Notes under the pieces: generated by a model
Seen by the model: the letters and a program-made list of their open reading frames with translations, nothing else
Databases searched by the model: none
Told to the model about the DNA's origin: nothing
Source of the DNA: a virus
Taxonomy: Duplodnaviria > Caudoviricetes
IMG/VR virus record: IMGVR_UViG_3300027969_004220
Location: 41,622 to 105,621 of that record
Length of the DNA stretch: 64,000 nt
Reading direction: 5' to 3' (one strand)
Made by a program: the position numbers and the translations under genes
Shown here: positions 1 through 64,000 of the stretch, piece by piece
Layout of the letters: every line of letters starts with the position of its first letter
Numbering within the stretch: position 1 is the first letter of the stretch

Positions 1-213
1 AAAGGTTGGGGATTATGGGTAAATCAATGGACTGATGGAATTGTTGATTGGTCATTCACAAAAGAAGAAATACTAAAAGAATTTGAATTAAGAGATATAG
101 AAATACCAGAATCACTAATGATTGAATGGGATAAATTGATACTAAAAAGAAAGATTATACGTAACGAAAATTATATGAAGTCTATTAAAATCTGAGATTA
201 TTCTCAGATTTTT

Positions 214-1176
214 TTATATACCTTTACTTAAATTTGTTAAGTGTTCAGTAATATCGGCAATTGTTAAAATGGCTGATTTTTCTGCATCTTCACTACTAAT
301 TTCCTTATTATTCTTATCAATTCCAGTAACCAATGAATCTATATCAAAATGTAAGTCTGATATTTTTAGGTAAATTTCATCAATTGAGGTTTTTATTTCT
401 CTTGCACAAATATTTATTAAACCCTCTAGATCAGAAATAGGTAAGGTAACTTTTTTAGTATTATTATTACTAATTTTATTGGTATTTAATTCAACATAAC
501 TTTTCACACCACTAACTACAATATTTCTATTTACATTTGTTTTATCACCACCACGTTTACTAACTGCAAAATCATCACTTATTATCTGACTATAATCTAA
601 AATATGTACATCTATATTGCTATCAGATTGATTTTTAAGACATATTACATAGTAGTCACATGGTTTTAATGTATTAACTTTAATAACATTACCTGCTTTA
701 TATAATTTTATTTGATATGTTACAATATCTTCACCGGTATCTTCCTCAGATGGAACTGTTTTAAATTCAGCAACAGATAATTCACTATATGATTTTGATG
801 CAGTAATATCTGCAATTGCACGACCAGCAGTTAATTTACCATGAATTAGTGAAGCAAGAAATCCTTCTAATAAAAATCCAGCACTTGACTCATTGAAATT
901 GGTTCTTAGTTCATTTAGATATTGTAATATTGTAATTAATGAAATTTTGTCTTTAATAGTTATATTATTATCATTTACTAGTTCATTTATCTGTGATAAT
1001 AATTTTACTTTTTTCTGTAAATCATATTTATCTTTTTTTCTACTATTTGGATTTTTAGTTAATATCTTATCTAATATCGTAACGTATCTAGCCATTCTAA
1101 TATACATATCATCATCCACTTTAATATTTACCCAACCTCTCGGATAAGTAAAGTTTTCAAATTTCATTATTTCCAT
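214..1176 (-). CDS. hypothetical protein, possible PD-(D/E)xK-like nuclease fold
   Basis: 320 aa ORF; GFLLEGFLA...AD...YQIK pattern; TAATATATA motif just upstream. Confidence 0.35.
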   Translation of the reverse strand: MEIMKFENFTYPRGWVNIKVDDDMYIRMARYVTILDKILTKNPNSRKKDKYDLQKKVKLLSQINELVNDNNITIKDKISLITILQYLNELRTNFNESSAGFLLEGFLASLIHGKLTAGRAIADITASKSYSELSVAEFKTVPSEEDTGEDIVTYQIKLYKAGNVIKVNTLKPCDYYVICLKNQSDSNIDVHILDYSQIISDDFAVSKRGGDKTNVNRNIVVSGVKSYVELNTNKISNNNTKKVTLPISDLEGLINICAREIKTSIDEIYLKISDLHFDIDSLVTGIDKNNKEISSEDAEKSAILTIADITEHLTNLSKGI

Positions 1177-1223
1177 ATTGTATATATTAAATCTTTTACT
1201 TACTTTTGTAAAAATTAAAGATT

Positions 1224-1493
1224 ATGGAGTTAAAAGATTTTCTAATAAAAACAGGTTTAAAATCTTCTGAGGTTTCATTTTTCTATAAGAATAGAACTGA
1301 TGAAAGACCGGTTGAAGTAAAAATAATTCAATCTAATAAAAAAGGAATGTGGGAAATAATTAGAAAAAGTCAAATTCAAGATAGAACTGAATATTCTGGT
1401 TTTTTCACAACTTTTTCTACTCTCTGGATTAAAACTCCATCAAGATTTTTAAAGGTAGGTAAATTATTACAAGAGTTGGATGCAGTTGAATAA
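1224..1493 (+). CDS. hypothetical protein
   Basis: 89 aa ORF just downstream of a TACTTTTG box at 1201-1208. Confidence 0.6.
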   Translation: MELKDFLIKTGLKSSEVSFFYKNRTDERPVEVKIIQSNKKGMWEIIRKSQIQDRTEYSGFFTTFSTLWIKTPSRFLKVGKLLQELDAVE

Positions 1494-1962
1494 AGATACA
1501 CCAAGAAGAATTAAACAACGTAAAGATTGTCGTACTGTACAAGAGATTAGAGATTTCTTGTTACAGTATTTTGACTTACACGATAGATACGAAAACAGAC
1601 AGTTTGGTCACCAAAGTAATTTCACTTTAACTTATAAAGATAAACCGAGAGGTAATAATCATACCGATATTAGTATAAAACTTGTGTGGTATAATGATGA
1701 AGATTTAGTTACTGAGGTTAAACTAGAATGGTATAAAGGTTGGAGAGACAACGATCGAGAATATAAAAATTACGAATGGACATTTAAGAATGAAGATTAT
1801 AATGATGAATGTTGGTTTCTATGGAATGATCAAGGTCGAAGAGATATAGTTGAAAACTGTGACATATTGACAGAGATTACAAATTTTATCATTAAATATG
1901 AAAAAAGATTACCACGTGCTCTCTCAAGAGATAATAAATTAAAACAATTGCTCGGGTTATAG
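1480..1962 (+). CDS. hypothetical protein with C-terminal RDxxLxxLL motif
   Basis: 160 aa ORF overlapping the upstream gene; ends SRDNKLKQLLGL. Confidence 0.6.
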   Translation: MQLNKDTPRRIKQRKDCRTVQEIRDFLLQYFDLHDRYENRQFGHQSNFTLTYKDKPRGNNHTDISIKLVWYNDEDLVTEVKLEWYKGWRDNDREYKNYEWTFKNEDYNDECWFLWNDQGRRDIVENCDILTEITNFIIKYEKRLPRALSRDNKLKQLLGL

Positions 1963-2030
1963 TATAAGTTTATATTATATATCATGATGTTACATGTTTT
2001 TGAAAATACTAATAAAAAATTAAATATAAA

Positions 2031-2636
2031 ATGAAGAAAATTGAATACGATCCATTTGTAACCAGACAATTCTCACAGAATTTTTCTGGAACTAAAGTAT
2101 CACTAGAAATTAAAGATGAACTTTTAGAAGTGATAAATGATGCTTATGAGCATTCTTCATCTGAAACCATGTTAAACTCTGACTGGGGTTTCTGTAAGTA
2201 TCTTATCTTACCAAATGAATTTGGAGTTAAATGTGCAGTTAGAGAAATCACACTAGATATTTATCCTTATATTAGAACTGACTATGTTCAAAGAACACCT
2301 GAGGAATTACCAATCTTGTCCAGATTTGCTCAATTACCTCCTGGGTTTAAGTCACAAGAAGCCAATTATATTGTCTTAGTTCTTTACACAAGAAGACAAT
2401 TAGAAAAAGAATTTAAACCTAAAGAAGAAGGACAAGAGTTTTACTTTGATGATTCTGTTAAATGGGGTATTGTTTCGATAATGGGAACTATGGAACCGAA
2501 GCCAGATCCACTTGTGCCAATTACAATTATGAGAAATGCTTTAGGTGTTGAAGAAGGTGGTAATGGAGAAACACTAGATAGAAAAGTTTATAACGAATCA
2601 GTGGAATTCTGGTCTAAATATATTTTAGTTAAGTAA
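2031..2636 (+). CDS. DUF3228-like protein
   Basis: RTPEELPILSRF and PITIMRNALGVEEGGNG...LDRKVYNESVEFW motifs recalled as DUF3228. Confidence 0.7.
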   Translation: MKKIEYDPFVTRQFSQNFSGTKVSLEIKDELLEVINDAYEHSSSETMLNSDWGFCKYLILPNEFGVKCAVREITLDIYPYIRTDYVQRTPEELPILSRFAQLPPGFKSQEANYIVLVLYTRRQLEKEFKPKEEGQEFYFDDSVKWGIVSIMGTMEPKPDPLVPITIMRNALGVEEGGNGETLDRKVYNESVEFWSKYILVK

Positions 2637-2875
2637 TGAAAAAATTTATAATCACATTTATCGTATCATTTATCGTATTCTATTTAATAGAGTATTCACT
2701 ACACTATTTCTTTGATATAGATCTCGATACACTTGAATTAGGATGGCTAGGATGGCTTGGTTTCATAATTGCTTATGGATTTAAGTTTCACATCTTTTGT
2801 TGTCTTATACCTCTTATTTTTACTTCGTATAAGTGTAAACATAAAAAATGTGAACACGATCACTGTAAAAAATAA
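2636..2875 (+). CDS. small membrane protein
   Basis: two hydrophobic stretches, Cys/His-rich tail. Confidence 0.55.
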   Translation: MKKFIITFIVSFIVFYLIEYSLHYFFDIDLDTLELGWLGWLGFIIAYGFKFHIFCCLIPLIFTSYKCKHKKCEHDHCKK

Positions 2876-2939
2876 ATCACCTTTTAATAGGTAAATACAA
2901 ATATATGTTGTATATTTGCAAAACAAAATAAATAAAAAT

Positions 2940-3701
2940 ATGGAACTTAAAGACATAAACGTAGATACAATTACATCAGATGAACTTTCAAAGGTTGACT
3001 TTTCAGTGTTTGCTAGTTTACTAACAGACTTAAAAAATGAACATTTAACAACTGATGAAGAAAGAAAAACTTTCTTAACTGTTTTAAAAAGAATGTATGG
3101 TGGAGACTCATTTCCACACGTTGACATCTATCTTAAAAATACTCAATCTGGAGAACTTATTGAGAAGAAATTCGTTGATATGGTAAACGGAGTTACTAGA
3201 GTAACTAGTGAGAACTATGACTTTTCATATGATGAAAATAATAAGAAAGGTGAAATTAAATCTATTAGAGTAATGTCTAGCAAAGATAAAGATAAGTATC
3301 CTGTACAAAGATCAATGTCTATCTTTGAAAAACAAACCTGTCTTTCTAATACAAGTTTTCAGCAAATTAAACCAAGTGAGTTTGACTCAATGGTTGGTGT
3401 GTTAGTTTACAAAGATGGTATAAGTATATACAATGTTCCAAATACAGTATTCCACCCAACAGTAATTAAGAAAACTGATAAGACTAAGAAAGCTTTTATC
3501 AAAGAATTAAATGATGCTGGTAAAATTGTACTATCTGGACAACACAAGTCTAACTTAACAGAAGGACAAATTGGATTTAACGAATTAAAAAAATATCTTA
3601 AATTCTCACTTTATGTAAAAGATGGTAACTACTACTACATTGAGAATGGTAAGAAAACTGACAAACTATACACTAACTTAGATTTTAGTGATTTACTATA
3701 A
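2940..3701 (+). CDS. putative PD-(D/E)xK restriction endonuclease-like protein
   Basis: GELIEK...YD...GEIKS pattern; convergent with a DNA methyltransferase; ATG 2940 follows TATATTTG box. Confidence 0.45.
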   Translation: MELKDINVDTITSDELSKVDFSVFASLLTDLKNEHLTTDEERKTFLTVLKRMYGGDSFPHVDIYLKNTQSGELIEKKFVDMVNGVTRVTSENYDFSYDENNKKGEIKSIRVMSSKDKDKYPVQRSMSIFEKQTCLSNTSFQQIKPSEFDSMVGVLVYKDGISIYNVPNTVFHPTVIKKTDKTKKAFIKELNDAGKIVLSGQHKSNLTEGQIGFNELKKYLKFSLYVKDGNYYYIENGKKTDKLYTNLDFSDLL

Positions 3702-3702
3702 T

Positions 3703-3730
3703 AAAAAAGGAGACTAATGTCTCCTTTTTT
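3703..3730. terminator. bidirectional intrinsic terminator
   Basis: aaaaaaggagac-taat-gtctcctttttt between convergent genes. Confidence 0.8.
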
Positions 3731-5157
3731 TATTTCTTATATTTAAACTCTTCCATAAATTCTACTGGAACTCCAAAGTAAAACTTACTATAAGTTTTCT
3801 TAATATTCTTATACCAATCAGACTTATAGATAAATATCATATACTCATAAATCATATCAATTGGCATTTCAGTATTTTCATACCAATACTTTTTAAATTC
3901 ATCAGTAAGATTATCTTCTATACCTGCAAGAGGAACTGTTCTTATACTCCCAGGACTTGAGTTTCTATTTGCATCATAATCTGTGTATCCATAATAATCA
4001 GTTGATATTGATGTTGGATTACTTGTAAAGTAAAAAGACTCCCCAGGATTACTATTTATAAGATAAACAAATGAAACCTTTTTAATACTCTCGTGTCTAA
4101 AATAGAATCTCCATTCATTTCTATGTTTTATTCTTTTATAATTATCAATATTCTGAAATACTGATAAATCATAAGAATCTTTGATCTCATTTATATAACC
4201 TAAAATTATTACCAATTTGTTATCATCGATTTTACTCAAGTGATAAGAATTATTATAAGACAGTTTATCTTTTAAATTAGTAAGATTAGTTTCTTCAAAA
4301 AAGATACTACAGATTCTTTGCATAAAATGTTCTTTAGGTTCATCTTTACAAGAAAGTAAAAAGGATTCTGCAGGAACACTACCTAAATATGTTTTCTTAA
4401 AAATCTTATTATAAGGTATGATATTTTGATTAGCACCTAAGAAATCTTCTAATAAAACTTCTTCATCATTATATAACATAGTTTTACTATTAGTAATAGT
4501 AGTAGTAAAGTGAACCAGAATTAAATTCTGGCTAACATTCTCGAAATTACTTTTATCAATATCTTTTATAGAAACGATATTCAAATGGTTATTTAAGAAA
4601 GTATAAAATGACTTAAATGCCTTTGTTGGATTTTGAAAGATTGTTTTCGGTAGAATATAAAAAACATCAGCTTCTTTATTTACATTTTTAATTACATCCA
4701 GTGTTTTTACTATAAAGAATATACATTCTTCTTTAACACCATCAATATTATATAATCTTTTCAATCTATCAATCTCAGGTTTTCTATCTTTTAAAGATAA
4801 TGCTGGGGTTCTATAAGGTGGGTTACCAACTAATAAAATTCTATCACAATCTTCGATGAAATCTTTATCTAAATCAAAGTCATAAATATTCTGATTTATC
4901 AACTGACAATTATCTATTGGTGCAAACTCAGAGAAAACTTCTTCATCTATCTCAACTGCAACAATCTTATTTTTATAAATCTTTCTAAATGATTTTACAA
5001 AGTTACCAGAACCAAAAGATGGTTCTATAAAAACAGTTTTATCAGTAATCTCAACAGGTAGTTCTGAAATAATTTTATCAGTACCTTCTATCTTAGTATT
5101 ATACTGACCAAGTATCTCTACCTTTGTATAATTATCTTTATTTGTTGCTTTTCTCAT
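3730..5157 (-). CDS. amino (N6-A/N4-C) DNA methyltransferase
   Basis: motif I IEPSFGSGNF followed by motif IV GNPPY (gamma-class order). Confidence 0.85.
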   Translation of the reverse strand: MRKATNKDNYTKVEILGQYNTKIEGTDKIISELPVEITDKTVFIEPSFGSGNFVKSFRKIYKNKIVAVEIDEEVFSEFAPIDNCQLINQNIYDFDLDKDFIEDCDRILLVGNPPYRTPALSLKDRKPEIDRLKRLYNIDGVKEECIFFIVKTLDVIKNVNKEADVFYILPKTIFQNPTKAFKSFYTFLNNHLNIVSIKDIDKSNFENVSQNLILVHFTTTITNSKTMLYNDEEVLLEDFLGANQNIIPYNKIFKKTYLGSVPAESFLLSCKDEPKEHFMQRICSIFFEETNLTNLKDKLSYNNSYHLSKIDDNKLVIILGYINEIKDSYDLSVFQNIDNYKRIKHRNEWRFYFRHESIKKVSFVYLINSNPGESFYFTSNPTSISTDYYGYTDYDANRNSSPGSIRTVPLAGIEDNLTDEFKKYWYENTEMPIDMIYEYMIFIYKSDWYKNIKKTYSKFYFGVPVEFMEEFKYKK

Positions 5158-5255
5158 TGTAAAAATTCTTTATTATTATATGAGTTTATATGATTAAAGT
5201 TTCAACTTTTACTTGTATTACCAATACAATTCACTATCTTTGTAATCTAAAATAT

Positions 5256-5642
5256 ATGAATATGAACGGAACTGTGCAAGTTGTGCTAGTGAATAAAGAA
5301 GGATTAGTATTAGGTGTATCAAGAAAGACAGACCACAATGATTTTGGTTTAGTTGGAGGATCATTAGAAGACTATGATGTAACACCAGAAGCTGGTGCTT
5401 TAAGAGAAACAAAAGAAGAAACTGGATTAGATATTACTAATCTAAAATTGATATATGTAAAAGTAACTAGAGACGGAAGAATAGGTTATACCTATTTGGC
5501 TGACTATTCTGGTGAAATAGAATATGACGAACCACACGTAGTTAAATGGACAACATTTAGCGAATTGATTAAAGGTTCATTTGGTCATTGGAATTTACAA
5601 GTTTATCAATCAATGTTAAATTTAGGAATAGAAGTTAAGTAA
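5256..5642 (+). CDS. NUDIX hydrolase
   Basis: Nudix box GGSLEDYDVTPEAGALRETKEETGL. Confidence 0.85.
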   Translation: MNMNGTVQVVLVNKEGLVLGVSRKTDHNDFGLVGGSLEDYDVTPEAGALRETKEETGLDITNLKLIYVKVTRDGRIGYTYLADYSGEIEYDEPHVVKWTTFSELIKGSFGHWNLQVYQSMLNLGIEVK

Positions 5643-6085
5643 TGAGTAAAAAAGAAAAATTAGAAGAACTTTATAAAAAACTAACAGACGGACAAAGATT
5701 TGGATTTAATTTTTTGTATGGTTCACCACATACTATAAGTGATGATAAAATAGATAAAGCCATTTCAATCTGTGAAAAGTATAGCAGTATAAAACCTAAT
5801 GTTATTACTACACTACCTGGTATAAATTTTACAAGTTCAACCGCATCTGTTACACCAACAGTAACATATTGTTTGTGTGGGAATATTCCATCAAAAGGCG
5901 ATATATTTTATTATCAATCAAAGTATAGTAAAGTTCCACTTGAAGGTATCGTTGATATTATTTATCATGACTCAATTCGTTCCAAAAATGGAACTGCTTA
6001 TAAATTTGATGAAATCATTGTTAAACCAAAGTTTGTAATAAGAGACGAAATACTAAATGAAATACTAAATGGGAAAGATAACTAA
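5642..6085 (+). CDS. hypothetical protein with C-terminal IRDEILNEIL motif
   Basis: 147 aa ORF coupled to the upstream gene. Confidence 0.55.
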   Translation: MSKKEKLEELYKKLTDGQRFGFNFLYGSPHTISDDKIDKAISICEKYSSIKPNVITTLPGINFTSSTASVTPTVTYCLCGNIPSKGDIFYYQSKYSKVPLEGIVDIIYHDSIRSKNGTAYKFDEIIVKPKFVIRDEILNEILNGKDN

Positions 6086-6272
6086 AGAACAAGTACAAAA
6101 ACTTCAAGAACAACAAGACAATCCAAGGTATCATCCTTATACGTGTTGTTCTTATGATGGATGCGAACGAGATAAACAACCAAATTGGGGAGCTTTAATT
6201 CCAACAGAAGATTGTTGGATCTGTCCGTGTGGAAAATATAAACAAGAATATCGTGAAGAAGCCTCAAATTAA
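6069..6272 (+). CDS. small Cys-rich (possible zinc-binding) protein
   Basis: HPYTCC...WICPCG. Confidence 0.55.
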   Translation: MGKITKEQVQKLQEQQDNPRYHPYTCCSYDGCERDKQPNWGALIPTEDCWICPCGKYKQEYREEASN

Positions 6273-6340
6273 ATTTTGAGGTTTTTCTTTTTTATTCAAA
6301 TAATTTACTTATATTTGTAATCTAATACAAAATATAAAAT

Positions 6341-7567
6341 ATGCAATCTGAAATTAAATATTCCAGTAAGTTCACAAACTTATTAAGACTTATCGACCAC
6401 CGTGTCGCAAAAATACTTTTAGACATTGAAAATAAAAGTCTTATAGTTACACAAAACTATATTGATCTTACCGACAAAAAAGATACTGTATCTTTTACAC
6501 CTGATAGAAAAGTTGCTGAAATAAAAGCCAGTATACCTCAGTTGTGGAAAACTACCGAAGATACAAGACATCTTACACACGGTTCTGCAAATGATAAAAT
6601 TTACGAAGATTTAGGATATGAAAAACCTAATAGAGATCCTTGGTCACCAGAGTATGGTACTTTAGGAACTATCTTAGGTGAAGCTAAGTCACGCACTACT
6701 GATAAAGTTTTTGTTATTTTTCAACAATATGAAGGTGACTATAAAGTTGTTGTAAACAAAGCTACTTTGATACAATCAAGTAATTTTAATAAAATCTGGT
6801 CTTCTAATAGAAACTCTATTAGAATCGGTAGATTGACTAGATCAATTCTATCTTCTGTTGGTGCAACATTTACAGAGAAAGACATTGAAGAATTTACTAA
6901 TAAGTTTAAGGCGGCTTATGACTTTAATAAAGATGCTACCAATAAATTTGATATAGTATCCGGTGAAGATATTGCAAAATGGTATCACTATGAGAAATAC
7001 ACTAAAGGTGGTGGTACACTTAATAACTCTTGTATGGCTAATGTAAAATCAGATTTCTTTGATATTTATGTTCAAAATCCACAAGTTAAATTAGTTATTC
7101 TTTATGATGATGCTGGTAAACTCGAAAATGGCAAATATACTTCTGATAAAATCAAAGGTAGAGCTATTCTTTGGGAAGGTGCTAAATGTGTTGGTGTAGA
7201 AGGCAATATAAACTTTATGGATAGAATTTACACAAGTAATGATTCTGATACAGATTTGTTTATAACATTTGCACAATCAAAAAACTTTTGGTATAAAAAA
7301 TCACAAAGTATGGATTTTGAGTGTACTATCTGTAATGGAGTTATCGAACAAAAAGCTAACATCACAGTTGATTTGGATGAAACTAACTTTTCTTTTTATC
7401 CTTATACTGATACAATGTCTTTTGCTAACTTAGATGATAATACATTGATGAACTTCAATGATAAATATGATAGAAGACTTAGAGGTACAAACGGTGGATA
7501 TGAAGGTTCAGACGATCACTATTATGATCCACAAGAATACGATGAAGATTATTATGAAGAAGATTAA
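6341..7567 (+). CDS. conserved phage protein (SCM / GRAILW / MDRIY / PYxDT family); paralog of 29435..31339
   Basis: motif blocks shared with the 634 aa ORF. Confidence 0.7.
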   Translation: MQSEIKYSSKFTNLLRLIDHRVAKILLDIENKSLIVTQNYIDLTDKKDTVSFTPDRKVAEIKASIPQLWKTTEDTRHLTHGSANDKIYEDLGYEKPNRDPWSPEYGTLGTILGEAKSRTTDKVFVIFQQYEGDYKVVVNKATLIQSSNFNKIWSSNRNSIRIGRLTRSILSSVGATFTEKDIEEFTNKFKAAYDFNKDATNKFDIVSGEDIAKWYHYEKYTKGGGTLNNSCMANVKSDFFDIYVQNPQVKLVILYDDAGKLENGKYTSDKIKGRAILWEGAKCVGVEGNINFMDRIYTSNDSDTDLFITFAQSKNFWYKKSQSMDFECTICNGVIEQKANITVDLDETNFSFYPYTDTMSFANLDDNTLMNFNDKYDRRLRGTNGGYEGSDDHYYDPQEYDEDYYEED

Positions 7568-7610
7568 ATAAAAATCCTCCAATGTGAGGATTTTTTTGTA
7601 TCTTTGTACT

Positions 7611-7964
7611 ATGAAAATCAAACTACAAGATGTTAAAGAAGAAATCGAAGATATAATCGATGGTGTTCTTGTAGAACTAATTGATGATGATTTTGAAGTT
7701 AGAAAAGTTTTTGTAGATTCTGATACTTATAATTTTGGTGCTAGACATATTATAGATGTTTATATAACCAAAGATAAAAAAGGATTTAAAATAAGTAAAA
7801 TACAACCAAAGGTTTTAACAGTTGTTGATTTTATGAAACGAAGATATAACGCAATTATATCTTATCAAACAATGGAAAGTAATAGTAAAAGAGAATTTCA
7901 TAAAACCTTTCCTCTTTTTAAATATAATCTTATAAAGAAATTTAAAATAACTATAACTATTTAA
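7611..7964 (+). CDS. hypothetical protein
   Basis: ORF after a TATCTTTG box. Confidence 0.5.
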   Translation: MKIKLQDVKEEIEDIIDGVLVELIDDDFEVRKVFVDSDTYNFGARHIIDVYITKDKKGFKISKIQPKVLTVVDFMKRRYNAIISYQTMESNSKREFHKTFPLFKYNLIKKFKITITI

Positions 7965-8236
7965 TAAAAAAATCATATAATTTATGATAGTATTTATACT
8001 AAAAAGAAACAACGATTCAATTGGACTATTCAAGTATCGAAACCCTAAAACAAGGTATCATTGATACTTTAAGGAATTGGGAATGGAATGTAACTGATAT
8101 ATTAATCGAAAATGATCAAATTAATATATCTTTTAATGCAGAAACTGATGGTGTTATAAAGTTTTATGAGGAAGACACCACCGGAAGTTGGCACTTTGAC
8201 GAAGTAACTGTTATTTAAAAAATTAAAACATATATT

Positions 8237-9232
8237 ATGATAATCAAATCAGAAATAAACCCGAAAGACTTTGAAGTTGGTACAATTATTGGCCGTTTTC
8301 AAGTAAACAAACTACACGATGGTCATAGATCACTAATCAACTACGTATTAGATAACCATAAAAAAGTAATCATACTTTTAGGTGTATCAAGAGTTCAAAA
8401 CACTCGTAAAAATCCACTAGACTTTGCTTCTCGTAAAGCAATGATTCAAAAAGAATTTCCTTCTGTTATGATCTTACCTATTCAAGATCAAAGATATAAC
8501 GAAAAATGGTCTCACGATGTTGATTCTATTATCCCTATTCCATTCGGTGAGAAAAAAACTGTAATCTACGGAAGTAGAGACTCTTTTATTCCTTACTACT
8601 CTGGTAAATTCCCAGTAATCGAATTAGAAGAAAGTGTTACTTACAACGGTACAAATATCCGTGAAGAAGTTGCCAAAGAAACTTTAGACTCTGACGACTT
8701 TAGAGCAGGTGTTATCTACTCTTCTTTTAACCACAGACCTACAACTTTCCCGACTGTTGATATTGTTGCACACGATAATGAAGGTAATATACTTTTAGGT
8801 AGAAAACCTAATGAGAAATTATTTAGATTTGTTGGTGGTTTTGTTGATACTTCAGATAGTTCATTTGAAGCAGCAGCTTTAAGAGAACTTAATGAAGAAA
8901 CTGGTGGTAACTTAGTGGTAAATAAAAACTTAACATACATTACTTCTCAAAAAGTAAATGACTGGAGATACAAAGGTGAAGAATCTGGTATAATGACTAC
9001 ATTATATTTGGCAACAAGACACTTTGGATTTGCGAAAGCTTCTGACGACATAGCTGAAGTAAAATGGGTACCTGCTCAAAAATTTAGTAATTATGATGGT
9101 ATTAGAACTGGAATTGTTCCAGAACACAGAGAGTTGATGAAAACTTTCATTGATAAAGTTTACGATCAAAATCTTATGCCAATTGGTGAAAGATTAGAAG
9201 AAAGAACTAATGTAACCTATACAGCAGAGTAA
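8237..9232 (+). CDS. nadM: bifunctional NMN adenylyltransferase / NUDIX (ADP-ribose pyrophosphatase)
   Basis: IGRFQ..HDGH (HxGH) nucleotidyltransferase plus C-terminal Nudix box GGFVD...AALRELNEETG. Confidence 0.9.
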   Translation: MIIKSEINPKDFEVGTIIGRFQVNKLHDGHRSLINYVLDNHKKVIILLGVSRVQNTRKNPLDFASRKAMIQKEFPSVMILPIQDQRYNEKWSHDVDSIIPIPFGEKKTVIYGSRDSFIPYYSGKFPVIELEESVTYNGTNIREEVAKETLDSDDFRAGVIYSSFNHRPTTFPTVDIVAHDNEGNILLGRKPNEKLFRFVGGFVDTSDSSFEAAALRELNEETGGNLVVNKNLTYITSQKVNDWRYKGEESGIMTTLYLATRHFGFAKASDDIAEVKWVPAQKFSNYDGIRTGIVPEHRELMKTFIDKVYDQNLMPIGERLEERTNVTYTAE

Positions 9233-9567
9233 TGAATAATCCAGTTATAAAGGTAGGAAATGGTTTAATGATGTTACAATCTTATCCATTTAATTGGATA
9301 AGAGAGTCAGTTTATACTGGCAGTTTTGGACCACCATTTTACTATTACATATTTTTAGGTGATATGTCTGGTGGTCCTACGTGTGTCTATAAAGAGGAAG
9401 AAAATGAACTAGCTATTTCTGACTTAAAGTTTAAAGTTGAAAGTATAGAAGAAGCAGGTAAAATAGTTCTTAAACTTACACAAGGTATGGGAAAGAATTT
9501 GGAAGGAACTGTACATGAATCTGCTGCAGACATTAGAGATAAAAAGATAGAAAAAATATTAAATTAA
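9232..9567 (+). CDS. hypothetical protein with C-terminal IRDKKIEKIL motif
   Basis: 111 aa ORF inside the NAD operon. Confidence 0.55.
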   Translation: MNNPVIKVGNGLMMLQSYPFNWIRESVYTGSFGPPFYYYIFLGDMSGGPTCVYKEEENELAISDLKFKVESIEEAGKIVLKLTQGMGKNLEGTVHESAADIRDKKIEKILN

Positions 9568-9572
9568 ATATT

Positions 9573-11165
9573 ATGAGTTTACAAAGACAAATTACTCGAA
9601 AATTAGAAAGAGCCATTGCTGATAAAGATTGGACTTCTTTACAAGGTATTCAAAAATACCTAACAAAAATTATTACAAAACCAGACAATTTAATTCTTTG
9701 CTCTGATGCTTACAAATACTCACACCATAAATTCTATGGTGATGAAATGACCAAAATGGTTTCTTATATGGAATCTCGAGGTGGTAAATTCTCAGAAACT
9801 TTGTTCTATGGTTTACAAATCATTATCAAACAATACTTAGAAGGTATCGCTATTACCAAAGAAGAAGTTGATGAAGCAGATGATTACTTAGCATCTAAAC
9901 TAGGAGTATTCGGTAGAGACGATGTATTCGACCGTTCTAAATTTGATTACATTGTTGATAAATATGATGGTAAATTACCTATCAGTATTAAAGCAGTTCC
10001 AGAGGGAACTGTTGTAAATACAAAGAATGTACTTTTCATCATTGAAAGTTTAGACGAGAAATGTGCTTGGATAACAAACTTCTTAGAAAGTATCTTACTT
10101 CAAGTTTGGTATCCAATTACTGTTGCCACTCTTTCAAGAGAAGTTAGAAAAATTGTAACCAATTCATTTTTAGATTCTACTTCTTATGATGATAAAACAA
10201 TCAATTTCTTAGTTGATTTTGTTTTAAATGACTTTGGTTTCAGAGGTGTATCTTCTGTACAATCAGCGAAAATTGGTGGGTCTGCACATCTTGTCAACTT
10301 CTTAGGTTCTGACACTGTAATCGCTTCTAAATTGATTAGAGACGTATATAATACTGAACGAATCTACGGATTATCAATTCCTGCAACCGAACACTCTATT
10401 ATGACACTTAAAGGCGAAGAAGGAGAGTTAGAACTAATGATGCGAGTTTTAAAAACATTCCCAACTGGATTAGTTGCTTGTGTATCAGATTCATACAATA
10501 TCTTTAGAGCTTGTTCTGAATATTGGGGAACTGAGTTAAGAGATTTAGTTCTTTCAAGACCAACAACACCTGGTAATCAATTAGTTATTAGACCTGACTC
10601 TGGTCACGTTTTAAGAACTTTAAAAGAAATCTTTGATATTCTATTTGATAAGTTTGGTTATACTGTAAATGAAAAAGGTTATAAAGTTCTTCCACCACAA
10701 ATTAGAGTAATTCAAGGTGATGGTGTGAATTTAGAATCAATTGGTGAAATCTATATGATGTTAAAATCAGAAGGTATCTCTCCAGAGAACTTAGCATTGG
10801 GTATGGGTGGTAAATTATTACAAGCTGATATAAATCGTGATACAAATAACTTCGCAACCAAAGCATGTTTCGCAATTGTTGATGGTCAAGAAAGAAATGT
10901 AGTTAAATCTCCTACAGAAATGGATGCAGATGGTAACATTACAAAATCTTTCAAAAAATCTAAACAAGGTCGTTTGAAACTTGTTAAAAATGATGATGGT
11001 ACTTACAGAACTGTTACATCAATGGATGCAGACTTTGATACTGTTAAAGATGAGTTAGTTGAAGTATTTAGAATGGGTAACATCACAAAAGAGTGGAACT
11101 TTGATGAAATTAGACAAAGAGCTGCTGTTTTAGTAGAACAAGAATTAGAAGAATTGATAGCATAA
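9573..11165 (+). CDS. nadV: nicotinamide phosphoribosyltransferase (NAMPT)
   Basis: SDAYKYSH, DFGFRG, SIPATEHS, VSDSY, VIRPDSG, IQGDG, GMGGKLLQ motifs. Confidence 0.95.
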   Translation: MSLQRQITRKLERAIADKDWTSLQGIQKYLTKIITKPDNLILCSDAYKYSHHKFYGDEMTKMVSYMESRGGKFSETLFYGLQIIIKQYLEGIAITKEEVDEADDYLASKLGVFGRDDVFDRSKFDYIVDKYDGKLPISIKAVPEGTVVNTKNVLFIIESLDEKCAWITNFLESILLQVWYPITVATLSREVRKIVTNSFLDSTSYDDKTINFLVDFVLNDFGFRGVSSVQSAKIGGSAHLVNFLGSDTVIASKLIRDVYNTERIYGLSIPATEHSIMTLKGEEGELELMMRVLKTFPTGLVACVSDSYNIFRACSEYWGTELRDLVLSRPTTPGNQLVIRPDSGHVLRTLKEIFDILFDKFGYTVNEKGYKVLPPQIRVIQGDGVNLESIGEIYMMLKSEGISPENLALGMGGKLLQADINRDTNNFATKACFAIVDGQERNVVKSPTEMDADGNITKSFKKSKQGRLKLVKNDDGTYRTVTSMDADFDTVKDELVEVFRMGNITKEWNFDEIRQRAAVLVEQELEELIA

Positions 11166-11491
11166 TGATTAGAGTTAGTCTATCAGAACATAGTATTCAA
11201 CAAGGGTACAAAAGATTACAGATCAATTCTGATGAATTATCTATAATATGTCACAATGCTATTTCAGATGGCATACCTAAAGAAAAAGTTCGTACATTAC
11301 TAAGGAATAAAATTAAAAGAGTTACAAATAATACTCTAATAAATGGATGTCAGAACCCATTTATTAGAGTTTATGATAAAAAAATATTTATATTTAACCA
11401 TTCTTCTAGTACTAAATATAAAGATTATAAACTAATAACATTCTTTAAAATTGATATGTCGGATAATTTATATTATTCAATGATAAAATAA
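11165..11491 (+). CDS. hypothetical protein
   Basis: 108 aa ORF in operon. Confidence 0.5.
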   Translation: MIRVSLSEHSIQQGYKRLQINSDELSIICHNAISDGIPKEKVRTLLRNKIKRVTNNTLINGCQNPFIRVYDKKIFIFNHSSSTKYKDYKLITFFKIDMSDNLYYSMIK

Positions 11492-11502
11492 ATAAAAATA
11501 AT

Positions 11503-12132
11503 ATGGAAGAAAGAAAAACACTTGGATTGTCACCACTTATAATAGTTGAACCAGATCCTACTCTTATAGAATACTACAGAATTGCAAAACATTTTGAAGT
11601 AAGTGATATGCTTGTAAGTAAAACAGAAGATGGTGAGTGGTTATACATTCAAAGTAATTTAGATCAAAATATATTCTTGTTGAAGAAGTTGGATGATATG
11701 GGATTACTTACAGATTCTGGAAAGATATGTGATTGTGGTATTGGATTAGGAACTGCGATTTTTGATATTTATCTTCAATCAAAAAAAATTGAAAAGAATT
11801 ATTCTTTTGTAGGGATAGAGAAACAATCTAAATATGTAAATTATCTTAATGAAAATCTTTTAGATTATTGGAATAATGATTTACAAATAGTAGAAGGTGA
11901 TTTAATGGATCAAAAATATGATGATTATAATATCATATATTGTTACACACCTTTTAGAGATATAGAAAAACTTAAAACTTTCTATTTAAAAGTAATAGAA
12001 GAAATGCAACCAGGTTCTATTCTTATTGAGAATAAAAATTATGGATTGGGAGAAAGAGATATTCTTACTTCTTTATCAGATAAATTATCTGAAATAGAGT
12101 TAGATGGAATAACAGTATTTAAGAAATTATGA
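11503..12132 (+). CDS. class I SAM-dependent methyltransferase
   Basis: ICDCGIGLG motif I, GIEK, EGDL, YCYTPF. Confidence 0.75.
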   Translation: MEERKTLGLSPLIIVEPDPTLIEYYRIAKHFEVSDMLVSKTEDGEWLYIQSNLDQNIFLLKKLDDMGLLTDSGKICDCGIGLGTAIFDIYLQSKKIEKNYSFVGIEKQSKYVNYLNENLLDYWNNDLQIVEGDLMDQKYDDYNIIYCYTPFRDIEKLKTFYLKVIEEMQPGSILIENKNYGLGERDILTSLSDKLSEIELDGITVFKKL

Positions 12133-12461
12133 GTAAATGTAAAGTAGTACATTTTAGAAAAGCACCTTATGATATAATGATAGATAGGACAACCAAATGG
12201 GGTTGTCCTTTCTCTCATATAAGAGATAGAAAAACAAAAGCTAAGTTCCTTGTAAACTCAAGGAAAGAAGCTATTGAAGCTTATAAAGAATGGATTACAA
12301 ATGGAGAAGGTAAACATTTATTGAATGATCTACACGAGTTAAAAGGTAAAACATTAGGCTGTTGGTGTAAAGATGTTGATGGTAAAGGAAAATCTTGTCA
12401 CGGTGACGTACTAGTTGAATTAGTAAATGATATGTTTAGAACAGATGGGTTTACTATTTAG
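12129..12461 (+). CDS. DUF4326 family protein
   Basis: IDRTTKWGCPF...LKGKTLGCWC...CHGDVL. Confidence 0.85.
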   Translation: MSKCKVVHFRKAPYDIMIDRTTKWGCPFSHIRDRKTKAKFLVNSRKEAIEAYKEWITNGEGKHLLNDLHELKGKTLGCWCKDVDGKGKSCHGDVLVELVNDMFRTDGFTI

Positions 12462-12930
12462 GTAAACCAACAACAAAACTAATTGATCTCAATTTTTTAC
12501 CTTCAAGAAGAGCACCATCAAGTAATTCTTTAGTTTTAAATCTACTATTAGTTCCAGTGGCAAATTCTAAACCGAAACAGTATTTAATAGTAGATCTAGG
12601 ATCTATCTTCAAAAGGTTATAATTATCTATTAGATATTTTACAAATGGTATAAATCTATCTGATACTTCCTCCCATAAAAATATTCCAAAGATAGGATTT
12701 ATATCAGTTTTATAAAAACTTACTCTAAAATAATTTGTTTGATAACCTAATTCCGGATAATCTTTATTACCAACAGATGGCCATGAATCACTGGCATTAT
12801 GTTCTCGTATCTCTATTTCAAAACCTTCATCTAAAAGGTAAGCTAAATACATTTCACAGAAGTCTTGTAATTCCTCTTTTTGTAGTTTAAGTTCTTCTCG
12901 ACTTTCGTTAAATCTTTTTAAATGTTTCAT
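12454..12930 (-). CDS. tandem paralog family member (MKHLKRFNES...LAYLLDEGF)
   Basis: shared N-terminal and core motif with three neighbours. Confidence 0.75.
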   Translation of the reverse strand: MKHLKRFNESREELKLQKEELQDFCEMYLAYLLDEGFEIEIREHNASDSWPSVGNKDYPELGYQTNYFRVSFYKTDINPIFGIFLWEEVSDRFIPFVKYLIDNYNLLKIDPRSTIKYCFGLEFATGTNSRFKTKELLDGALLEGKKLRSISFVVGLPK

Positions 12931-12933
12931 AAT

Positions 12934-13371
12934 TTATTTAATAGTAACCATAAAGTATACCTCTCTTAATTGTTTTGTATCCAAAGCATTATGTCTTTCT
13001 TCAAGAAGTCCTTTAGTTTGATACATTATACTATGCCATCTATAATCTACAAATTTTATATCTGTCTTTCTGTGGTAAGGTACAGTTGAACTTGGATCTA
13101 CTTTTTCTAAGTTATAATTATCTTTTAGAAATTTAAGAAATGGTAAAAAGTGATTTATTATATCTTGCCATAAAAAAATAGATTTATCTTGTTTTACTAA
13201 AGAAACTTGAAAAGGTGTTACACCCGCCGCTAGTTCAGCTCCTCCATAAATCTTCAACTCAAATCCTTCATCTAAAAGATAAGCTAAATATGTTTCACAG
13301 AAATCACGTAACTCTTCTCTCTGTAAAGTAAGTTCTTCTTGACTTTCATTAAATCTTTTTAAATATCTCAT
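12934..13371 (-). CDS. tandem paralog family member
   Basis: MRYLKRFNES...FCETYLAYLLDEGF. Confidence 0.75.
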   Translation of the reverse strand: MRYLKRFNESQEELTLQREELRDFCETYLAYLLDEGFELKIYGGAELAAGVTPFQVSLVKQDKSIFLWQDIINHFLPFLKFLKDNYNLEKVDPSSTVPYHRKTDIKFVDYRWHSIMYQTKGLLEERHNALDTKQLREVYFMVTIK

Positions 13372-13862
13372 AAACTATCATCGTTTATTTTAAATGTTAT
13401 TCTAGAAAGATCCCAATATATATTAACATTATCTAAAGTACTAATATACTCAGATTTTAAATCCATACCATTTGATGAAGTGAAATTTATATAATTAGTA
13501 GCTAATTTATAACTCTTTTGTATTCTTAATATAAATGGTATATAATGATCTTTTATATCATCCCACTTAAAATAAGAAGTATGAACACCGTTTTGATTTG
13601 TAGTTAAACTTTTTCTAAGAATAATATAGTAACCTCCACTACGTGGTTGTATATCAATAAAAAATCCTTCATCTATTAGATAAGCTAGATTCATTTCACA
13701 ATAATCTTTTAACATTGCGGTATCATACTCAGCTTTTACCATTTTATATTGTTTATCATCAACAGGTATCATATCTAAATTCTCTTCTGTCCAAGCCAAT
13801 ACTTCTGGGTCAAAATCTAAGGATTCATTAAACTTTTTTAAATGTCTCATACCATTACTCAT
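13368..13862 (-). CDS. tandem paralog family member
   Basis: MRHLKKFNES...YCEMNLAYLIDEGF; alternative start at 13850. Confidence 0.75.
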   Translation of the reverse strand: MSNGMRHLKKFNESLDFDPEVLAWTEENLDMIPVDDKQYKMVKAEYDTAMLKDYCEMNLAYLIDEGFFIDIQPRSGGYYIILRKSLTTNQNGVHTSYFKWDDIKDHYIPFILRIQKSYKLATNYINFTSSNGMDLKSEYISTLDNVNIYWDLSRITFKINDDSL

Positions 13863-14316
13863 CTTTTATATAAACATTTATTTGCCATATATTATAAAGT
13901 TCAAGATTATCTAAGTCTTTAATATTCACAATTTTATAATACGGTAAATAACCCTTCTCTTTCTTGTGAGGTACTTGATAAATAATCTCTACAGATTGAT
14001 AATCAAAAAAATTATTAGTTTCTTTAGAATAACCTATTATTTTAGATTTATTATTTAAGTGTGTTAAAAATGGTATATAATGATCCTCTATATCCTTCCA
14101 ATCAAAACCTGGTGAACCCCAGGCCCCCTTGTGTATAGAGTCAGTCACTAGGCTTATTTTATAAACCCAGTAATCTTCACCATCTTTTATTCCACACACA
14201 CTATCTACTTTAAGACTGAATTGTGGATCATCAAGCAGATAAGCTAAATTTACTTCACAAAACTCTTTTAACTGGTCTTCACCTAAACTTTCATTAAATC
14301 TTTTTAAATGTCTCAT
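13855..14316 (-). CDS. tandem paralog family member
   Basis: MRHLKRFNES...FCEVNLAYLLDD. Confidence 0.75.
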   Translation of the reverse strand: MRHLKRFNESLGEDQLKEFCEVNLAYLLDDPQFSLKVDSVCGIKDGEDYWVYKISLVTDSIHKGAWGSPGFDWKDIEDHYIPFLTHLNNKSKIIGYSKETNNFFDYQSVEIIYQVPHKKEKGYLPYYKIVNIKDLDNLELYNIWQINVYIKDE

Positions 14317-14372
14317 AATCTATATATAAAAACATTTGACTAATAAAATCATATAATAAGAAAAAACTTTTT

Positions 14373-15026
14373 ATGGAATTATTCATGTTTGATATAGAAA
14401 CGGCCGGACAATATAAAGACTTTACAGAATTTGAAAAAAATGATGAACGTGGTTCAAACCTTTTTAAAGGCAAATACCAAAAAATGGGTTGGGAAGAAAA
14501 ATACGGAAACATATACGAAGCTTATTTAGATAATGCAGGTATTGTACCAACTTATGGTAGAATAGTTTGTATCTCATTTGGTTACTTAGATAACGGTCAA
14601 GAAAGAATCTCAAGTTTCTACGGAGACGATGAAAAAGAAATTGTAGAGAAATTTAATAACCTACTTAAAAAGATTGAGAAGAAAGATTTTAATTTATCTG
14701 GATTTAGAATAGCTTATTTTGATATTCCTTGGGTAGCTCATAAGTTAGCTAAGTATGGTATTAAACCAGCTGATATAATTACCACTTATAATAAGAAACC
14801 TTGGGAAATGAGAATCACTGATATGTCTGATGATTGGAAGTCAAAATTTGCTTGGGCATTCTCATTTGATGAGATGTGTTATGAGTTGGGAATTGAATCT
14901 CCAAAGGATAATATGAATGGTGGAGACGTACATGATGCTTACTGGGAAGGTAGAGTTGAAGAGGTAAAAATCTACTGTGAGAAAGACGTAAAAGCCTCAA
15001 TTAAAGTATCTCAGGTTATTTATTAA
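14373..15026 (+). CDS. PolB-related 3'-5' exonuclease (DEDD)
   Basis: FDIET, GRIVCIS, FDIPW, YCEKDV. Confidence 0.85.
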   Translation: MELFMFDIETAGQYKDFTEFEKNDERGSNLFKGKYQKMGWEEKYGNIYEAYLDNAGIVPTYGRIVCISFGYLDNGQERISSFYGDDEKEIVEKFNNLLKKIEKKDFNLSGFRIAYFDIPWVAHKLAKYGIKPADIITTYNKKPWEMRITDMSDDWKSKFAWAFSFDEMCYELGIESPKDNMNGGDVHDAYWEGRVEEVKIYCEKDVKASIKVSQVIY

Positions 15027-15076
15027 AAAACTTCAAAAATAAGGTTTTTTGATATATTTTTATGATATATAGTTTT

Positions 15077-15409
15077 ATGGAAAACCTCACTATCACGTAC
15101 ATAAAGACACATGGACAAACTTTGGAAATGTGGTCCGCAATAGATACAAAAAACAACCTTTCGGTAGGTCATATTTGTATGAATGTAGAGAAAGACAACA
15201 GGATAAAATTCCTAGATGCTTGGGTTCATGATGATTATCGCAGAAGAGGAATTTATAGACTTCTATGGGAAACCAGATGGAAATATGTAAATGAAGAATA
15301 TAAAGGTTATACTATATATGCTTGGTGTAAAGAAACATCATTACCATTACTTTTAGAGAAGGAATTCACTCCAGGTGAAATAGTTACCTATGTTGAGAAA
15401 AAAATTTAA
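15077..15409 (+). CDS. GNAT acetyltransferase
   Basis: WVHDDYRRRGIY acetyl-CoA binding motif A. Confidence 0.75.
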   Translation: MENLTITYIKTHGQTLEMWSAIDTKNNLSVGHICMNVEKDNRIKFLDAWVHDDYRRRGIYRLLWETRWKYVNEEYKGYTIYAWCKETSLPLLLEKEFTPGEIVTYVEKKI

Positions 15410-15438
15410 ACTTTTTATAAAATAAAAATATAAGTTGC

Positions 15439-15624
15439 ATGATGAGACCCTTAAAATCAGTAGCTAAGTACTACTCAAAAGGATTTTTTTTAGCATACGG
15501 TTTATTAGCAGTAATAAATCTACCAGAGTTTAACTTCTCTACATTAGCGGAACAGTCACTTATTTTTGGTATAGGTATGGCACTTCTAATTCATGCATTT
15601 GAAGACTTCTATAAAACAAAATAA
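15439..15624 (+). CDS. small membrane protein
   Basis: two hydrophobic segments. Confidence 0.5.
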   Translation: MMRPLKSVAKYYSKGFFLAYGLLAVINLPEFNFSTLAEQSLIFGIGMALLIHAFEDFYKTK

Positions 15625-15627
15625 ATT

Positions 15628-15807
15628 ATGGCAAATAAAGACAGAAACTTTATAATTAGAATCTCTGAAAAACTATTAGAAGATTTTCAAGAGTTCTGTG
15701 ATGATAATTCAATGAATGCTTCTAAAAGAATTAGAAAGTATATTGAGAATGATGTAGAAGCTTGGAAGAAAAGAAAATTACAACAACAACAAAATAATCA
15801 AAAATAA
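15628..15807 (+). CDS. ribbon-helix-helix DNA-binding protein (not in ORF track)
   Basis: MANKDRNFIIRISEKLLEDFQEFCDDNSMNASKRIRKYIE... (59 aa), Arc/CopG-like pattern. Confidence 0.65.
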   Translation: MANKDRNFIIRISEKLLEDFQEFCDDNSMNASKRIRKYIENDVEAWKKRKLQQQQNNQK

Positions 15808-15916
15808 ATTAGGTACTACAAAATTTATTCGTATCTTTGTCATCTAATAAAAATAAAGATATGTTTATACTAGTCGGGTACCTTATTTGGGGCAATAAAG
15901 AATAAAAACAAAAAAA

Positions 15917-16000
15917 TTAGGTAGATAAGTAAACTTTTATTACTTTTGTACTATAAAAATAACAAATAAACAAAAAGAGAGAATAAACTTTTAATATATA
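15917..16000 (+). promoter_or_regulatory. tRNA array 1 promoter block (Bacteroidota-type -33/-7 boxes plus TAATATATA motif)
   Basis: TTAG 15917, 20-nt spacer, TACTTTTG 15941-15948; block repeated upstream of arrays 2 and 3. Confidence 0.7.
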
Positions 16001-16005
16001 CAATA

Positions 16006-16110
16006 ATGAAAACAACTAATCTAAATATTAACTTAACGCTGAATGTCTTATGTCTAAGACAAAGACCGGGTTTTGCCTTATTTAGAGCAACTGATTTTGA
16101 TGGTGTGTAA
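16006..16110 (+). CDS. putative attenuator leader peptide 1 (Leu/Arg-rich)
   Basis: MKTTNLNINLTLNVLCLRQRPGFALFRATDFDGV*; 6 Leu, 3 Arg(AGA); upstream of a terminator and Leu/Arg tRNAs. Confidence 0.8.
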   Translation: MKTTNLNINLTLNVLCLRQRPGFALFRATDFDGV

Positions 16111-16137
16111 TCATTAAATTCAAACTAAATATACAAA

Positions 16138-16171
16138 CAAAACCCGAAATTTAAAAGTTTCGGGTTTTTTT
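16138..16171 (+). terminator. attenuator terminator 1
   Basis: aaacccgaaa-tttaaaag-tttcgggttt followed by T-run. Confidence 0.85.
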
Positions 16172-16190
16172 GTGGAAAAAAATAAATAAT

Positions 16191-16264
16191 GGCCCCGTAG
16201 CTCAGCTGGATAGAGCAACTCACTTCTAATGAGTAGGTCACAGGTTCGAATCCTGTCGGGGTCA
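16191..16264 (+). tRNA. tRNA-Arg(TCT)
   Basis: canonical cloverleaf, ACTCA-CTTCTAA-TGAGT, TTCGAAT T-loop. Confidence 0.95.
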
Positions 16265-16279
16265 CAAAAATAATCACCT

Positions 16280-16349
16280 GTCGGGGTGGTGGAATGGTAG
16301 ACACGCAGCACTTAAAATGCTGTGCTCCAGAAGAGTCCCTTTCCCGATA
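16280..16349 (+). pseudogene. tRNA-Leu(TAA) with T-arm deletion
   Basis: acceptor, D and anticodon arms intact (CAGCA-CTTAAAA-TGCTG); 5' half of T-arm missing. Confidence 0.75.
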
Positions 16350-16357
16350 CAAAAAAT

Positions 16358-16444
16358 GCGTCTGTGGTGAAATTGGTAGTACACGCTGGGTTTAAGCCCC
16401 AGTGGTCAGGAATGATCGTGAGGGTTCGACTCCCTCCAGACGTA
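16358..16444 (+). tRNA. tRNA-Leu(TAA)
   Basis: class II cloverleaf, CTGGG-TTTAAGC-CCCAG. Confidence 0.9.
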
Positions 16445-16453
16445 CAAAAATAT

Positions 16454-16534
16454 GCCTCAGTAGTCCCAGTTGTCTTCTAAACAACTACGGGTAATTGGAA
16501 ACTGAAAATGTAGGTTCGAATCCTATCTGGGGTA
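16454..16534 (+). tRNA. atypical tRNA-Arg(TCT)-like RNA lacking a D-arm at the normal position
   Basis: acceptor GCCTCAG/CTGGGGT, AGTTGT-CTTCTAA-ACAACT, T-arm GTAGG-TTCGAAT-CCTAT. Confidence 0.7.
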
Positions 16535-16545
16535 CTAATACACAA

Positions 16546-16628
16546 GCCGAGGTGGTGGAATGGTAGACACGCTGGTCTAAGAAGCCAGTGTCCGAAAGGA
16601 CGTGCGGGTTCGAGTCCCGCTCTCGGTA
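16546..16628 (+). tRNA. tRNA-Leu(AAG)
   Basis: class II cloverleaf, CTGGT-CTAAGAA-GCCAG. Confidence 0.9.
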
Positions 16629-16630
16629 CA

Positions 16631-16897
16631 ATGAAAGAAATAAATTATATACAGTACACATCATATACATTATTATCAAGTGGTGGTGTATTTAAGGTAA
16701 ATTCAGCAATGCCTTTACCGAATTTAGATAAACACTTGAATGAGAGTATAAACTTAATTATGTTTGTAGTTCATAATATAAAGTGTAATGATAAAGAAGT
16801 AATGTTTTATAATAGAGATCTATTTAGATTGACATATGGATCAAAAGAATGTTCTGAAATGATTATGAAAATGAAACATTCACATATATTAGAATAA
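16631..16897 (+). CDS. hypothetical protein inside tRNA array
   Basis: 88 aa ORF filling the spacer between two Leu tRNAs. Confidence 0.45.
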
Positions 16898-16898
16898 T

Positions 16899-16980
16899 GT
16901 CGGAGTGATGAAATGGTAGACGTGCTTGGCTCAAGACCGAGTGTCCAAAAGACGTGTGGGTTCGAATCCCACCTTCGATA
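16899..16980 (+). tRNA. tRNA-Leu(CAA)
   Basis: class II cloverleaf, CTTGG-CTCAAGA-CCGAG. Confidence 0.9.
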
Positions 16981-16988
16981 CAAAATAT

Positions 16989-17075
16989 ACCCCTATGAGC
17001 AAATAGGCAAAGCTTGCTGGCTTAGACCCAGTGGAAAACAATGATACATTCTCGGTTCGAGTCCGAGTAGGGGTA
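16989..17075 (+). tRNA. tRNA-Leu(TAG)
   Basis: ACCCCTA/TAGGGGT acceptor, GCTGG-CTTAGAC-CCAGT, long weakly paired variable region. Confidence 0.8.
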
Positions 17076-17095
17076 CAAAGAAAAATTAAAAAAGA

Positions 17096-17175
17096 TTAGG
17101 TAGATTAAAAAACTAATAGTATATTTGTACTATAAATAAAGATAAACAAAAAGGGACAATAAAAATTTAATATAT
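17096..17175 (+). promoter_or_regulatory. tRNA array 2 promoter block
   Basis: TTAGGTAGAT...TATATTTG (17120-17127)...AAACAAAAAG...TTTAATATATA. Confidence 0.7.
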
Positions 17176-17181
17176 AATATA

Positions 17182-17271
17182 ATGAAAACAAATACTGTAA
17201 ATATTAATGTGATTACGATTACGAATTGTGTGAATAGCACGACTTCGGGTAATGAGATATGTATGGTATAA
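17182..17271 (+). CDS. putative attenuator leader peptide 2 (Thr/Asn/Val/Ile/Cys-rich)
   Basis: MKTNTVNINVITITNCVNSTTSGNEICMV*; codons 3-18 are exclusively T, N, V, I, C. Confidence 0.8.
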   Translation: MKTNTVNINVITITNCVNSTTSGNEICMV

Positions 17272-17298
17272 AGTTAAAGTATATTATAATAAATTCAT

Positions 17299-17330
17299 AA
17301 AAACCCGAACTCAAAAAGTTTGGGTTTTTT
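17299..17330 (+). terminator. attenuator terminator 2
   Basis: aaacccgaact-caaaa-agtttgggttt plus T-run. Confidence 0.85.
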
Positions 17331-17349
17331 CATGTCAAAAAATAAATAT

Positions 17350-17420
17350 TCTTCTATAGTGAAATGGTATCACGTCTGACTGTTAATCAGTTATTCCAGG
17401 TTCGAGCCCTGGTGGAAGAG
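17350..17420 (+). tRNA. tRNA-Asn(GTT)
   Basis: cloverleaf, TCTGA-CTGTTAA-TCAGT. Confidence 0.9.
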
Positions 17421-17426
17421 CAAAAT

Positions 17427-17514
17427 TACTGGGTTGCCATAGCCAGGTCGAATGGTTCGGACTGTTAATCCGATGAGCATCGCTCCACCGTGGGTTCGAA
17501 TCCCACCCCAGTAG
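17427..17514 (+). tRNA. tRNA-Asn(GTT) with long variable arm
   Basis: TCGGA-CTGTTAA-TCCGA, variable hairpin GAGC-ATC-GCTC. Confidence 0.85.
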
Positions 17515-17523
17515 CAAATATAT

Positions 17524-17604
17524 TGGCAAATACCAGCCCAACCTGATAAGTTGGAGAACTGTAGTGGTAAGTTGAAAACGTGGGTTCGAATCCCACTTTG
17601 CCAA
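17524..17604 (+). tRNA. atypical tRNA-Ile(GAT)-like RNA lacking a D-arm at the normal position
   Basis: TGGCAAA/TTTGCCA, CCAAC-CTGATAA-GTTGG, GTGGG-TTCGAAT-CCCAC. Confidence 0.7.
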
Positions 17605-17728
17605 CAAAAAAAATAAAATAATAATTATGAAAATGAAAGAGAATTTATTAAATAGTTCGGTTAGTAGTTAAAAAAAGTGATAAAAGTGAGTTATAATTTT
17701 TTATATATACAATAAATAAAAAACTATA

Positions 17729-18265
17729 ATGGAAAAAGATAAAATGATAGAACTAATCGAGTTAGGTTACTCACAAAGGAATCTTGCGGAAGAACTAAAA
17801 ACATCACAATCTAATGTTAAATATTGGTTAAAAAAATTTGAAATAAGTACAAAATATAAAAAAAATAATATAGATAAACATATAATTGATGGTGGTAAAA
17901 ATTGTCCTAAATGTAATGAGTTAAAAGATGTGGATGACTTTTATAAAAGAAGTAGTATAAATAGAAACGGAACCGCGGGTTATTGTAAAAAATGTAGTAA
18001 TATTTATCATGGTGCTAGATTAAAGAAAGTTAAATTAAAAATGATTTTATATAAAGGTGGTAAATGTTGTGATTGTGAACTAAACCATGAAAATACACAC
18101 TATTGTGTTTTTGATTTTCATCACTTAGATCCAAATACTAAAGACCCAAACTTTAATAAAATTAAATATCAAAAATGGGAAAAAATTAAAGAAGAAATTG
18201 ATAAATGTGTATTATTGTGTGCGAATTGTCACCGTTTAAGACACTCTGTTATCAGTGGATGGTAA
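17729..18265 (+). mobile_element. free-standing HNH homing endonuclease within tRNA array 2
   Basis: N-terminal HTH, CxxC pairs, FDFHHLDP...CVLLCANCHRLRH. Confidence 0.85.
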
Positions 18266-18277
18266 ATAAATAAAAAT

Positions 18278-18360
18278 AGGTCTATGGTGTAATGGCAACA
18301 TCCTTCTTTTACATGGAAGAGACGTGAAGTATAATCTCGGTTCGAGTCCGAGTAGACCTA
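18278..18360 (+). tRNA. tRNA-Val(TAC) with long variable region
   Basis: AGGTCTA/TAGACCT, CTTCT-TTTACAT-GGAAG. Confidence 0.85.
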
Positions 18361-18366
18361 CATAAT

Positions 18367-18442
18367 GGTTCCTTAGCTCAGTTGGTTCAGTAGCGTCTGT
18401 TTTACACGCAGAAGGTCATAGGTTCGAATCCTATAGGAATCA
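18367..18442 (+). tRNA. tRNA-Val(TAC)
   Basis: cloverleaf, TCTGT-TTTACAC-GCAGA. Confidence 0.9.
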
Positions 18443-18448
18443 CAATAT

Positions 18449-18522
18449 TGGTAGTTAGCTCAACTGGTTAGAGCACTTCGCTGATACCGAAGAGGTTATG
18501 GGTTCGACTCCCTTACTACCAA
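18449..18522 (+). tRNA. tRNA-Ile(GAT)
   Basis: cloverleaf, CTTCG-CTGATAC-CGAAG. Confidence 0.9.
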
Positions 18523-18530
18523 CAAAAAAT

Positions 18531-18618
18531 GGCATAGTGTCTGAGTGGTCGAAAGATGCGGTCTGCAAAACCGTAATGATTAAGTTCATCATCGTAGGTT
18601 CAAATCCTACCTATGCTT
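18531..18618 (+). tRNA. tRNA-Cys(GCA) with long variable arm
   Basis: GCGGT-CTGCAAA-ACCGT, U73 discriminator, 19-nt variable region. Confidence 0.85.
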
Positions 18619-18624
18619 CTAAAT

Positions 18625-18704
18625 GGTTGGTCACTGTAAATGGCTTCACAGTGGGACGGTACGTGGAATTTATTCCTAAGTGGGTTCGAGACCCACATCA
18701 ACCT
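18625..18704 (+). ncRNA. tRNA-like RNA with no recognisable anticodon arm
   Basis: acceptor GGTTGGT/ATCAACC, CACTGT/ACAGTG hairpin, T-arm GTGGG-TTCGAGA-CCCAC. Confidence 0.6.
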
Positions 18705-18711
18705 CAATAAT

Positions 18712-18785
18712 GGCGCGGTGGCCGAGTGGCACGTAGGCGGTGGATTGCAAACTCACACACACTGGTTCGAATCCAGTCCGCGCCT
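18712..18785 (+). tRNA. tRNA-Cys(GCA)
   Basis: GGCGCGG/CCGCGCC, TTGCAAA loop, U73. Confidence 0.9.
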
Positions 18786-18792
18786 CGAGACG

Positions 18793-18848
18793 AGACTGTT
18801 ACTAATTCATAGGGGCCCATACGATGTAAGTGTCTGCGTAGAATTAGA
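18793..18848 (+). ncRNA. unknown structured RNA motif, copy 1
   Basis: AGACTGTTACTAATTCATAGGG...GTCTGCGTAGAATTAGA; second copy at 26461. Confidence 0.6.
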
Positions 18849-18852
18849 AAAT

Positions 18853-18925
18853 GCCGATATAGCTCAATAGGTAGAGTGCCAACTTGGTAGGTTGGAGGTT
18901 AAGGGTTCGATTCCCTTTATCGGAT
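18853..18925 (+). tRNA. tRNA-Thr(GGT)
   Basis: CCAAC-TTGGTAG-GTTGG; G1-A72 mismatch. Confidence 0.85.
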
Positions 18926-18933
18926 CAAATAAT

Positions 18934-19014
18934 GCTGGTGTTGCGTAGTGGCCGATCGCACCTACCTTGTAAGTAGGAATTCCAACGTCGCAGGTTCGAA
19001 TCCTGTCACTAGCT
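18934..19014 (+). tRNA. tRNA-Thr(TGT)
   Basis: CCTAC-CTTGTAA-GTAGG, 12-nt variable region. Confidence 0.9.
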
Positions 19015-19018
19015 CGAC

Positions 19019-19051
19019 AAAAAAGACTTCTTTTAATTAAGAAGTCTTTTT
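19019..19051 (+). terminator. terminator ending tRNA array 2
   Basis: aaaaagacttctt-ttaatt-aagaagtcttttt. Confidence 0.85.
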
Positions 19052-19101
19052 TATTTTAAACTAAATCCATATCTTTGTATAGAATAATAAATACTACTAT
19101 T

Positions 19102-19554
19102 ATGAAAGATATAAAACCTCGTTGCTTCGTGGATATGGATGGCGTCCTATGTGATTTTTTCGGAGCATTCTCAGATGTTCGTAGAAAAGACCCAAACTTT
19201 AAATTTCCTCAATCCAGAATAGGGTTCTTCAAAAATCTTGAACCAATACCAGATGCAATTGAGTCTTTTAATAAATTAAAAGAACATTATGACGTTTGGA
19301 TTTTAACACGTCCTTCATTTAAAAACATTAGTTGTTTTAACGAGAAAGCTGAATGGGTATTAGAACATTTAGGTTTTGATATATTAGAAAAAACGATTAT
19401 GTGTGGTGATAAATCTTTGGTGAAAGGTGATTACCTTATTGATGATAATGGTCAAAATGGCCAACCTGAATTTGAAGGAGAATGGATTGAATTTGCTTCA
19501 GAATCCTTTCCGGATTGGACTGCGGTTATTGATTATTTAATACCGACTATCTAA
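19102..19554 (+). CDS. 5'(3')-deoxyribonucleotidase (HAD, NT5C-like)
   Basis: VDMDGVLCDF, KSLVKGDYLIDD. Confidence 0.9.
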   Translation: MKDIKPRCFVDMDGVLCDFFGAFSDVRRKDPNFKFPQSRIGFFKNLEPIPDAIESFNKLKEHYDVWILTRPSFKNISCFNEKAEWVLEHLGFDILEKTIMCGDKSLVKGDYLIDDNGQNGQPEFEGEWIEFASESFPDWTAVIDYLIPTI

Positions 19555-19879
19555 GCCACCAATCACCACCTTTTACTTCTTCAAAGTCTTTAATATCATA
19601 TTTATACTTATAAACCCAACACTCAATATCTTTTGATGTGTTTATTTTAACTCTTATATACTCATCACCTTCAAACTCATCTAGCTCTGGGAATATTGAT
19701 GGGTCTATAAGATATATATCTCCTAAAACTTCTCCAGGTCCACTTACAAAACCAGGGTAGAATTCATTTACTCTATAAATTTTACCTTTAATTGTTGCTC
19801 TTCCAAAAAAAACGGGTTTCTTTAGTAAATTTTTGGCAGTATCTCTAAACTGACCATATACAAATAAATATTCTTTCAT
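19547..19879 (-). CDS. gamma-glutamylcyclotransferase (AIG2/GGCT-like)
   Basis: LFVYG, YPG, LDEFEG, CWVY. Confidence 0.85.
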   Translation of the reverse strand: MKEYLFVYGQFRDTAKNLLKKPVFFGRATIKGKIYRVNEFYPGFVSGPGEVLGDIYLIDPSIFPELDEFEGDEYIRVKINTSKDIECWVYKYKYDIKDFEEVKGGDWWLR

Positions 19880-19881
19880 AA

Positions 19882-20280
19882 TTAGTAATAACCTTTCCCA
19901 ATAACAGAGTGTCTAACTCCACCTCTTGGATTTTCTACGTCACCAGTATATCTTGGAATTAAATGACAATGAAATTGCATTACAGTTTGTCCTGCTGTTT
20001 CACCACAATTCATACCTATATTGTAACCATCTGGTTCATATTGTGATTCAACTATCTCCTTTGCTTTATCTAGCATTTCAGATAGTTTATTCCTTTTAGA
20101 TTGACTTAAATCAAAGTAAGTTTCTTCTGGTCCATTTGTTATAATAAGTATATGACCTGGACTTGTTGGAAATCCATCAAACATTATAAAGAAGTCACTA
20201 TCTTGATATAAGATTTTATCATCTTCTATCATATGTCTTCCGAACTTAACATCTTCATTTAAACTTGTAAATTTTCTCAT
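19882..20280 (-). CDS. HIT family hydrolase
   Basis: FPTSPGHILII, GYNIGMNCGETAGQTV, FHCHLIPR. Confidence 0.9.
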   Translation of the reverse strand: MRKFTSLNEDVKFGRHMIEDDKILYQDSDFFIMFDGFPTSPGHILIITNGPEETYFDLSQSKRNKLSEMLDKAKEIVESQYEPDGYNIGMNCGETAGQTVMQFHCHLIPRYTGDVENPRGGVRHSVIGKGYY

Positions 20281-20292
20281 AATGTATATATT

Positions 20293-22500
20293 TTATTCAA
20301 ATAGTTGGAAATTTGGTAAAACCAGACGAGTATTTGCGTTGTCTGCAAAAACTAAATACTTAGAATCGTCTCTAATAATAGCTTGATTAAGTATCTTATC
20401 AAATGTAGATTCTGGTATAATATCAGTAAATAATCTAATATTAGTTGCTTTCATATCAGATCCTAATAATTGAGGATTCGTATTTTCAATTGTAAATTCA
20501 ATTGGAGTCATATCTTGTTCATCAGAATAAACTTTTCTTAGGAAGTTATTTGTAAGTTTACCAGCCTCATCTTCAAAATCAACATTACGCTTATAAACAA
20601 ATTGAGAAATTTTTCTATTTCTTTGATCAACATTTAATGTATAGCAATACCAAACTTCTTCATCTAATATTAAATCAGAATTAGTTGTATAAGTATCACC
20701 ATTTAATGTAACTGTTATTACATCATTTACTAAGTTTACTTTCCAACCAATTAGATTCTCATCATCATAGAAGTTAAAGAAGTTATAAATCTCACCATCT
20801 ATATAATTATTGATACTAAACCAAATAGTAAATCCAATATTATCAGAAACTTTTAGAATAGGATCAGAGTTAAAGTAATTTACAGCTGGTATTCCTGCAT
20901 CAACTGAGAATAAGTCATAATTTGATTTAGATATTATAGTAGATGAGTTTTCAATTAGTTCTTTATTTATACTAGCTAAGTATTCTAATCTAATTAAATC
21001 CTTAGTTAAAGTTCTTGTTTGAACCTTATTAGCTACTGCTCTCTTATCATCAGTATTCTCAACACCAAATAATGAATCAATTGTAGTATTCTGTGTAAGC
21101 ATATCCAATTTGTTTTGGATCTCTGTTGTACCAGCTTGTACATTTGCTTTTTGGTTGTATTTTTTCAGAATCAATTTATAATAAACTGAAGAGTTATTAA
21201 ATCCTCTAAATTGAGATACGTGATCTACTTGAAACATTCTACTTAATTGACAGAAAAACATAAAGTCTTCTTTACCTGGTCTTCTTTGAGCACCAAATAC
21301 ACTTTTAAATTGCTCTTTGGTAATATGTACTTCCATATTATCAAATAAACTTAAATCAAATTGATTCATCGTAATTTGTGAGTCTGGAAATTCATTATTA
21401 TTTACCGATACTTTAACATCACCTTCACAAACAATATTATACAATTGATATTCGTGCATTGAGTAATCTTGTCCTTTTGCATCTGGATCAGTTACAAAGT
21501 AAACAACTTGATGTCCAAACATCATTTGAGCATCAGTACTTAATTTATTCAAAAGATTTAGTGCAGTACTTTGATTATAAGGATTGTAAAGAAGTGCTTG
21601 TTGGTCTTTAGTCATTGGTGAAAAAATATTAGCGGTATCACAACTTCCTTTACCATCTGAATTTAGATTAGTATTAGGTATGAAATTTCCATTAGCATCA
21701 TATGTACCAGTTAAATTAGACTGACAACATTCTCTTAAACCATATAAATTACTTTTCTGATAATCTAAAGTAACATTTTGAAAATTACCAATTAAATTTA
21801 TATCTTGTATCTTTACAGGAACACCAGATTTATTTTCTATTGAGTATTCAACTTCAAAAAATCTTGTTGGAGTTAGTCTTTTTGTAGATACATTTTCTTT
21901 AGTTAAAAATTCCCAATCTGACCAAGTTCTTGAATTATCTTGTGAGTATCTCCATTTCAAATCTACACCTTGTATACCAGTAGATGATATTACTTCAACA
22001 TCTTCTAACTTAAAAACTTTATAGATAAAAGGTGGTTTAATTACCTGAATACCACCAGAAACCAATTGAACTGCAGAACCATCATCGGTCATAGGTCTTT
22101 CAGTTTCACATTCAATTGCATATTCTAATATTCTAATTGAACCAAGTGAATTAGTTCCCTTTCTAACCCACTTTATATCTAGGTATAAAGGGTCCAAAGG
22201 ATCGATTGGTGGAAAGTTATCAATATATTTTTTTAAGTCAAACCAAGTAGTCCATTTTTGACCATCTCTTGATAAACGATAATATTGTGCTAAATATCTT
22301 GTAGTAGATAAACCTAAAGTATCGTAAGTAAATTTGGTTATCTTACTAATATTTTGTAAATTTGTAAAACTGATTATGTACTCTTCTTCTATATTATTAA
22401 TATAAGGTGTTGCATCGGGTGCTGAAGCACTAGCACTTATGTTAAATTTATCAGAAATAACAGTGGAACCATTTAAAACATTTGTATCTATTGTAAACAT
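20293..22500 (-). CDS. probable virion structural protein (central neck-like region, C-terminal LamG-like domain)
   Basis: 735 aa, beta-rich; FTIWF...WYCYTL LamG-like pattern; TAATATATA upstream. Confidence 0.5.
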   Translation of the reverse strand: MFTIDTNVLNGSTVISDKFNISASASAPDATPYINNIEEEYIISFTNLQNISKITKFTYDTLGLSTTRYLAQYYRLSRDGQKWTTWFDLKKYIDNFPPIDPLDPLYLDIKWVRKGTNSLGSIRILEYAIECETERPMTDDGSAVQLVSGGIQVIKPPFIYKVFKLEDVEVISSTGIQGVDLKWRYSQDNSRTWSDWEFLTKENVSTKRLTPTRFFEVEYSIENKSGVPVKIQDINLIGNFQNVTLDYQKSNLYGLRECCQSNLTGTYDANGNFIPNTNLNSDGKGSCDTANIFSPMTKDQQALLYNPYNQSTALNLLNKLSTDAQMMFGHQVVYFVTDPDAKGQDYSMHEYQLYNIVCEGDVKVSVNNNEFPDSQITMNQFDLSLFDNMEVHITKEQFKSVFGAQRRPGKEDFMFFCQLSRMFQVDHVSQFRGFNNSSVYYKLILKKYNQKANVQAGTTEIQNKLDMLTQNTTIDSLFGVENTDDKRAVANKVQTRTLTKDLIRLEYLASINKELIENSSTIISKSNYDLFSVDAGIPAVNYFNSDPILKVSDNIGFTIWFSINNYIDGEIYNFFNFYDDENLIGWKVNLVNDVITVTLNGDTYTTNSDLILDEEVWYCYTLNVDQRNRKISQFVYKRNVDFEDEAGKLTNNFLRKVYSDEQDMTPIEFTIENTNPQLLGSDMKATNIRLFTDIIPESTFDKILNQAIIRDDSKYLVFADNANTRLVLPNFQLFE

Positions 22501-22600
22501 AATTTATATATTAAAAAAATAATTCTATAATCTTTTGTTATATTAAATAATATGTGTATATTTGCATGTTATTAATTATAATAATAAAAAAATCGCTAAA

Positions 22601-23824
22601 ATGAATATAACAAAAAAATTCTTACAACTAACATCTAGAACTTACCCTCACGGTACTGAGCAAGAACTTTTTCACTTGTTACCGAAAAGTTTGAAAGAGG
22701 ATGAATTTGGTAACTTATTTATTAAAATAGGTGAAAGTGATGTTATGTTTACTTCACACTTAGATACCGCAACTAAAGCAAATACAGAAGTCGTTCACAT
22801 TTTTGACGGAGATATTATCAAAACTGATGGTAAATCTATCTTAGGTGCCGATGATAAAGCTGGTGTAACAATTATGTTAAACATGATAGAAAAAAATATT
22901 CCAGGTTTATATTACTTTTTCTTAGGAGAAGAAGTAGGTTGTATTGGTTCGAGAAAAGTTGCAGACGTACAAAAAGTAGAGAAAATTCCAGGTATCAACA
23001 AAGTAATTTCTTTTGACCGTAGAAGTACTGATTCTATCATTACATTTCAAAGTTCAAAAAGATGTTGTTCAGATACATTTGGTGAAGCTCTTGCAAAAGC
23101 ATTTAATGATGTTGAAGAAACATTCTCATATAAATTAGACAAAAATGGTGTTTTAACTGACTCTATACAATTTATTAGTATTTATCCAGAATGTACAAAC
23201 ATTTCTGTTGGTTATTACTCTGAACACACTTTCTCTGAAAGACAAGATATTGGTCACTTAACTAAATTAGCGGCAGCTTGTTTAAAAGTTGACTGGTCTT
23301 CTTTACCAGTAGAAAGAGATCCTTCAAAAGTTGAGTACGATTACTCTTGGGGTGGTTATGGTTACGGTGATGGTGATTGGGGTGCTTGGGGTGGTTCAAG
23401 ATATGACACTGGTAACTATACCAATGCCTATGCTTCAACAAATGTGATGGATAACGATTATAGTTCTTCAAGAACTAGACAACAAGGAGCTTACAGAGTG
23501 AAAACTGAAAAGTCTTATTTCTATGATGAATTGTTCCAATACTTATCTATGATTGAAACAAATGCCACAACTGGTAAAATAGTTAAAGTAGAGTTGATTG
23601 AGGATAGAATTAAATATGAAGCTCAACTTATTACAAGATTGTTCAAAGATATTGAACTACACTATACTAAATTAGAATGGGATGGTTTCAAATGTACTGT
23701 ATTCTATGAGTTAGAGCACAGAACTGAATGTGATAGAAATGATTTACTAGAATACTTACCAGACTTAGATTACCGTGGTATTGAAATATTAGGTGATTAT
23801 GACGATAGTGTCTATATGTGTTAA
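22601..23824 (+). CDS. M20/M28 family metallopeptidase
   Basis: SHLDT, LGADDKAG, GEEVG, SFDRR, SVGYYSEH. Confidence 0.85.
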   Translation: MNITKKFLQLTSRTYPHGTEQELFHLLPKSLKEDEFGNLFIKIGESDVMFTSHLDTATKANTEVVHIFDGDIIKTDGKSILGADDKAGVTIMLNMIEKNIPGLYYFFLGEEVGCIGSRKVADVQKVEKIPGINKVISFDRRSTDSIITFQSSKRCCSDTFGEALAKAFNDVEETFSYKLDKNGVLTDSIQFISIYPECTNISVGYYSEHTFSERQDIGHLTKLAAACLKVDWSSLPVERDPSKVEYDYSWGGYGYGDGDWGAWGGSRYDTGNYTNAYASTNVMDNDYSSSRTRQQGAYRVKTEKSYFYDELFQYLSMIETNATTGKIVKVELIEDRIKYEAQLITRLFKDIELHYTKLEWDGFKCTVFYELEHRTECDRNDLLEYLPDLDYRGIEILGDYDDSVYMC

Positions 23825-23901
23825 AAAAAGTCGAGAGAAATCTCGACTTTTTTGTTTTCTTATAATTGTAATTTAATATATAAGAAAATTGATTACATTA
23901 A

Positions 23902-25119
23902 ATGACAAACATATTTGATAAGGAAGTATGGATTAAACTTCTACCTAAAAAACTTACTATTGTTGATAATAATGGTACTTACGAATTAGTATATTCTGAT
24001 TGTTCAGTAAATGGTGTTTCTCATAAAGTAGAAATTATGTACTTTCACTCTACACCTAATAATCCTAATGATGTAAATAAAGATGGTGAACCAGATATGT
24101 TACAGTTTGATATACATATGGTTAAAACAAATGATGGCACCGAAGCAAATCCAGACAATCTTAAATTAAATATAGATGTTACTTACGGAGATGCAATGTT
24201 ATCTCAATTTAGTATTTCAAAACCTGATCAGATTGAGGTCGGTCAATATAATGGATTTGGATCTAAATATGACAAAGAAACATTTTTTGGATTTGAAGAT
24301 GATTCAATAAAAGATTTAGTAGAGTTTTTTAATAGATTAGGATTTGAACTAACAGTAAAGGATTTTACTTTTATCGATAAATATCCTGATACATATACTT
24401 ATACCGAATCAATTAAACTAATGCCTAGTTTTAATGGTGATGTTGTTTTAGTAGTAAATAATACAAAACCACAGGAAAATAGATATTTAACAAATGTTAC
24501 AAACTATTTAAAAGAAAGAGGTATTGATCATGTCATTGCTTCTAATGAAGAAGAAATTAAAAAGAATAATAATGACAAAGTAATTGGTGCAATTTCAACT
24601 GGATCTGAATATAGATTATCTAATCCAGAATCTGACAGTGAATTTTCTGCAAGTTCAGAAGCTCTAAAATCTTTACAATGTCCTATATTAGGAATGTGTT
24701 ATGGAATGCAACATATGGGTATTGAAAATGGTGCTAATTTAGCAACTTTGGATAAAGTTTATACTAACCATTCTACGTTAGATGATTATGATAAAGAACA
24801 TCCTTTATTTAAAGATGTCGATTTATCAAATACTCAAGCAAGCTTTGATTTTAATGACTATTTAGAAGATTGTCCCCAGGGATTTAAAACAATTGCTAAA
24901 TTAGGTGATAAAGTTGCCGGTATATCAAATGATGAAAAGAAACATTATGGTTTACTTTTTCATCCAGAAGATATAGAAGATACACAAGGAATATTAGATA
25001 ATTTTATAAATATGTGTAAGTCAGGAAGATCTAATAATGACGAACAAGGTATAGATCAATCTAAGAATGATATGAAATACATACAAACTTACGAAAGTTT
25101 TAGAAAAAAAAGAAAATAA
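23902..25119 (+). CDS. unknown N-terminal domain fused to class I glutamine amidotransferase
   Basis: PILGMCYGMQ nucleophile elbow and GLLFHPE His-Glu motif. Confidence 0.8.
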   Translation: MTNIFDKEVWIKLLPKKLTIVDNNGTYELVYSDCSVNGVSHKVEIMYFHSTPNNPNDVNKDGEPDMLQFDIHMVKTNDGTEANPDNLKLNIDVTYGDAMLSQFSISKPDQIEVGQYNGFGSKYDKETFFGFEDDSIKDLVEFFNRLGFELTVKDFTFIDKYPDTYTYTESIKLMPSFNGDVVLVVNNTKPQENRYLTNVTNYLKERGIDHVIASNEEEIKKNNNDKVIGAISTGSEYRLSNPESDSEFSASSEALKSLQCPILGMCYGMQHMGIENGANLATLDKVYTNHSTLDDYDKEHPLFKDVDLSNTQASFDFNDYLEDCPQGFKTIAKLGDKVAGISNDEKKHYGLLFHPEDIEDTQGILDNFINMCKSGRSNNDEQGIDQSKNDMKYIQTYESFRKKRK

Positions 25120-25124
25120 ATAAT

Positions 25125-25358
25125 ATGAGTACAATTCCACAAATCGAGACAACAGAAGATCAAACTCAACGTTCAATCTCAGCCGCATTTGATTCAGTAA
25201 ATTTAATCAATGAGTTAAAAACAAAACCTTCTTTAACAGAAGAAGAACAAGATAGATTAGACAGAAACAAAGAACACTTAACAATAATGTTAGGTAAAGA
25301 TTGGTTTGATGCTGGTTTAACAGAACAACAAAGAAATGACATAAACGCTTGTCTATAA
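25125..25358 (+). CDS. hypothetical protein
   Basis: 77 aa ORF in operon. Confidence 0.6.
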   Translation: MSTIPQIETTEDQTQRSISAAFDSVNLINELKTKPSLTEEEQDRLDRNKEHLTIMLGKDWFDAGLTEQQRNDINACL

Positions 25359-25375
25359 AAAAATAAATAACCAAC

Positions 25376-25639
25376 ATGGCTGAAGTTGATGATAAAATTG
25401 AAGGTTTGGAAGAATCTAAAATAAATGAATCTAGTATTGACTATGATGTATTAGATAAAATGGTTAAATTACCTTGTTATAACAAACTAAGAGAAGATCT
25501 TAGAGGTGCTATACAAGAGTTTACATCATGTATATCTGATAGTTCATCAGAAATCGGATATGATGAAGGTGATACAGACCATGATATGGCTTTTAATGCA
25601 GCAATACAACAAGCAATTGACGAAATAGTTGGTTGGTAG
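25376..25639 (+). CDS. hypothetical acidic protein
   Basis: 87 aa ORF. Confidence 0.55.
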   Translation: MAEVDDKIEGLEESKINESSIDYDVLDKMVKLPCYNKLREDLRGAIQEFTSCISDSSSEIGYDEGDTDHDMAFNAAIQQAIDEIVGW

Positions 25640-25687
25640 TTTGGATAAAAGAAAAATATTTGTATCTTTGTCAAAATAATAGAAATA

Positions 25688-25813
25688 ATGGCTGGTAAAA
25701 AAGGACAGTTTGCTGTTTGTAAAGAATGGGCTAAACACTTGAGAAAGAAATACAAAAGAATCTTTTGGAGCTCAGAAAGAGCACTTTCCAAAAAAGAAAT
25801 TAAAAAAATCTAA
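25688..25813 (+). CDS. small basic protein (not in ORF track)
   Basis: MAGKKGQFAVCKEWAKHLRKKYKRIFWSSERALSKKEIKKI*, after a TATCTTTG box. Confidence 0.55.
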   Translation: MAGKKGQFAVCKEWAKHLRKKYKRIFWSSERALSKKEIKKI

Positions 25814-25819
25814 TAATAA

Positions 25820-25902
25820 TTAGGTAGATTGAAAACTTTATATTACTTTTGTAGTATAAAATCAAAGAAAAACAAAAAGGAACAATAAAAGTTTAATATA
25901 TA
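25820..25902 (+). promoter_or_regulatory. tRNA array 3 promoter block
   Basis: TTAGGTAGAT...TACTTTTG (25844-25851)...AAACAAAAAG...TTTAATATATA. Confidence 0.7.
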
Positions 25903-25907
25903 GTAAT

Positions 25908-26006
25908 ATGAAAAATGTAAATGTAAATATCGTAGTTATGCCGCAGCCGATGCAGGATCAGGATCGTTTCACGAACCAGACTAACTATGTATTTATATCA
26001 CATTAA
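25908..26006 (+). CDS. putative attenuator leader peptide 3 (Met/Pro/Gln/Asp core)
   Basis: MKNVNVNIVVMPQPMQDQDRFTNQTNYVFISH*; core codons ATG CCG CAG CCG ATG CAG GAT CAG GAT. Confidence 0.85.
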   Translation: MKNVNVNIVVMPQPMQDQDRFTNQTNYVFISH

Positions 26007-26029
26007 GAAATTACGTGTATAAAAATTAC

Positions 26030-26064
26030 AAATCCGTTAGTCTTTGAGACTAACGGATTTTTTT
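26030..26064 (+). terminator. attenuator terminator 3
   Basis: aaatccgttagtct-ttg-agactaacggattt plus T-run. Confidence 0.9.
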
Positions 26065-26083
26065 ATGGAATAAAATTAAATAT

Positions 26084-26155
26084 TGGAGTATCGTATAATG
26101 GTAATTATTCAGGGTGTTGGCCCCTGCGATTTGGGTTCGAATCCTAATACTCTAA
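26084..26155 (+). tRNA. tRNA-Gln(TTG) with unusual G33
   Basis: CAGGG-TGTTGGC-CCCTG. Confidence 0.75.
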
Positions 26156-26164
26156 CAAAATTAT

Positions 26165-26226
26165 GGGACCATGGTTGAATGGTTTACAATGCCACCCTGT
26201 TGCGGGTTCGAATCCCGTTGATCCCG
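26165..26226 (+). pseudogene. tRNA-Asp-like gene with anticodon-arm deletion
   Basis: GGGACCA/TGATCCC, G73, CCACC-CTGT runs directly into the T-arm. Confidence 0.7.
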
Positions 26227-26233
26227 CTAAAAT

Positions 26234-26306
26234 AGTTATATAGCTCAGTGGTTAGAGTGCTAGGTTGTCGCCCTAGAGGTCGCGGGTTCGATCCCCGTTA
26301 TAACTG
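26234..26306 (+). tRNA. tRNA-Asp(GTC)
   Basis: CTAGG-TTGTCGC-CCTAG, G73. Confidence 0.9.
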
Positions 26307-26310
26307 CAAA

Positions 26311-26372
26311 TGTAATCCTTCAGTCAACAGTGAGGAGAATGAATACCCTAATGCTTGTGTAGGGAGGTTACA
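26311..26372 (+). ncRNA. unknown three-way-junction RNA in tRNA spacer
   Basis: TGTAATC/GGTTACA closing stem, CTTCA/TGAGG and CCCTA/TAGGG hairpins. Confidence 0.4.
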
Positions 26373-26378
26373 TAAATT

Positions 26379-26451
26379 GGTTTATAGGTCAAATGGCTAA
26401 GATGTCCGGCTGTCGCCCGGTACGGAGAGGGTTCGAATCCCTCATAGACCG
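26379..26451 (+). tRNA. tRNA-Asp(GTC)
   Basis: TCCGG-CTGTCGC-CCGGT, G73. Confidence 0.85.
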
Positions 26452-26460
26452 CTGCATGGT

Positions 26461-26510
26461 AGACCGTTACTAATTCATAGGGACAGAAAGTTGGTCTGCG
26501 TAGAATTAGA
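26461..26510 (+). ncRNA. unknown structured RNA motif, copy 2
   Basis: AGACCGTTACTAATTCATAGGG...GTCTGCGTAGAATTAGA. Confidence 0.6.
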
Positions 26511-26514
26511 ATTA

Positions 26515-26587
26515 CTAGGTGTAGGAAAGTTGGTATTCCGCGTGCTTTGGGAGCACGAGATCGCAGGTTCGAGCCCTGTCACTTAGA
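26515..26587 (+). tRNA. tRNA-Pro(TGG)
   Basis: CGTGC-TTTGGGA-GCACG. Confidence 0.9.
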
Positions 26588-26591
26588 CTAA

Positions 26592-26666
26592 CGCGTAACG
26601 ATCCACAGAGAGAGGTTACCCGCCTTGGACGCGGGGTTATTGCAGGTTCGAGTCCTGTTTACGCGA
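26592..26666 (+). tRNA. tRNA-Pro(TGG) with atypical D-arm
   Basis: CGCGTAA/TTACGCG, CCCGC-CTTGGAC-GCGGG. Confidence 0.75.
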
Positions 26667-26672
26667 CTAAAT

Positions 26673-26757
26673 AGCTACAGCGCATAATGGCTGGTGTGCC
26701 TGACTGTCACTCAGGTGTTGATTTTCAACGTAGCGGGTTCGATTCCCGTTGTAGCTG
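26673..26757 (+). tRNA. tRNA-Asp(GTC) with long variable arm
   Basis: CCTGA-CTGTCAC-TCAGG, variable hairpin GTTGA-TTT-TCAAC. Confidence 0.85.
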
Positions 26758-26763
26758 CAATAT

Positions 26764-26834
26764 TGGAATATGATGTAACGGTAGCATCACATCTTTTGAC
26801 GGTGTTTGTGGAGGTTCGAATCCTCCTATTCCAA
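26764..26834 (+). tRNA. tRNA-Gln(TTG)
   Basis: ACATC-TTTTGAC-GGTGT. Confidence 0.9.
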
Positions 26835-26844
26835 CAAATAAAAT

Positions 26845-26916
26845 GGCGTTGTAGCTCAGAGGCAGAGCGGTCGGTTCATATCCTTCAGGACGGGATCTCG
26901 GAATTCCCCAACGCTA
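26845..26916 (+). tRNA. tRNA-Met(CAT) (or Ile2), degenerate
   Basis: TTCATAT loop; two anticodon-stem mismatches; T-loop CTCGGAA. Confidence 0.6.
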
Positions 26917-26924
26917 CTAAAATA

Positions 26925-26952
26925 AAAATCCTCTCAAATTGAGAGGATTTAT
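26925..26952. terminator. terminator ending tRNA array 3
   Basis: aaatcctctcaa-a-ttgagaggattt. Confidence 0.8.
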
Positions 26953-26955
26953 TTG

Positions 26956-27150
26956 TTAGTTTTCTAATACCTTATCGATATTAGCTTCTCTAACTTTAGC
27001 TTTTACAATACTTGGACTTTGCATATCCTCGTCTGTAATTCCTAATTGAGTTTTGATGATATTTAATAAATATCTTTCATTCTCCCATCTGTAGTCTGGT
27101 GCTTCTGACATAGTCTCTGACATCATACCACCACTAAGATTCTTATTCAT
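26956..27150 (-). CDS. small protein with C-terminal VREANIDKVL motif
   Basis: 64 aa ORF. Confidence 0.5.
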   Translation of the reverse strand: MNKNLSGGMMSETMSEAPDYRWENERYLLNIIKTQLGITDEDMQSPSIVKAKVREANIDKVLEN

Positions 27151-27217
27151 AGTAATTAATTATTTTTTAATTATATATAGAAACATAAAATAAGTTTAAT
27201 AAAAATAATAATAACCA

Positions 27218-27469
27218 ATGAAAACACTTACCGTTAAATCTCCAACTCAACTTTGGACTATTCTTAAAAATAAAGAAGAGATTTTTGAATCTAATAGAGA
27301 ATTAGAAAGATTTATATTTGTTACAGAGAAATTCATCAAAGGATGTCAATGTGGCTCAGATAATAAGACTCTAATGGATAATCAATATAACTTTATCTCA
27401 ACAAGTGAAGAAATCATTTCCCTTTTAAAAGAAGAATTAGGATATGATGAAATAATCTTTGATAAATAA
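27218..27469 (+). CDS. hypothetical protein
   Basis: 83 aa ORF. Confidence 0.55.
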   Translation: MKTLTVKSPTQLWTILKNKEEIFESNRELERFIFVTEKFIKGCQCGSDNKTLMDNQYNFISTSEEIISLLKEELGYDEIIFDK

Positions 27470-27506
27470 ATAACTTTTCGTATCTTTACAATTAAATATA
27501 TACATT

Positions 27507-27962
27507 ATGATGAAACGTGTATATAAAGTAAGATATTCAAAATCCTCATTAGAACTAAATGAAGACTATGATAACCTATCCGACTTTGAGAAAGAACAAA
27601 TTTCAGAATTAGATGCTGAAGGTTTTTTTGATTACGAAGATAATAGTATTTATTGTTGTTATGTTATATCAACACCTGTAGAAGTAGTAAAATATAGTAA
27701 GATACTTACTAATAATCTAATTCAACACGAGTATTTAGATTTATCACAAGAAATTCTAAATAATAAAATAGATATAGAGTTAGAATTAGAACATAAATTA
27801 GACGAAAAGAATTTATTTAAGTATGATTTCTTTTTAGATGATTTAGAACACTGGATTTATAATAACTTAGAAATAGACATCGTGTTAGATAGAATAACTG
27901 ATGTCGGAATAAACTCATTAAGACAAGTCGAGAAAGACTTTTTAAAACATTACTCAATATGA
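27507..27962 (+). CDS. hypothetical protein
   Basis: 151 aa; C-terminal IDIVLDRITDVGINSL..VEKDFL helix motif. Confidence 0.6.
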   Translation: MMKRVYKVRYSKSSLELNEDYDNLSDFEKEQISELDAEGFFDYEDNSIYCCYVISTPVEVVKYSKILTNNLIQHEYLDLSQEILNNKIDIELELEHKLDEKNLFKYDFFLDDLEHWIYNNLEIDIVLDRITDVGINSLRQVEKDFLKHYSI

Positions 27963-28375
27963 TCAATATTTTTTTAGACGATATCCGTATTCCATCAATG
28001 TCTCACAATGTGAGTAAAGGTCTTGGTGTGGACTATTCTAACAAAGATAAATGGGTAATAGTTAGAGATTACTTTGGCTTCATCGACTTAGTAGATAAAC
28101 ATTTTGATGAAATTGACTTGATTTCTTTTGACCACGATTTGGCTTGTTACAAAGACGGTGTTGAGTTCACCGGTAAGTCGGCAGTTGATTATTTAATTGA
28201 TTACTGTTTAGATAATAACAAAAAGTTTCCAGATTGGTATGCTCACACAGACAACACTTCTGGAAAAAGAAATATAATAGGAGCGGTACTAAACTACATA
28301 AATAAAGTAGAAGGTAAAGACATTACAAACTTTAGATACTATCACAATGGTATCGTAAACAACAAACCAGTATGA
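27959..28375 (+). CDS. cyclic-phosphate-processing receiver-like (cREC) domain protein
   Basis: IFLDDIR...ISFDHDL...TG...HTDN..G. Confidence 0.75.
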   Translation: MINIFLDDIRIPSMSHNVSKGLGVDYSNKDKWVIVRDYFGFIDLVDKHFDEIDLISFDHDLACYKDGVEFTGKSAVDYLIDYCLDNNKKFPDWYAHTDNTSGKRNIIGAVLNYINKVEGKDITNFRYYHNGIVNNKPV

Positions 28376-28695
28376 CATTTTTAGATACACATCTAATTAT
28401 TAAAATTAGAGATAAAGTAAAAGCCATAGATCATATCGGATTTATATGGCTTGACCGACCTATCTATGATAAAAAAGTTGTCATTGATAGAATTAAACTA
28501 GATCCTTACGAATGTGACGAGATAATGCCAATCAGTTGGTATGCAGTAAGTCCTAAAGCACGTTTAAAGATTTATAACGCATTACGTAGAGAAGAGGTTT
28601 ATATTAAACAAAAATTAAACGAAAATGATGCTTGGTGTAACTATTACATAAATATTAAACCAAGTCAAAAATTAAAAAAAAATGAACTTAGATAA
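28372..28695 (+). CDS. hypothetical protein
   Basis: 107 aa ORF, coupled. Confidence 0.55.
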   Translation: MTFLDTHLIIKIRDKVKAIDHIGFIWLDRPIYDKKVVIDRIKLDPYECDEIMPISWYAVSPKARLKIYNALRREEVYIKQKLNENDAWCNYYINIKPSQKLKKNELR

Positions 28696-29404
28696 AATAG
28701 ACTTACATTATCGTTGTGTCGATATAGATTATCACACAGAATATGACTGCGAGAATAATGGTTGCAATGATGAAGGAATTTGTCGTTGTGGTAGTATTTA
28801 TGACGCAGTGGTTACACATGTTGATATTTCTCAAATGGTAAATCTAATTTATGATGAACTATTTGACAGTAGTACTGTTTTAGGTAAAAGAGAAGATAGA
28901 TTAAACCAATTACTTTATGGTATAGGTGAAGACATAAACCGTTATACTATTGATAGAATTTTAAGAAAATATAAAGTATGGAATTCTGATAACTTTGAGG
29001 TTGAAGTTTGTGGTGGATACTATGGACAAGAAATTGATGGTGCATTCATTATTAAAAATATTTCAGATAAAATAGAAAACGAATTAGAAATAGCTTTCTC
29101 TATTGAAGACTTATCTGGTAGAGTTGAGTATTTATTAGGTTTAGAGTATGGTAATTTATTACCAGAGTTAGAAAACTGTCAATATGAAATAGTTGAACTT
29201 GATAAAGCAGACATCAACTTTGGCGCCATCGATCATCATAGTAAAGTAAAGAAAAAAGACTTAGAATTCTATAGTGATAAAAACTATAAAGGTATAAGAG
29301 GTGTTGTTACATTTGTAAATGGTAAATACCGACTTATAGATGGTTATCATAGAGTACATACAACCTCTGGGTATAAAGTTAAAGTTTTAAAAGCCTTTAA
29401 ATAG
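28682..29404 (+). CDS. protein with C-terminal ParB/Srx-like motif
   Basis: YRLIDGYHRV; Cys-rich N-terminus. Confidence 0.55.
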   Translation: MNLDKIDLHYRCVDIDYHTEYDCENNGCNDEGICRCGSIYDAVVTHVDISQMVNLIYDELFDSSTVLGKREDRLNQLLYGIGEDINRYTIDRILRKYKVWNSDNFEVEVCGGYYGQEIDGAFIIKNISDKIENELEIAFSIEDLSGRVEYLLGLEYGNLLPELENCQYEIVELDKADINFGAIDHHSKVKKKDLEFYSDKNYKGIRGVVTFVNGKYRLIDGYHRVHTTSGYKVKVLKAFK

Positions 29405-29434
29405 AAAAAGACTCCAATTGGAGTCTTTTTTATT

Positions 29435-31339
29435 TTATTCAAACCATTTTTGTAAAAATTCAGATCTTTGTGTCCAATAGTGAGGATCTAATTTTTCAGT
29501 ATCCTCTTTTTCCGAATCTATGATTCCATCTATTTTATTTTTCAATTCTTCAACTGTTATAATTGGTTTGTCTCTGAATAAAGTAGGTTTGTCTTTATAA
29601 GTTTCTATATCTTTATAATAGTCAAACCAATCAGTTATTCTTCTATACTTATCAAGATTATCATTATCATCACTTACTTTATCAATTTCATATCCGAGTA
29701 ATTCAGCATCTTCTTCAGTTAGATAGAAGTATTCTTTTTCATTATCAGTTTTTAGTAAAAATGTTTTTATTTGAAAAATGTTTAATACGTATTCATTTTT
29801 ATAATCTAATGTAACAAGTTCTAACTTAATAGCTTCTTTATCTCTCCAATCACGATCTTCAGTTTTTAATTTTTTATACCATTCCTTTTCTTTTACTTTA
29901 TCCATTAAGATAATAGTATCTTTATCATCTTTGTGATAGTATTCGTCACCCCAACCACCTGAAATAGTACCATCATCATCAACACTCGTAACTGTTGTAA
30001 CTCCATCTTCTTCAAAGATATAATCTTGATAATCTTCACACCAAATCGCATTATCCTCGTGATAGTATTGATCATCCCATTCTGACCAATTAAGACTATC
30101 ATATCCATCAGGATAAACACCTCTACGAGATCCTCTTGTAACAGTAATAGAATCTTCTCGGTATATCCAATCTCCTAATCTTTCAGAATAGATTGCATCG
30201 TCTCTCTCAATATCACAATCATGCCAATCAGAATAAACAGTGTCATTTATTTCACTATAACCACCTGATGTACTATCTAAAATATAACATCCAATATTTT
30301 TTGTATCTTCATTTTCATTATCATTGTAAAGTATTCCAGTTCTTGGGTCATATCTTCTAAATGTATCAACATAAGGAAATCTATTAAATTTCTTTATATT
30401 AAGTTGAACTCTCATCTCTAATCTATAGTTTTCATCTTTGAATGTTACAGATTCCAGACTATGATGATTATTATGTGTTTTATACGCCCAACCTCTTTCC
30501 GAAGCATAAGTTCTGAACTTTTCTACATCAGAATCTTTGATAGTATATTGTCTGTCTAAGAAATATTCAATATCTAAGTGATCTTCTTTAGAAACTGTAT
30601 CAGAGTCATCCTTTATTTTCCAAATAAGTGATCTTCCAATTAGTTTATCATCTTCTAATAAAACTAACATTCTACACACTTCTGGATTAGCAGTATATAT
30701 TTCAAATGTTCTTTTTTCTGCTCTTGCCATACAAGAACTACCTAATGAGCCATTCATAATTTTATAACTATTGTAGTCATACCACTCTGCAATTTCATCA
30801 CCTGATACTTCAATGAATCTTTCACCACTTTGTTCTAATGTAGATTTGAATTTATTTACAAATTCTTCTACTTCTCTTGCAGTAAATTTACCTGGAAATA
30901 TATTATTTATAAAACGGCCTAACTTAATAGGATTTCTAGCTTTTTCATATGGATCTGCATCACCTAACATACCTTGTCCTCTTAAAGGAGACTCGCTTCT
31001 AATAGTATTAGCACCATCGTGTAAGTTCCATATATCGTCACCAATAAGTGGATCATTGTTTAATGTGTCTTCTAAACCTTCTTCATCAAAAACATCGGAG
31101 AATCTATCCGCCAAAATCTTTTTAGTATTTTTCATTGTTGTAAATGAAACATAACCTTCTTTGTCTAAATTGACAAATGTTATATCTGGTTTTATATCAG
31201 TTCTTTCCGTATCTAATAGTATTTTAGAAATAGGTTCATTAGATAACTTTTTTAAGACCTTTTTAAATGGTGGTGCATAAAATATTACTGACTCATTTAG
31301 TAATTTCTCAAGTATAAAATCATTATATTTACTTATCAT
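29435..31339 (-). CDS. conserved phage protein, paralog of 6341..7567, with acidic repeats
   Basis: SLGSSCM, GRSLIW, FLDRQY, FPYVDTF. Confidence 0.7.
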   Translation of the reverse strand: MISKYNDFILEKLLNESVIFYAPPFKKVLKKLSNEPISKILLDTERTDIKPDITFVNLDKEGYVSFTTMKNTKKILADRFSDVFDEEGLEDTLNNDPLIGDDIWNLHDGANTIRSESPLRGQGMLGDADPYEKARNPIKLGRFINNIFPGKFTAREVEEFVNKFKSTLEQSGERFIEVSGDEIAEWYDYNSYKIMNGSLGSSCMARAEKRTFEIYTANPEVCRMLVLLEDDKLIGRSLIWKIKDDSDTVSKEDHLDIEYFLDRQYTIKDSDVEKFRTYASERGWAYKTHNNHHSLESVTFKDENYRLEMRVQLNIKKFNRFPYVDTFRRYDPRTGILYNDNENEDTKNIGCYILDSTSGGYSEINDTVYSDWHDCDIERDDAIYSERLGDWIYREDSITVTRGSRRGVYPDGYDSLNWSEWDDQYYHEDNAIWCEDYQDYIFEEDGVTTVTSVDDDGTISGGWGDEYYHKDDKDTIILMDKVKEKEWYKKLKTEDRDWRDKEAIKLELVTLDYKNEYVLNIFQIKTFLLKTDNEKEYFYLTEEDAELLGYEIDKVSDDNDNLDKYRRITDWFDYYKDIETYKDKPTLFRDKPIITVEELKNKIDGIIDSEKEDTEKLDPHYWTQRSEFLQKWFE

Positions 31340-31413
31340 ATTATTATTAAAACTTTATTTATTTCTTATATATAAAAATTGTCAAGTCAAATTTTATTTG
31401 TATATTTGTAATT

Positions 31414-31890
31414 ATGAAAACAAAATCACCATTCGTTATAATATTATCAGGAATACCAATGTCTGGTAAATCTACTTGGGTAAGAGAAAACTACCCAGAT
31501 ACTCTTGCTATATCCAGAGACGAACTCGTTATGGAAGTTGCAGGTACAAGAGATTATAACTTAGCATTTAAAACTGTTGATCAAAAAGCAGTTGATAAAT
31601 TATTAGCTAAAAGAATAACTGATGCAGCTACTCAAAAAGTAGATGTTATCATCGACATGACTAACTTATCAAGAAAAGTAAGAGTAAAAAACCTTTCTTA
31701 CTTCTCTAATGATTATTACAAAGTATCTGTTGTATTACCAATCCTAGATTCAGAAGAATACAAAAGAAGAAACGATTTCAGATCAATCAATGAAAATAAA
31801 TTCATACCACCATTTGTAATTAAATCAATGATGGACTCTTTCGTTTTTCCAACAGATGATGAAGGTTTCGATAAAATAATTTTAGTATAA
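31414..31890 (+). CDS. P-loop kinase (AAA_33 / polynucleotide-kinase-like)
   Basis: GIPMSGKSTW, ISRD, IIDMTNL. Confidence 0.85.
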   Translation: MKTKSPFVIILSGIPMSGKSTWVRENYPDTLAISRDELVMEVAGTRDYNLAFKTVDQKAVDKLLAKRITDAATQKVDVIIDMTNLSRKVRVKNLSYFSNDYYKVSVVLPILDSEEYKRRNDFRSINENKFIPPFVIKSMMDSFVFPTDDEGFDKIILV

Positions 31891-32315
31891 TGGCAGGAAA
31901 GATTGAAAATTGGGAACGTATGAAAGACAAAATTAATCGTGCTAATGGTGTAAAAGGTCCCGCACTTCCAAAAGGATGGTACGTAACAAAGAAAGAAGAA
32001 GAAAAAAACAAAAATATGGATATAATAAACATTTTATTAGATGCAGTTGTTGCATCAGGGAAGAAATTTAGTGAGATACCTAAAGAGTCAGTTTATGCTT
32101 ACCTTGAAAAGGCAGGAATAAATAAAAGTAAATGGCAGGGTATCTATGAAACACTAGCCGGTAAATTTAAAGAAACTAAATCTACTGTTAAAGTTGTAGA
32201 AGATAGAACACCAAAAAACATCGTAGATTATACTGAAAACAGTTCAAGAAATGATGTTATGACAAGAGTACCTAGAAAAACTATTTTCTCTGAAATTAAG
32301 AAATTAACAAAATAA
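31890..32315 (+). CDS. hypothetical protein
   Basis: 141 aa ORF. Confidence 0.6.
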   Translation: MAGKIENWERMKDKINRANGVKGPALPKGWYVTKKEEEKNKNMDIINILLDAVVASGKKFSEIPKESVYAYLEKAGINKSKWQGIYETLAGKFKETKSTVKVVEDRTPKNIVDYTENSSRNDVMTRVPRKTIFSEIKKLTK

Positions 32316-32370
32316 TTTTTGGATTTCTGGAGTAATCACCGTATATTTGTACTCTAATAAAGAAACAGAT

Positions 32371-32706
32371 ATGACAAACTTCGACAACTTAAAATTTATT
32401 GATGGTGATTTCTTAACTACTGAAAGTCTTGCAGATATGATCTATGAGAACGAAGGTTCTTTTACACAAAAAGATCAATCTATGTCATTTGATGTAGATG
32501 GGAAAGATGTTACCGTAAACTATGAAGTTTATGTTGAGGGAACTATCGAAGAAGAAAGTGGTGACTATTGGACACCAGGTTCTTGTGATGTTGAACTTAC
32601 TGATGTTGATGTTACTATCAACGAAGTTTTTATCGATGGTGAGTTAGTAGATCTAGATAAAGAAGACTTTTTCAAAGTAGAAGTTTTATTAAAAAATAAC
32701 TTATAA
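32371..32706 (+). CDS. hypothetical acidic protein
   Basis: ORF after a TATATTTG box; GDYWTP motif. Confidence 0.6.
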   Translation: MTNFDNLKFIDGDFLTTESLADMIYENEGSFTQKDQSMSFDVDGKDVTVNYEVYVEGTIEEESGDYWTPGSCDVELTDVDVTINEVFIDGELVDLDKEDFFKVEVLLKNNL

Positions 32707-32750
32707 TAAAAAAACCCAGATTTTTATCTGGGTTTTTTATATATAGTATT

Positions 32751-33233
32751 ATGAGAAAGATAAAAACAATATTAGAGTTCTTCGATACTGATGATTTTAA
32801 ATCGCAATATGAGATACCTTATCTAAAAGGTGAAATGCCTAAAGTTATAAGTAAGTTTAAAAACTATGAGACTAGTGAAGATATTAGATTTTTAGATGTA
32901 ATGAGATACCAATTTCCAGTACTTAACAACTTCAATTATAAAGTAGTTGAAAAAGGTGAAAATAAAATACACCTTCTTTTCGCAACATCATTAAAACATG
33001 TAAATGGAGACGACTACTATGCTTCTATAACATTTGCTTTCCATAAACAAAAATATACAGTAATTACAATCTTTAGAAAATTAAAGAGTCATGATAAATC
33101 TAAATGGGATGTCAAAGAACATAAATTTGACGATATACAATCAACATTCACAATTGTTGAGGATTTTATAAAAAGATGTGAAGACTTTAACATCATTGAA
33201 CACGAAGACAACTTTAATTTACAAAGTAATTAA
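32751..33233 (+). CDS. hypothetical protein
   Basis: 160 aa ORF. Confidence 0.55.
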   Translation: MRKIKTILEFFDTDDFKSQYEIPYLKGEMPKVISKFKNYETSEDIRFLDVMRYQFPVLNNFNYKVVEKGENKIHLLFATSLKHVNGDDYYASITFAFHKQKYTVITIFRKLKSHDKSKWDVKEHKFDDIQSTFTIVEDFIKRCEDFNIIEHEDNFNLQSN

Positions 33234-33277
33234 ACTAATCATACACATTCTCGTATAACATAAAAATTACTTTTTTT

Positions 33278-33598
33278 ATGTGGGTAAAAATTGACGATGA
33301 AGTATTTCATGTCGAAGATATAAGTGTGCAACTTTCTATTTCAAAACATGCAACTATTTATCTGGATTTAGACATCGAGAATAATAAAAACTACTACGAC
33401 TTTTTTATAGATAAATATGAGAAGGTTAAGAACTTCACAATTGAACACACAAAATATATTGCAAAGGGATGTAGAATAAAAACTATTGATATAGTTTTTA
33501 ATTCTAAGTTAAATTTAAACATTTACTGTGAACATATTGATACTGATGTATCTGAGAGAAGAGATTCAATTATCGAACAAATTTTAAAGGAAAAGTAA
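33278..33598 (+). CDS. hypothetical protein with C-terminal RRDSIIEQIL motif
   Basis: 106 aa ORF. Confidence 0.55.
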   Translation: MWVKIDDEVFHVEDISVQLSISKHATIYLDLDIENNKNYYDFFIDKYEKVKNFTIEHTKYIAKGCRIKTIDIVFNSKLNLNIYCEHIDTDVSERRDSIIEQILKEK

Positions 33599-33653
33599 AA
33601 ACTTTAAACAATTACCGAATATAAAACTTATTATAAATCTTATTAAATAAATT

Positions 33654-35759
33654 ATGGAGATAAACAAACAATTACTTACGAAAACACTTGACATTAAAGC
33701 TTCCTTAGAAGATGATGATGACGATGACTACAACAAATTCGGAGGTGGTAATGGTAAAAAATCTGACACTAAATCTAAAACTCCGGTATTAGATACATAC
33801 AGTCGTGATTTAACTAAATACGCCGAAGAAGGTAAGTTAGATCCAATTGTTGGAAGAGATAAAGAAATTGAAAGAGTTTCGCAAATTCTTTCCAGAAGAA
33901 AGAAAAATAATCCTATGTTACTTGGTGAAGCTGGAGTTGGTAAGTCTTCTATTGCAGAAGGATTAGCACTTAGAATCGCACAACGTAAAGTTAGTAGAAT
34001 CTTATTTGACAAAAGAGTTGTTATGTTAGATCTAGCTTCTATGGTTGCTGGTACTAAATACAGAGGACAATTTGAAGAAAGAATCAAAGCACTTATGGCA
34101 GAGGTTGAAGATGATAAATCTATTATCCTTTTTATTGATGAGATTCATACAATGATTGGTGCCGGTGGATCAAGTGGTTCTATGGACGCTTCTAATATGT
34201 TTAAACCTGCTTTAGCTAGAGGTGAAATACAAATCATTGGTGCAACAACCCTTGATGAATATAGAAAACACGTTGAAAAAGATGCTGCATTAGAAAGACG
34301 TTTCCAAAAAGTAGTTGTTGAACCTGCTACTCCAGAAGAAACTATACAAATCTTAACAAACATAAAAGATAAGTATGAGTCTCACCACAACGTAACTTAC
34401 ACTGATGAGGCAATTAAAGCTTGTGTTGATCTAACTGTTAGATATATGTCTGACCGACACTTACCAGATAAAGCTATTGATGCGTTAGATGAAGCCGGTG
34501 CAAGAGTACACATTTCTAACATAGTAGTTCCTAAAGAAATTACTGATGTAGAACAAAAGATCATCGAAATCAAAGAAAAGAAAAATGATGTAATTAAACG
34601 TCAGAAGTACGAAGAAGCAGCTAAATTGAGAGATGTTGAAAAACAATTAAACACTCAATTACAAGTAGCTAAAGAAAGATGGGAAGAAGACACGTTGAAA
34701 AACAGACAATTAGTAAGTGAAGATAATGTAGCTGAAGTTGTTGCTATGATTACTGGTATTCCAGTTCAAAAAGTAAATCAAAGTGAAAACAAAAAACTTT
34801 CTAAAATGTATGAAAACATTGCTGGTAAAGTTGTTGGGCAAGATGATGCTGTTAAGAAAATCATCAAATCTATCCAGAGAGGTAGAGTTGGTATGAAAGA
34901 TCCTAACAAACCAATCTTTAGTGGTATCTTAATTGGTAACTCTGGTGTTGGTAAAACAGAACTTGCAAAACAATTATCTAAGTATTTATTTGAATCAGAA
35001 GATTCTTTAATCAGATTAGATATGTCTGAATATATGGACAAAATCTCTTTAACAAGAATTCAAGGAGCAGCCCCTGGATATGTTGGATATGATGATGCGA
35101 ATGTTTTAGACAAGATTAGAAGAAAACCTTATTCAGTTATTCTTTTAGATGAGATTGAAAAAGCTCATCCAGATATATTTAACCTTTTCTTACAAATGTT
35201 AGATGAAGGACATATTACAGATTCTCACGGTAGAAAAGTTAGTTTTAAAAACTGTGTAATCTTAATGACTTCAAATGTTGGTACTAAAGTTGTTAAAGAA
35301 TTTGGTGCTGGTGTTGGATTCTCTACCAAAACTAAAGAAGATAAAAGAGAAGATGATATAAAAGGTATCTTAGAAAAAGAGTTGAAGAAAAAATTCGCAC
35401 CTGAATTTATCAATAGATTAGATGAAATCATTTACTTTAGAGATTTGGGTAAAGAAGAGATAATGAAAATTGTTGACTTAGAATTAAGAAAAACTTTAGC
35501 AAGAGGTTTAGAAATTGGATTTACTTTAGAAGTATCTGATTTATTAAAAGAACATTTAGTTGAGATTGGTTACGACCCTCAATTTGGTGCTCGACCTTTG
35601 AAAAGAGCAATTCAACGAAGTATTGATGATGCAGTAACTGAATTCATTATTGAAAGTGAACCAAAAGAAGGTACTACTTTAGTACTTGACTATGATGCTG
35701 AAAAAGAAGAGACAACAGTCAACTTGAAAAAGAGAAAGAAAACAAAAAAAGAAGAGTAA
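33654..35759 (+). CDS. clpC: ClpC-like Hsp100 ATPase lacking the N-terminal Clp repeat domain
   Basis: [24 protein letters not shown]-like [29 protein letters not shown] loop, GARPLKR. Confidence 0.9.
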
Positions 35760-35778
35760 TACTCTTCTTTTTTTTTAT

Positions 35779-36273
35779 TTAATTGAAAGCTAATTTTCCT
35801 TTCGCTACTGGATCATGTGTGCCCCAAGTATATAGAACTTCACCATCTTGTTGTAGATAATTAGACTTTCCATTAGTTGGTGTTGAATATATTGCAAGTG
35901 TACACATTTTACCAGGTATTTCATTATAACTAATAGTTAGGTCTTCACTTCTTGTAGGCTTTCTAAGAATTTCAATACCACCTTCTGGTGAGATTACAGA
36001 GAAACTTTGACAAGTTTGTCCAGTCCACTGCATAATACCATATGCGTTCTCATCACCTTGTTTTACTTTATCATATGCTTCTGCATATAACTTATTAGTT
36101 TCATTACTAGATTGTGAATTCTTAGTTATTACTTTTAATCCTTTTTTAACTAAATCTGACTCATATCTTTTTGCCATATCTACTAAAGATTTAGTATTAT
36201 TTTCCATTTTTCTATTAGTTTCATGATCTATATCTAATTCTTCAAAGATTTTGAATGATTTTAAGTATTTCAT
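35779..36273 (-). CDS. hypothetical protein with MKYLKSFKIFEE N-terminus
   Basis: 164 aa ORF. Confidence 0.6.
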   Translation of the reverse strand: MKYLKSFKIFEELDIDHETNRKMENNTKSLVDMAKRYESDLVKKGLKVITKNSQSSNETNKLYAEAYDKVKQGDENAYGIMQWTGQTCQSFSVISPEGGIEILRKPTRSEDLTISYNEIPGKMCTLAIYSTPTNGKSNYLQQDGEVLYTWGTHDPVAKGKLAFN

Positions 36274-36351
36274 AATAATTTATTTCTTTTTATAATGTAT
36301 ATATTAAAACAAAAATCACATTTTCTATATAAAAAGAAAATAATTTTTGTA

Positions 36352-37272
36352 ATGCAAAAAGACTCAAAAATATTTATAGCTGGTCATAAAGGTATGGTCG
36401 GTTCTGCTATTTTAAGAAAGCTAACCGAACTAGGTTACACTAATATAATAACTGCTACAAAAGAAGAATTAAATTTAAAAAATCAAGAAGACGTTAGAAA
36501 CTTTTTCTGGCATCATTCTTTTGAATATGTCTTCTTATGTGCTGCCAAAGTTGGTGGTATAAAAGCAAATAGTGACTTTAAAGCAGACTTTATCTATGAC
36601 AATATAATGATACAATCTAATATCATTCACTCTGCTAAACATTTTGGAGTTAAGAAATTACTTTTCTTAGGTTCATCTTGTATTTACCCTAAGTTATGTC
36701 AACAACCAATCAAAGAAGAATACTTACTAACAGGTTCATTAGAACCAACAAATGATGCTTATGCAATTGCAAAGATTGCGGGTATTAAAATGTGTCAAAG
36801 TTTCAATGAACAATATGGTACTAATTTTATTTCAGTTATGCCAACTAATCTGTATGGTTATAATGATAACTATGATTTAAAAAATTCTCACGTACTTCCT
36901 GCAATGATTAGAAAGTTTCACGAAGCAAAAATCAATGATAATCCACACGTAGAAATATGGGGTGATGGAACACCAATGAGAGAGTTTTTATTTGTTGATG
37001 ATCTAGCAGATGCTTGTTTGCATTTAATGGAAAATTACAATGATTCTGAAATAGTAAACATTGGTACTGGTGAAGATATAACAATTAAAGACTTAGCTTA
37101 CTTAGTAAAAGAAGTAGTTGGTTTTAAAGGTAATATACTCTTCAATTCACAAATGCCAAATGGAACACCTAGAAAATTGTTAGATGTTTCCAAAATTACA
37201 AATTTAGGATGGCAATATAAAATATCTCTTAAAGAAGGTATAGAAAAAACATATGTAGAATATGTCAAATAA
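36352..37272 (+). CDS. fcl: GDP-L-fucose synthase
   Basis: AGHKGMVGSA, AAKVGGI, LGSSCIYPK, YAIAK, MPTNLYG. Confidence 0.95.
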   Translation: MQKDSKIFIAGHKGMVGSAILRKLTELGYTNIITATKEELNLKNQEDVRNFFWHHSFEYVFLCAAKVGGIKANSDFKADFIYDNIMIQSNIIHSAKHFGVKKLLFLGSSCIYPKLCQQPIKEEYLLTGSLEPTNDAYAIAKIAGIKMCQSFNEQYGTNFISVMPTNLYGYNDNYDLKNSHVLPAMIRKFHEAKINDNPHVEIWGDGTPMREFLFVDDLADACLHLMENYNDSEIVNIGTGEDITIKDLAYLVKEVVGFKGNILFNSQMPNGTPRKLLDVSKITNLGWQYKISLKEGIEKTYVEYVK

Positions 37273-37360
37273 AAGTGTTTTTATCTCTGGTATAGAAGGA
37301 TGTCGACTTTTTACAATGGATATCAAGAGATATAGAAATACAAAAAGAATATTTATATAA

Positions 37361-38407
37361 ATGGAAAAAATAAAAAAAGCACTAATAACAGGAATTACAG
37401 GACAATCAGGAAGCCACCTTGCTGATCTCCTTTTAGAGAAAGGTTATGAAGTACATGGTATTATTAGAAGATGTTCATCATTTAATACTGCACGTATCGA
37501 TCATATTTATGATAGAATAAAACTACACTATGGTGATCTAACTGATCCATTAGTTATTTCAGACCTAGTTACGAAAATACAACCAGATGAAGTTTATAAC
37601 TTAGGTGCTCAGTCACACGTTAGAGTTTCATTTGAAATACCTTATTATACCGCACAAGTTGATGGCTTGGGTACTCTGGTAATACTAGAGGCCGTAAAAA
37701 ACCACTGTCCTAATGCAAGAGTTTATCAAGCATCTACTTCTGAACTATATGGTGGTATGTCTTATAATATGCCAGTAACCGGATACACCGAAGAATCAGT
37801 TATGCATCCACGTTCACCTTATGGTTGTGCTAAGATGTATGGTCTTTGGATAACAAAGAACTATAGAGAATCTTATGGAATGCATATTAGTAATGGAATA
37901 CTTTTCAACCACGAAGGTGAAAGAAGAGGTGAGACATTTGTTACCAGAAAAGTCACAATGGCACTAGGTCTTATTAAAAACTATTTAGATCACGGTCACA
38001 CTGATTTTCCTACATTAAAATTAGGTAATCTTTACTCTAAAAGAGATTGGGGATATGCCAAAGATTATGTTTATGGTATGTGGCTAATGACACAACAAGA
38101 CACTCCAGACGATTATGTTTTGGCAACTAATGAAACACACTCAATTAAAGAATTGGTTGACCTAGCTGCTTTAGAATGTGGAATGGAACTGAAATGGATT
38201 GGAGAAGGAATAAATGAGAAGGCTTATTTTGAAGATAATATAATTGTGGAGATTGATGAAAGATATTACAGACCTGCAGAGGTTGATACACTTTTAGGAG
38301 ACTATACAAAAGCAAAAGAAAAATTAGGTTGGGAGCCAAAAGTTAAGTTTGAGGACTTAGTTAAAATTATGATGAATCATGATATAAAAAATCAACAAAC
38401 CCCATAA
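37361..38407 (+). CDS. gmd: GDP-mannose 4,6-dehydratase
   Basis: [43 protein letters not shown]. Confidence 0.95.
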
Positions 38408-39099
38408 TGAAGCTTATTATTGAATACTTTAAATCTACAAATCAAAATCGTGATGTAGAATATAAATCTTGTATAAATGAGAATATTAAGAATACTTTAA
38501 TTGAAAAGATATATATCTTCATATCAGATGATTCTATACTAGATTTACAATCAGATAAAATTGAAATTGTTAAAATAGATAATAGACCTTCATTTAAGTT
38601 TTTATTTGAATGGTGTAATACTAATCTACCAGATGAGATTTGTATTGTTGCAAATACGGATATTTTCTTTGATTCGACAATCGAACACTTAAAAAACACT
38701 GATCTTACTAATACATTTCTTGCTTTAACAAGATGGGACTTAATACTCAAAGATAATCAATGGTTTGTTGATTTTTATAATAAGCCTTGGAATCAACATG
38801 GTGTAACAACTGGTATGTTATCACAAGATTCTTGGATATTTAAAACTCCTATAAAAATAGATGAACGAAGTAACTTTCTAATGGGTAAACCTGGGTGTGA
38901 TAATAGAATTGTTCAGATTTACTTAGAGAACAATTATAATGTTAAAAATCCAAGTATACAGATAGTTAGTAAACACTTACATATTTCTAATCACAGAACT
39001 TATAATAATACAGATATGGTATTTGGTCCATATCTTTTGGTTGAACCAACCAATGATATAAATATCGATAGCCAAAAGAAAACAATACCACACTTTTAA
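38407..39099 (+). CDS. putative glycosyltransferase-like protein
   Basis: IVANTDIFFD, SQDSWIF, GCDNRI; glycan island context. Confidence 0.55.
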   Translation: MKLIIEYFKSTNQNRDVEYKSCINENIKNTLIEKIYIFISDDSILDLQSDKIEIVKIDNRPSFKFLFEWCNTNLPDEICIVANTDIFFDSTIEHLKNTDLTNTFLALTRWDLILKDNQWFVDFYNKPWNQHGVTTGMLSQDSWIFKTPIKIDERSNFLMGKPGCDNRIVQIYLENNYNVKNPSIQIVSKHLHISNHRTYNNTDMVFGPYLLVEPTNDINIDSQKKTIPHF

Positions 39100-39932
39100 T
39101 GAGAGTAGATAAAAGATTTAATTCACAACAAAGTAATGATGCAATTGCTAACTTAGTAAAAGAAAATAAAAGTTTTTTAATATCAAGAGTTGGATTAGGT
39201 GGAGAAACTGCCATATCTGCTTTAGTATTAGCAAACCAAGAAATACCACAACACGTTTACAATTGGTTTTATATAAATGCGGGATTCTATGGATCACAAG
39301 ATTTTTTAACTTATGCCAGATATTATAAATCTGCATGTGACTCTTGTGACTTACATGCATATTGGAACTATCCAGGATTTATTGAAATGGAAGACTTTTT
39401 AGTACCAGAAGAAAAACAACTTGTTGATGTAGGTGCTTTAGAATCTTTTAGATTTGATAACCCTTGGACAGAACATTTAAAAGGGAAAAAGATACTTATT
39501 ATAAATCCATTTAAAGAAACAATAGATAAACAACTATTAGTTAAAGATAAGATATGGGAGAATAAAAATATACTACCTGATGCAGAATATATTACATATA
39601 AGTCTACCCAATCAATTGGTGGTCAAGGTCCCGATAAAGATTGGTATGAATCATATAATAAAATGTGTGAAGATATATCAAAGATAGACTTTGATGTTGC
39701 TTTACTAGGTTGTGGTTCATATGGACTACCACTATGTGATTATATTAAAAATAAATTGAATAAATCCGCTGTTTATATTGGTGGTGGACTTCAGTTATAT
39801 TTTGGTATAAAAGGTAAAAGGTGGGAAGGTAGTGAAGACATTACAAAATTCTATAATGAATATTGGGTAAGACCAAATACAGAAGAAACACCTACAACAA
39901 GTACAATGGTTGAGGGTGGTTGTTACTGGTAA
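39099..39932 (+). CDS. putative glycosyltransferase / GT-D-like protein
   Basis: FDVALLGCGSYGLPL, GGGLQLYFGIKGKRW. Confidence 0.55.
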   Translation: MRVDKRFNSQQSNDAIANLVKENKSFLISRVGLGGETAISALVLANQEIPQHVYNWFYINAGFYGSQDFLTYARYYKSACDSCDLHAYWNYPGFIEMEDFLVPEEKQLVDVGALESFRFDNPWTEHLKGKKILIINPFKETIDKQLLVKDKIWENKNILPDAEYITYKSTQSIGGQGPDKDWYESYNKMCEDISKIDFDVALLGCGSYGLPLCDYIKNKLNKSAVYIGGGLQLYFGIKGKRWEGSEDITKFYNEYWVRPNTEETPTTSTMVEGGCYW

Positions 39933-39947
39933 AAAATAATAAATTAA

Positions 39948-41432
39948 ATGAAAATATACACATATTATACAGAAAGTCATAAAGACTTATTTGAAAACTA
40001 TTTTTCTAAGACTGTAGAAGATTTAGAAATTGATTCAACAATAGGAGAGCAAGAATGTAAAAGTGGTTCTTACTATTCTGATGGTTGGAAAACAACAACA
40101 ATGAAAAAGGTTGATGTTTTTATAAAAGCAGTAAATGAAAATATGGGAGATATATTTGTATTTTCTGATGTTGATATACAGTTTTTTGGACCTATTAAAG
40201 ATGCTTTAATACAAGAATTAGGTGAGTTTGATATTGCAATACAAAATGATTATAATGGTGGACTTTGTTCTGGATTTTTTGTTTGTCGTGGAAATGAGAG
40301 AACACTTAAAATGTTTGAAAGTATGAGAGATAATCACGACCAATACTTAGAGGATCAACACGCATTAAATATGAATCTAAATCATTGCAACTATACGGTC
40401 TTATCAACAAGATTTTGGACATTTGGATCATTTGGAACACAATGGAAAAATCAAAACTTTGATATACCAGATAATTTACTTATGCACCATTCAAACTGGG
40501 TAGAAGGTATTGATAAGAAAGTTGAACTATTAAAAATTGTTAGATTTAAAAATAATCTAAAAAAACAAAACTTATTGGGTAAAGATAAGTATCAATTATT
40601 TCTTAATAATTTCTTTCAGGAATTTAGACCTAATCCTACTTATACAGTTTATCCACCATATCATACAGGTAAATACATAGAAGGGTTTTTCTTTGATTAT
40701 TATAATAAGAACTTAAATAGTGATATTTATTATATTCCAGTTGATTGGACAACCTGTTATATACAAAATGTAAGTCTATCTTTATTACAAGAAAAGTTAC
40801 TAAGTTTAGATAAAACTAAAAAGTACTTTACTGTTAGTCAACATGATGATGCAATAAAAGAGTATTTTCCCTATGAAGTTATAAAATTCTCTGCCGGTGG
40901 TAATATGCCAGGAATTCCGATTCCATTAGTTTGTTCACCTATCCCTGAATCTATAAAGGTTATTAGAGATAAAGACATTTTTTGTTCATTTGTTGGATCC
41001 CTTACACATCCAATAAGACAACAAATGGTGAGTGTATTGGGTAAAAACAGTAAATATAATTTACAATATAAAACTTGGACTGATAAAGTTAGTCAGTCTG
41101 ATCTAACTAACTTTATTGATATTACATCAAGGAGTATATTTACACTTTGTCCTAGAGGGTATGGAAAAAACTCATTTAGAATGTATGAGGCAATGCAATT
41201 AGGTAGTATTCCTGTTTATATATATGACGAGGATTGGAGAGCGTTTACTGATACTATAAACTGGGATGAATTTTCTATTTCCATACATAGTTCAAACCTT
41301 AATAATATTGATAGTATTTTATCAAATATTAGTGATGATAAAATAAAACAAATGCAAGAAAATGTCATAAAAGCATATGACGATTACTTTTCACTAGAGA
41401 GTATGTCAAAACAAATAATAGATAAATTATGA
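39948..41432 (+). CDS. fusion: nucleotide-diphospho-sugar transferase (GT77-like) + exostosin (GT47-like)
   Basis: FSDVDI, CSGFF, DQHALN; C-terminal FTLCPRGYG..SFRMYEA..GSIPV. Confidence 0.75.
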   Translation: MKIYTYYTESHKDLFENYFSKTVEDLEIDSTIGEQECKSGSYYSDGWKTTTMKKVDVFIKAVNENMGDIFVFSDVDIQFFGPIKDALIQELGEFDIAIQNDYNGGLCSGFFVCRGNERTLKMFESMRDNHDQYLEDQHALNMNLNHCNYTVLSTRFWTFGSFGTQWKNQNFDIPDNLLMHHSNWVEGIDKKVELLKIVRFKNNLKKQNLLGKDKYQLFLNNFFQEFRPNPTYTVYPPYHTGKYIEGFFFDYYNKNLNSDIYYIPVDWTTCYIQNVSLSLLQEKLLSLDKTKKYFTVSQHDDAIKEYFPYEVIKFSAGGNMPGIPIPLVCSPIPESIKVIRDKDIFCSFVGSLTHPIRQQMVSVLGKNSKYNLQYKTWTDKVSQSDLTNFIDITSRSIFTLCPRGYGKNSFRMYEAMQLGSIPVYIYDEDWRAFTDTINWDEFSISIHSSNLNNIDSILSNISDDKIKQMQENVIKAYDDYFSLESMSKQIIDKL

Positions 41433-42214
41433 ATAAATATTTAATAGTAATTGCTAGATATAATGACTGGCGACAGGAATTTTTTGAATCTAACTTTTCT
41501 CCAAGAAATAAAGAGTATTGTGATAAATGGGGGTTTAACTATATAGAAATAAAAAATGATACTAATTTAACACTCCATAGAAATAATCCTACCTGGTGGA
41601 AGTTTACCATTGTTAGAGATATGATAAAAGATGGTATTCTAAAGGATGGTGACATTGTAACTCACCTAGATGCTGACATGGCAATAGTTGATATGGAACA
41701 AGAATTCGTAACAAATAAATCATTCTCTTACTCAATTGACTCTGGTAATACACACTGTATGGGATGCTATAGTATTAAAATAAATGATTGGTCAAGAAAA
41801 ATGATAGATCTTATCTTAGATGAAGATAGATATAAGTTATTAAATGATAAAGTAACTCAACATGAAGCATTTGGACATTTCTCATCGTTTTGGCATGAAT
41901 TTAGAGAACAAGCTTCTTGGTACTCACTTGCGGGTGTAAAGAGACATAGCTGGGAACCATTTTTTAATCTTTCTGATTTTGGATGGCACAGTGATAAAAA
42001 TGAAACAACCATATATTCTTTAGAAGAATTGTATGAGAATGTAGAAATACTTCCTACTGCTTGGAATGTAACAGAGATGGTTGGAGAAACAGATGGTCAG
42101 TTTAATATAAATAAACTAAGTCCTGATGAAGTAATAATAAGACACTTTTCTGGTGGACAACCTTGGAGAAAAGAATGGCTTACAAAAAACAATAATAATA
42201 ATGAAAGAAATTAA
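41429..42214 (+). CDS. putative glycosyltransferase (GT34-like)
   Basis: YCDKWGFNY, WWK, HLDAD, EQA, HFSG. Confidence 0.6.
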   Translation: MNKYLIVIARYNDWRQEFFESNFSPRNKEYCDKWGFNYIEIKNDTNLTLHRNNPTWWKFTIVRDMIKDGILKDGDIVTHLDADMAIVDMEQEFVTNKSFSYSIDSGNTHCMGCYSIKINDWSRKMIDLILDEDRYKLLNDKVTQHEAFGHFSSFWHEFREQASWYSLAGVKRHSWEPFFNLSDFGWHSDKNETTIYSLEELYENVEILPTAWNVTEMVGETDGQFNINKLSPDEVIIRHFSGGQPWRKEWLTKNNNNNERN

Positions 42215-43076
42215 AATTGGATACTCTGATTTTTGGGGAGAACTAATACCCGATGACAATTATTTTTATAATCTATTATCACTAAAATATAAAGTTATAA
42301 TAGATAATATAAATCCTGATATACTATTCTATACGGTCTATGGAAATAATCATCTCAGATATGATATGAATAAAGTTATAAAGATTTTATATACCGGAGA
42401 GAACTATAGACCAAACTATAATGAATGTCACTACTCATTATCTTTTGATTACTCTAATGATAGTAGAAACTATAGATTACCACTTTGGGTTTTAACTCTT
42501 AATTGGTTCGACCGACCATACAGACCGGAGAGAGATCAAGCATACCTTCATTCCGTTGATGATTTTTTAAATAAAAAACTATTAGATAAAACAAAATTTT
42601 GTAGTTTTATTGCATCTCAACCTAAAGGCAAAAGAATGGAGTTTGTACCTAAATTATATAAATACAAACATATTGATTGTGGTGGTAGAGTTTTCAACAA
42701 TATAAACCCAGTAGAAGGTAGAGGTGACCAAATACAAAAGATAGACTTTCTAAAAGACTATAAGTTTAATATTAGTTTTGAGAATAGTTCTAATCCAGGA
42801 TATTGTACTGAGAAAATAATACATTCTATGTTTTCAGGTTGTATTCCTATATATTGGGGTGATACGCTAGTTGAAAATGACTTTAATCATAATTCATTCT
42901 TAGATTTGAATAAATTCAAGTCTGATGAACACTTAATTGATGAGATTATAAAAATAGATAATGATCAAAGACTATATAATGAAATTATTAACCAACCATG
43001 GTTTACTAATAATCAAATACCAGAATTTGCCAAACCGGAATCGGTTTTATCATTTTTTGAAAAAATAATAAAATAA
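42201..43076 (+). CDS. alpha-1,3/4-fucosyltransferase (GT10)
   Basis: YTGEN, YKFNISFENS..PGYCTEK...GCIPIYWG. Confidence 0.9.
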   Translation: MKEIKIGYSDFWGELIPDDNYFYNLLSLKYKVIIDNINPDILFYTVYGNNHLRYDMNKVIKILYTGENYRPNYNECHYSLSFDYSNDSRNYRLPLWVLTLNWFDRPYRPERDQAYLHSVDDFLNKKLLDKTKFCSFIASQPKGKRMEFVPKLYKYKHIDCGGRVFNNINPVEGRGDQIQKIDFLKDYKFNISFENSSNPGYCTEKIIHSMFSGCIPIYWGDTLVENDFNHNSFLDLNKFKSDEHLIDEIIKIDNDQRLYNEIINQPWFTNNQIPEFAKPESVLSFFEKIIK

Positions 43077-43077
43077 T

Positions 43078-43752
43078 ATGAAGTTAAATATAGAAAAAGT
43101 GTATGTAATACACTATACAAAATTAGAAGATAGAAGAAAAAAAATAATGGATCAATTTTCTAATATCTCTAATTTAGAATTCATTAACGATTATGATAAA
43201 GATGATCTAAATACTGAAATATTAGAAAAGTTTTACTATCCATCACCAATGGAATGGATAAAAAAAGTATCACCACTTTGGAATCCAGAAATACACAGGT
43301 TTAGAAACCTCAACCTAGCAGAAATATCATGTACAATTAAGCATATTTTGGCAATAAAAAAAATTTCAGAAAATGGAGATGGATTTATTATTGAGGATGA
43401 TCTTTTATTAAAAGAAAATTTTGTTGAGGAATTTAATTTGATGATTTCTAATCTACCTGATGATTGGGATCTAGTGATAGTTGGTGCGGGTTGTAATTTA
43501 CATTCAGATAATATTACCAAAGATAAAAGACTTTATAAGGCAAAAAATCCAGCTACTCGATGTTTAGATTCATATCTAATTTCACAAAAAGCAGCAAAGA
43601 AGATTATGGATACTATTATACCATTTCAATTAGTTTCGGATTGGGAACTAGCATACCATATATACCTACATAATCTTAATACCTACTGGTTAGAACCAAG
43701 TCCATGTTTTCAAGGTTCTGAATCAGGAGAATATAAATCAACTTTAAGATAA
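43078..43752 (+). CDS. glycosyltransferase family 25
   Basis: AEISCTIKH, IIEDD, SYLISQKAA. Confidence 0.8.
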   Translation: MKLNIEKVYVIHYTKLEDRRKKIMDQFSNISNLEFINDYDKDDLNTEILEKFYYPSPMEWIKKVSPLWNPEIHRFRNLNLAEISCTIKHILAIKKISENGDGFIIEDDLLLKENFVEEFNLMISNLPDDWDLVIVGAGCNLHSDNITKDKRLYKAKNPATRCLDSYLISQKAAKKIMDTIIPFQLVSDWELAYHIYLHNLNTYWLEPSPCFQGSESGEYKSTLR

Positions 43753-44594
43753 TGGAAGAGATAAATTTAATATGGTTAGTTAAAAGTGATTACGAAGTAA
43801 ACTTTTCATTTGATTGGATACAAAATATATTTTCAAATTTTATAATTAAAAATCACTATGATATTGAAAATCAATTTGATTTAGTTATCGATAACTCTAT
43901 TTTAATTGTTTGTGTAAATAAAGACTCTAATGAACGATTGAGTAATTATATAAATGAATATAACAAATTAAGTTTTAATTATAGTATTCTACATCTTTCG
44001 GATGAAGCATTTGAACAAAACATCGACTTTTACAATGTTTCTAAAAAAATAATTAGAAACTATTATAATAAAGAATATGTAGAAAAATATAATATATTAA
44101 CAATACCACTTGGATATCAAACGGGTATTAAGAGGTCAAATATTGATAGAAGTTTAGATATTAATTTTGTAGGACAGTTAAAATCCGATAGATATGAAAT
44201 GTTAAATATTTTTAATAGTGTAGATAGTAAATATATTTTATTAACTCAAAGATGGGCAGATCCAAACGGGTTAGGAGTTAAAGAATTTTCTAATATTTTA
44301 AATATAAGTTATTTCACTCTTTGTCCAAGAGGTTGGATAAGTTTAGATAGTTTTAGAATAAATGAGGCCTTAGAATGTGGATCAATACCTATTACAATAT
44401 TAGATAATGATGGTACAGACTATTTTATTAAGATATACGGAGAACATCCCTTTATAATTGGACATAATTGGAATGATGCTTTTGAAAAAATGAATAAATG
44501 TAATAAGGAACAACTAAGTTATCTATGTTCAGAGTGGTGGGATAACTATAAAAAGTCTTTGAAATTAAAATTAGAAGACTTTATAAAAAAATAA
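43752..44594 (+). CDS. exostosin-like (GT47) glycosyltransferase
   Basis: HLSDE, FTLCPRGW..DSFRINEALECGSIP. Confidence 0.75.
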   Translation: MEEINLIWLVKSDYEVNFSFDWIQNIFSNFIIKNHYDIENQFDLVIDNSILIVCVNKDSNERLSNYINEYNKLSFNYSILHLSDEAFEQNIDFYNVSKKIIRNYYNKEYVEKYNILTIPLGYQTGIKRSNIDRSLDINFVGQLKSDRYEMLNIFNSVDSKYILLTQRWADPNGLGVKEFSNILNISYFTLCPRGWISLDSFRINEALECGSIPITILDNDGTDYFIKIYGEHPFIIGHNWNDAFEKMNKCNKEQLSYLCSEWWDNYKKSLKLKLEDFIKK

Positions 44595-44602
44595 TAAAAG
44601 AA

Positions 44603-45544
44603 ATGAAAGTATGTTTTCACGATAATGGATTAAGCGTAAGAGGTACATCCAATGCTCTTTGGGATTACGCAGAGCAGTCACAAAAGTTATTTAATATTGA
44701 ACCAATTATTATGTATAACGAAAATTCTATACATAATATGCAAGTTGCAATAGATAGGTTTGAATCCAAATTTGATGTTTTTTCCTATAAAGAAACTAAT
44801 CAAATAGATAATATACTTAGAGAACAAAAATGTGATGCGTTTTTTATGATAAAAGGTGGTAGATATGATGGTGTTATATCTAACTACTGTGACAATTGGA
44901 TAAATGCCATTGCAATATGTAATACTAATGATATTCATGGACAAAGATATGCTATGGGATCAAAATGGTTAAGTAAAATAACAAATAATCAAATTGACTA
45001 TGTTTCATATATGGTTAATTTACCAAATATCGAAACTGATCTTAGAGAAAAACTCGGTATACCAAAAAACGCAATCGTTTTTGGTAGAAATGGTGGTCAC
45101 GATACATTTGACTTAGACTTTGCAAAACATGCAGTTGTAGAGTCACTTAGATTAAGAAATGATATATTTTTCTTATTTCAAGGTACTGATAAATTTTATG
45201 AACACGAAAGAATTATTTATCTACCAGCATCTCCTGATTTAGATGAGAAGGTTGAATTTATAAATACGTGTGATGTATTACTACATGCTAGAGATATTGG
45301 TGAATCTTTTGGTTGTACCTGTGCAGAATTCTCTATGAGAAATAAACCAGTTATAACATGGTTTGGTTCAAAGGAAAGAAACCATATAGACTACTTAGGT
45401 GATAAAGGTTTCTATTATAATAATTATGATGAATTGTTAAAAATTTTAATAAACTTTGAACCAAATAATAGTATAAACTGGAGATGTTATGATGAATGTC
45501 TACCAGAGGTAGTAATGGAAAAATTCAAAAAAATATACCTATAA
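44603..45544 (+). CDS. GT-B fold (GT4-like) glycosyltransferase
   Basis: RGTSNALWDYA, LHARDIGESFG..CAEF..NKPVIT. Confidence 0.75.
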   Translation: MKVCFHDNGLSVRGTSNALWDYAEQSQKLFNIEPIIMYNENSIHNMQVAIDRFESKFDVFSYKETNQIDNILREQKCDAFFMIKGGRYDGVISNYCDNWINAIAICNTNDIHGQRYAMGSKWLSKITNNQIDYVSYMVNLPNIETDLREKLGIPKNAIVFGRNGGHDTFDLDFAKHAVVESLRLRNDIFFLFQGTDKFYEHERIIYLPASPDLDEKVEFINTCDVLLHARDIGESFGCTCAEFSMRNKPVITWFGSKERNHIDYLGDKGFYYNNYDELLKILINFEPNNSINWRCYDECLPEVVMEKFKKIYL

Positions 45545-45560
45545 AAAAATAAATTTAAAA

Positions 45561-46346
45561 ATGACTAAAATAACACTATGTATAACAACACATTGTATAA
45601 AAACAGAAAGCCATGGAATCTATACTGGTATACAGAATACTGTTCCCTCAGCACCATCAACTAGACTAATTGAAAACATTATAGATGACTTTTTCAAAAA
45701 ATCATCCATAGATCCAGAAGATGTATATATACACATAGGATATGATAAAAGAAATAATCGACCAATTGATGAACAATATCATCAAAATTTAATTGAATTG
45801 AAAAATAAGTTTAAACACTATGAACTAATAGTTAATTCATCGGATATAACTGATCCAATTATCACAGCACCTATAAATTTTTTAAACTTAATCAATTCGG
45901 TTAAAACAGATGTTTATATTTTCTGGGAACATGATTGGATTTTGAAAAGAGAAATTGACTTAAATCCAATCATAGATGAAGTACTTTTAAATGATAAAGT
46001 AAATTATATTAGATTAAATCAATTTGATAATAATAATATAAGATATGATAATCTTATACAAGATGGTAAAATCCCATCTGATAAAATTCCTTTGATAGCC
46101 ACCTTTAGATGGTCAAATAATCCATATATATGTAAAACTAAAATTTTTCAAAATTGGTGGTCAACATTTGTTTATTCAACCTCAAATGAAGGTGGATTTG
46201 TAGAAGGACCATTAAATGAATTCTATAAATTTTACATCGATAAGATGGGATTTGACATGGCATCAGAAAAATTTGGATGTTTTGTATATGGTAACTGGGA
46301 TGATGAATCCATAGTAGAACACTTAAATGGAAATGCTTGGTACTAA
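45561..46346 (+). CDS. GT-A fold glycosyltransferase-like protein
   Basis: IFWEHDW, WSNNP. Confidence 0.55.
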   Translation: MTKITLCITTHCIKTESHGIYTGIQNTVPSAPSTRLIENIIDDFFKKSSIDPEDVYIHIGYDKRNNRPIDEQYHQNLIELKNKFKHYELIVNSSDITDPIITAPINFLNLINSVKTDVYIFWEHDWILKREIDLNPIIDEVLLNDKVNYIRLNQFDNNNIRYDNLIQDGKIPSDKIPLIATFRWSNNPYICKTKIFQNWWSTFVYSTSNEGGFVEGPLNEFYKFYIDKMGFDMASEKFGCFVYGNWDDESIVEHLNGNAWY

Positions 46347-47110
46347 TGAAAATACTTTTAATTATACACGGTCTTGTTAGACCTAATTTGGATTCCGTTT
46401 TAGAAATAAAAAGAGTTCTATTAGAAAACTTCAAAGAGTATGAATGTCATACTCTTTTATCAACTTGGTTTAATGATCAAGGTCTAGATCAAGACTCTAA
46501 ACATTATGAACTAGATATAGATGAAATAAAAAGTAATTTTAACTATTATCTAATAGATAAACAACCAACTAAAAATGAACTTTTATCACAAATAAAAAGT
46601 TTACCTAGTTTGGATATATCTAAAAATACACATCTTTCAAATATATATGGGTATTTTCATTTTTATAAGAAAAATAATTTAATTGCTAACTTATTTCAAG
46701 ATTATGATTATTATGTTTTTTGTAGAAGTGACTTAAAAATTATAGTTAGGGATATTAAATTACAAAAATTCTCTTTACCAAAACTTTTTTGGAAAAATAA
46801 TGGAAATACAAATGAATTAAATGATCATTTTTTTATTTCCAATAAGGATACATTTTTGAAAGTTTTTAAAGAGCTTTCAATTGATAATATTAATGAACTT
46901 TGTTACTTAGATAGTCCAGAAAAAGTTTTCACAGAACTTATAAAAAGAAATGTTACTGAATTTAATATTATTGAGAATAATTGTATAGAAGAATACTATA
47001 TTGTAAGAGAATATAGAAAATGGGAACAATCAGACTTGGATGAAGTTGGAAGAGATAGTACACAGGTATCTATTGATAACTCTCTAAATATTAAACGATC
47101 TAAAAAATAA
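46346..47110 (+). CDS. hypothetical glycan-locus protein
   Basis: YDYYVFCRSDL, NDHFFI, SPE. Confidence 0.5.
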   Translation: MKILLIIHGLVRPNLDSVLEIKRVLLENFKEYECHTLLSTWFNDQGLDQDSKHYELDIDEIKSNFNYYLIDKQPTKNELLSQIKSLPSLDISKNTHLSNIYGYFHFYKKNNLIANLFQDYDYYVFCRSDLKIIVRDIKLQKFSLPKLFWKNNGNTNELNDHFFISNKDTFLKVFKELSIDNINELCYLDSPEKVFTELIKRNVTEFNIIENNCIEEYYIVREYRKWEQSDLDEVGRDSTQVSIDNSLNIKRSKK

Positions 47111-47117
47111 TAAAAAA

Positions 47118-47810
47118 ATGTTACAAATTTTAATACCTGCTGCGGGTAGAGGTTCCAGATTTATAAACTCTGAGTTTACTGAACCTAAACCTCTAATATC
47201 TTGGAATAATAAAAATATGATACAACATGTTATAGATAACTTCTCTGACGATGATGTTAATTTTTTCATAATTAAAAGAAAGGAACATTCTATTAGTTTC
47301 GAAAATGATGAAGTCAATATAATAAATATTGACTATATGACGGATGGTCCAGCAACCACCGCATATTTATCTAAAGACTTAATTGATCTAGAACAAGAAC
47401 TGATTATAACTAACTGTGATCAAATAATAAAAGATTGGGATAAAAGTTTATTTCTATCATTTGCTAGAAAATATGATGGTGTCTTCGGATGTTTTATCTC
47501 AAACTCTAATAAAAATTCATATGTTAAAGTTGATGATAATAATTTAGTCACTGATGTAAAAGAAAAAATTGTTATTTCAAACATTGCCACAAACGGACTA
47601 CACTATTGGAAAAAAGCCAAATATTTTTTTGAATCATATGATAAAATGAAATTAAATAATGATAAAACTAATAGTGAATTTTATGTAGCACCAAGTTACA
47701 ACTATCTAATTAAAGATGGATATAAAATTGGAATTTATATGTTTAATCAACACTTTCCAGTTGGTACTCCGGATGACTTAAAAAAATATCTACAAAATGA
47801 AAATAACTAA
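47118..47810 (+). CDS. sugar-phosphate nucleotidyltransferase-like protein
   Basis: IPAAGRGSRF..PKPLI, NCDQ, EFYVAPSYN, VGTPDDL. Confidence 0.85.
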   Translation: MLQILIPAAGRGSRFINSEFTEPKPLISWNNKNMIQHVIDNFSDDDVNFFIIKRKEHSISFENDEVNIINIDYMTDGPATTAYLSKDLIDLEQELIITNCDQIIKDWDKSLFLSFARKYDGVFGCFISNSNKNSYVKVDDNNLVTDVKEKIVISNIATNGLHYWKKAKYFFESYDKMKLNNDKTNSEFYVAPSYNYLIKDGYKIGIYMFNQHFPVGTPDDLKKYLQNENN

Positions 47811-48117
47811 ACTAGAAAACTACTTCAGAGGTTGGTTTATTGGCAACTTTGAACCAACCTGTTATAAAAATGAAGACTTTGAAGTTGGACTTCTAACACA
47901 TAAAAAGGGTGAATTTTGGGCACCACATATTCATAAAATTTCCACAGAAATTAATTTACTTGTAGAAGGTGAAATGATTATGAATGATGAAAAAATAAAT
48001 AAAGGAGATATATTTATTATAGAACCAAATGAAATTGCGACACCAATATTTTTAACTGACTGTAAGGTATTGGTTATCAAAACCCCATCTTTACCAGGTG
48101 ATAAATACAATATATAA
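47797..48117 (+). CDS. cupin domain protein
   Basis: GWFIGNFEP, HIHK..TE, GDIF. Confidence 0.8.
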   Translation: MKITKLENYFRGWFIGNFEPTCYKNEDFEVGLLTHKKGEFWAPHIHKISTEINLLVEGEMIMNDEKINKGDIFIIEPNEIATPIFLTDCKVLVIKTPSLPGDKYNI

Positions 48118-48133
48118 AAAAATAAATTAAATT

Positions 48134-49312
48134 ATGAATATTTTTAGAAAAAAGATAAATAAAGAAGACTACTTTATAGTAACCTACTTCTTAGAGTCCA
48201 CGACAACACTTAGAGATGCTGCTTGGAATCTTGCAATAGGTCAAAGTGTTGGTAATCCAAATGTTAGAAATCAATGGGAATCAGACGAATTATTTAATAA
48301 TCATTCTTGTATAATATTAGATGATGAACAGATACTAAAAACAAAAAATTCTGGAACTATAGAAATAGCTTTCCCAATTATAAATATAGATTTCAAAACA
48401 GATGGTATCTCACACTTACTAGTTAATATAATGGGTGGTCAACTAGATATTGATAATATTGTAAAATGTCAAGTTTTGAATATTGTATTTCCTGAATCAG
48501 TTGAGAAGCTATTTTTAGGACCAAAGTTTGGAATTAAAGGAATAAGAGAATATACAAAATGTTTTGATAAACCACTATTCGGTGCCATTGTTAAACCAAA
48601 AACTGGAATATCACCACAGACTCTTCTGGAAATGGTTAAAGAGTTAGTAGAAGGTGGTGTAAACTTTATTAAAGAGGATGAGATTTTGAGTAATCCATCA
48701 TTTTGTACAATTGAAGAAAGAGTTCCACTAATTATGGACTACTTAAAAGATAAAAATGTTATTTATGCGGTTTCTATACATGCGGATTACCCATATGTAA
48801 TTGATAGAGTAAAGAAAGTTTATGAACTAGGTGGTAATGCAGTACATATTAATTTTTGGTGTGGACTAGGAGTTTATAAAACAGTAAGAGAATTAGACTT
48901 ACCAATCTTTATACACTTTCAAAAAAGTGGTGATAAAATATTGACTAATAAAAATCACGATTTTCATATTGATTGGAATGTAATTTCCAAAATAGCTGGA
49001 ATGATGGGTGTCGATTTCATACATGCGGGTATGATTGGTGGTTATTATAAATGGGATGAATCCGAAGTATTAAATTCTGTTGAAACATTACATAAATATA
49101 ATGTAATGCCTGCTCTTAGTTGTGGATTTCATCCTGGACTAACTGAATGGGTTACTTCTAAAGTTGGAATTGATTATATGGCTAATGTCGGTGGTGCTAT
49201 TCACGGGCACCCAGATGGTACACTAGCTGGAGCAAAGGCAATGAGACAATCAATCGATGGTGAGCAGTCTAGCGAATATCAAATCGCTATTGAAAAATGG
49301 GGCAAAATTTAA
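48134..49312 (+). CDS. RuBisCO-like protein (form IV RLP)
   Basis: GPKFGIKGIR, IVKPKTG, GGVNFIKEDE, HFQKSG, GVDFIHAG, GGAIHGHPDG..AGAKAMRQ. Confidence 0.9.
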   Translation: MNIFRKKINKEDYFIVTYFLESTTTLRDAAWNLAIGQSVGNPNVRNQWESDELFNNHSCIILDDEQILKTKNSGTIEIAFPIINIDFKTDGISHLLVNIMGGQLDIDNIVKCQVLNIVFPESVEKLFLGPKFGIKGIREYTKCFDKPLFGAIVKPKTGISPQTLLEMVKELVEGGVNFIKEDEILSNPSFCTIEERVPLIMDYLKDKNVIYAVSIHADYPYVIDRVKKVYELGGNAVHINFWCGLGVYKTVRELDLPIFIHFQKSGDKILTNKNHDFHIDWNVISKIAGMMGVDFIHAGMIGGYYKWDESEVLNSVETLHKYNVMPALSCGFHPGLTEWVTSKVGIDYMANVGGAIHGHPDGTLAGAKAMRQSIDGEQSSEYQIAIEKWGKI

Positions 49313-49336
49313 TAAAAATAAAAATAAAAATATAAT

Positions 49337-49978
49337 ATGAGAAGTATAAATATAAATGGATACAACGTAGAATTTAGAGAAGATAAAACCGATATACTTG
49401 GTCTTTCTTTTCTACCACAAATGATTGAATATGACAATGATGAAGATTGGAGTGTTTTTACAAGAGGATGTAAACAAGAAGTTTCACCACAAAACTTCAA
49501 TTTAGTTAAGGAAATCTCTAAAAATTACATGACACATGGTATTATGGAGATTGGTGTTTCACGTAATGGTATGGCATCATTTACTCAGGCGATGTTTCAA
49601 TCTAAACCTGATCACATAAAATATTTAGGAATCGATTTAGATGATAAAACATACTTAGATAACAAAGATAAAAATATATTTACAATAAGAGAAAATTCTT
49701 ATAATAGGGATTTGGTGAAGAAATACTTAAATGAGATAGGTTTAGAAAAAATTTCAATACTATTTATTGACGGATGGCATTCGGTAAATGCTGTTATCAA
49801 TGACTGGCAATATGTTGATATGCTTTCAGATAATGGTATAGTAATATTCCACGATACAAATTATCATCCAGGTCCTACTATTTTTTTAGAAGCCATTGAT
49901 GGTAAAATTTTTAAAGTAGAAAAATACTTTGAAAACGAAGATGATTATGGTGTCTCTATAGCATATCGATTAAAATAA
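49337..49978 (+). CDS. class I SAM methyltransferase (Methyltransf_24-like)
   Basis: MEIGV, GIDL, LFIDGWHS, IFHDT. Confidence 0.8.
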   Translation: MRSININGYNVEFREDKTDILGLSFLPQMIEYDNDEDWSVFTRGCKQEVSPQNFNLVKEISKNYMTHGIMEIGVSRNGMASFTQAMFQSKPDHIKYLGIDLDDKTYLDNKDKNIFTIRENSYNRDLVKKYLNEIGLEKISILFIDGWHSVNAVINDWQYVDMLSDNGIVIFHDTNYHPGPTIFLEAIDGKIFKVEKYFENEDDYGVSIAYRLK

Positions 49979-49987
49979 TTAAATACT

Positions 49988-50428
49988 ATGAAATACATTT
50001 CACATAGAGGAAATACAAATGGTAGATTTGAATCTTATGAAAATGAACCAAACTATATTGATATAGCTATTAAAAAAGGATTTGATGTTGAAATAGATGT
50101 GTGGTATAAAGATAATATGTTATGGTTAGGACATGACAGACCCGATTACTGTACTGATTTTAGATGGTTTAGAGATAGAATATCAAAACTGTGGATTCAT
50201 TGTAAAAATATTGAAGCAATTGAATACTTTTCGACAAGTGGTTACGACTACAACTATTTTTGGCATCAGGATGATCTATTGACACTAACATCACACAAAT
50301 ACATTTGGGTTTTTACTGGAAAACAACCAGTAAAAGGTTCTATTGCGGTTATGCCAGAATTAAATGATGAGGATATAAATCAATGTTTAGGTATATGTTC
50401 TGATTATATAGAAAAATATAGAAAATAA
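49988..50428 (+). CDS. truncated GDPD/PLC-like phosphodiesterase
   Basis: ISHRGN, EN, VEIDV, LGHD, WIHCKN, GICSD. Confidence 0.75.
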   Translation: MKYISHRGNTNGRFESYENEPNYIDIAIKKGFDVEIDVWYKDNMLWLGHDRPDYCTDFRWFRDRISKLWIHCKNIEAIEYFSTSGYDYNYFWHQDDLLTLTSHKYIWVFTGKQPVKGSIAVMPELNDEDINQCLGICSDYIEKYRK

Positions 50429-51289
50429 ATGAAAGTTTTAGTAACAGGTGGGGCCGGTTTCGTAGGATTCAATCTAATAAAAGAATTGAAAAGTAGATAT
50501 AAAAATCAAGAAATACATAGTCTTGATAACTATTTTACTGGTAAGAAATCTAATCATATCGATGGAGTAACCTACCATACTGGAAACACATGGGATATTA
50601 ATCATATATTTGAAGATTATAAATTTGATATAGTATACCATTTTGGTGAATACTCAAGAATTGTAAAATCTTTTGATGATATTGAATATGTTGAAAAAAC
50701 AATTATGTATGGTACACCTAAGGTTTTAGAAATGTGTAGAAAATGGAACGCAAAGCTAATTTATTCCGCATCTTCATCAAAATTTGGAAATGATGGTAAA
50801 GATGAGAACCTCTCACCATATTCCTGGATGAAGTCAAAAATGGTTGAGCTAATTAAAAACTATTCCAATTGGTTTGGACTTGACTATGAAATATGTTACT
50901 TCTTTAATGTTTATGGAGAAGGTCAAATAATAGAAGGTGATTATGCAACTGTTATAGGCATTTTTGAGAAACAATATAATGATGGTAAACCACTAACTGT
51001 AGTATCACCAGGTAAACAAACAAGAGACTTTACACATGTTGATGATATTGTTGACGGTATTATTCGTAGTGTAGAAAAAGGCCTAAGAGGTGAGTGGTAT
51101 TTACGTTCTGGTAAAAATATATCAATTATTGAAATTGTTGAAATGTTTAAACACGAATGGAATTTTATACCAGAACGAAAAGGAGAAAGAGTTTATAGTA
51201 TAGAAATTAAGACAGATACTGAAGAAAAACTAGGCTGGAAACCTAAACATAATGTTGAAGATTGGATTAAAAAAATAATAAAAAAATAA
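50429..51289 (+). CDS. NAD-dependent sugar epimerase/dehydratase
   Basis: VTGGAGFVG, SPYSWMK (YxxxK), FNVYG, RDFTHVDD. Confidence 0.9.
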   Translation: MKVLVTGGAGFVGFNLIKELKSRYKNQEIHSLDNYFTGKKSNHIDGVTYHTGNTWDINHIFEDYKFDIVYHFGEYSRIVKSFDDIEYVEKTIMYGTPKVLEMCRKWNAKLIYSASSSKFGNDGKDENLSPYSWMKSKMVELIKNYSNWFGLDYEICYFFNVYGEGQIIEGDYATVIGIFEKQYNDGKPLTVVSPGKQTRDFTHVDDIVDGIIRSVEKGLRGEWYLRSGKNISIIEIVEMFKHEWNFIPERKGERVYSIEIKTDTEEKLGWKPKHNVEDWIKKIIKK

Positions 51290-51903
51290 TGCATAAGATA
51301 AGTGTAGTAATACCAACAATGTGGAAATCAAAAAAATTAGAAATTTTATTAAATAATCTACATAAATGTGATAGAATCGGTGAAATTTTAATTATTGATA
51401 ATGATCATATTTCAAAAAATGTAAATATTGATAACTATAATAAAGTAGTTTACTTAAATATGGAACAAAATATTTATGTAAACCCATCTTGGAATTTAGG
51501 AGTATCAAAATCTAATTTTGATATAGTTGCACTATTAAATGATGATATATTATTCGATGTAAGTTTTTTTGATCAACTAATTGTTTCTGATGAAACACTT
51601 ATAGGAGTTTCAGAAAAATCATATAAAGATCAAAATGATAATAACTTTAGATTAGAAGATACCGATAATAGAAATTGGGGATTTGGATGTATGATTATTT
51701 TTAATAAGAAATACTATGTTCAAATACCAGAAGAATTAAAAATTTGGTTTGGTGACGACTATTTATTTAGAAAATTTAAAAATAGATCTATTATAAAAGG
51801 TGTTTACTTTGATACTACAATGAGTGTTACATCCGATCTACCTATTTTTAATGAAGTTAAAAGTAATGATGAGATTTTATATAAATCAAAATATTCAATA
51901 TGA
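51289..51903 (+). CDS. GT2-like glycosyltransferase
   Basis: SVVIPT, IIDND, LLNDDI. Confidence 0.75.
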   Translation: MHKISVVIPTMWKSKKLEILLNNLHKCDRIGEILIIDNDHISKNVNIDNYNKVVYLNMEQNIYVNPSWNLGVSKSNFDIVALLNDDILFDVSFFDQLIVSDETLIGVSEKSYKDQNDNNFRLEDTDNRNWGFGCMIIFNKKYYVQIPEELKIWFGDDYLFRKFKNRSIIKGVYFDTTMSVTSDLPIFNEVKSNDEILYKSKYSI

Positions 51904-52037
51904 ATATCGATGTAGTAGATAAAATAACACAAATGTTAGCAGATGAGCTGACAAAGTCAATTGATGCAGACATCATGAAAGAACTATTTAGTAAGAGAAA
52001 TAGAAGAAAAATTAAGATTGAAAATCTTTTTAAATAA
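51900..52037 (+). CDS. small hypothetical protein (not in ORF track)
   Basis: MNIDVVDKITQMLADELTKSIDADIMKELFSKRNRRKIKIENLFK*. Confidence 0.45.
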   Translation: MNIDVVDKITQMLADELTKSIDADIMKELFSKRNRRKIKIENLFK

Positions 52038-52629
52038 TCTGAATAATCTGAGGTACATTACCAAGTTCAAGTACCTTACTTTGATTAAGTAAGAACTCAA
52101 TATCATAAAAGTTAAAGTGAAAAGTAATTGTAAATTCTTTCGCATTAACTTTTTGTTGTGAGTAGTTGAAAGTATTCTCAGATAAAGATTTAAGTATTAT
52201 TTCATAAAAACGAATTACATAAATTGCATCTCTATGTATATCAACACAAGTAATTGTAAATGGTTCTAAAAATGCATTATCTGTATCTAAATAATGTTTA
52301 CTCATAATATCAAACATCAACCAATAATTTAAGTCAGAATCAACTGATCTAAATGTAACAGTTAAATCATGTGTAGTTGGTATATCTTGAATATTTTTTG
52401 CAGGTTTTAAGAATCTTTCTTTACCTCTAACTTCAATACGCTTAACTAATTCAAATGATATTCCAGGAAAATTTACACCCTTAATAGTAGAGTTCAAATA
52501 ATCAATAACATTCTCATACTGAACCCAATTCTTTTCAAGAATTGGTGTATAAGTATCTATAATCTCAGGCTTTAAAAAAGCTTGAGGTAGATTAAATATA
52601 AACTGACTTGCCTGACTGGATAATCTCAT
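52030..52629 (-). CDS. probable tail-tube-fold structural protein
   Basis: VNFPGIS...LTVTF..D...YW...FTITF pattern like T4 tail tube relatives. Confidence 0.45.
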   Translation of the reverse strand: MRLSSQASQFIFNLPQAFLKPEIIDTYTPILEKNWVQYENVIDYLNSTIKGVNFPGISFELVKRIEVRGKERFLKPAKNIQDIPTTHDLTVTFRSVDSDLNYWLMFDIMSKHYLDTDNAFLEPFTITCVDIHRDAIYVIRFYEIILKSLSENTFNYSQQKVNAKEFTITFHFNFYDIEFLLNQSKVLELGNVPQIIQII

Positions 52630-52645
52630 TTGTTACATATTATTT

Positions 52646-54556
52646 TTATGATGTTGCACCTGGTTTTATAATAGGAGCTTGTTCATTTATTAGTTTTCTT
52701 GTTACAATCGCAGTTTCTTTAGTTGTACTTGGATCTAAAATAATACTTGGATTATTGGCTTGCATATTAGCAGCTTGATCATTTAAAGCATTTACATTTG
52801 ATCTACTGTCATATATCTTGAATAAACCGGTATATATTACTGATGTAGTAGATTGACTCTTACCTGTGATATAAAATATATTTATACCACCATCATATAT
52901 CTTTTTAATCTCCGCGAATCTACTTTGGGTTACTTTAAATACTACTTGGCCAATTGCTAAATTAATATCTCCTGATTCTGTAAATAACGGAAATGTAATT
53001 TGATTCTGATCATTCTTTACAACAAAGCTAATTTCACTTATACTAGTCATATTAAAATAATCTGGTTTATTCTCAGGTCCAGTTGCAATTGAAAATTTAA
53101 TAACATTATCAAATGGATAAAGTAAGATTTGAATCTTTCCAAAACCATAGAACATAGTATTATTAAAAAGTGCATTATCAGATTTAGCAATTATATTAAA
53201 TCTATCCACTAAAACCGGGAAAGGAACTTTAATAGTTTCAATAACTACACCATTTTGTGAACTTAGATTATTCAAACCTTGACCACTACCATTACCATTA
53301 TTCATACTACCAGGTGCCATACCAGTATTACCCAATACTAATGACCCATTTGCATTACCTAAACCACCAATTAAAGTAGTATTGATAGATGATTTAATAT
53401 TATAGATTTTCGGTTTAGAAACATTCTTAACATTGATTTTCATCATATTTATTGCATATTTAGATAACTCATCCTGTAACATACCATAAGAAGCTCTTCT
53501 AATAATAGTACTATCATCAACACTATCAATAAGTCTCATCTCAACATCAATTATAGCCGTTGTAGATGAATATTTTATTATAGGTCTATATTCTATTGTT
53601 TCATTAAAATTATCTGTTACAGTTATCGTGGTAGTTTTTCCACGAATATTTTGTTCATATAAAGTAATATCATATTGAACATAGTAATTTCTATCTAACG
53701 TAAATGAATCATCAATAAATTTTTTAAATCCATATATTGTATCATTATAAACTCCATATATCTCGAAAAAATCTCCATTAGATGAATGTTGAACTACTAA
53801 TCCTAATCTCTCAAATTCTGGTGACTGAGGTATTGATATTGTATTGTTTGCACTTAATAAATAAGATTTAACATTATTTATTGTTTGTATATTAGTTATA
53901 AAGTGAAAATCAATAAAAATTGGTGCAGTTGAACTTAAACCAATATTATCAGTAAGATTATAGTTTATACTATTTTCCTTTGGTTTACCATCTAAAATCT
54001 GTGAAGATAACTCACTTAATGCAGGAATCTCAACTGTAATATTCTTACCCCATAATTTTTCTTGGAACAATAGTGGTGGTGATGTAAAATTCAATAAATA
54101 TTGTTGTTCTATAGAAGTCATATCAAAGTAAAAATTTGATAAATCATATATTTTACTATTTGTATAATCATGTGCATAAACCTTTATATAGAATCCTAAG
54201 TACTCTCCAAAAGTCCAATTTATCGGTAAGTGAATTTTTAAGGTATCATGTCTCAATGGGTTACCTGATGTATAATCTTTTACTTGTAAAAATGAATAGT
54301 TATTAGAAATAATACCAGGAATTTGTGTTGGTGAAGAACTTACTTTACCATATCTTCCAGAGATAGTATCAAGTTTAAATAGTTGATTATTTATATCATT
54401 ACCAGTTATACTTGATGGACTAGCCATATAAGCGTTTGTTTTATATTTAGAATTAACTAAAATACTATATGGTTCAGATATTAGATTTGAATCATTATAG
54501 ATATACTCCAATAGAATATTTTTGTCAAGTTTGATGTATTTAGAAATCTTAGACAT
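52646..54556 (-). CDS. probable virion structural protein
   Basis: 636 aa beta-rich ORF with Gly/Asn linker; TAATATATA upstream. Confidence 0.45.
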   Translation of the reverse strand: MSKISKYIKLDKNILLEYIYNDSNLISEPYSILVNSKYKTNAYMASPSSITGNDINNQLFKLDTISGRYGKVSSSPTQIPGIISNNYSFLQVKDYTSGNPLRHDTLKIHLPINWTFGEYLGFYIKVYAHDYTNSKIYDLSNFYFDMTSIEQQYLLNFTSPPLLFQEKLWGKNITVEIPALSELSSQILDGKPKENSINYNLTDNIGLSSTAPIFIDFHFITNIQTINNVKSYLLSANNTISIPQSPEFERLGLVVQHSSNGDFFEIYGVYNDTIYGFKKFIDDSFTLDRNYYVQYDITLYEQNIRGKTTTITVTDNFNETIEYRPIIKYSSTTAIIDVEMRLIDSVDDSTIIRRASYGMLQDELSKYAINMMKINVKNVSKPKIYNIKSSINTTLIGGLGNANGSLVLGNTGMAPGSMNNGNGSGQGLNNLSSQNGVVIETIKVPFPVLVDRFNIIAKSDNALFNNTMFYGFGKIQILLYPFDNVIKFSIATGPENKPDYFNMTSISEISFVVKNDQNQITFPLFTESGDINLAIGQVVFKVTQSRFAEIKKIYDGGINIFYITGKSQSTTSVIYTGLFKIYDSRSNVNALNDQAANMQANNPSIILDPSTTKETAIVTRKLINEQAPIIKPGATS

Positions 54557-54606
54557 TTGTTATAGAAACAATATTTTATTGTATATATTAAAAAAGAAAA
54601 CCTTTC

Positions 54607-55020
54607 TTATGAAAGGTTTTCTTTAATTAATCTATCTCTAACGGATTCAATTATCTGCTCATCTGTTAAAGTAAAATGTTTTTCTCTTATTTTTCTATAA
54701 AGTTCTTGCTCTTCTAATGCCAATTTCTCAATCTCTTTGTTTAAAGGATTTACCAAATCTTCTAGTGATTTTCCCTCATCATCTACCTCTTGTAGCGCTT
54801 TCATTAGTTCATTTAAAAAATACTCTGTATTATTTGAACTTGTTTTTGAATTTCTACTTTCTTTAGCTTCTTTTTCAATCTCCTCAATTCTAGAAAGTGT
54901 TTCATCTAACTTATCCGAGACTTTTTGAGCTTTCTTTTGGTAAAGATCCATATTATTAGATAACTTTAAATAAGTTCTTCTAATTCTTACTGCATTTTGT
55001 AAAAATACCTCATCAACCAT
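54607..55020 (-). CDS. coiled-coil hypothetical protein
   Basis: heptad-rich 137 aa ORF. Confidence 0.6.
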   Translation of the reverse strand: MVDEVFLQNAVRIRRTYLKLSNNMDLYQKKAQKVSDKLDETLSRIEEIEKEAKESRNSKTSSNNTEYFLNELMKALQEVDDEGKSLEDLVNPLNKEIEKLALEEQELYRKIREKHFTLTDEQIIESVRDRLIKENLS

Positions 55021-55946
55021 TATTTAACTACTTCTTTTTTTACACGTGGCTTACGTGGTGCTCTAGGTTTAGTAACCTTAACAGGAGTTCCAGGAACTTG
55101 TGTAACTGAATCTGTTATCTGATCATTTATCGGTGTTGGGAATGTAACTTTGTCCTCACCATAAACCAAAGTATTTATTTTACTTTTAATCATATCTTTA
55201 ATAGTCGTTGGGTTTTTCAAAAGTTCATTTGTAAATTCATCTGCTAAGAAATCAATAATACTTGTCTCATAAGAATCCTCCATCATTTCGATAAAATCTA
55301 AACGAGGTATTTTATTCTGAATATCTAAACTAATATTAAACTCAACAATTCTTTTTACTCCTTTAAACATTTTAATAATAGGGTCTTCAACTTCTATTCT
55401 TTGAACTGGTTGAACATACTCTACCTTTTCTTCTCTATTTACTTCAACACGTTGAACCACCTCTTGGACTGGTTGTTGATATTGTGGTACTCTTGGTAAC
55501 TCAGATTCAGATTCTTCACCTAATATTTTAGCAAATGCATCATTTTGTCTTTGTAAAGATTCTACTGGTGGTGAAACAATACCATACTTGGCCGCCAATG
55601 CCGCTTTCTCATCTTCTTCTGAAGACATTGTAATAAGAGATTCTTCTTGATCGACACCTCTCGGTACATCAATTCGATTTACACCAGAAACATTTATTTC
55701 ACCATTGTCATCACCTATTTGATCTTGTGGTATGCTCTTAATCTTTTCTGCTAATATATTATAAGCACCTTGATTATTAAAGAAACTCATTGGATCAATC
55801 TCTTCTGTATATAGTGCAGGATTCATAAGTGCAGTAACATTTAATTTTTGTTTGTTTTCTAAAATTGCAATGTTCTCAAATGAATCAATAACGGTAACTA
55901 CTTCACCGGTTAAGTTATTTTTAAAACTTTTATTTGCTAAACTCAT
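55020..55946 (-). CDS. hypothetical protein
   Basis: 308 aa ORF with basic C-terminus. Confidence 0.65.
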   Translation of the reverse strand: MSLANKSFKNNLTGEVVTVIDSFENIAILENKQKLNVTALMNPALYTEEIDPMSFFNNQGAYNILAEKIKSIPQDQIGDDNGEINVSGVNRIDVPRGVDQEESLITMSSEEDEKAALAAKYGIVSPPVESLQRQNDAFAKILGEESESELPRVPQYQQPVQEVVQRVEVNREEKVEYVQPVQRIEVEDPIIKMFKGVKRIVEFNISLDIQNKIPRLDFIEMMEDSYETSIIDFLADEFTNELLKNPTTIKDMIKSKINTLVYGEDKVTFPTPINDQITDSVTQVPGTPVKVTKPRAPRKPRVKKEVVK

Positions 55947-55999
55947 AGTTTATTTATATTTTTTTTCAGTCTTCCTTAATAGATTATACTTTTTATTTA

Positions 56000-56635
56000 C
56001 TAAAAGTTTTCATAAAAATCTACTTTATCACGTTTAACATTTCTATTTATATGAGAGTCTAATGGTTGTAAATTTGTATAGTGATTTAACTCCAAAACTT
56101 GCTCCTCGGTTACTGCAGTCGATAATGGTATCTTATGATCTATATCCCAATAAGTACCATAATTATCCCACGACATATCATCAATGAACCTCTCTTCTAT
56201 ATAAGCTTTAAAGAATTCTATACTACATCCCAAAATTTCTATAGAATTTTTACTCTTTGATAAACCTTTACATTTAAGAGAATTTCGTATCATACGACCA
56301 ACAACATACTTCAACTTATAAACAGGATCAGTCTTTCTCCTATTTCTCTGGTACTCCATCTTATAAACGGAAATCTTCTCCTTATTTAGAGATGCATATT
56401 CCTTTTGATACTCAAGTTTTTTATCCTTGTTATTGGAGTAATTCTCCTTTCTCTTATCTAATATATCTTCTTTATTAGAGTTATAGTATTCTTTTTTTAA
56501 TGAACTTATATTATCCTTATTCTTTAAATGATATGACTTTTTATAATCCTTCATACATTCCTTACATAAATTTCTATTCTTTACAAATAGTTCTATACCT
56601 TTTTCTAAATTACATTCCTTACATATTTTTTCCAT
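56000..56635 (-). mobile_element. HNH homing endonuclease
   Basis: N-terminal CxxC, MSWDNYG..WDIDHKIPLS...LNHYTNLQPL. Confidence 0.8.
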
Positions 56636-56730
56636 ATACTATATATAAAAAAGAAAAAATGCTAATTTAGCACTTTTTCTCCGAACATAATGTTCTTTCT
56701 ATTTTATGTAACTAATTGATTATCAGATAG

Positions 56731-57690
56731 TTACAAGTCACTAAAGAAGTCATCTTCTTCTTCGGTAGCAGTTGCACTTGTTGCAGTGTTTGTGAAACTA
56801 TCTTCAAATTCAAAGTCTTCTGAAGCTGGTTTAGCTTGTTGAGCTGTTGGATAAGTAGAAGAAGATTTACCAGTTAAGAAATTACCAATTTCACTGATTT
56901 TTGATTGTTGTTCGTCAGTTAAATGTTTCGGAGCAAAATCTTCAAGTTCATTAGTTCTGTCAAGTAAAAATTCTTTTACTTTACCTTGAGCAGCTGGATC
57001 AATTTTACCTTCTACAAGTGGAGCGTTTTTGAAAACTGCTTTATCTTTAAAGTAGATTGGTAAAGAAGTAGCTTCAGGTTTGAACATACTCATTTTGTAA
57101 TCTGGGTAAGTTTCGTCTCCTGTTTGGATTTCTTTAACAACTAATACGAAATCTTTACCAGCTGATAAATCAAATACGTTACAAGGAACGCCAGAGATTT
57201 CACCATTTTTCTCAGCAGAGATTTTATCTTTAATCGTTTTACCGTATTGGAAAATTAAGATCTTACCAACTAATTCTGGTTGCTGATCATCTTCTATTAC
57301 TAATACATAAGAGTAATATTTTTTAGAATACTTCAATTGTTTTGATTTCTCAATCAAGATTGCATTCTTTGAGTTTTGCATTGTGTAATACAAATCTGTT
57401 AAAGGACATTTCTCGTTGAAGTTTTTCGGTGAATCAAACCATCCACTTAATTCTTTTTGATTTTTAATATCAACATAGTGAGTGATTTTCTCAATTGCTG
57501 ATTGTCCGATTTTACCTTCTTGTGTTAAGTTAGGTAAAAATCTTACTACAGATCTCCATCCTTTTTTCTTGTCTTTACATTTCGATAAATCTACTCTGTA
57601 AATTCCGTCATTGTTTGTTGCTTTTGCTTCATTTAAGAAGTCCATCTTGCTGTCTAGGCCGCCATTAAATAGGTCATCTAATTCATTCAT
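56731..57690 (-). CDS. T4 gp32-like single-stranded DNA-binding protein
   Basis: VVRFLP, CPL, GKILIFQYGKTIKDKI, YPDYKMSMF, acidic tail EEEDDFFSDL. Confidence 0.85.
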   Translation of the reverse strand: MNELDDLFNGGLDSKMDFLNEAKATNNDGIYRVDLSKCKDKKKGWRSVVRFLPNLTQEGKIGQSAIEKITHYVDIKNQKELSGWFDSPKNFNEKCPLTDLYYTMQNSKNAILIEKSKQLKYSKKYYSYVLVIEDDQQPELVGKILIFQYGKTIKDKISAEKNGEISGVPCNVFDLSAGKDFVLVVKEIQTGDETYPDYKMSMFKPEATSLPIYFKDKAVFKNAPLVEGKIDPAAQGKVKEFLLDRTNELEDFAPKHLTDEQQSKISEIGNFLTGKSSSTYPTAQQAKPASEDFEFEDSFTNTATSATATEEEDDFFSDL

Positions 57691-57864
57691 AATTGCTTTT
57701 AATTGTTTTTTATTATCAGTTACCTGATTAGTATTTATATAAAAAAGATTGATAAAAGTTTAAAAAAAAGTTGTATTTTATTAGGTTATTTCTAACTTTT
57801 TTTGTATAAAAGAATATCTATCCGTTTTATAATTTAAAGTTATATCCAATAAGAATTGATTAGT

Positions 57865-58386
57865 TTAGAATTTCATATCTAATATGAACTCATAACTGAT
57901 ACCTCTATCATTATGAGTAACATTTAAAGTGTGTGTAAGTGTAGTAATTGGGAATTCTTCACCAAAGATACTTTCATCTTTGAATTTTGCTTGTAAGTGT
58001 TTAAGACCAGTTTCTATATCAAGAAAGTCATTACTAAGTCCATTAAAAGTTGCAGCATAACCAGATAAAGTTTTATCTGATTTAGCATAGTTACCCACAA
58101 TTCTATATCTACCATAGAATCCAACATGATCTGCTTTATTTACTTTAGATATAGATGTTTTGGCATCACGATCAAGTGCTTCTACAAAGTATTCATCTAA
58201 TAAGTCTTTAGTATCTTCTAAGATCTCAGGAAAGATAGTTTTTAAATATAACATATTCTGCTTACCAAGATTAAGTTTTCTTTCTACTTCTTCATGCCAA
58301 GCTTTTTGGAATCTAGCAACATCATTACCTTCTTTATCATATAAATGACCTTCTTCAAATGCCTCGTTATACTTTCTTAATTTCAT
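57865..58386 (-). CDS. hypothetical protein with MKLRKYNE N-terminus
   Basis: 173 aa ORF. Confidence 0.6.
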   Translation of the reverse strand: MKLRKYNEAFEEGHLYDKEGNDVARFQKAWHEEVERKLNLGKQNMLYLKTIFPEILEDTKDLLDEYFVEALDRDAKTSISKVNKADHVGFYGRYRIVGNYAKSDKTLSGYAATFNGLSNDFLDIETGLKHLQAKFKDESIFGEEFPITTLTHTLNVTHNDRGISYEFILDMKF

Positions 58387-59678
58387 TACTTTGTTCTAAT
58401 ACTTTTTATCCTTTCGGTTTGATACTTTGATATATCTATATTATTATATTGATTTAATAAATCAACTATTCTTTTATACATTTCTATCGTAATACGACAA
58501 TCCGTTAATGCATCATGATAACCAGACATATTGATTCCAAGTGCCGGTCCAACTTTACTCATTGAAGATGAAATTAAACCGTTATCTCTCGGTGAAGTTC
58601 CGATACCGTCTACCATTTTTTGATAAGTTACATCAGTTTCTGCTAACTTTTGAATAAGTGGTAAGAAATATAATTGAATCAACATTTTAGTGTCTAAGAC
58701 TTCATTTGTTATTTTATGACCGTATCTACCAGATAACATTTGCATATCAAATCCAGCATTCTGTGCTACTAATAAACAAGGTGAGAACTCACTCATCCAA
58801 TCAAAGAACTCATCAACGATTTGCCTTTCATCTTTATATTTATAACCACCTGAACCATAATGATTGAAACTTAATATTCTTCTATTACCACCATCAGGTT
58901 GATTATATCTTGTCTTTAATTCAGAGGTTAGTTTAATCTTCTCATCAAAAGAACCAATCTCATCAAATGTATTAGAACTGAAATTATATTTAGTAGAAAG
59001 AGAAGATACTTGTGTTAGTTGTTCGTGTTTTGGTCCTAATAGTCCGGTAGTTTCGGTGTCCAACCACAACCAATGTAGGTTAGACTTACTTTTAAGAAAG
59101 TTTAACATTTCTGGTATTGTTTTATACCACATTTTATTTTCATTTAACTTATATAAACTATCTTCACCTTTATGTGAATATGTTATTGTATCAATTCCAT
59201 TTATTTCTAATCTTAAATCTTTACAATACTTATCACCAGTACCTTTCTTAATATAACCAATTGTTATATGAGGATTAAATGAATGTTTATTATAGTTCGG
59301 TAAATGAGAACTTAAATAGTTATGTACTTTCTTTAAATAAGGATTGCCTTCTACTTTGATAACTAATATATCATAATTACTACCATCAAAGACTTCTATA
59401 TTTTTTGTAACTACATTTATTGATTCATCTTTTACAACTTCATCTAATTTTTGTTTAACCTGATCAAAGGTTACATCATTTTTAATTGGATAAAGTAAAG
59501 TTAGGTGAGCTCTTTTTTGAAGGCCGAATGGTATACTACCACCTTGTACATCATAAATATCTTCCTCATCTATTATTGATAAAATATCATCCCAATTAGA
59601 AATTGGAAGTTCTAACATTATACAACCATTTTTATAAGCAAATGATTCAAATAGATTATACTTTATTATATTTCTCAT
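58386..59678 (-). CDS. 2H phosphoesterase (Acb1/gp57B-like) fused to DEDDh exonuclease
   Basis: AHLTLLY and PHITIGY HxT motifs; LDTETTG, AQNAGFD, HDALTD. Confidence 0.8.
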   Translation of the reverse strand: MRNIIKYNLFESFAYKNGCIMLELPISNWDDILSIIDEEDIYDVQGGSIPFGLQKRAHLTLLYPIKNDVTFDQVKQKLDEVVKDESINVVTKNIEVFDGSNYDILVIKVEGNPYLKKVHNYLSSHLPNYNKHSFNPHITIGYIKKGTGDKYCKDLRLEINGIDTITYSHKGEDSLYKLNENKMWYKTIPEMLNFLKSKSNLHWLWLDTETTGLLGPKHEQLTQVSSLSTKYNFSSNTFDEIGSFDEKIKLTSELKTRYNQPDGGNRRILSFNHYGSGGYKYKDERQIVDEFFDWMSEFSPCLLVAQNAGFDMQMLSGRYGHKITNEVLDTKMLIQLYFLPLIQKLAETDVTYQKMVDGIGTSPRDNGLISSSMSKVGPALGINMSGYHDALTDCRITIEMYKRIVDLLNQYNNIDISKYQTERIKSIRTK

Positions 59679-60013
59679 TATTTCTTTACTTTACCTTGTT
59701 TCTTTTCATAATCTAAATCAAAATCAACTTTTGGTTTAGGCTCTGGTGCAAATGGTCCAATTAAATGTTTTAAATTCCAAGAAGGAACAAACTTTTTATT
59801 ATGTTTTTCATAATCTTCATATGATTCAATACCTGTATCAATAGGATTGTGAATATAGTCTATATTAGCACCTTGTTTATTCATATCAGATATTCTGTTA
59901 CCAATGTCAGTCTTTGCAGACATTTTCATAACTTTTTTTAGCTGATCTACTGATTGTTGTCTAGGAAGTGCTTCGTTTACTTCTTCAAACTCATTAAATT
60001 TTAATATTTTCAT
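59678..60013 (-). CDS. hypothetical protein with MKILKFNEFEE N-terminus
   Basis: ORF with TAATATATA upstream. Confidence 0.6.
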   Translation of the reverse strand: MKILKFNEFEEVNEALPRQQSVDQLKKVMKMSAKTDIGNRISDMNKQGANIDYIHNPIDTGIESYEDYEKHNKKFVPSWNLKHLIGPFAPEPKPKVDFDLDYEKKQGKVKK

Positions 60014-60067
60014 AAAGTTATATATTAAAATTATCAAACAAAAAACCCACTCGAAAGTGGGTTATTT

Positions 60068-61030
60068 TTAGAAATCTTCATTAAGATTATCAAAGTCAAT
60101 TACTTTATCAGAAACTTTTTGATAATCACCATTTCTTTTCTCAAAGAAGTTTACCTTACCTTGTAGTGATAGCATTTCCATAAAATCAAATGGATTTTCA
60201 GAATTATAAACTTTAGAACAACCTAATTCAACTAACCAGAAGTCAGCAACGAACTCAATATATTGTGACATAAGTTTTTCATTCATTCCAATTAAAGATA
60301 CTGGTAATGAATCAGAAATAAATTCTTTTTCAATTTCAACCGCATCACAGATAATTTCTTTGATTCTTTCTTCTGTTACTTTGTTTTGAATATACTTATT
60401 ATGTAATAAACAAGCAAATTGACAATGCAACGCCTCGTCTCTTGAGATCAACTCATTAGAGAAAGATAATCCTGGCATTAAACCTCTTTTCTTTAACCAG
60501 AAAATTGCACAAAATGATCCAGAAAAGAATATACCTTCAACTGCAGCAAATGCAATCAATCTTTCAGCGAATGAATCAGAATCAATCCATTTTAAAGCCC
60601 ACTGAGCTTTCTTTTGAACTGAAGGAACAGTATCAATTGCATTAAACAAACGATCTTTCTCATCATTATCTCTGATATAAGTATCAATCAATAAAGAGTA
60701 AGTTTCAGAGTGTACATTCTCCATCGCGATTTGAAATCCATAAAAAGATTTTGCTTCAGGGTATTGCACTTCTTTTAAGAAGTTTTCTGCTAAGTTTTCA
60801 TTCACGATACCATCTGATGCCGCAAAGAAAGCTAATACGTTTTTAATGTAATGTCTTTCATTATCATTCAATTTTTCATCCCAGTCAGTCATATCCTGTG
60901 CTAGGTCTATCTCTTCTGCCGTCCAGAATGACATTTCCTCAACTTTATAAAGATCCCATATATCGTGATACTTTAAGGGAAACATTACAAATCTGTTAGG
61001 ATTTTCGGTCAATATGTGTTCTTTTTCCAT
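60068..61030 (-). CDS. nrdB: ribonucleotide reductase class Ia beta subunit
   Basis: [50 protein letters not shown]. Confidence 0.95.
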
Positions 61031-61272
61031 GTTTATGTTATTTTTATTTATTTTATATACTAATTTATTACAAAGTTGTTTAGAAAGTGAAAACACCAAG
61101 GAGCGAATTTGGTGTTTTCTTTTATAGCCTAAACTATACCGGTCCTAAAGCTGGGTTCTATGACCCCCGGTTATAAATTATATATTAAAAATTCACTTTA
61201 TGTTTCAAACTTTTTATCGAAAAAATATAAAACATAAGTAAATAATTTATTGTCTAATTAAAAACCAAAAAA

Positions 61273-61578
61273 ATGGTAAAACACGAAATTAAAGTAGAAT
61301 TTTCTGACTCTACTACAATCCAAACACTTATCGAGAAATCTTACTTTGAAGAAGGATTCAAAGGTAAAATCTTAGGTAAGAAAAACTTCCTAACAATTGA
61401 CGAGAGTGATGAAATCAATCACACAATTTTTAAAGGACTTAACAACGCAACAGTTAAGATCACTAATGAAATCATTGATGGAACAATGAGATTTTTAGTT
61501 GATGAAACTGAAGGTGATGTGAGACTTTACCCAATCTCAATCTATTGTGTTAAAGAAGAAAAATATACCTTTTACTAA
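61273..61578 (+). CDS. hypothetical protein
   Basis: 101 aa ORF. Confidence 0.6.
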   Translation: MVKHEIKVEFSDSTTIQTLIEKSYFEEGFKGKILGKKNFLTIDESDEINHTIFKGLNNATVKITNEIIDGTMRFLVDETEGDVRLYPISIYCVKEEKYTFY

Positions 61579-62598
61579 ATGAAAAAATTTGATTGGAATG
61601 ACATCACAATAATACCAGATACTCTGAGTACTATTGCTTCTCGTAGTGAGATAAATCCATTACAAAATGGAAAGCTTCCTATCTTTACTGCACCAATGGA
61701 TATGGTTATTGATGAAAATAACATATCCGAATTTGAATTAAACAATGTAAACGTTTGTTTACCTAGAAATGTTAAATTCGATAGTTTAAAGAATGATAAT
61801 TACTTCTATTCTTACGGACTTGATGAAATGATTGATTTATTTGAGTCTGGTAAAGAGTTACCTAAAAAAGTGCTAATCGATGTGGCGAACGGTCACATGT
61901 TTAAGCTGTGGGAAATCTCTAAAAGAATAAAAGAGAAATACGGTAATAACATTGAACTAATGGTTGGTAATATTGCTAACCCTGATACTTATAGAAAGTA
62001 TTGCGAGATTGGTGTTGATTGGATCAGAGTTGGTATTGGTGGAGGTTCTGCTTGTACTACATCTGCAAATGTTTCAATTCATTTTCCTATGGCATCATTG
62101 GTAAATGAATGTTATGAAATATCTAAAGAGTTTGATAATCCTACTAAAATCTTGGCAGATGGTGGATTTAGAAGTTTCTCTGATATAATTAAAGCATTAG
62201 CACTTGGTGCTCATGCTTGTATGTTAGGTGGGATTTTCAATAAATGTTTAGAAAGTTGTTCCGATAACTTCTTAAAAGATTCTGTTGGTATATTTCATTT
62301 AATAGATGAAGAACGTGCGATCACTAATTTTAATAGTGGTATAGATGTTTGGAAATATTATAGAGGAATGTCAACGAAAGAAGTTCAGAAGTCTTGGAAT
62401 AGAAAAGAACTTAAAACTGGTGAAGGTATTTCTAAATACAATAAAGTAGAATATACTTTATCTGGATGGAGAGAAAACTTTACAGACTATTTAAGATCTG
62501 CAATGTCTTATTCTAATAGTAGAACTTTAGAAGAGTTTATTGGTCAAGCTAACTGGGTTAAAATATCACAGAATGCTTTTGATAGATTTAATAAGTAA
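61579..62598 (+). CDS. IMP dehydrogenase / GMP reductase family protein
   Basis: TAPMD, IDVANGH, VGIGGGSACTT, ADGG, YRGMS. Confidence 0.9.
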   Translation: MKKFDWNDITIIPDTLSTIASRSEINPLQNGKLPIFTAPMDMVIDENNISEFELNNVNVCLPRNVKFDSLKNDNYFYSYGLDEMIDLFESGKELPKKVLIDVANGHMFKLWEISKRIKEKYGNNIELMVGNIANPDTYRKYCEIGVDWIRVGIGGGSACTTSANVSIHFPMASLVNECYEISKEFDNPTKILADGGFRSFSDIIKALALGAHACMLGGIFNKCLESCSDNFLKDSVGIFHLIDEERAITNFNSGIDVWKYYRGMSTKEVQKSWNRKELKTGEGISKYNKVEYTLSGWRENFTDYLRSAMSYSNSRTLEEFIGQANWVKISQNAFDRFNK

Positions 62599-62627
62599 AA
62601 GAAAAACCACTCAAATGAGTGGTTTTT

Positions 62628-63164
62628 TTATTCTCTTTCTAAAAAGAAATTTAATCCAAGCCAGTACATATAACTAAAATTGATCTCACTGTTTATTTTA
62701 TTAATCTCGGTATCACCTGTTTGTACTTGATAAACACAATTAGGATATTGTTGCTTCACTAATGTTAAGCAAGATAAAACATCTTTATATGTCTCATTTA
62801 CATAATCATTATATTGTATTAAATTACTGATAACATTTTCCGAATCAATATTACGGAAAGGTGGTGTGATAGAACTAATTTTAGTTACTTGCGAAGGTGG
62901 TCGTAAATCAATATACATAATCATTGAAGGTTTTTCTTTATATTCATTATCTTCTTCATTGATCTGAATAATATCTTCATCATTTAATCCATTTGCTTCT
63001 GCTCGTTCAATTAAATTTATAAAGCAAGATTTAACATAATCATAGAACTCATCTCTATTGTGTTTTCTCATCTCTTTCAATCTCTCTTGATCTTCTTTTT
63101 CCCATCTTCGACGTTCTTCTTGATCTGCAGGATGCCACTCTTCGTTATATTTCTTAATTTTCAT
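62628..63164 (-). CDS. hypothetical protein with MKIKKYNEE N-terminus
   Basis: 178 aa ORF. Confidence 0.6.
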   Translation of the reverse strand: MKIKKYNEEWHPADQEERRRWEKEDQERLKEMRKHNRDEFYDYVKSCFINLIERAEANGLNDEDIIQINEEDNEYKEKPSMIMYIDLRPPSQVTKISSITPPFRNIDSENVISNLIQYNDYVNETYKDVLSCLTLVKQQYPNCVYQVQTGDTEINKINSEINFSYMYWLGLNFFLERE

Positions 63165-63172
63165 ATCTATTC

Positions 63173-63655
63173 TTAGTTTTCTCCTCTAACATCCCAAGTA
63201 TCATCTAAGTTGGAAAAATTTACCGTACCCAGTTTTCCTTTTTCTAATGGGATTCTTTTTATATTTTTTGGTAATATAAAAGTTAAATGTATATAAGCAT
63301 CAAAAGGATCACCATCATTATATCCTTCTCTCTCTATATCAAATTCAACTTCTATATTTGTATGTTTTATTTTTACTTTTTTTATACAAGTATTTATCTC
63401 ATCATAGAAATCATAAAGCTCTTTACTCGATTTTAAAAGATCATCAACAGTCTTTCTTTTATTTTTATTGATAAATGTACTATTTTTAATTTCTATACCT
63501 GGTAAATCAATCATAAATTCAATATATTTTCTACCACCTTCATCATTCTCAATTTCAATATCACAACCTTGGTCAATAAAATCAACAAAACACATCTCGA
63601 TATAATCGGTGTCTAATTCTTCGGTACTTTCAAAAATTCTTTTTAAATGTTTCAT
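63173..63655 (-). CDS. hypothetical protein with MKHLKRIFES N-terminus
   Basis: related to the tagged paralog set. Confidence 0.65.
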   Translation of the reverse strand: MKHLKRIFESTEELDTDYIEMCFVDFIDQGCDIEIENDEGGRKYIEFMIDLPGIEIKNSTFINKNKRKTVDDLLKSSKELYDFYDEINTCIKKVKIKHTNIEVEFDIEREGYNDGDPFDAYIHLTFILPKNIKRIPLEKGKLGTVNFSNLDDTWDVRGEN

Positions 63656-63657
63656 AT

Positions 63658-64000
63658 TTAGCGTTTTACCATTACAAACCAAGAAGAGTTTGATTGTCCT
63701 TTGATTTCTTCTTCAACTTCTTTATATTCGGCTTGACCTTGTGTAATCAAGTTAGCATGATTTATCTTAACACCACCAGGTAATGTAAAATCATACATAC
63801 CAATCATATTTCCTAATTGAACTTTAGCCCAACCAACACAATACTTGTAGAACAAATCATCTTTAAATAAATTTTCTTGTGGGATATTAGCATAAGCTTC
63901 AATAATCACATCATAGTCAACTTTTGTTAAAATATGTAATCTATGATTTAATTGATTAAATGAGTATTTAAGTGTATATTTATTTAATTGATTTAACATA
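63658..64000 (-). CDS. T4 gp13-like neck protein, C-terminal part (runs off window)
   Basis: AKVQLG....YDFTLPGGVKIN...I..G..E pattern. Confidence 0.65.
   Translation of the reverse strand, partial: MLNQLNKYTLKYSFNQLNHRLHILTKVDYDVIIEAYANIPQENLFKDDLFYKYCVGWAKVQLGNMIGMYDFTLPGGVKINHANLITQGQAEYKEVEEEIKGQSNSSWFVMVKR

Follow-up and report, generated by a model that had tools for sequence, protein, structure and literature searches.

Architecture of the tRNA units

The window, a 64,000-nucleotide stretch of viral DNA from a large freshwater phage, contained three tRNA arrays, all built in the order of a promoter block, an ORF of 29-34 codons, a strong intrinsic terminator and the tRNA genes. Their features, in window coordinates, were located as follows.

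15916..16005, plus strand: unit 1 promoter block and A/T-rich 5' leader (alignment with the other blocks, profile; -7-type box 15941-15948)
16006..16110, plus strand: leader ORF 1, 34 codons, with 6 Leu and 3 Arg codons, the Arg codons all AGA
16066..16086, plus strand: predicted unit 1 antiterminator strand, codons 21-27; partner 16125-16147 (pre-terminator stretch and 5' arm)
16139..16175, plus strand: unit 1 intrinsic terminator (putative attenuator), 13-bp stem and T-run
16191..17076, plus strand: tRNA array 1, Arg(TCT) and Leu(TAA, AAG, CAA, TAG) (ARAGORN, Rfam), with weak tRNA-like matches at 16280 and 16454 and an 88-aa ORF at 16631-16897
17097..17181, plus strand: unit 2 promoter block (alignment, profile; -7-type box 17120-17127)
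17182..17271, plus strand: leader ORF 2, 29 codons, Thr/Asn/Val/Ile/Cys making up 22 of 28 residues
17240..17266, plus strand: predicted unit 2 antiterminator strand, codons 20-29 (the stop is codon 30), 7-bp core 17243-17251
17299..17335, plus strand: unit 2 intrinsic terminator (putative attenuator), hairpin and T-run
17350..19015, plus strand: tRNA array 2, two each of Asn, Ile(GAT), Val, Cys and Thr (ARAGORN, Rfam), split by an HNH-type ORF at 17729-18265
19019..19052 (genome 60640-60673), plus strand: terminator at the end of array 2
25820..25907, plus strand: unit 3 promoter block (alignment, profile; -7-type box 25844-25851)
25908..26006, plus strand: leader ORF 3, 32 codons, with a central cluster of Pro, Gln and Asp codons and interspersed Met codons
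25977..25999, plus strand: predicted unit 3 antiterminator strand, codons 24-31 (the stop is codon 33), 8-bp perfect helix
26030..26066, plus strand: unit 3 intrinsic terminator (putative attenuator), 14-bp stem and T-run
26084..26916, plus strand: tRNA array 3, Gln x2, Asp x3 and Pro x2, with weak tRNA-like matches at 26165 and 26845
26926..26950, no strand assigned: two-way terminator at the end of array 3

The sequence-only reading had proposed that all three arrays share one layout. ORFs, aligned promoter blocks, terminators and tRNAs were indeed all found for the three window arrays (3/3), but the layout did not hold everywhere, as the array of two Met tRNAs in this genome and an Ile/Cys/Asp/Asn/Tyr array of the relative LR756501.1 had no leader. 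The three leader ORFs shared a Met-Lys-x4-Asn-Ile start, and the three promoter blocks could be aligned with one another. A profile trained on these three copies (own E values 1e-22 to 8e-25) matched the 105,621-bp contig at tRNA arrays only (E<=3.3e-4), with a fourth strong copy at E 5.6e-18 and a weak fifth at E 3.3e-4. The boxes in the window were assigned to what we take to be the -7-type promoter consensus (TAnnTTTG form). Terminator hairpins with 13-14 bp stems, each followed by a T-run, lay at 16139-16168, 17299-17329 and 26030-26060; that of unit 2 was unlisted by a simple hairpin scan because its stem contains G-T pairs. The contig held 22 plus-strand terminator-like hairpins, six of which were flanked by a short ORF on one side and a tRNA block on the other. 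Since the first tRNA began only 10-25 nt after the hairpin in these six (at 16191, 17350 and 26084 in the window), with no room for another promoter, tRNA expression has to pass through the terminator.

ARAGORN called 22 tRNAs in the window, grouped as Arg/Leu, Asn/Ile/Val/Cys/Thr and Gln/Asp/Pro, so that the proposed sorting of the tRNAs by amino acid was borne out for the called genes. Rfam gave four additional weaker tRNA-like matches in the window, at 16280, 16454, 26165 and 26845. The last of these (26845-26916, 36 bits in Rfam) showed by eye a CAT-type anticodon loop, resembling the Met tRNA at the equivalent place in a relative, but was absent from the ARAGORN calls; we regard the Met tRNA proposed for array 3 as plausible, though not firm.

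Leader composition and the downstream tRNAs

Residues belonging to the leader's own set, that is, the amino acids of the tRNAs downstream, numbered 9/33, 22/28 and 8/31 in window leaders 1, 2 and 3, against 3.8, 8.2 and 3.9 expected (binomial P 0.010, 9e-8 and 0.036). The claim that the leaders are loaded with cognate amino acids was confirmed, the enrichment being beyond chance for the three taken together and marginal for leader 3 alone. All nine own-set codons of leader 1 and 21 of the 22 of leader 2 were readable by the anticodons of the array that follows. Part of the Thr/Asn/Val/Ile signal was supplied by the N-terminal preamble common to all leaders.

It had also been predicted that leaders before other tRNA arrays in this genome and its relatives would be rich in the amino acids of those tRNAs. 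The scan of the genome recovered three further units, all upstream of the window, preceding tRNAs for Lys/Phe/His/Trp, for Ser plus Arg(CGC), and for Tyr/Glu/Ile(ATA)/Gly/Ala; their leaders were rich in the predicted amino acids, which are those of their own tRNAs, with own-set counts of 11/35, 11/24 and 17/32 against 5.0, 2.7 and 9.5 expected. The first of these leaders was Ser-rich too (8 residues), though the Ser tRNAs follow the next attenuator. Jointly, the six units covered 19 of 20 amino acids, all but Met. When leaders and arrays were permuted within this genome, the true pairing was the single best of 720, and the own set was the top-enriched set for five of the six leaders.

The matching of codons reached single isoacceptors in places, namely AGA versus CGN for Arg and ATA versus ATY for Ile. 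Leaders preceding Arg(ACG) used CGN in 6 of 7 Arg codons, compared with a genome-wide CGN share of 14%, CGC accounting for only 4 of 922 Arg codons in the genome, while leaders preceding Arg(TCT) used AGA in 5/5. Leaders preceding Ile(TAT) alone used ATA in 14 of 21 cases, against 42% genome-wide.

Leaders in related phages

Three huge-phage relatives partitioned the amino acids differently from this genome, and the leaders in these homologous arrays co-varied with tRNA content, as the sequence-only reading had predicted. In both LR756502.1 and LR745206.1 the Tyr/Glu/Ile/Gly/Ala unit was split into Glu/Tyr and Ile(TAT)/Gly(/Ala) units with matching leaders, 7 of the 15-16 leader residues in a Gln-only unit were Gln, and the Arg/Leu unit was fused with the Asn/Ile/Val/Thr unit behind a leader that was likewise merged. 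LR756501.1 grouped its tRNAs as Glu/Met/Gln/Ile, Arg/Pro/Ala/Thr/Val/Gly, Trp/His/Phe/Lys/Ser, and Leu alone, and the leaders tracked each group. The true pairing came first among 5040 permutations in LR745206.1, 720 in LR756502.1 and 24 in LR756501.1, and the own set was top-enriched for 5/7, 5/6 and 4/4 leaders, respectively. Own-set enrichment was weak in four of the relatives' units (P 0.24, 0.12, 0.083 and 0.07), and because the units of related genomes are homologous, pooled P values overstate independence. The peptide of leader ORF 3 was identical in viral contig L008.

In LR745206.1 the module of leader plus terminator also preceded three synthetase genes, each leader being enriched in the cognate amino acid: four consecutive Ile before ileS (TIGR00392, 674 bits versus a cut-off of 621), a Leu run before a leuS-like gene (390 bits, under its cut-off), and an Asn/Arg-rich leader before asnS (TIGR00457, 394 bits versus a cut-off of 343). 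These synthetase leaders serve as an internal positive control for the attenuator reading. Indels inside the ORFs were multiples of three and those past the stop were not, which is a coding signature.

Pairing of the leader with the terminator

A copy of the terminator 3' arm had been claimed to lie inside each window ORF, and it was found in 3/3. Perfect helices of 8, 7 and 8 bp between the ORF and the 5' arm were located at codons 21-24, 21-24 and 24-27 of units 1, 2 and 3, and were matched by 0.4%, 0.4% and 8.2% of shuffles (n=500). Pairing to the 5' arm only had energies of -11.5, -11.1 and -10.3 kcal/mol. With an extended target, consisting of the terminator 5' arm and the 14 nt preceding it, two-part helices of -17.8, -14.0 and -12.5 kcal/mol were formed in the three units, with 0/500, 1.2% and 10% of shuffles as good. 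All six leaders formed such helices (-12.5 to -18.1 kcal/mol), with shuffle shares (n=500) of 0, 0.084, 0.006, 0, 0.012 and 0.102; two of the six did not reach significance in the 5'-arm-only test (0.156, 0.404). The mean z was -1.94 across 29 units drawn from five genome sets, with 14 units at <=5% and 9 at <=1%; the 5'-arm-only test was not significant for 15 of the 29, and one unit stood at z = +1.31. In four sequence versions, the leader segment and the two terminator arms co-varied, and in relatives whose terminator differs the pairing to the leader segment of unit 3 was kept.

Folding with ribosome footprints, which had been suggested as a check, placed the 5' arm in the paired state (P 0.59-0.73) in five of the six leaders when the A site was at codons 1 to ~15-22, and freed it (P 0.04-0.46) when the footprint masked the distal ORF. 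Own-set codons made up 206/404 before this masking limit and 125/360 after it. The profile of unit 3 was flat in the equilibrium model. Some own-set codons of units 1 and 4, among them two of the three AGA codons of unit 1, occupied positions at which stalling would place the ribosome over the antiterminator; a ribosome at the stop codon of these two units left the antiterminator unmasked in this model. As the stop codon lay 20-30 nt before the hairpin, the ribosome there is too distant to melt the terminator directly. In the nascent-RNA fold, the antiterminator formed by default in four of the six leaders when no ribosome was present. An upstream pairing that restrains the antiterminator, as in trp, was observed in units 2 and 3 only (of six); in unit 2 the antiterminator segment was bound by this upstream partner when the ribosome was removed.

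A proposed mechanism of attenuation

The genome scan, the relatives and the footprint folding all came out in favour of the proposed attenuation, and we consider it probable, at about 0.78, that ribosome-mediated (leader-peptide) transcription attenuators of the trp/his type control the phage tRNA genes. According to this model, a host-type RNA polymerase would start at the conserved promoter block and transcribe a short, A/T-rich 5' leader and an ORF of 25-36 codons. During smooth reading, the ribosome would cover or pass the distal segment of the ORF, the terminator hairpin would form, and transcription would halt 10-25 nt ahead of the first tRNA. A ribosome stalled on the early or middle codons, which are mostly those decoded by the tRNAs directly downstream, would leave the distal segment free to act as an antiterminator by pairing with the 5' arm, and the polymerase would continue into the tRNA block. 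As new tRNAs accumulated, the leader would be read faster and the block would be turned off again, giving one separate negative-feedback loop per amino-acid group. The phage would probably make each tRNA set only when ribosomes decode the matching codons slowly. Leader translation, stall-dependent readthrough and the natural cause of slow decoding are the parts of this model that we infer; leader coverage was sought in the listed contig pieces of three RNA-library runs and none was seen. Candidate causes of slow decoding include codon-usage mismatch, late-infection demand, host tRNA cleavage and amino-acid shortage, so that a link to host tRNA-cleaving defences is possible as one of several.

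The same attenuator could instead respond to amino-acid supply, with the phage raising tRNA and synthetase output upon any fall in charged tRNA, rather than to tRNA shortage or cleavage by host defences. An attenuator responds to charged tRNA at the ribosome, where a missing amino acid and a missing tRNA are indistinguishable, and the ileS, leuS-like and asnS genes behind the LR745206.1 modules are classical charging-linked targets. Extra tRNA, however, cannot relieve an amino-acid shortage, and leaders matched to single isoacceptors (CGC before Arg(ACG) in this genome, ATA before Ile(TAT)) are easier to explain if the tRNA itself can be limiting; we regard supply as an unlikely natural signal. 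It is less likely still that the terminators act as timing gates that a phage antitermination factor, or else a polymerase resistant to terminators, would open, with ORFs that are incidental or only load ribosomes. Antitermination is common in phages, and with an antiterminator that forms by default in 4/6 leaders translation would not be strictly needed, but the true pairings, best in all four permutation tests, the isoacceptor-level codon choice, the three-base indels and the cognate synthetase leaders are left unexplained.

An untranslated, T-box-like RNA sensor that binds tRNA directly, with the in-line codons as specifier triplets, would account for the match between triplets and downstream anticodons and for the antiterminator/terminator switch, which T-boxes also have. 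The Rfam scan of arrays and leaders (E<=0.01) gave no T-box and no other plausible cis-regulatory family; moreover, the triplets share a single frame bounded by a conserved ATG and a stop, with frame-preserving indels, and each leader has many different triplets instead of one specifier, so we judge such a sensor slightly less probable again than a timing gate. The least probable of these readings takes the ORFs as small functional peptides, or as chance ORFs in a repeated promoter-terminator cassette, whose composition matches by coincidence. The common N-terminal preamble and the conservation of the peptides among close relatives could reflect function, and window unit 3 was only marginally enriched (P 0.036). 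The permutation and binomial tests, including those on the three units outside the window, oppose it, as do the re-partitioned leaders of the relatives, which follow tRNA content; nor were the leaders tRNA-derived (best match among 47 tRNAs 10 nt, E 0.24).

Comparison with known systems

Our literature search found no description of leader-peptide attenuation controlling tRNA genes. Enterobacterial attenuators include the multivalent thr (Thr/Ile) and ilvGMEDA (Ile/Val/Leu) and the single-amino-acid trp, his, leu and pheA. Like these, the phage units combine a short, presumably translated leader rich in cognate codons with an intrinsic terminator, the putative antiterminator shares the terminator 5' arm, and one leader would sense several amino acids. 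The energies here (antiterminator ~-11 to -18, terminator -15 to -20 kcal/mol) resemble those of the trp attenuator. Unlike them, the phage units are located in a virus and would regulate tRNAs instead of enzymes, six units in one genome span 19/20 amino acids, a clear upstream restraining pairing is present in 2/6 units only, and the leaders have no sequence match to Rfam leader families.

T-box riboswitches likewise couple a specific tRNA state to the choice between terminator and antiterminator before translation-supply genes, but they bind uncharged tRNA directly, with no translation and a conserved sequence, whereas the phage elements are reading frames. Phage tRNA genes have been explained as compensating for codon bias or host tRNA cleavage by PrrC, RloC and PARIS-type defences. 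This literature gives a reason for on-demand tRNAs and, to our knowledge, concerns the purpose of the tRNAs and not the control of their transcription, unlike the attenuator reading here. In E. coli, the synthetase genes pheST are under leader-peptide control. Leader peptides have also been reported upstream of alaS, thrS, trpS and leuS in Streptomyces lividans (PMC8079986). The translation-supply logic is the same in these cases, and the LR745206.1 module likewise precedes ileS, leuS-like and asnS genes; the window units differ in that their targets are the tRNAs themselves.

The trn operon of Anabaena sp. PCC 7120 is an inducible tRNA array (PMC8421152, PMC10272220). As described in these sources, it is supernumerary, silent by default and turned on when translation is impaired, as the phage arrays would be under the attenuator reading; the main text of PMC8421152 (2021) contains 0 instances of the strings 'attenuat', 'leader' and 'terminator'. 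Unlike the phage units, it is described there as regulated at promoter level, through direct repeats and the TrcR repressor, with one switch for the whole array and no amino-acid-specific sensing.

Organization of the leader units and tRNA arrays

The window is the final 64 kb of one virus contig of 105,621 bp. ARAGORN identified 22 tRNAs in it, all on the plus strand and in three arrays sorted by amino acid, and four weaker tRNA-like matches were added by Rfam. The elements before each array followed the same order, consisting of a promoter block, a short ORF, a terminator hairpin, and the first tRNA, which confirmed on the sequence the common layout proposed by the sequence-only reading. The three promoter blocks were A/T-rich and mutually alignable, and a box of the form TAnnTTTG, which we take to be the -7 element of Bacteroidota promoters, was present in such blocks. 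The leader ORFs of the window contained 34, 29, and 32 codons with a common Met-Lys-x4-Asn-Ile start, and each terminator was a hairpin of 13-14 bp followed by a T-run. The first tRNA lay only 10-25 nt past the terminator, which left no room for a second promoter, so that the tRNAs would be made only via terminator readthrough.

Searching with a profile of the three promoter blocks gave one further strong match (E 5.6e-18) along with weaker matches, each beside one of the two tRNA arrays upstream of the window, and reading of these two arrays yielded three more leader units. Leaders rich in Ala, Gly, Glu, His, Lys, Phe, Ser, Trp, and Tyr had been predicted to lie elsewhere in the genome, and the three upstream units carried the amino acids as predicted.

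Leader units and the tRNAs behind them (ARAGORN for the window arrays)
Window, plus strand, unit 1: Arg(TCT) and four Leu tRNAs
Window, plus strand, unit 2: Asn, Ile(GAT), Val, Cys, and Thr tRNAs
Window, plus strand, unit 3: Gln, Asp, and Pro tRNAs
Genome 22382, unit 4: leader of 36 codons in which Ser, Phe, Lys, and His abound and Trp occurs once; tRNAs Lys, Trp, His, Lys, Phe, His, Phe
Genome 24177: leader of 25 codons with six consecutive Ser, one Arg (CGC), then two Ser; tRNAs Arg(ACG) and Ser (four, for both Ser codon boxes)
Genome 39222: leader of 33 codons with Ile (ATA 5/7), Ala, Glu, Gly, and Tyr; tRNAs Tyr, Glu, Ile(TAT), Gly, Ala

The genome thus contained six leader ORFs of 25-36 codons, three of them in the window, each with start and stop codons and located on the promoter side of the tRNAs. 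Their terminators had stems of 12-14 bp and a T-run, with free energies of -15 to -20 kcal/mol, and the genes behind them were tRNAs, not genes of amino-acid biosynthesis, transport, or aminoacylation by synthetases. The sole array of this genome without an attenuator was a pair of Met(CAT) tRNAs upstream of the window (genome 38827-39125), which directly followed a promoter block of the same family with neither leader ORF nor terminator. Two attenuators were internal, located directly after a tRNA and without a promoter box of their own, namely the Ser/Arg leader at genome 24127-24176 and a Gln leader at 39560-39593 of L003, the locus of the 634-kb relative LR745206.1. These internal attenuators probably act on transcripts already past the previous attenuator, nesting the controls.

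Several other features were observed in and around the arrays. Some tRNA genes of 85-130 nt carried additional segments, in the D-loop or anticodon stem among other places; ARAGORN missed or mis-assigned them or detected them at relaxed settings only. The ORFs within the arrays look like putative homing endonucleases of the HNH and GIY-YIG types, judging by eye from Cys/His and N-terminal motifs, apart from one ORF of 88 aa that stood outside this assignment. Two well-folding stretches between tRNAs of the Tyr/Glu array were not called as tRNAs by any tool used.

Window 17427-17605, 18531-18619, and 26673-26758; genome 22564-22650 and 24002-24133: long tRNA genes with extra segments
Window 17729-18265 and 16631-16897; genome 23102-23925 and about 40255-40880: ORFs within tRNA arrays
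Genome 39730-39965, upstream of the window: two folded stretches of about 115-120 nt, -36 and -23 kcal/mol
Window 9573-11165: nicotinamide phosphoribosyltransferase-like (Pfam)
Window 33654-35759: ClpB-like double AAA ATPase (Pfam)
Window 48134-49312: RuBisCO large-chain-like (Pfam)
Window 58386-59678: 2'-5' RNA ligase/Acb1-like domain fused to an RNase T-type exonuclease (Pfam)

Matching of leader codons to the tRNAs

The matching between leader and array was measured with the own set of each leader, defined as the amino acids served by the tRNAs behind its terminator. Own sets were taken from default ARAGORN calls only, so that Trp and several Ser tRNAs found at relaxed settings fell outside the tested sets, and background amino-acid frequencies were calculated from 88 long contig ORFs. 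Taking the three upstream leaders first and then window units 1 to 3, own-set residues numbered 11/35, 11/24, 17/32, 9/33, 22/28, and 8/31 in the six leaders, against expected counts of 5.0, 2.7, 9.5, 3.8, 8.2, and 3.9 in the same order, and the enrichment was found in 6/6 leaders (P 0.036 to 9e-8). The true pairing of leaders and arrays was the single best of 720 permutations in this genome and was still the best after removal of the common first nine residues. These results upheld the earlier claim that the leaders are loaded with the amino acids of their own tRNAs. The own set was also the top-enriched set in five of the six leaders; the exception was the first upstream leader, where Ser/Arg was as rich as the own set and whose Ser tRNAs lie behind the next attenuator.

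The matching extended to codons. The Arg isoacceptors were divided among units and the leader codons followed, with AGA accounting for 5/5 Arg codons in the leaders before Arg(TCT) and CGN for 6/7 in the leaders before Arg(ACG), while only 14% of the Arg codons of the contig are CGN and 4/922 are CGC. ATA made up 14/21 Ile codons in the leaders before Ile(TAT) alone, compared with 42% genome-wide (P 0.02); the count from this genome alone was 5/7 and not significant (P 0.12).

This codon matching bears on the other explanations considered for the units. A phage factor might open the terminators as timing gates, or the leader ORF might encode a peptide with its own function, but both leave the codon matching unexplained. 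The same is true of a T-box-like RNA, for which there was no Rfam match at E<=0.01 in window 15500-27500 and the two upstream arrays. The Thr, His, Leu, Trp, and Phe leader families likewise gave no match at this threshold in the same regions. Derivation of the leaders from tRNA sequence was rejected, the best match being 10 nt at E 0.24. Ribosome-mediated leader-peptide attenuation of the tRNA genes, a mechanism predicted from sequence and folding, is the reading that we favor, with a probability of roughly 0.78.

Predicted antiterminator pairing and ribosome position

A segment at codons 20-27 was nearly a copy of the terminator 3' arm in four leaders, the three of the window and the first one upstream, and formed with the 5' arm a perfect helix of 7-8 bp (-10.3 to -11.5 kcal/mol), in agreement with the pairing that had been noticed for the window leaders. 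In a duplex test restricted to the 5' arm, the antiterminators of two units (Ser/Arg and Tyr/Glu/Ile/Gly/Ala) went undetected; they were visible only when the pre-arm flank and the loop were included. With the target extended in this way (adding the 14 nt that precede the arm, plus the loop), two-part helices were found in 6/6 leaders at -12.5 to -18.1 kcal/mol; compared with 500 shuffles, four leaders ranked at <=1.2% and two at 8-10%. Over 29 units of this genome and its relatives, the mean z against shuffles was -1.94, with 14 units at <=5%, nine at <=1%, and one with a positive z. The leader segment and both terminator arms of the Arg/Leu-type unit changed together, giving four versions across relatives, and in the Gln/Asp/Pro type, the same leader segment retained its pairing in relatives whose terminator differed.

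The effect of a translating ribosome was modeled by equilibrium folding of nascent RNA with 31 nt masked around each A-site codon. In this model, the 5' arm stayed paired (P 0.59-0.73) with the A site at codons 1 to about 15-22 in 5/6 leaders and was freed (P 0.04-0.46) once the ribosome covered the distal ORF, as expected from the proposal that a ribosome stalled on control codons leaves the antiterminator free; unit 3 gave a flat profile and was uninformative. Without a ribosome, the antiterminator strand was predicted on an upstream partner, as in trp, in units 2 and 3 only, and the nascent RNA of the other four leaders was predicted to form the antiterminator by default. The antiterminator strand reached to within 3 codons of the stop in four leaders and ended 8-10 codons before it in units 1 and 4, where the stop-codon case is affected by the fact that the masking cannot represent a ribosome inside a loop. 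Own-set codons were denser before the antiterminator-covering point (206/404) than after it (125/360), with locus L007, which nearly duplicates L006, excluded from the count. The masking zone took in two of the three AGA codons in unit 1, as well as several codons in the first unit upstream. Melting of the terminator by the ribosome, as in a pyrBI-type mechanism, was rejected: with the stop codon 20-30 nt ahead of the hairpin, the ribosome itself cannot open it.

Signs of translation were seen in the leader ORFs, whose start and stop positions were conserved and whose indels among relatives were in multiples of three, unlike the indels that followed the stop codon. The sequence before the leader ATG was A/T-rich, which fits the Bacteroidota, where Shine-Dalgarno pairing is largely absent. 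Three metatranscriptome runs and one DNA run over window 15500-27500 consisted of assembled contigs only and were uninformative on transcription, ends, and readthrough. None of the listed RNA-library contig pieces spanned a leader or bridged a terminator, and one whose start coincided exactly with that of the first tRNA in array 3 was given no weight.

Conservation and re-partitioning in relatives

A DNA search of a phage collection for close relatives returned tRNA-sized matches only, and relatives were found instead via the ClpB-like protein of the window and, among viral contigs, via a neighboring 405-aa protein. The ClpB-like protein was 69% identical to those of two "uncultured phage" records of 634 kb (LR745206.1) and 642 kb (LR756502.1), and a 735-kb record (LR756501.1) was more distant; three IMG/VR contigs shared the neighboring protein at 62-75% identity. 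Whole-record tRNA maps and a detector script revealed the same layout in all these relatives; no unit was flagged by the script in loci L011 and L014. Two flags without an ORF were dropped, a hairpin inside a tRNA (genome 68317) and a hairpin before a lone Pro tRNA in locus L017, and two units of LR756501.1 were entered by coordinates after reading of the sequence.

Leader peptides were almost identical in close relatives. The arrays of the 634-kb and 642-kb phages were re-partitioned, and the leaders followed. A Glu/Tyr unit stood apart from an Ile(TAT)/Gly(/Ala) unit whose Ile codons were mostly ATA, a Gln-only unit had a leader of 15-16 residues with 7 Gln, and a merged Asn/Arg/Leu/Val/Ile/Thr/Met array had a leader with 29/37 own-set residues. 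Because the first called tRNA of the merged LR756502.1 unit (locus L004, ORF at 19378) lay >130 nt behind the terminator, the enrichment tests did not include this unit. Own-set residues in the 735-kb phage were 14/25 for Glu/Met/Gln/Ile, 25/41 for Arg/Pro/Ala/Thr/Val/Gly, 16/30 for Trp/His/Phe/Lys/Ser, and 7/21 for Leu alone. One array of this phage had no recognizable leader; an ORF whose C-terminal part appears bL12-like by eye ends just before this array (L005, the locus of LR756501.1, 26480-26620).

The true pairing was the best of 5040 permutations in LR745206.1, 720 in LR756502.1, and 24 in LR756501.1, and together with the re-partitioned arrays this bore out the covariation of leader composition with tRNA content that had been asked of homologous arrays. 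Enrichment was weak in two Pro/Asp leaders (P 0.24 and 0.07), one Glu/Tyr leader (0.12), and one Ile/Gly/Ala leader (0.083). Since homologous units are not independent, we relied on the re-partitioned cases and on permutations within each genome rather than on pooled P values.

The same module of leader and terminator was also located before protein genes in the 634-kb relative (NCBIfam scores).

L003 13855-16210: ileS, 674 bits against a cut-off of 621; leader with four consecutive Ile
L003 22331-24854: asnS, 394 bits against a cut-off of 343; Asn/Arg-rich leader, with a weak argS-like ORF next
L003 36522-38055: shortened leuS-like gene, 390 bits, under the cut-off; leader with a Leu run

Synthetase genes under leader control are an established arrangement, as in pheST of E. 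coli. Further examples are described in Streptomyces (PMC8079986). Where it precedes conventional targets of this kind, the module therefore acts as an attenuator would.

Discussion

The interpretation put forward from the sequence was supported by every test that could be made away from the bench. Its link to host defences is speculative, and as the natural signal, tRNA shortage, tRNA cleavage, and amino-acid shortage are not separable by computation. A broader and rather doubtful extension is that the units might form a self-regulating viral translation-supply network, in which the code would be divided among tRNA regulons that switch independently, joined in relatives by synthetase genes, and each of these would be read by its own leader at the resolution of codons or isoacceptors. 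One use of such a network could be a counter-defence sensor, in which an anticodon nuclease or other tRNA-depleting defence would turn on only the matching replacement block, and phages might re-partition the code to suit their hosts.

If attenuation operates as predicted, the tRNA supply of the phage would be driven by demand, with feedback for each amino-acid group. The function of phage tRNAs would become testable, since a leader-reporter would reveal which codons are limiting during infection and whether phages respond to host defences that cleave tRNAs. The unit of about 250 nt would also be a compact, portable part reporting the decoding speed of chosen codons.

Leader-peptide attenuation is a founding example of gene regulation, and phage tRNA genes are usually regarded as constitutive patches for codon bias. 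A full-text literature search turned up no description of tRNA genes controlled by a leader peptide; the attenuation described in the literature searched concerned amino-acid and synthetase genes, not tRNA genes or parallel switches in a virus. The main text of the huge-phage paper (PMC7162821) contains "attenuat", "leader peptide", and "terminator" 0 times, and its supplements might hold relevant tRNA annotations. The nearest published case is the trn array of Anabaena, which is induced by translational stress via direct promoter repeats and the ribbon-helix-helix repressor TrcR (PMC8421152, PMC10272220), a mechanism different from the terminator control proposed here. With the classical attenuators, the phage units share the short ORF, the cognate codons, the intrinsic terminator, and an antiterminator that uses the 5' arm; whereas those attenuators regulate genes of amino-acid biosynthesis, transport, or synthetases, the genes here are tRNAs. 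The logic of the proposed attenuation is classical, and the target class and the setting would be new.

What the first reader, a model, noticed from the sequence alone, without database searches (positions are those of the whole stretch)
25908..26064. Attenuator 3: MPQPMQDQD control block about one ribosome footprint upstream of the antiterminator
The GC-rich block ATG CCG CAG CCG ATG CAG GAT CAG GAT (25938-25964) names exactly the four specificities of array 3 (Met, Pro, Gln, Asp). AGACTAAC (25978-85) is identical to part of the terminator 3' arm and complementary to GTTAGTCT (26036-43). It begins 13 nt after the last control codon, the spacing expected if a stalled ribosome leaves it exposed. 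CCG and CAG are G-ending, while the phage tRNAs carry TGG and TTG anticodons. This is the clearest of the three cases.
Basis: partly seen in the sequence, partly recalled or inferred. Interest (0 to 1): 0.85.

Follow-up and report, generated by a model that had tools for sequence, protein, structure and literature searches.

The report
Leader-peptide attenuator controlling phage tRNA genes
A huge phage places a short test reading frame and a stop signal before each block of its tRNA genes, apparently so the block is transcribed only when ribosomes struggle to read the codons those tRNAs serve.

Summary
A 32-codon ORF (25908-26006) holds the block Met-Pro-Gln-Pro-Met-Gln-Asp-Gln-Asp. AGACTAAC lies 13 nt after it. 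It is complementary to the 5' arm and identical to part of the 3' arm of an intrinsic terminator that ends 20 nt before an array of Gln, Asp and Pro tRNAs plus one CAU-anticodon tRNA.

The case is one of a system. The same virus record has six such units. The true leader-to-array pairing is the best of 720 permutations. A 634-kb uncultured phage and many IMG/VR contigs carry homologous leaders whose middle codons change with the tRNAs downstream; across nine classes the true pairing is the best of 362,880.

In 17 orthologues of this leader, 61 of 62 alignment gaps inside the ORF are multiples of three. Pro and Gln are kept through synonymous changes. The antiterminator differs between classes and changes together with the terminator. 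Folding gives the classical four-segment design.

I read it as a trp/his-type ribosome-mediated attenuator whose output is tRNA, giving negative feedback on decoding capacity. Eight literature searches found no such case. Stall-dependent readthrough is not shown. Four of 32 leaders lack a significant ungapped antiterminator.

The parts
25820..25857 (+). Promoter-like region: TTAGGTAGAT (25820-25829), then TACTTTTG (25844-25851, which fits the TAnnTTTG box; that consensus is recalled as Bacteroidota-type). A sigma-70-like TTGAAA-17-TAGTAT lies at 25829-25857.
   Evidence: Sequence. The stretch recurs before the other leaders of the record and in LR745206 before both leaders and a protein gene. 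Sigma-70-like match, though such hits are no more frequent here than in shuffles. Function is inferred.
25892..25902 (+). TTTAATATATA motif, 5 nt before the leader ATG. It may be a promoter element that gives a leaderless or near-leaderless message.
   Evidence: TTAATATATA occurs 21 times in the 105.6-kb record against 6.5 in shuffles. It lies 4-6 nt before the ATG of five of the six leaders (the B leader lacks it) and of long ORFs, or 18-25 nt before others, and directly before a leaderless CAU tRNA. Role is inferred.
25908..26006 (+). Leader ORF, 32 codons with a TAA stop: MKNVNVNIVVMPQPMQDQDRFTNQTNYVFISH.
   Evidence: The frame is kept in 16 of 17 orthologues. Alignment gap runs inside the ORF are multiples of 3 in 61 of 62 cases, against 35 of 70 after the stop. 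Synonymous variation at the conserved Pro/Gln columns.
25914..25938 (+). Segment 1: the 5' half of the protector (anti-antiterminator) hairpin, codons 3-11.
   Evidence: In the ribosome-free minimum-energy fold, nt 7-31 pair with nt 75-97. In the alignment the inner AGTTA:TAACT part is paired in 88.1% of cells and the outer part in 60.9%.
25938..25964 (+). Control block ATG CCG CAG CCG ATG CAG GAT CAG GAT (M P Q P M Q D Q D).
   Evidence: All 7 Pro/Gln/Asp codons are cognate to the array's anticodons, and CCG and CAG are rare synonymous codons, 6% and 14%. A Pro/Gln/Asp block is kept in all 17 aligned orthologues.
25978..26004 (+). Segment 2. The antiterminator core AGACTAAC (25978-25985) can pair with 26036-26043. 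The rest (to 26004) pairs with segment 1.
   Evidence: With RNA up to 26046 and a ribosome mask through 25971-25977, the minimum-energy fold (-13.1 kcal/mol) contains the 8-bp 2:3 helix.
26033..26064 (+). Intrinsic terminator: 5' arm TCCGTTAGTCT (segment 3, 26033-26043), loop TTG, 3' arm AGACTAACGGA (segment 4, 26047-26057), T7 run (26058-26064).
   Evidence: In the orthologue alignment the helix is paired in 94.6% of cells, and 7 of 13 pairs change on both sides.
26084..26916 (+). Regulated tRNA array 3: Gln, a remnant without anticodon arm, Asp, Asp, Pro, Pro, Asp, Gln, and a CAU-anticodon tRNA.
26926..26950 (.). Two-way terminator-like hairpin that closes the array.
16006..16170 (+). Paralogous unit 1: leader MKTTNLNINLTLNVLCLRQRPGFALFRATDFDGV, antiterminator CGGGTTTTG, terminator, then Arg-tct and Leu tRNAs.
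   Evidence: An equally good antiterminator arises in 1 of 500 codon shuffles.
17182..17330 (+). Paralogous unit 2: leader MKTNTVNINVITITNCVNSTTSGNEICMV, antiterminator TTCGGGT, terminator, then Asn, Ile, Val, Cys and Thr tRNAs.
   Evidence: 16 of 17 control residues are in the array's amino-acid set, p=3.9e-8.

Best explanation
This is a ribosome-mediated (leader-peptide) transcription attenuator of the trp/his type, whose regulated genes are the phage's own tRNAs.

Proposed sequence of events:
1. Transcription starts upstream and a ribosome translates the 32-codon leader.
2. If the Met, Pro, Gln and Asp codons at 25938-25964 are decoded quickly, the ribosome runs on through segment 2. Behind it, segment 2 re-pairs with segment 1. 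The terminator 26033-26057 forms and RNA polymerase stops at the T-run, 20 nt before tRNA-Gln.
3. If any of those codons is decoded slowly because too little charged cognate tRNA is available, from host or phage, the ribosome halts with its front edge at or before about 25977. Segment 1 is occluded. AGACTAAC (25978-85) pairs with GTTAGTCT (26036-43) as soon as that is made. The terminator cannot form and polymerase reads into the array.
4. The new tRNAs relieve the stall, which closes a negative feedback loop.

Six such units in this virus record, each with codons matching its own array, together test all 20 amino acids.

Shown here: the anatomy, the codon-to-tRNA correspondence, the coding constraint, the co-variation of antiterminator and terminator, and the predicted alternative folds. 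Inferred: translation of the leader, stalling, the kinetic competition, the feedback, and the promoter.
For: 1. Leader content tracks array content.
- Within this record, six leaders against six arrays: the true pairing is the single best of 720 permutations, and every leader scores highest on its own array.
- Across nine leader classes from several phages, the true pairing is the best of 362,880.
- Single-leader binomial p-values go down to 2e-8.
- When arrays differ between phages, the leader differs with them. LR745206 has one merged Asn/Arg/Leu/Val/Ile/Thr array behind a leader rich in N, L, T, V, I, C and R. This record has that array split in two, each half behind its own leader.

2. Position. 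Array-matching residues are 257 of 413 upstream of segment 2 and 60 of 240 downstream.

3. Codons. Of 91 matched control codons in ten leaders, 81 are cognate by standard wobble, 6 need four-way U34 reading and 4 are not cognate. 32 of the 91 end in G or C, against 13.5 expected from the phage's own usage.

4. Coding constraint in 17 orthologues of this leader. 61 of 62 gap runs inside the ORF are multiples of three. The Pro columns read CCG8/CCT3/CCA1 and CCG8/CCT3/CCA2/CCC1; the Gln columns read CAA12/CAG2 and CAA7/CAG6.

5. Switch.
- My script found a terminator in 32 of 35 leaders.
- The best complement to the leader's own terminator 5' arm reaches p<=0.05 against codon shuffles in 21 of 32, and 0.05-0.14 in 7 more.
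- For 17 of 32 leaders, none of the other 31 terminators pairs better than the leader's own.
- There are paired changes within classes: AAGTTCGG/CCGAACTT against AACTTGG/CCAAGTT, CGGGTTTTG/CAAAACCCG against TGGGTTTTG/CAAAACCCA, and CTGAGGGTT against GTTCGGGTT, each with a matching terminator.

6. Folds. In the ribosome-free minimum-energy fold, the terminator forms in 31 of 32 leaders and segment 2 is held by a 5' partner in 23 of 32. For this leader the masked nascent RNA folds into the antiterminator, and z is -4.79.

7. Only 19 nt separate the T-run from the first tRNA, which leaves no room for a separate promoter.
Against: - No transcript ends, ribosome positions or readthrough were measured.
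- The 2:3 helix is only 8 bp (-6.45 kcal/mol on its own). At equilibrium the full RNA prefers the terminator (-22.3 kcal/mol), so the switch must be kinetic, as in the classical cases.
- The stop codon lies 18 nt beyond segment 2. A terminating ribosome therefore does not cover segment 2 as it does in trp, and the model has to rely on 1:2 re-pairing.
- Codons 3-10 (Asn, Val, Ile) lie in segment 1 and do not match array 3. A stall there should also give readthrough, which predicts cross-talk that I cannot explain.
- 4 of 32 leaders show no significant ungapped antiterminator: both Ser/Arg leaders, the Gln-only leader and L117, with 197-363 of 500 shuffles as good.
- One orthologue (L169) has a broken N-terminal frame and a different terminator.
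- Within class 3 the 2:3 helix shows no covariation, and its core was demanded by my search pattern, so that test carries no information.
- Leaders are related to one another, so pooled p-values overstate independence.
- I chose the class representatives myself, taking those with the fullest arrays.
- The host and the genuine promoter are unknown.
Confidence: 0.8

Rival explanations
1. The codon sensor is real but the switch is different. Ribosome stalling on the leader changes array expression through Rho, RNase processing or RNA stability, or by ribosome-polymerase coupling, rather than through the 2:3 antiterminator hairpin.
For: The 2:3 helix is short and weak. 4 of 32 leaders have no significant ungapped antiterminator, yet they keep the matching codons and the terminator. 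The stop codon is placed differently from trp.
Against: In 28 of 32 leaders a 6-12 nt copy of the terminator's 3' arm sits inside the ORF. In most of them it starts at nt 58-80 of the ORF, and it changes together with the terminator within and between classes. The ORF ends at least 27 nt before the terminator, so direct occlusion of the terminator, as in pyrBI, does not fit.
Confidence: 0.1
2. The short ORFs encode small peptides that work as peptides. The terminator simply ends their transcript, and the tRNA arrays are expressed independently.
For: The N-terminal MKT.N.NI and the C-terminal NYVF-like motifs are conserved.
Against: The middle of each peptide changes with the tRNAs downstream, and no peptide function predicts that. 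The conserved ends are the two strands of the 1:2 hairpin. Only 19 nt lie between the T-run and the first tRNA. No leader peptide was submitted to any protein-family search, so a family match is not excluded; Rfam gave no known RNA family for the leader.
Confidence: 0.03
3. Chance: a spurious ORF next to an ordinary terminator in AT-rich DNA.
For: For this leader alone the statistics are modest: p=0.009 for residues and 14 of 500 for the antiterminator.
Against: The permutation results are 1 of 720 and 1 of 362,880. The frame is conserved in 61 of 62 gap runs. Orthologues occur in many contigs.
Confidence: 0.01

Closest known systems
Leader-peptide transcription attenuators of amino-acid biosynthetic operons (trp, his, leu, thr, ilvGMEDA, pheA) in bacteria
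   Same: A short ORF with regulatory codons, four RNA segments with 1:2, 2:3 and 3:4 alternatives, and an intrinsic terminator directly before the regulated genes. Several amino acids can be sensed in one leader, as in the thr and ilv leaders (recalled). Rare synonymous codons are used. The design logic is discussed in PMC1183508, of which I read passages.
   Different: The regulated genes are tRNAs, not biosynthetic enzymes, so the output restores the sensed molecule itself. The system is encoded by a virus. It comes as a paralogous set of six per record that covers all 20 amino acids. The stop codon lies 18 nt beyond segment 2. No sequence or structure match to the Rfam Trp, His, Leu, Thr or Phe leader models on the leader strand.
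pheST attenuator (pheM leader) of E. coli (recalled, not checked in a paper here)
   Same: A leader peptide senses the supply of charged tRNA and controls a component of the translation apparatus.
   Different: It controls an aminoacyl-tRNA synthetase and senses a single amino acid. It is cellular.
T-box riboswitches
   Same: They couple tRNA status to transcription readthrough by terminator/antiterminator competition.
   Different: A T-box binds uncharged tRNA directly and has no ORF. No T-box match appears.
Leaderless polycysteine short ORFs acting as Cys-responsive attenuators in mycobacteria (bioRxiv 10.1101/834739; I saw only the search listing and the start of the abstract)
   Same: A short ORF, possibly on a leaderless message, whose codon content senses one amino acid and tunes downstream genes.
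   Different: Those ORFs control protein-coding operons. A leaderless start is only suspected here, from the motif 5 nt before the ATG.

Membership tests
Ribosome-mediated (leader-peptide) transcription attenuator | A short translatable ORF directly upstream of the regulated genes | tested here: met
   32-codon ORF at 25908-26006. The frame is kept in 16 of 17 orthologues, and 61 of 62 gap runs inside the ORF are multiples of 3. Synonymous variation at conserved columns. Translation itself was not observed.
Ribosome-mediated (leader-peptide) transcription attenuator | Regulatory codons that correspond to the product of the regulated genes | tested here: met
   Here the product is the tRNA itself. 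7 of 7 Pro/Gln/Asp codons of the block are cognate to the array's anticodons. The leader-to-array pairing is the best of 720 and of 362,880 permutations.
Ribosome-mediated (leader-peptide) transcription attenuator | An intrinsic terminator between the leader and the regulated genes | tested here: met
   Stem at 26030-26060 plus a T-run. My script found a terminator in 32 of 35 leaders. The helix covaries: 7 of 13 pairs change on both sides.
Ribosome-mediated (leader-peptide) transcription attenuator | A mutually exclusive antiterminator whose 5' strand lies just downstream of the regulatory codons | tested here: met
   AGACTAAC:GUUAGUCU is the minimum-energy fold of the nascent RNA with a ribosome on the control codons. 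14 of 500 codon shuffles do as well. It changes with the terminator across classes. It was not met in 4 of 32 related leaders.
Ribosome-mediated (leader-peptide) transcription attenuator | A protector or pause hairpin (1:2) that sequesters segment 2 when no ribosome is stalled | tested here: inconclusive
   It is predicted in this leader and in 23 of 32 leaders. Support from the alignment is partial: 88.1% and 60.9% of cells paired. Pausing cannot be tested here.
Ribosome-mediated (leader-peptide) transcription attenuator | Readthrough rises when the ribosome stalls at the regulatory codons | not testable with these tools
   This needs transcription-translation assays or 3'-end mapping. The contigs from RNA libraries cannot show it.
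Rfam leader families (Trp, His, Leu, Thr, Phe leaders) | A match to the family covariance model at its gathering score | tested here: not met
   No such match on the + strand of 25800-26100 at E<=1. The only hits were L10_leader at 23.1 bits and tsr31 at 25.7 bits, both below their thresholds. A Phe_leader hit at E=0.08 on the minus strand (26920-27000) covers only the array-end hairpin.
T-box riboswitch | A match to the T-box covariance model (specifier loop and T-box motif) | tested here: not met
   No T-box match in the whole window at gathering score, nor at E<=1 in 25800-27000.

The most novel reading that the evidence does not exclude
A clade of huge, probably Bacteroidota-infecting phages carries a virus-encoded network for sensing decoding capacity. 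Six paralogous leader-peptide attenuators together probe codons for all 20 amino acids, and each switches on only the tRNA sub-array whose tRNAs are in short supply. This would let the phage supply tRNAs on demand, for example when its AT-rich codon demand outruns the host pool or when the host destroys tRNAs as a defence. The leaders would be rewritten by evolution each time a tRNA gene moves between arrays.
Probability: 0.45. Interest if true: 0.95.

Novelty: new variant of a known kind. Interest (0 to 1): 0.88.

Why it matters
Leader-peptide attenuation is a textbook mechanism. In the library I searched I found no case where it controls tRNA genes, and no regulatory logic described for the large tRNA arrays of huge phages. 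Eight full-text searches returned nothing relevant.

If the reading is right:
- The phage measures, codon family by codon family, whether translation is limited by tRNA, and answers with exactly the matching tRNAs. That is a direct feedback loop between the ribosome and tRNA supply.
- It bears on the open question of why phages carry tRNAs and when they are used.
- It gives a sequence-only way to define tRNA operon boundaries and to predict the identity of odd tRNAs.
- It offers compact natural sensors for the availability of specific tRNAs.
- It can be tested directly with reporters or cell-free systems.

Tried and rejected
- RNA evidence. The look-up of sequencing runs was busy twice and then answered. 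I laid the four RNA-library runs X15-X18. Their contigs cover 25645-25873, 25695-25992, 25708-25943 and 26084-26332, and none crosses 26023-26069. They are contigs, DNA carry-over is possible, and their ends differ. I draw no conclusion on transcription or termination from them.
- The genome-contig scan with the promoter-plus-motif pattern gave 48 stretches. None of the 48 had a leader followed by tRNAs. The system was therefore not found in cellular genomes by this narrow pattern. That does not show it is absent there.
- Covariation of the 2:3 helix within class 3 carries no information, because my pattern required its core.
- Pfam on nine flanking ORFs gave only GATase, cREC_REC and a sub-threshold DUF6576. 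None bears on the finding.
- Considered and rejected: occlusion of the terminator by the ribosome as in pyrBI (the ORF ends 27 nt before the stem), T-box (no match), and chance.
- L088, a 64-codon ORF before an 18-tRNA array, was picked up by my filter but shows no enrichment (45 of 52, 43.5 expected). I leave it unclassified.
- Structure prediction, complex prediction and the protein homology searches were not used, because the object is RNA-level.

Full report
**What is there**

The window is bases 41622-105621 of a 105.6-kb IMG/VR virus record. The record has 29% G+C and CheckV estimates it at 38% complete.

Every coordinate of the finding is right.
- A 32-codon ORF, MKNVNVNIVVMPQPMQDQDRFTNQTNYVFISH, runs 25908-26006.
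- It contains ATG CCG CAG CCG ATG CAG GAT CAG GAT at 25938-25964.
- AGACTAAC lies at 25978-85, 13 nt after the last GAT.
- It is complementary to GTTAGTCT (26036-43) in the 5' arm of a strong terminator hairpin. The scan reports a stem at 26030-26060 with 14 pairs, followed by the T-run 26058-26064.
- It is identical to 26047-54 in the 3' arm.
- Nineteen bases separate the T-run from the tRNA array (26084-26916): Gln, Asp, Asp, Pro, Pro, Asp, Gln by ARAGORN.
- cmscan adds a 62-nt remnant without an anticodon arm and a tRNA with a CAU anticodon.
- A two-way hairpin at 26926-26950 closes the array.

**It is one unit of a system**

The 5' part of the region recurs in the record. Reading those copies, plus a motif-anchored script, gave six units in this one record:

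| Unit | Position | Leader | tRNAs downstream |
|---|---|---|---|
| A | C1:22382 | MRTNSIHTSFSKSFKWFSHKFG... | Lys, Phe, His, Phe; cmscan also finds Lys-, Trp- and His-like genes, the Trp one weak |
| SR | C1:24177 | MKTIITTSSSSSSRSS... | Arg-acg, Ser-tga |
| B | C1:39222 | MTTITNITIAIEAIGGYEAGY... | Tyr, Glu x3, Ile-tat, Gly x2, Ala |
| 1 | window 16006 | ...NLNINLTLNVLCLRQR... | Arg-tct, Leu x4 |
| 2 | window 17182 | ...NTVNINVITITNCVNSTT... | Asn, Ile, Val, Cys, Thr |
| 3 | window 25908 | this finding | Gln, Asp, Pro, CAU |

- The tRNAs called by ARAGORN behind these leaders cover 18 amino acids. Trp and Met are added by the weaker cmscan calls.
- Only two CAU tRNAs (C1:38930 and 39052) sit behind the TTTAATATATA motif with no leader.
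- Residues between codon 4 and the antiterminator were scored against each array's amino-acid set, normalised by the phage's own amino-acid usage. The true pairing is the single best of 720 permutations, and each leader scores highest on its own array.

**Relatives**

- A 634-kb uncultured phage, LR745206.1, aligns across the whole leader at about 70-75% identity.
- It has its own set of leaders:
  - ...NPQPQDQDPM... before Pro, Asp and Gln tRNAs.
  - ...HKNFSKSHKWFS... before His, Phe, Trp and Lys.
  - ...NIASYESYYEEG... before Tyr, Glu, Ile-tat and Gly.
  - One leader, ...NLNMTMNLTLNVVNITLCNIR..., before a merged Asn/Arg/Leu/Val/Ile/Thr array. In my record that array is split into units 1 and 2.
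- Two pattern scans of IMG/VR and a filter for motif, ATG, ORF of 15-70 codons and a tRNA within 250 nt gave 33 leader-array pairs in the 150 sequences examined (149 loci plus the record). I added two by hand.
- New classes appeared: MTTFTQQYQQQQ... before Gln, Gln, and ...NNIGIAIIGGGAGAY... before Ala, Gly.
- With one representative per class, chosen by me for the fullest arrays, the true pairing is the best of 362,880 permutations.
- Array-matching residues are concentrated before the antiterminator: 257 of 413 against 60 of 240 after it. The leaders are related to each other, so this p-value is inflated.

**Is the leader translated?**

- A class-3 pattern scan gave 35 stretches. 16 of them had a leader followed by Pro/Asp/Gln tRNAs. 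18 had no nearby tRNA and look like chance matches.
- I aligned seventeen distinct class-3 leaders.
- Inside the ORF, 61 of 62 gap runs are multiples of three. After the stop codon the figure is 35 of 70.
- The Pro and Gln columns keep the amino acid while the codon varies: CCG8/CCT3/CCA1, CAA12/CAG2, CCG8/CCT3/CCA2/CCC1 and CAA7/CAG6.
- One sequence, L169, has a broken N-terminal frame and a different terminator.
Met is part of the block only in this sub-clade.

**Codons**

- In ten leaders, 81 of 91 matched control codons are cognate to an anticodon of their own array by standard wobble. Six need four-way U34 reading. Four are not cognate; they are AGT and AGG in the Ser/Arg leader.
- 32 of the 91 end in G or C, against 13.5 expected.
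- In this leader all five Pro and Gln codons are the rare CCG (6% of Pro codons) and CAG (14% of Gln codons).
- Reading of G-ending codons by U34 anticodons is standard wobble (established knowledge), so this is not a mismatch.
- It could tune the sensor to slow decoding or to host C34 tRNAs. I cannot tell which.

**The switch**

- My script found a terminator in 32 of 35 leaders.
- The best complement between each ORF and its own terminator 5' arm was compared with 500 codon-order shuffles:
  - p<=0.05 in 21 of 32 leaders. This one has 14 of 500.
  - 27-69 of 500 in 7 leaders.
  - No signal (197-363 of 500) in 4: both Ser/Arg leaders, the Gln-only leader and L117.
- In most leaders the complement starts at nt 58-80 of the ORF.
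- For 17 of 32 leaders, none of the other 31 terminators pairs better than the leader's own. For four more, including this one, only one does.
- Terminator stems differ between classes, and the antiterminator follows them.
- There are paired changes within classes as well: AAGTTCGG/CCGAACTT against AACTTGG/CCAAGTT, CGGGTTTTG/CAAAACCCG against TGGGTTTTG/CAAAACCCA, and CTGAGGGTT against GTTCGGGTT.
- Within class 3:
  - The terminator helix is paired in 94.6% of cells, and 7 of 13 pairs change on both sides.
  - The 2:3 helix is 97.5% paired but invariant. My pattern had required its core, so that test says nothing.

**Folds**

- Without a ribosome, 25908-26064 folds at -42.5 kcal/mol (z=-4.79, matched by 0 of 200 shuffles). 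It forms a long hairpin pairing codons 3-11 with codons 25-32, which encloses the control block and holds segment 2, plus the terminator.
- With a ribosome mask through 25971-25977 and RNA made only to 26046, the minimum-energy fold (-13.1 kcal/mol) is the 8-bp antiterminator closing an inner hairpin.
- With the full RNA the terminator wins (-22.3 kcal/mol). The choice must be kinetic, as in the classical attenuators.
- The ribosome-free fold shows the terminator in 31 of 32 leaders and segment 2 held by a 5' partner in 23 of 32.
- This is the four-segment design of the trp and his attenuators. PMC1183508 (passages read) explains why an extra hairpin that captures segment 2 lowers basal readthrough after ribosome release. 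That is relevant here because the stop codon lies 18 nt beyond segment 2.

**How it most likely works**

- Fast decoding of the Met, Pro, Gln and Asp codons leads to termination 20 nt before the array.
- Slow decoding leaves a ribosome on 25938-25964. Segment 2 is then free, the antiterminator forms, and the array is transcribed.
- The new tRNAs end the stall.
- Shown here: anatomy, correspondence, coding constraint and co-variation.
- Inferred: translation, stalling, kinetics, feedback and promoters.

**Open points**

- The Asn/Val/Ile codons in segment 1 should also trigger readthrough if a ribosome stalls there.
- The 13-nt spacing is not general. The gap is 0-13 nt across leaders.
- Whether the sensed variable is tRNA abundance or tRNA charging cannot be told from sequence.

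**Comparison and novelty**

- It works like the trp/his/leu/thr/ilv attenuators, but it matches none of their Rfam models and no T-box model.
- The output, tRNA genes, the viral setting and the modular six-unit set covering 20 amino acids are new as far as eight full-text searches show.
- The scan of cellular genomes with one narrow pattern found no instance: 0 of 48 stretches.
- Contigs from RNA libraries cover parts of the leader and the array but allow no inference.

**Verdict**

It is a new variant of a known kind. Confidence is 0.8 and interest is 0.88.

Noticed in passing
window 25892-25902 and 20 other places in the record (G000:C1): TTAATATATA occurs 21 times in 105.6 kb, against 6.5 in shuffles. 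It lies 4-6 nt before the ATG of five of the six leaders (the B leader lacks it) and of long ORFs (111, 320, 557 and 735 aa), or 18-25 nt before others, and directly before a tRNA. It may be a phage promoter element that gives leaderless messages.
   Followed up: partly
window 25820-25851, 15917-15950, 17086-17120; L010 1520-1555: A second conserved upstream motif, TTAGGTAGAT followed about 15-20 nt later by TAnnTTTG. I recall that box as the Bacteroidota -7 consensus. It stands before the leaders and, in LR745206, before an ATPase-like protein gene. This hints at a Bacteroidota host.
   Followed up: partly
window 17427-17605, 18278-18361, 18531-18619, 18934-19015, 26673-26758: Many tRNAs that are not Leu, Ser or Tyr are unusually long: Asn 89 nt, Ile 94, Val 84, Cys 89, Thr 82, Asp 86. 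In the Asp case cmscan shows a 13-nt insertion in the variable region. The reason is unknown.
   Followed up: no
window 26165-26226: A tRNA remnant of 62 nt that lacks the anticodon arm. Its counterpart in LR745206 is a full Asp-gtc tRNA.
   Followed up: partly
G000:C1:38930-39125 (upstream of the window); L015 1427-1499: CAU-anticodon tRNAs sit directly behind the TTTAATATATA motif with no leader or terminator. They are the only tRNAs of the record outside a leader-controlled block. An initiator tRNA could not be sensed by a stalling leader, but I did not establish their identity.
   Followed up: no
window 17729-18265; G000:C1:23091-23940 and 40254-40881: Protein ORFs of 178, 282 and 208 aa are inserted inside tRNA arrays. 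The first has several Cys pairs and no Pfam match at E<=0.01. They look like homing-endonuclease-type insertions, but this was not tested.
   Followed up: no
L088 2140-2334 (IMG/VR contig of 55 kb): A 64-codon ORF with a 12-nt complement to the terminator that follows it (0 of 500 shuffles as good) stands before an 18-tRNA array. It shows no amino-acid enrichment. It may be a different or degenerate form.
   Followed up: no
window 27959-28375 and 23902-25119: Flanking genes: a protein with a cyclic-phosphate processing receiver domain (cREC_REC, E=8e-17) and a 405-aa protein with a class-I glutamine amidotransferase domain (E=1e-14). The N-terminal half of the latter is syntenic with the gene before the leader in LR745206.
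   Followed up: no
window 25600-27000, public runs: The stretch, or close relatives of it, is held by freshwater, lake, river and estuary metagenomes of several studies. One run holds all of the sampled words and may be the source. Two others hold about half, and the rest hold less.
   Followed up: partly
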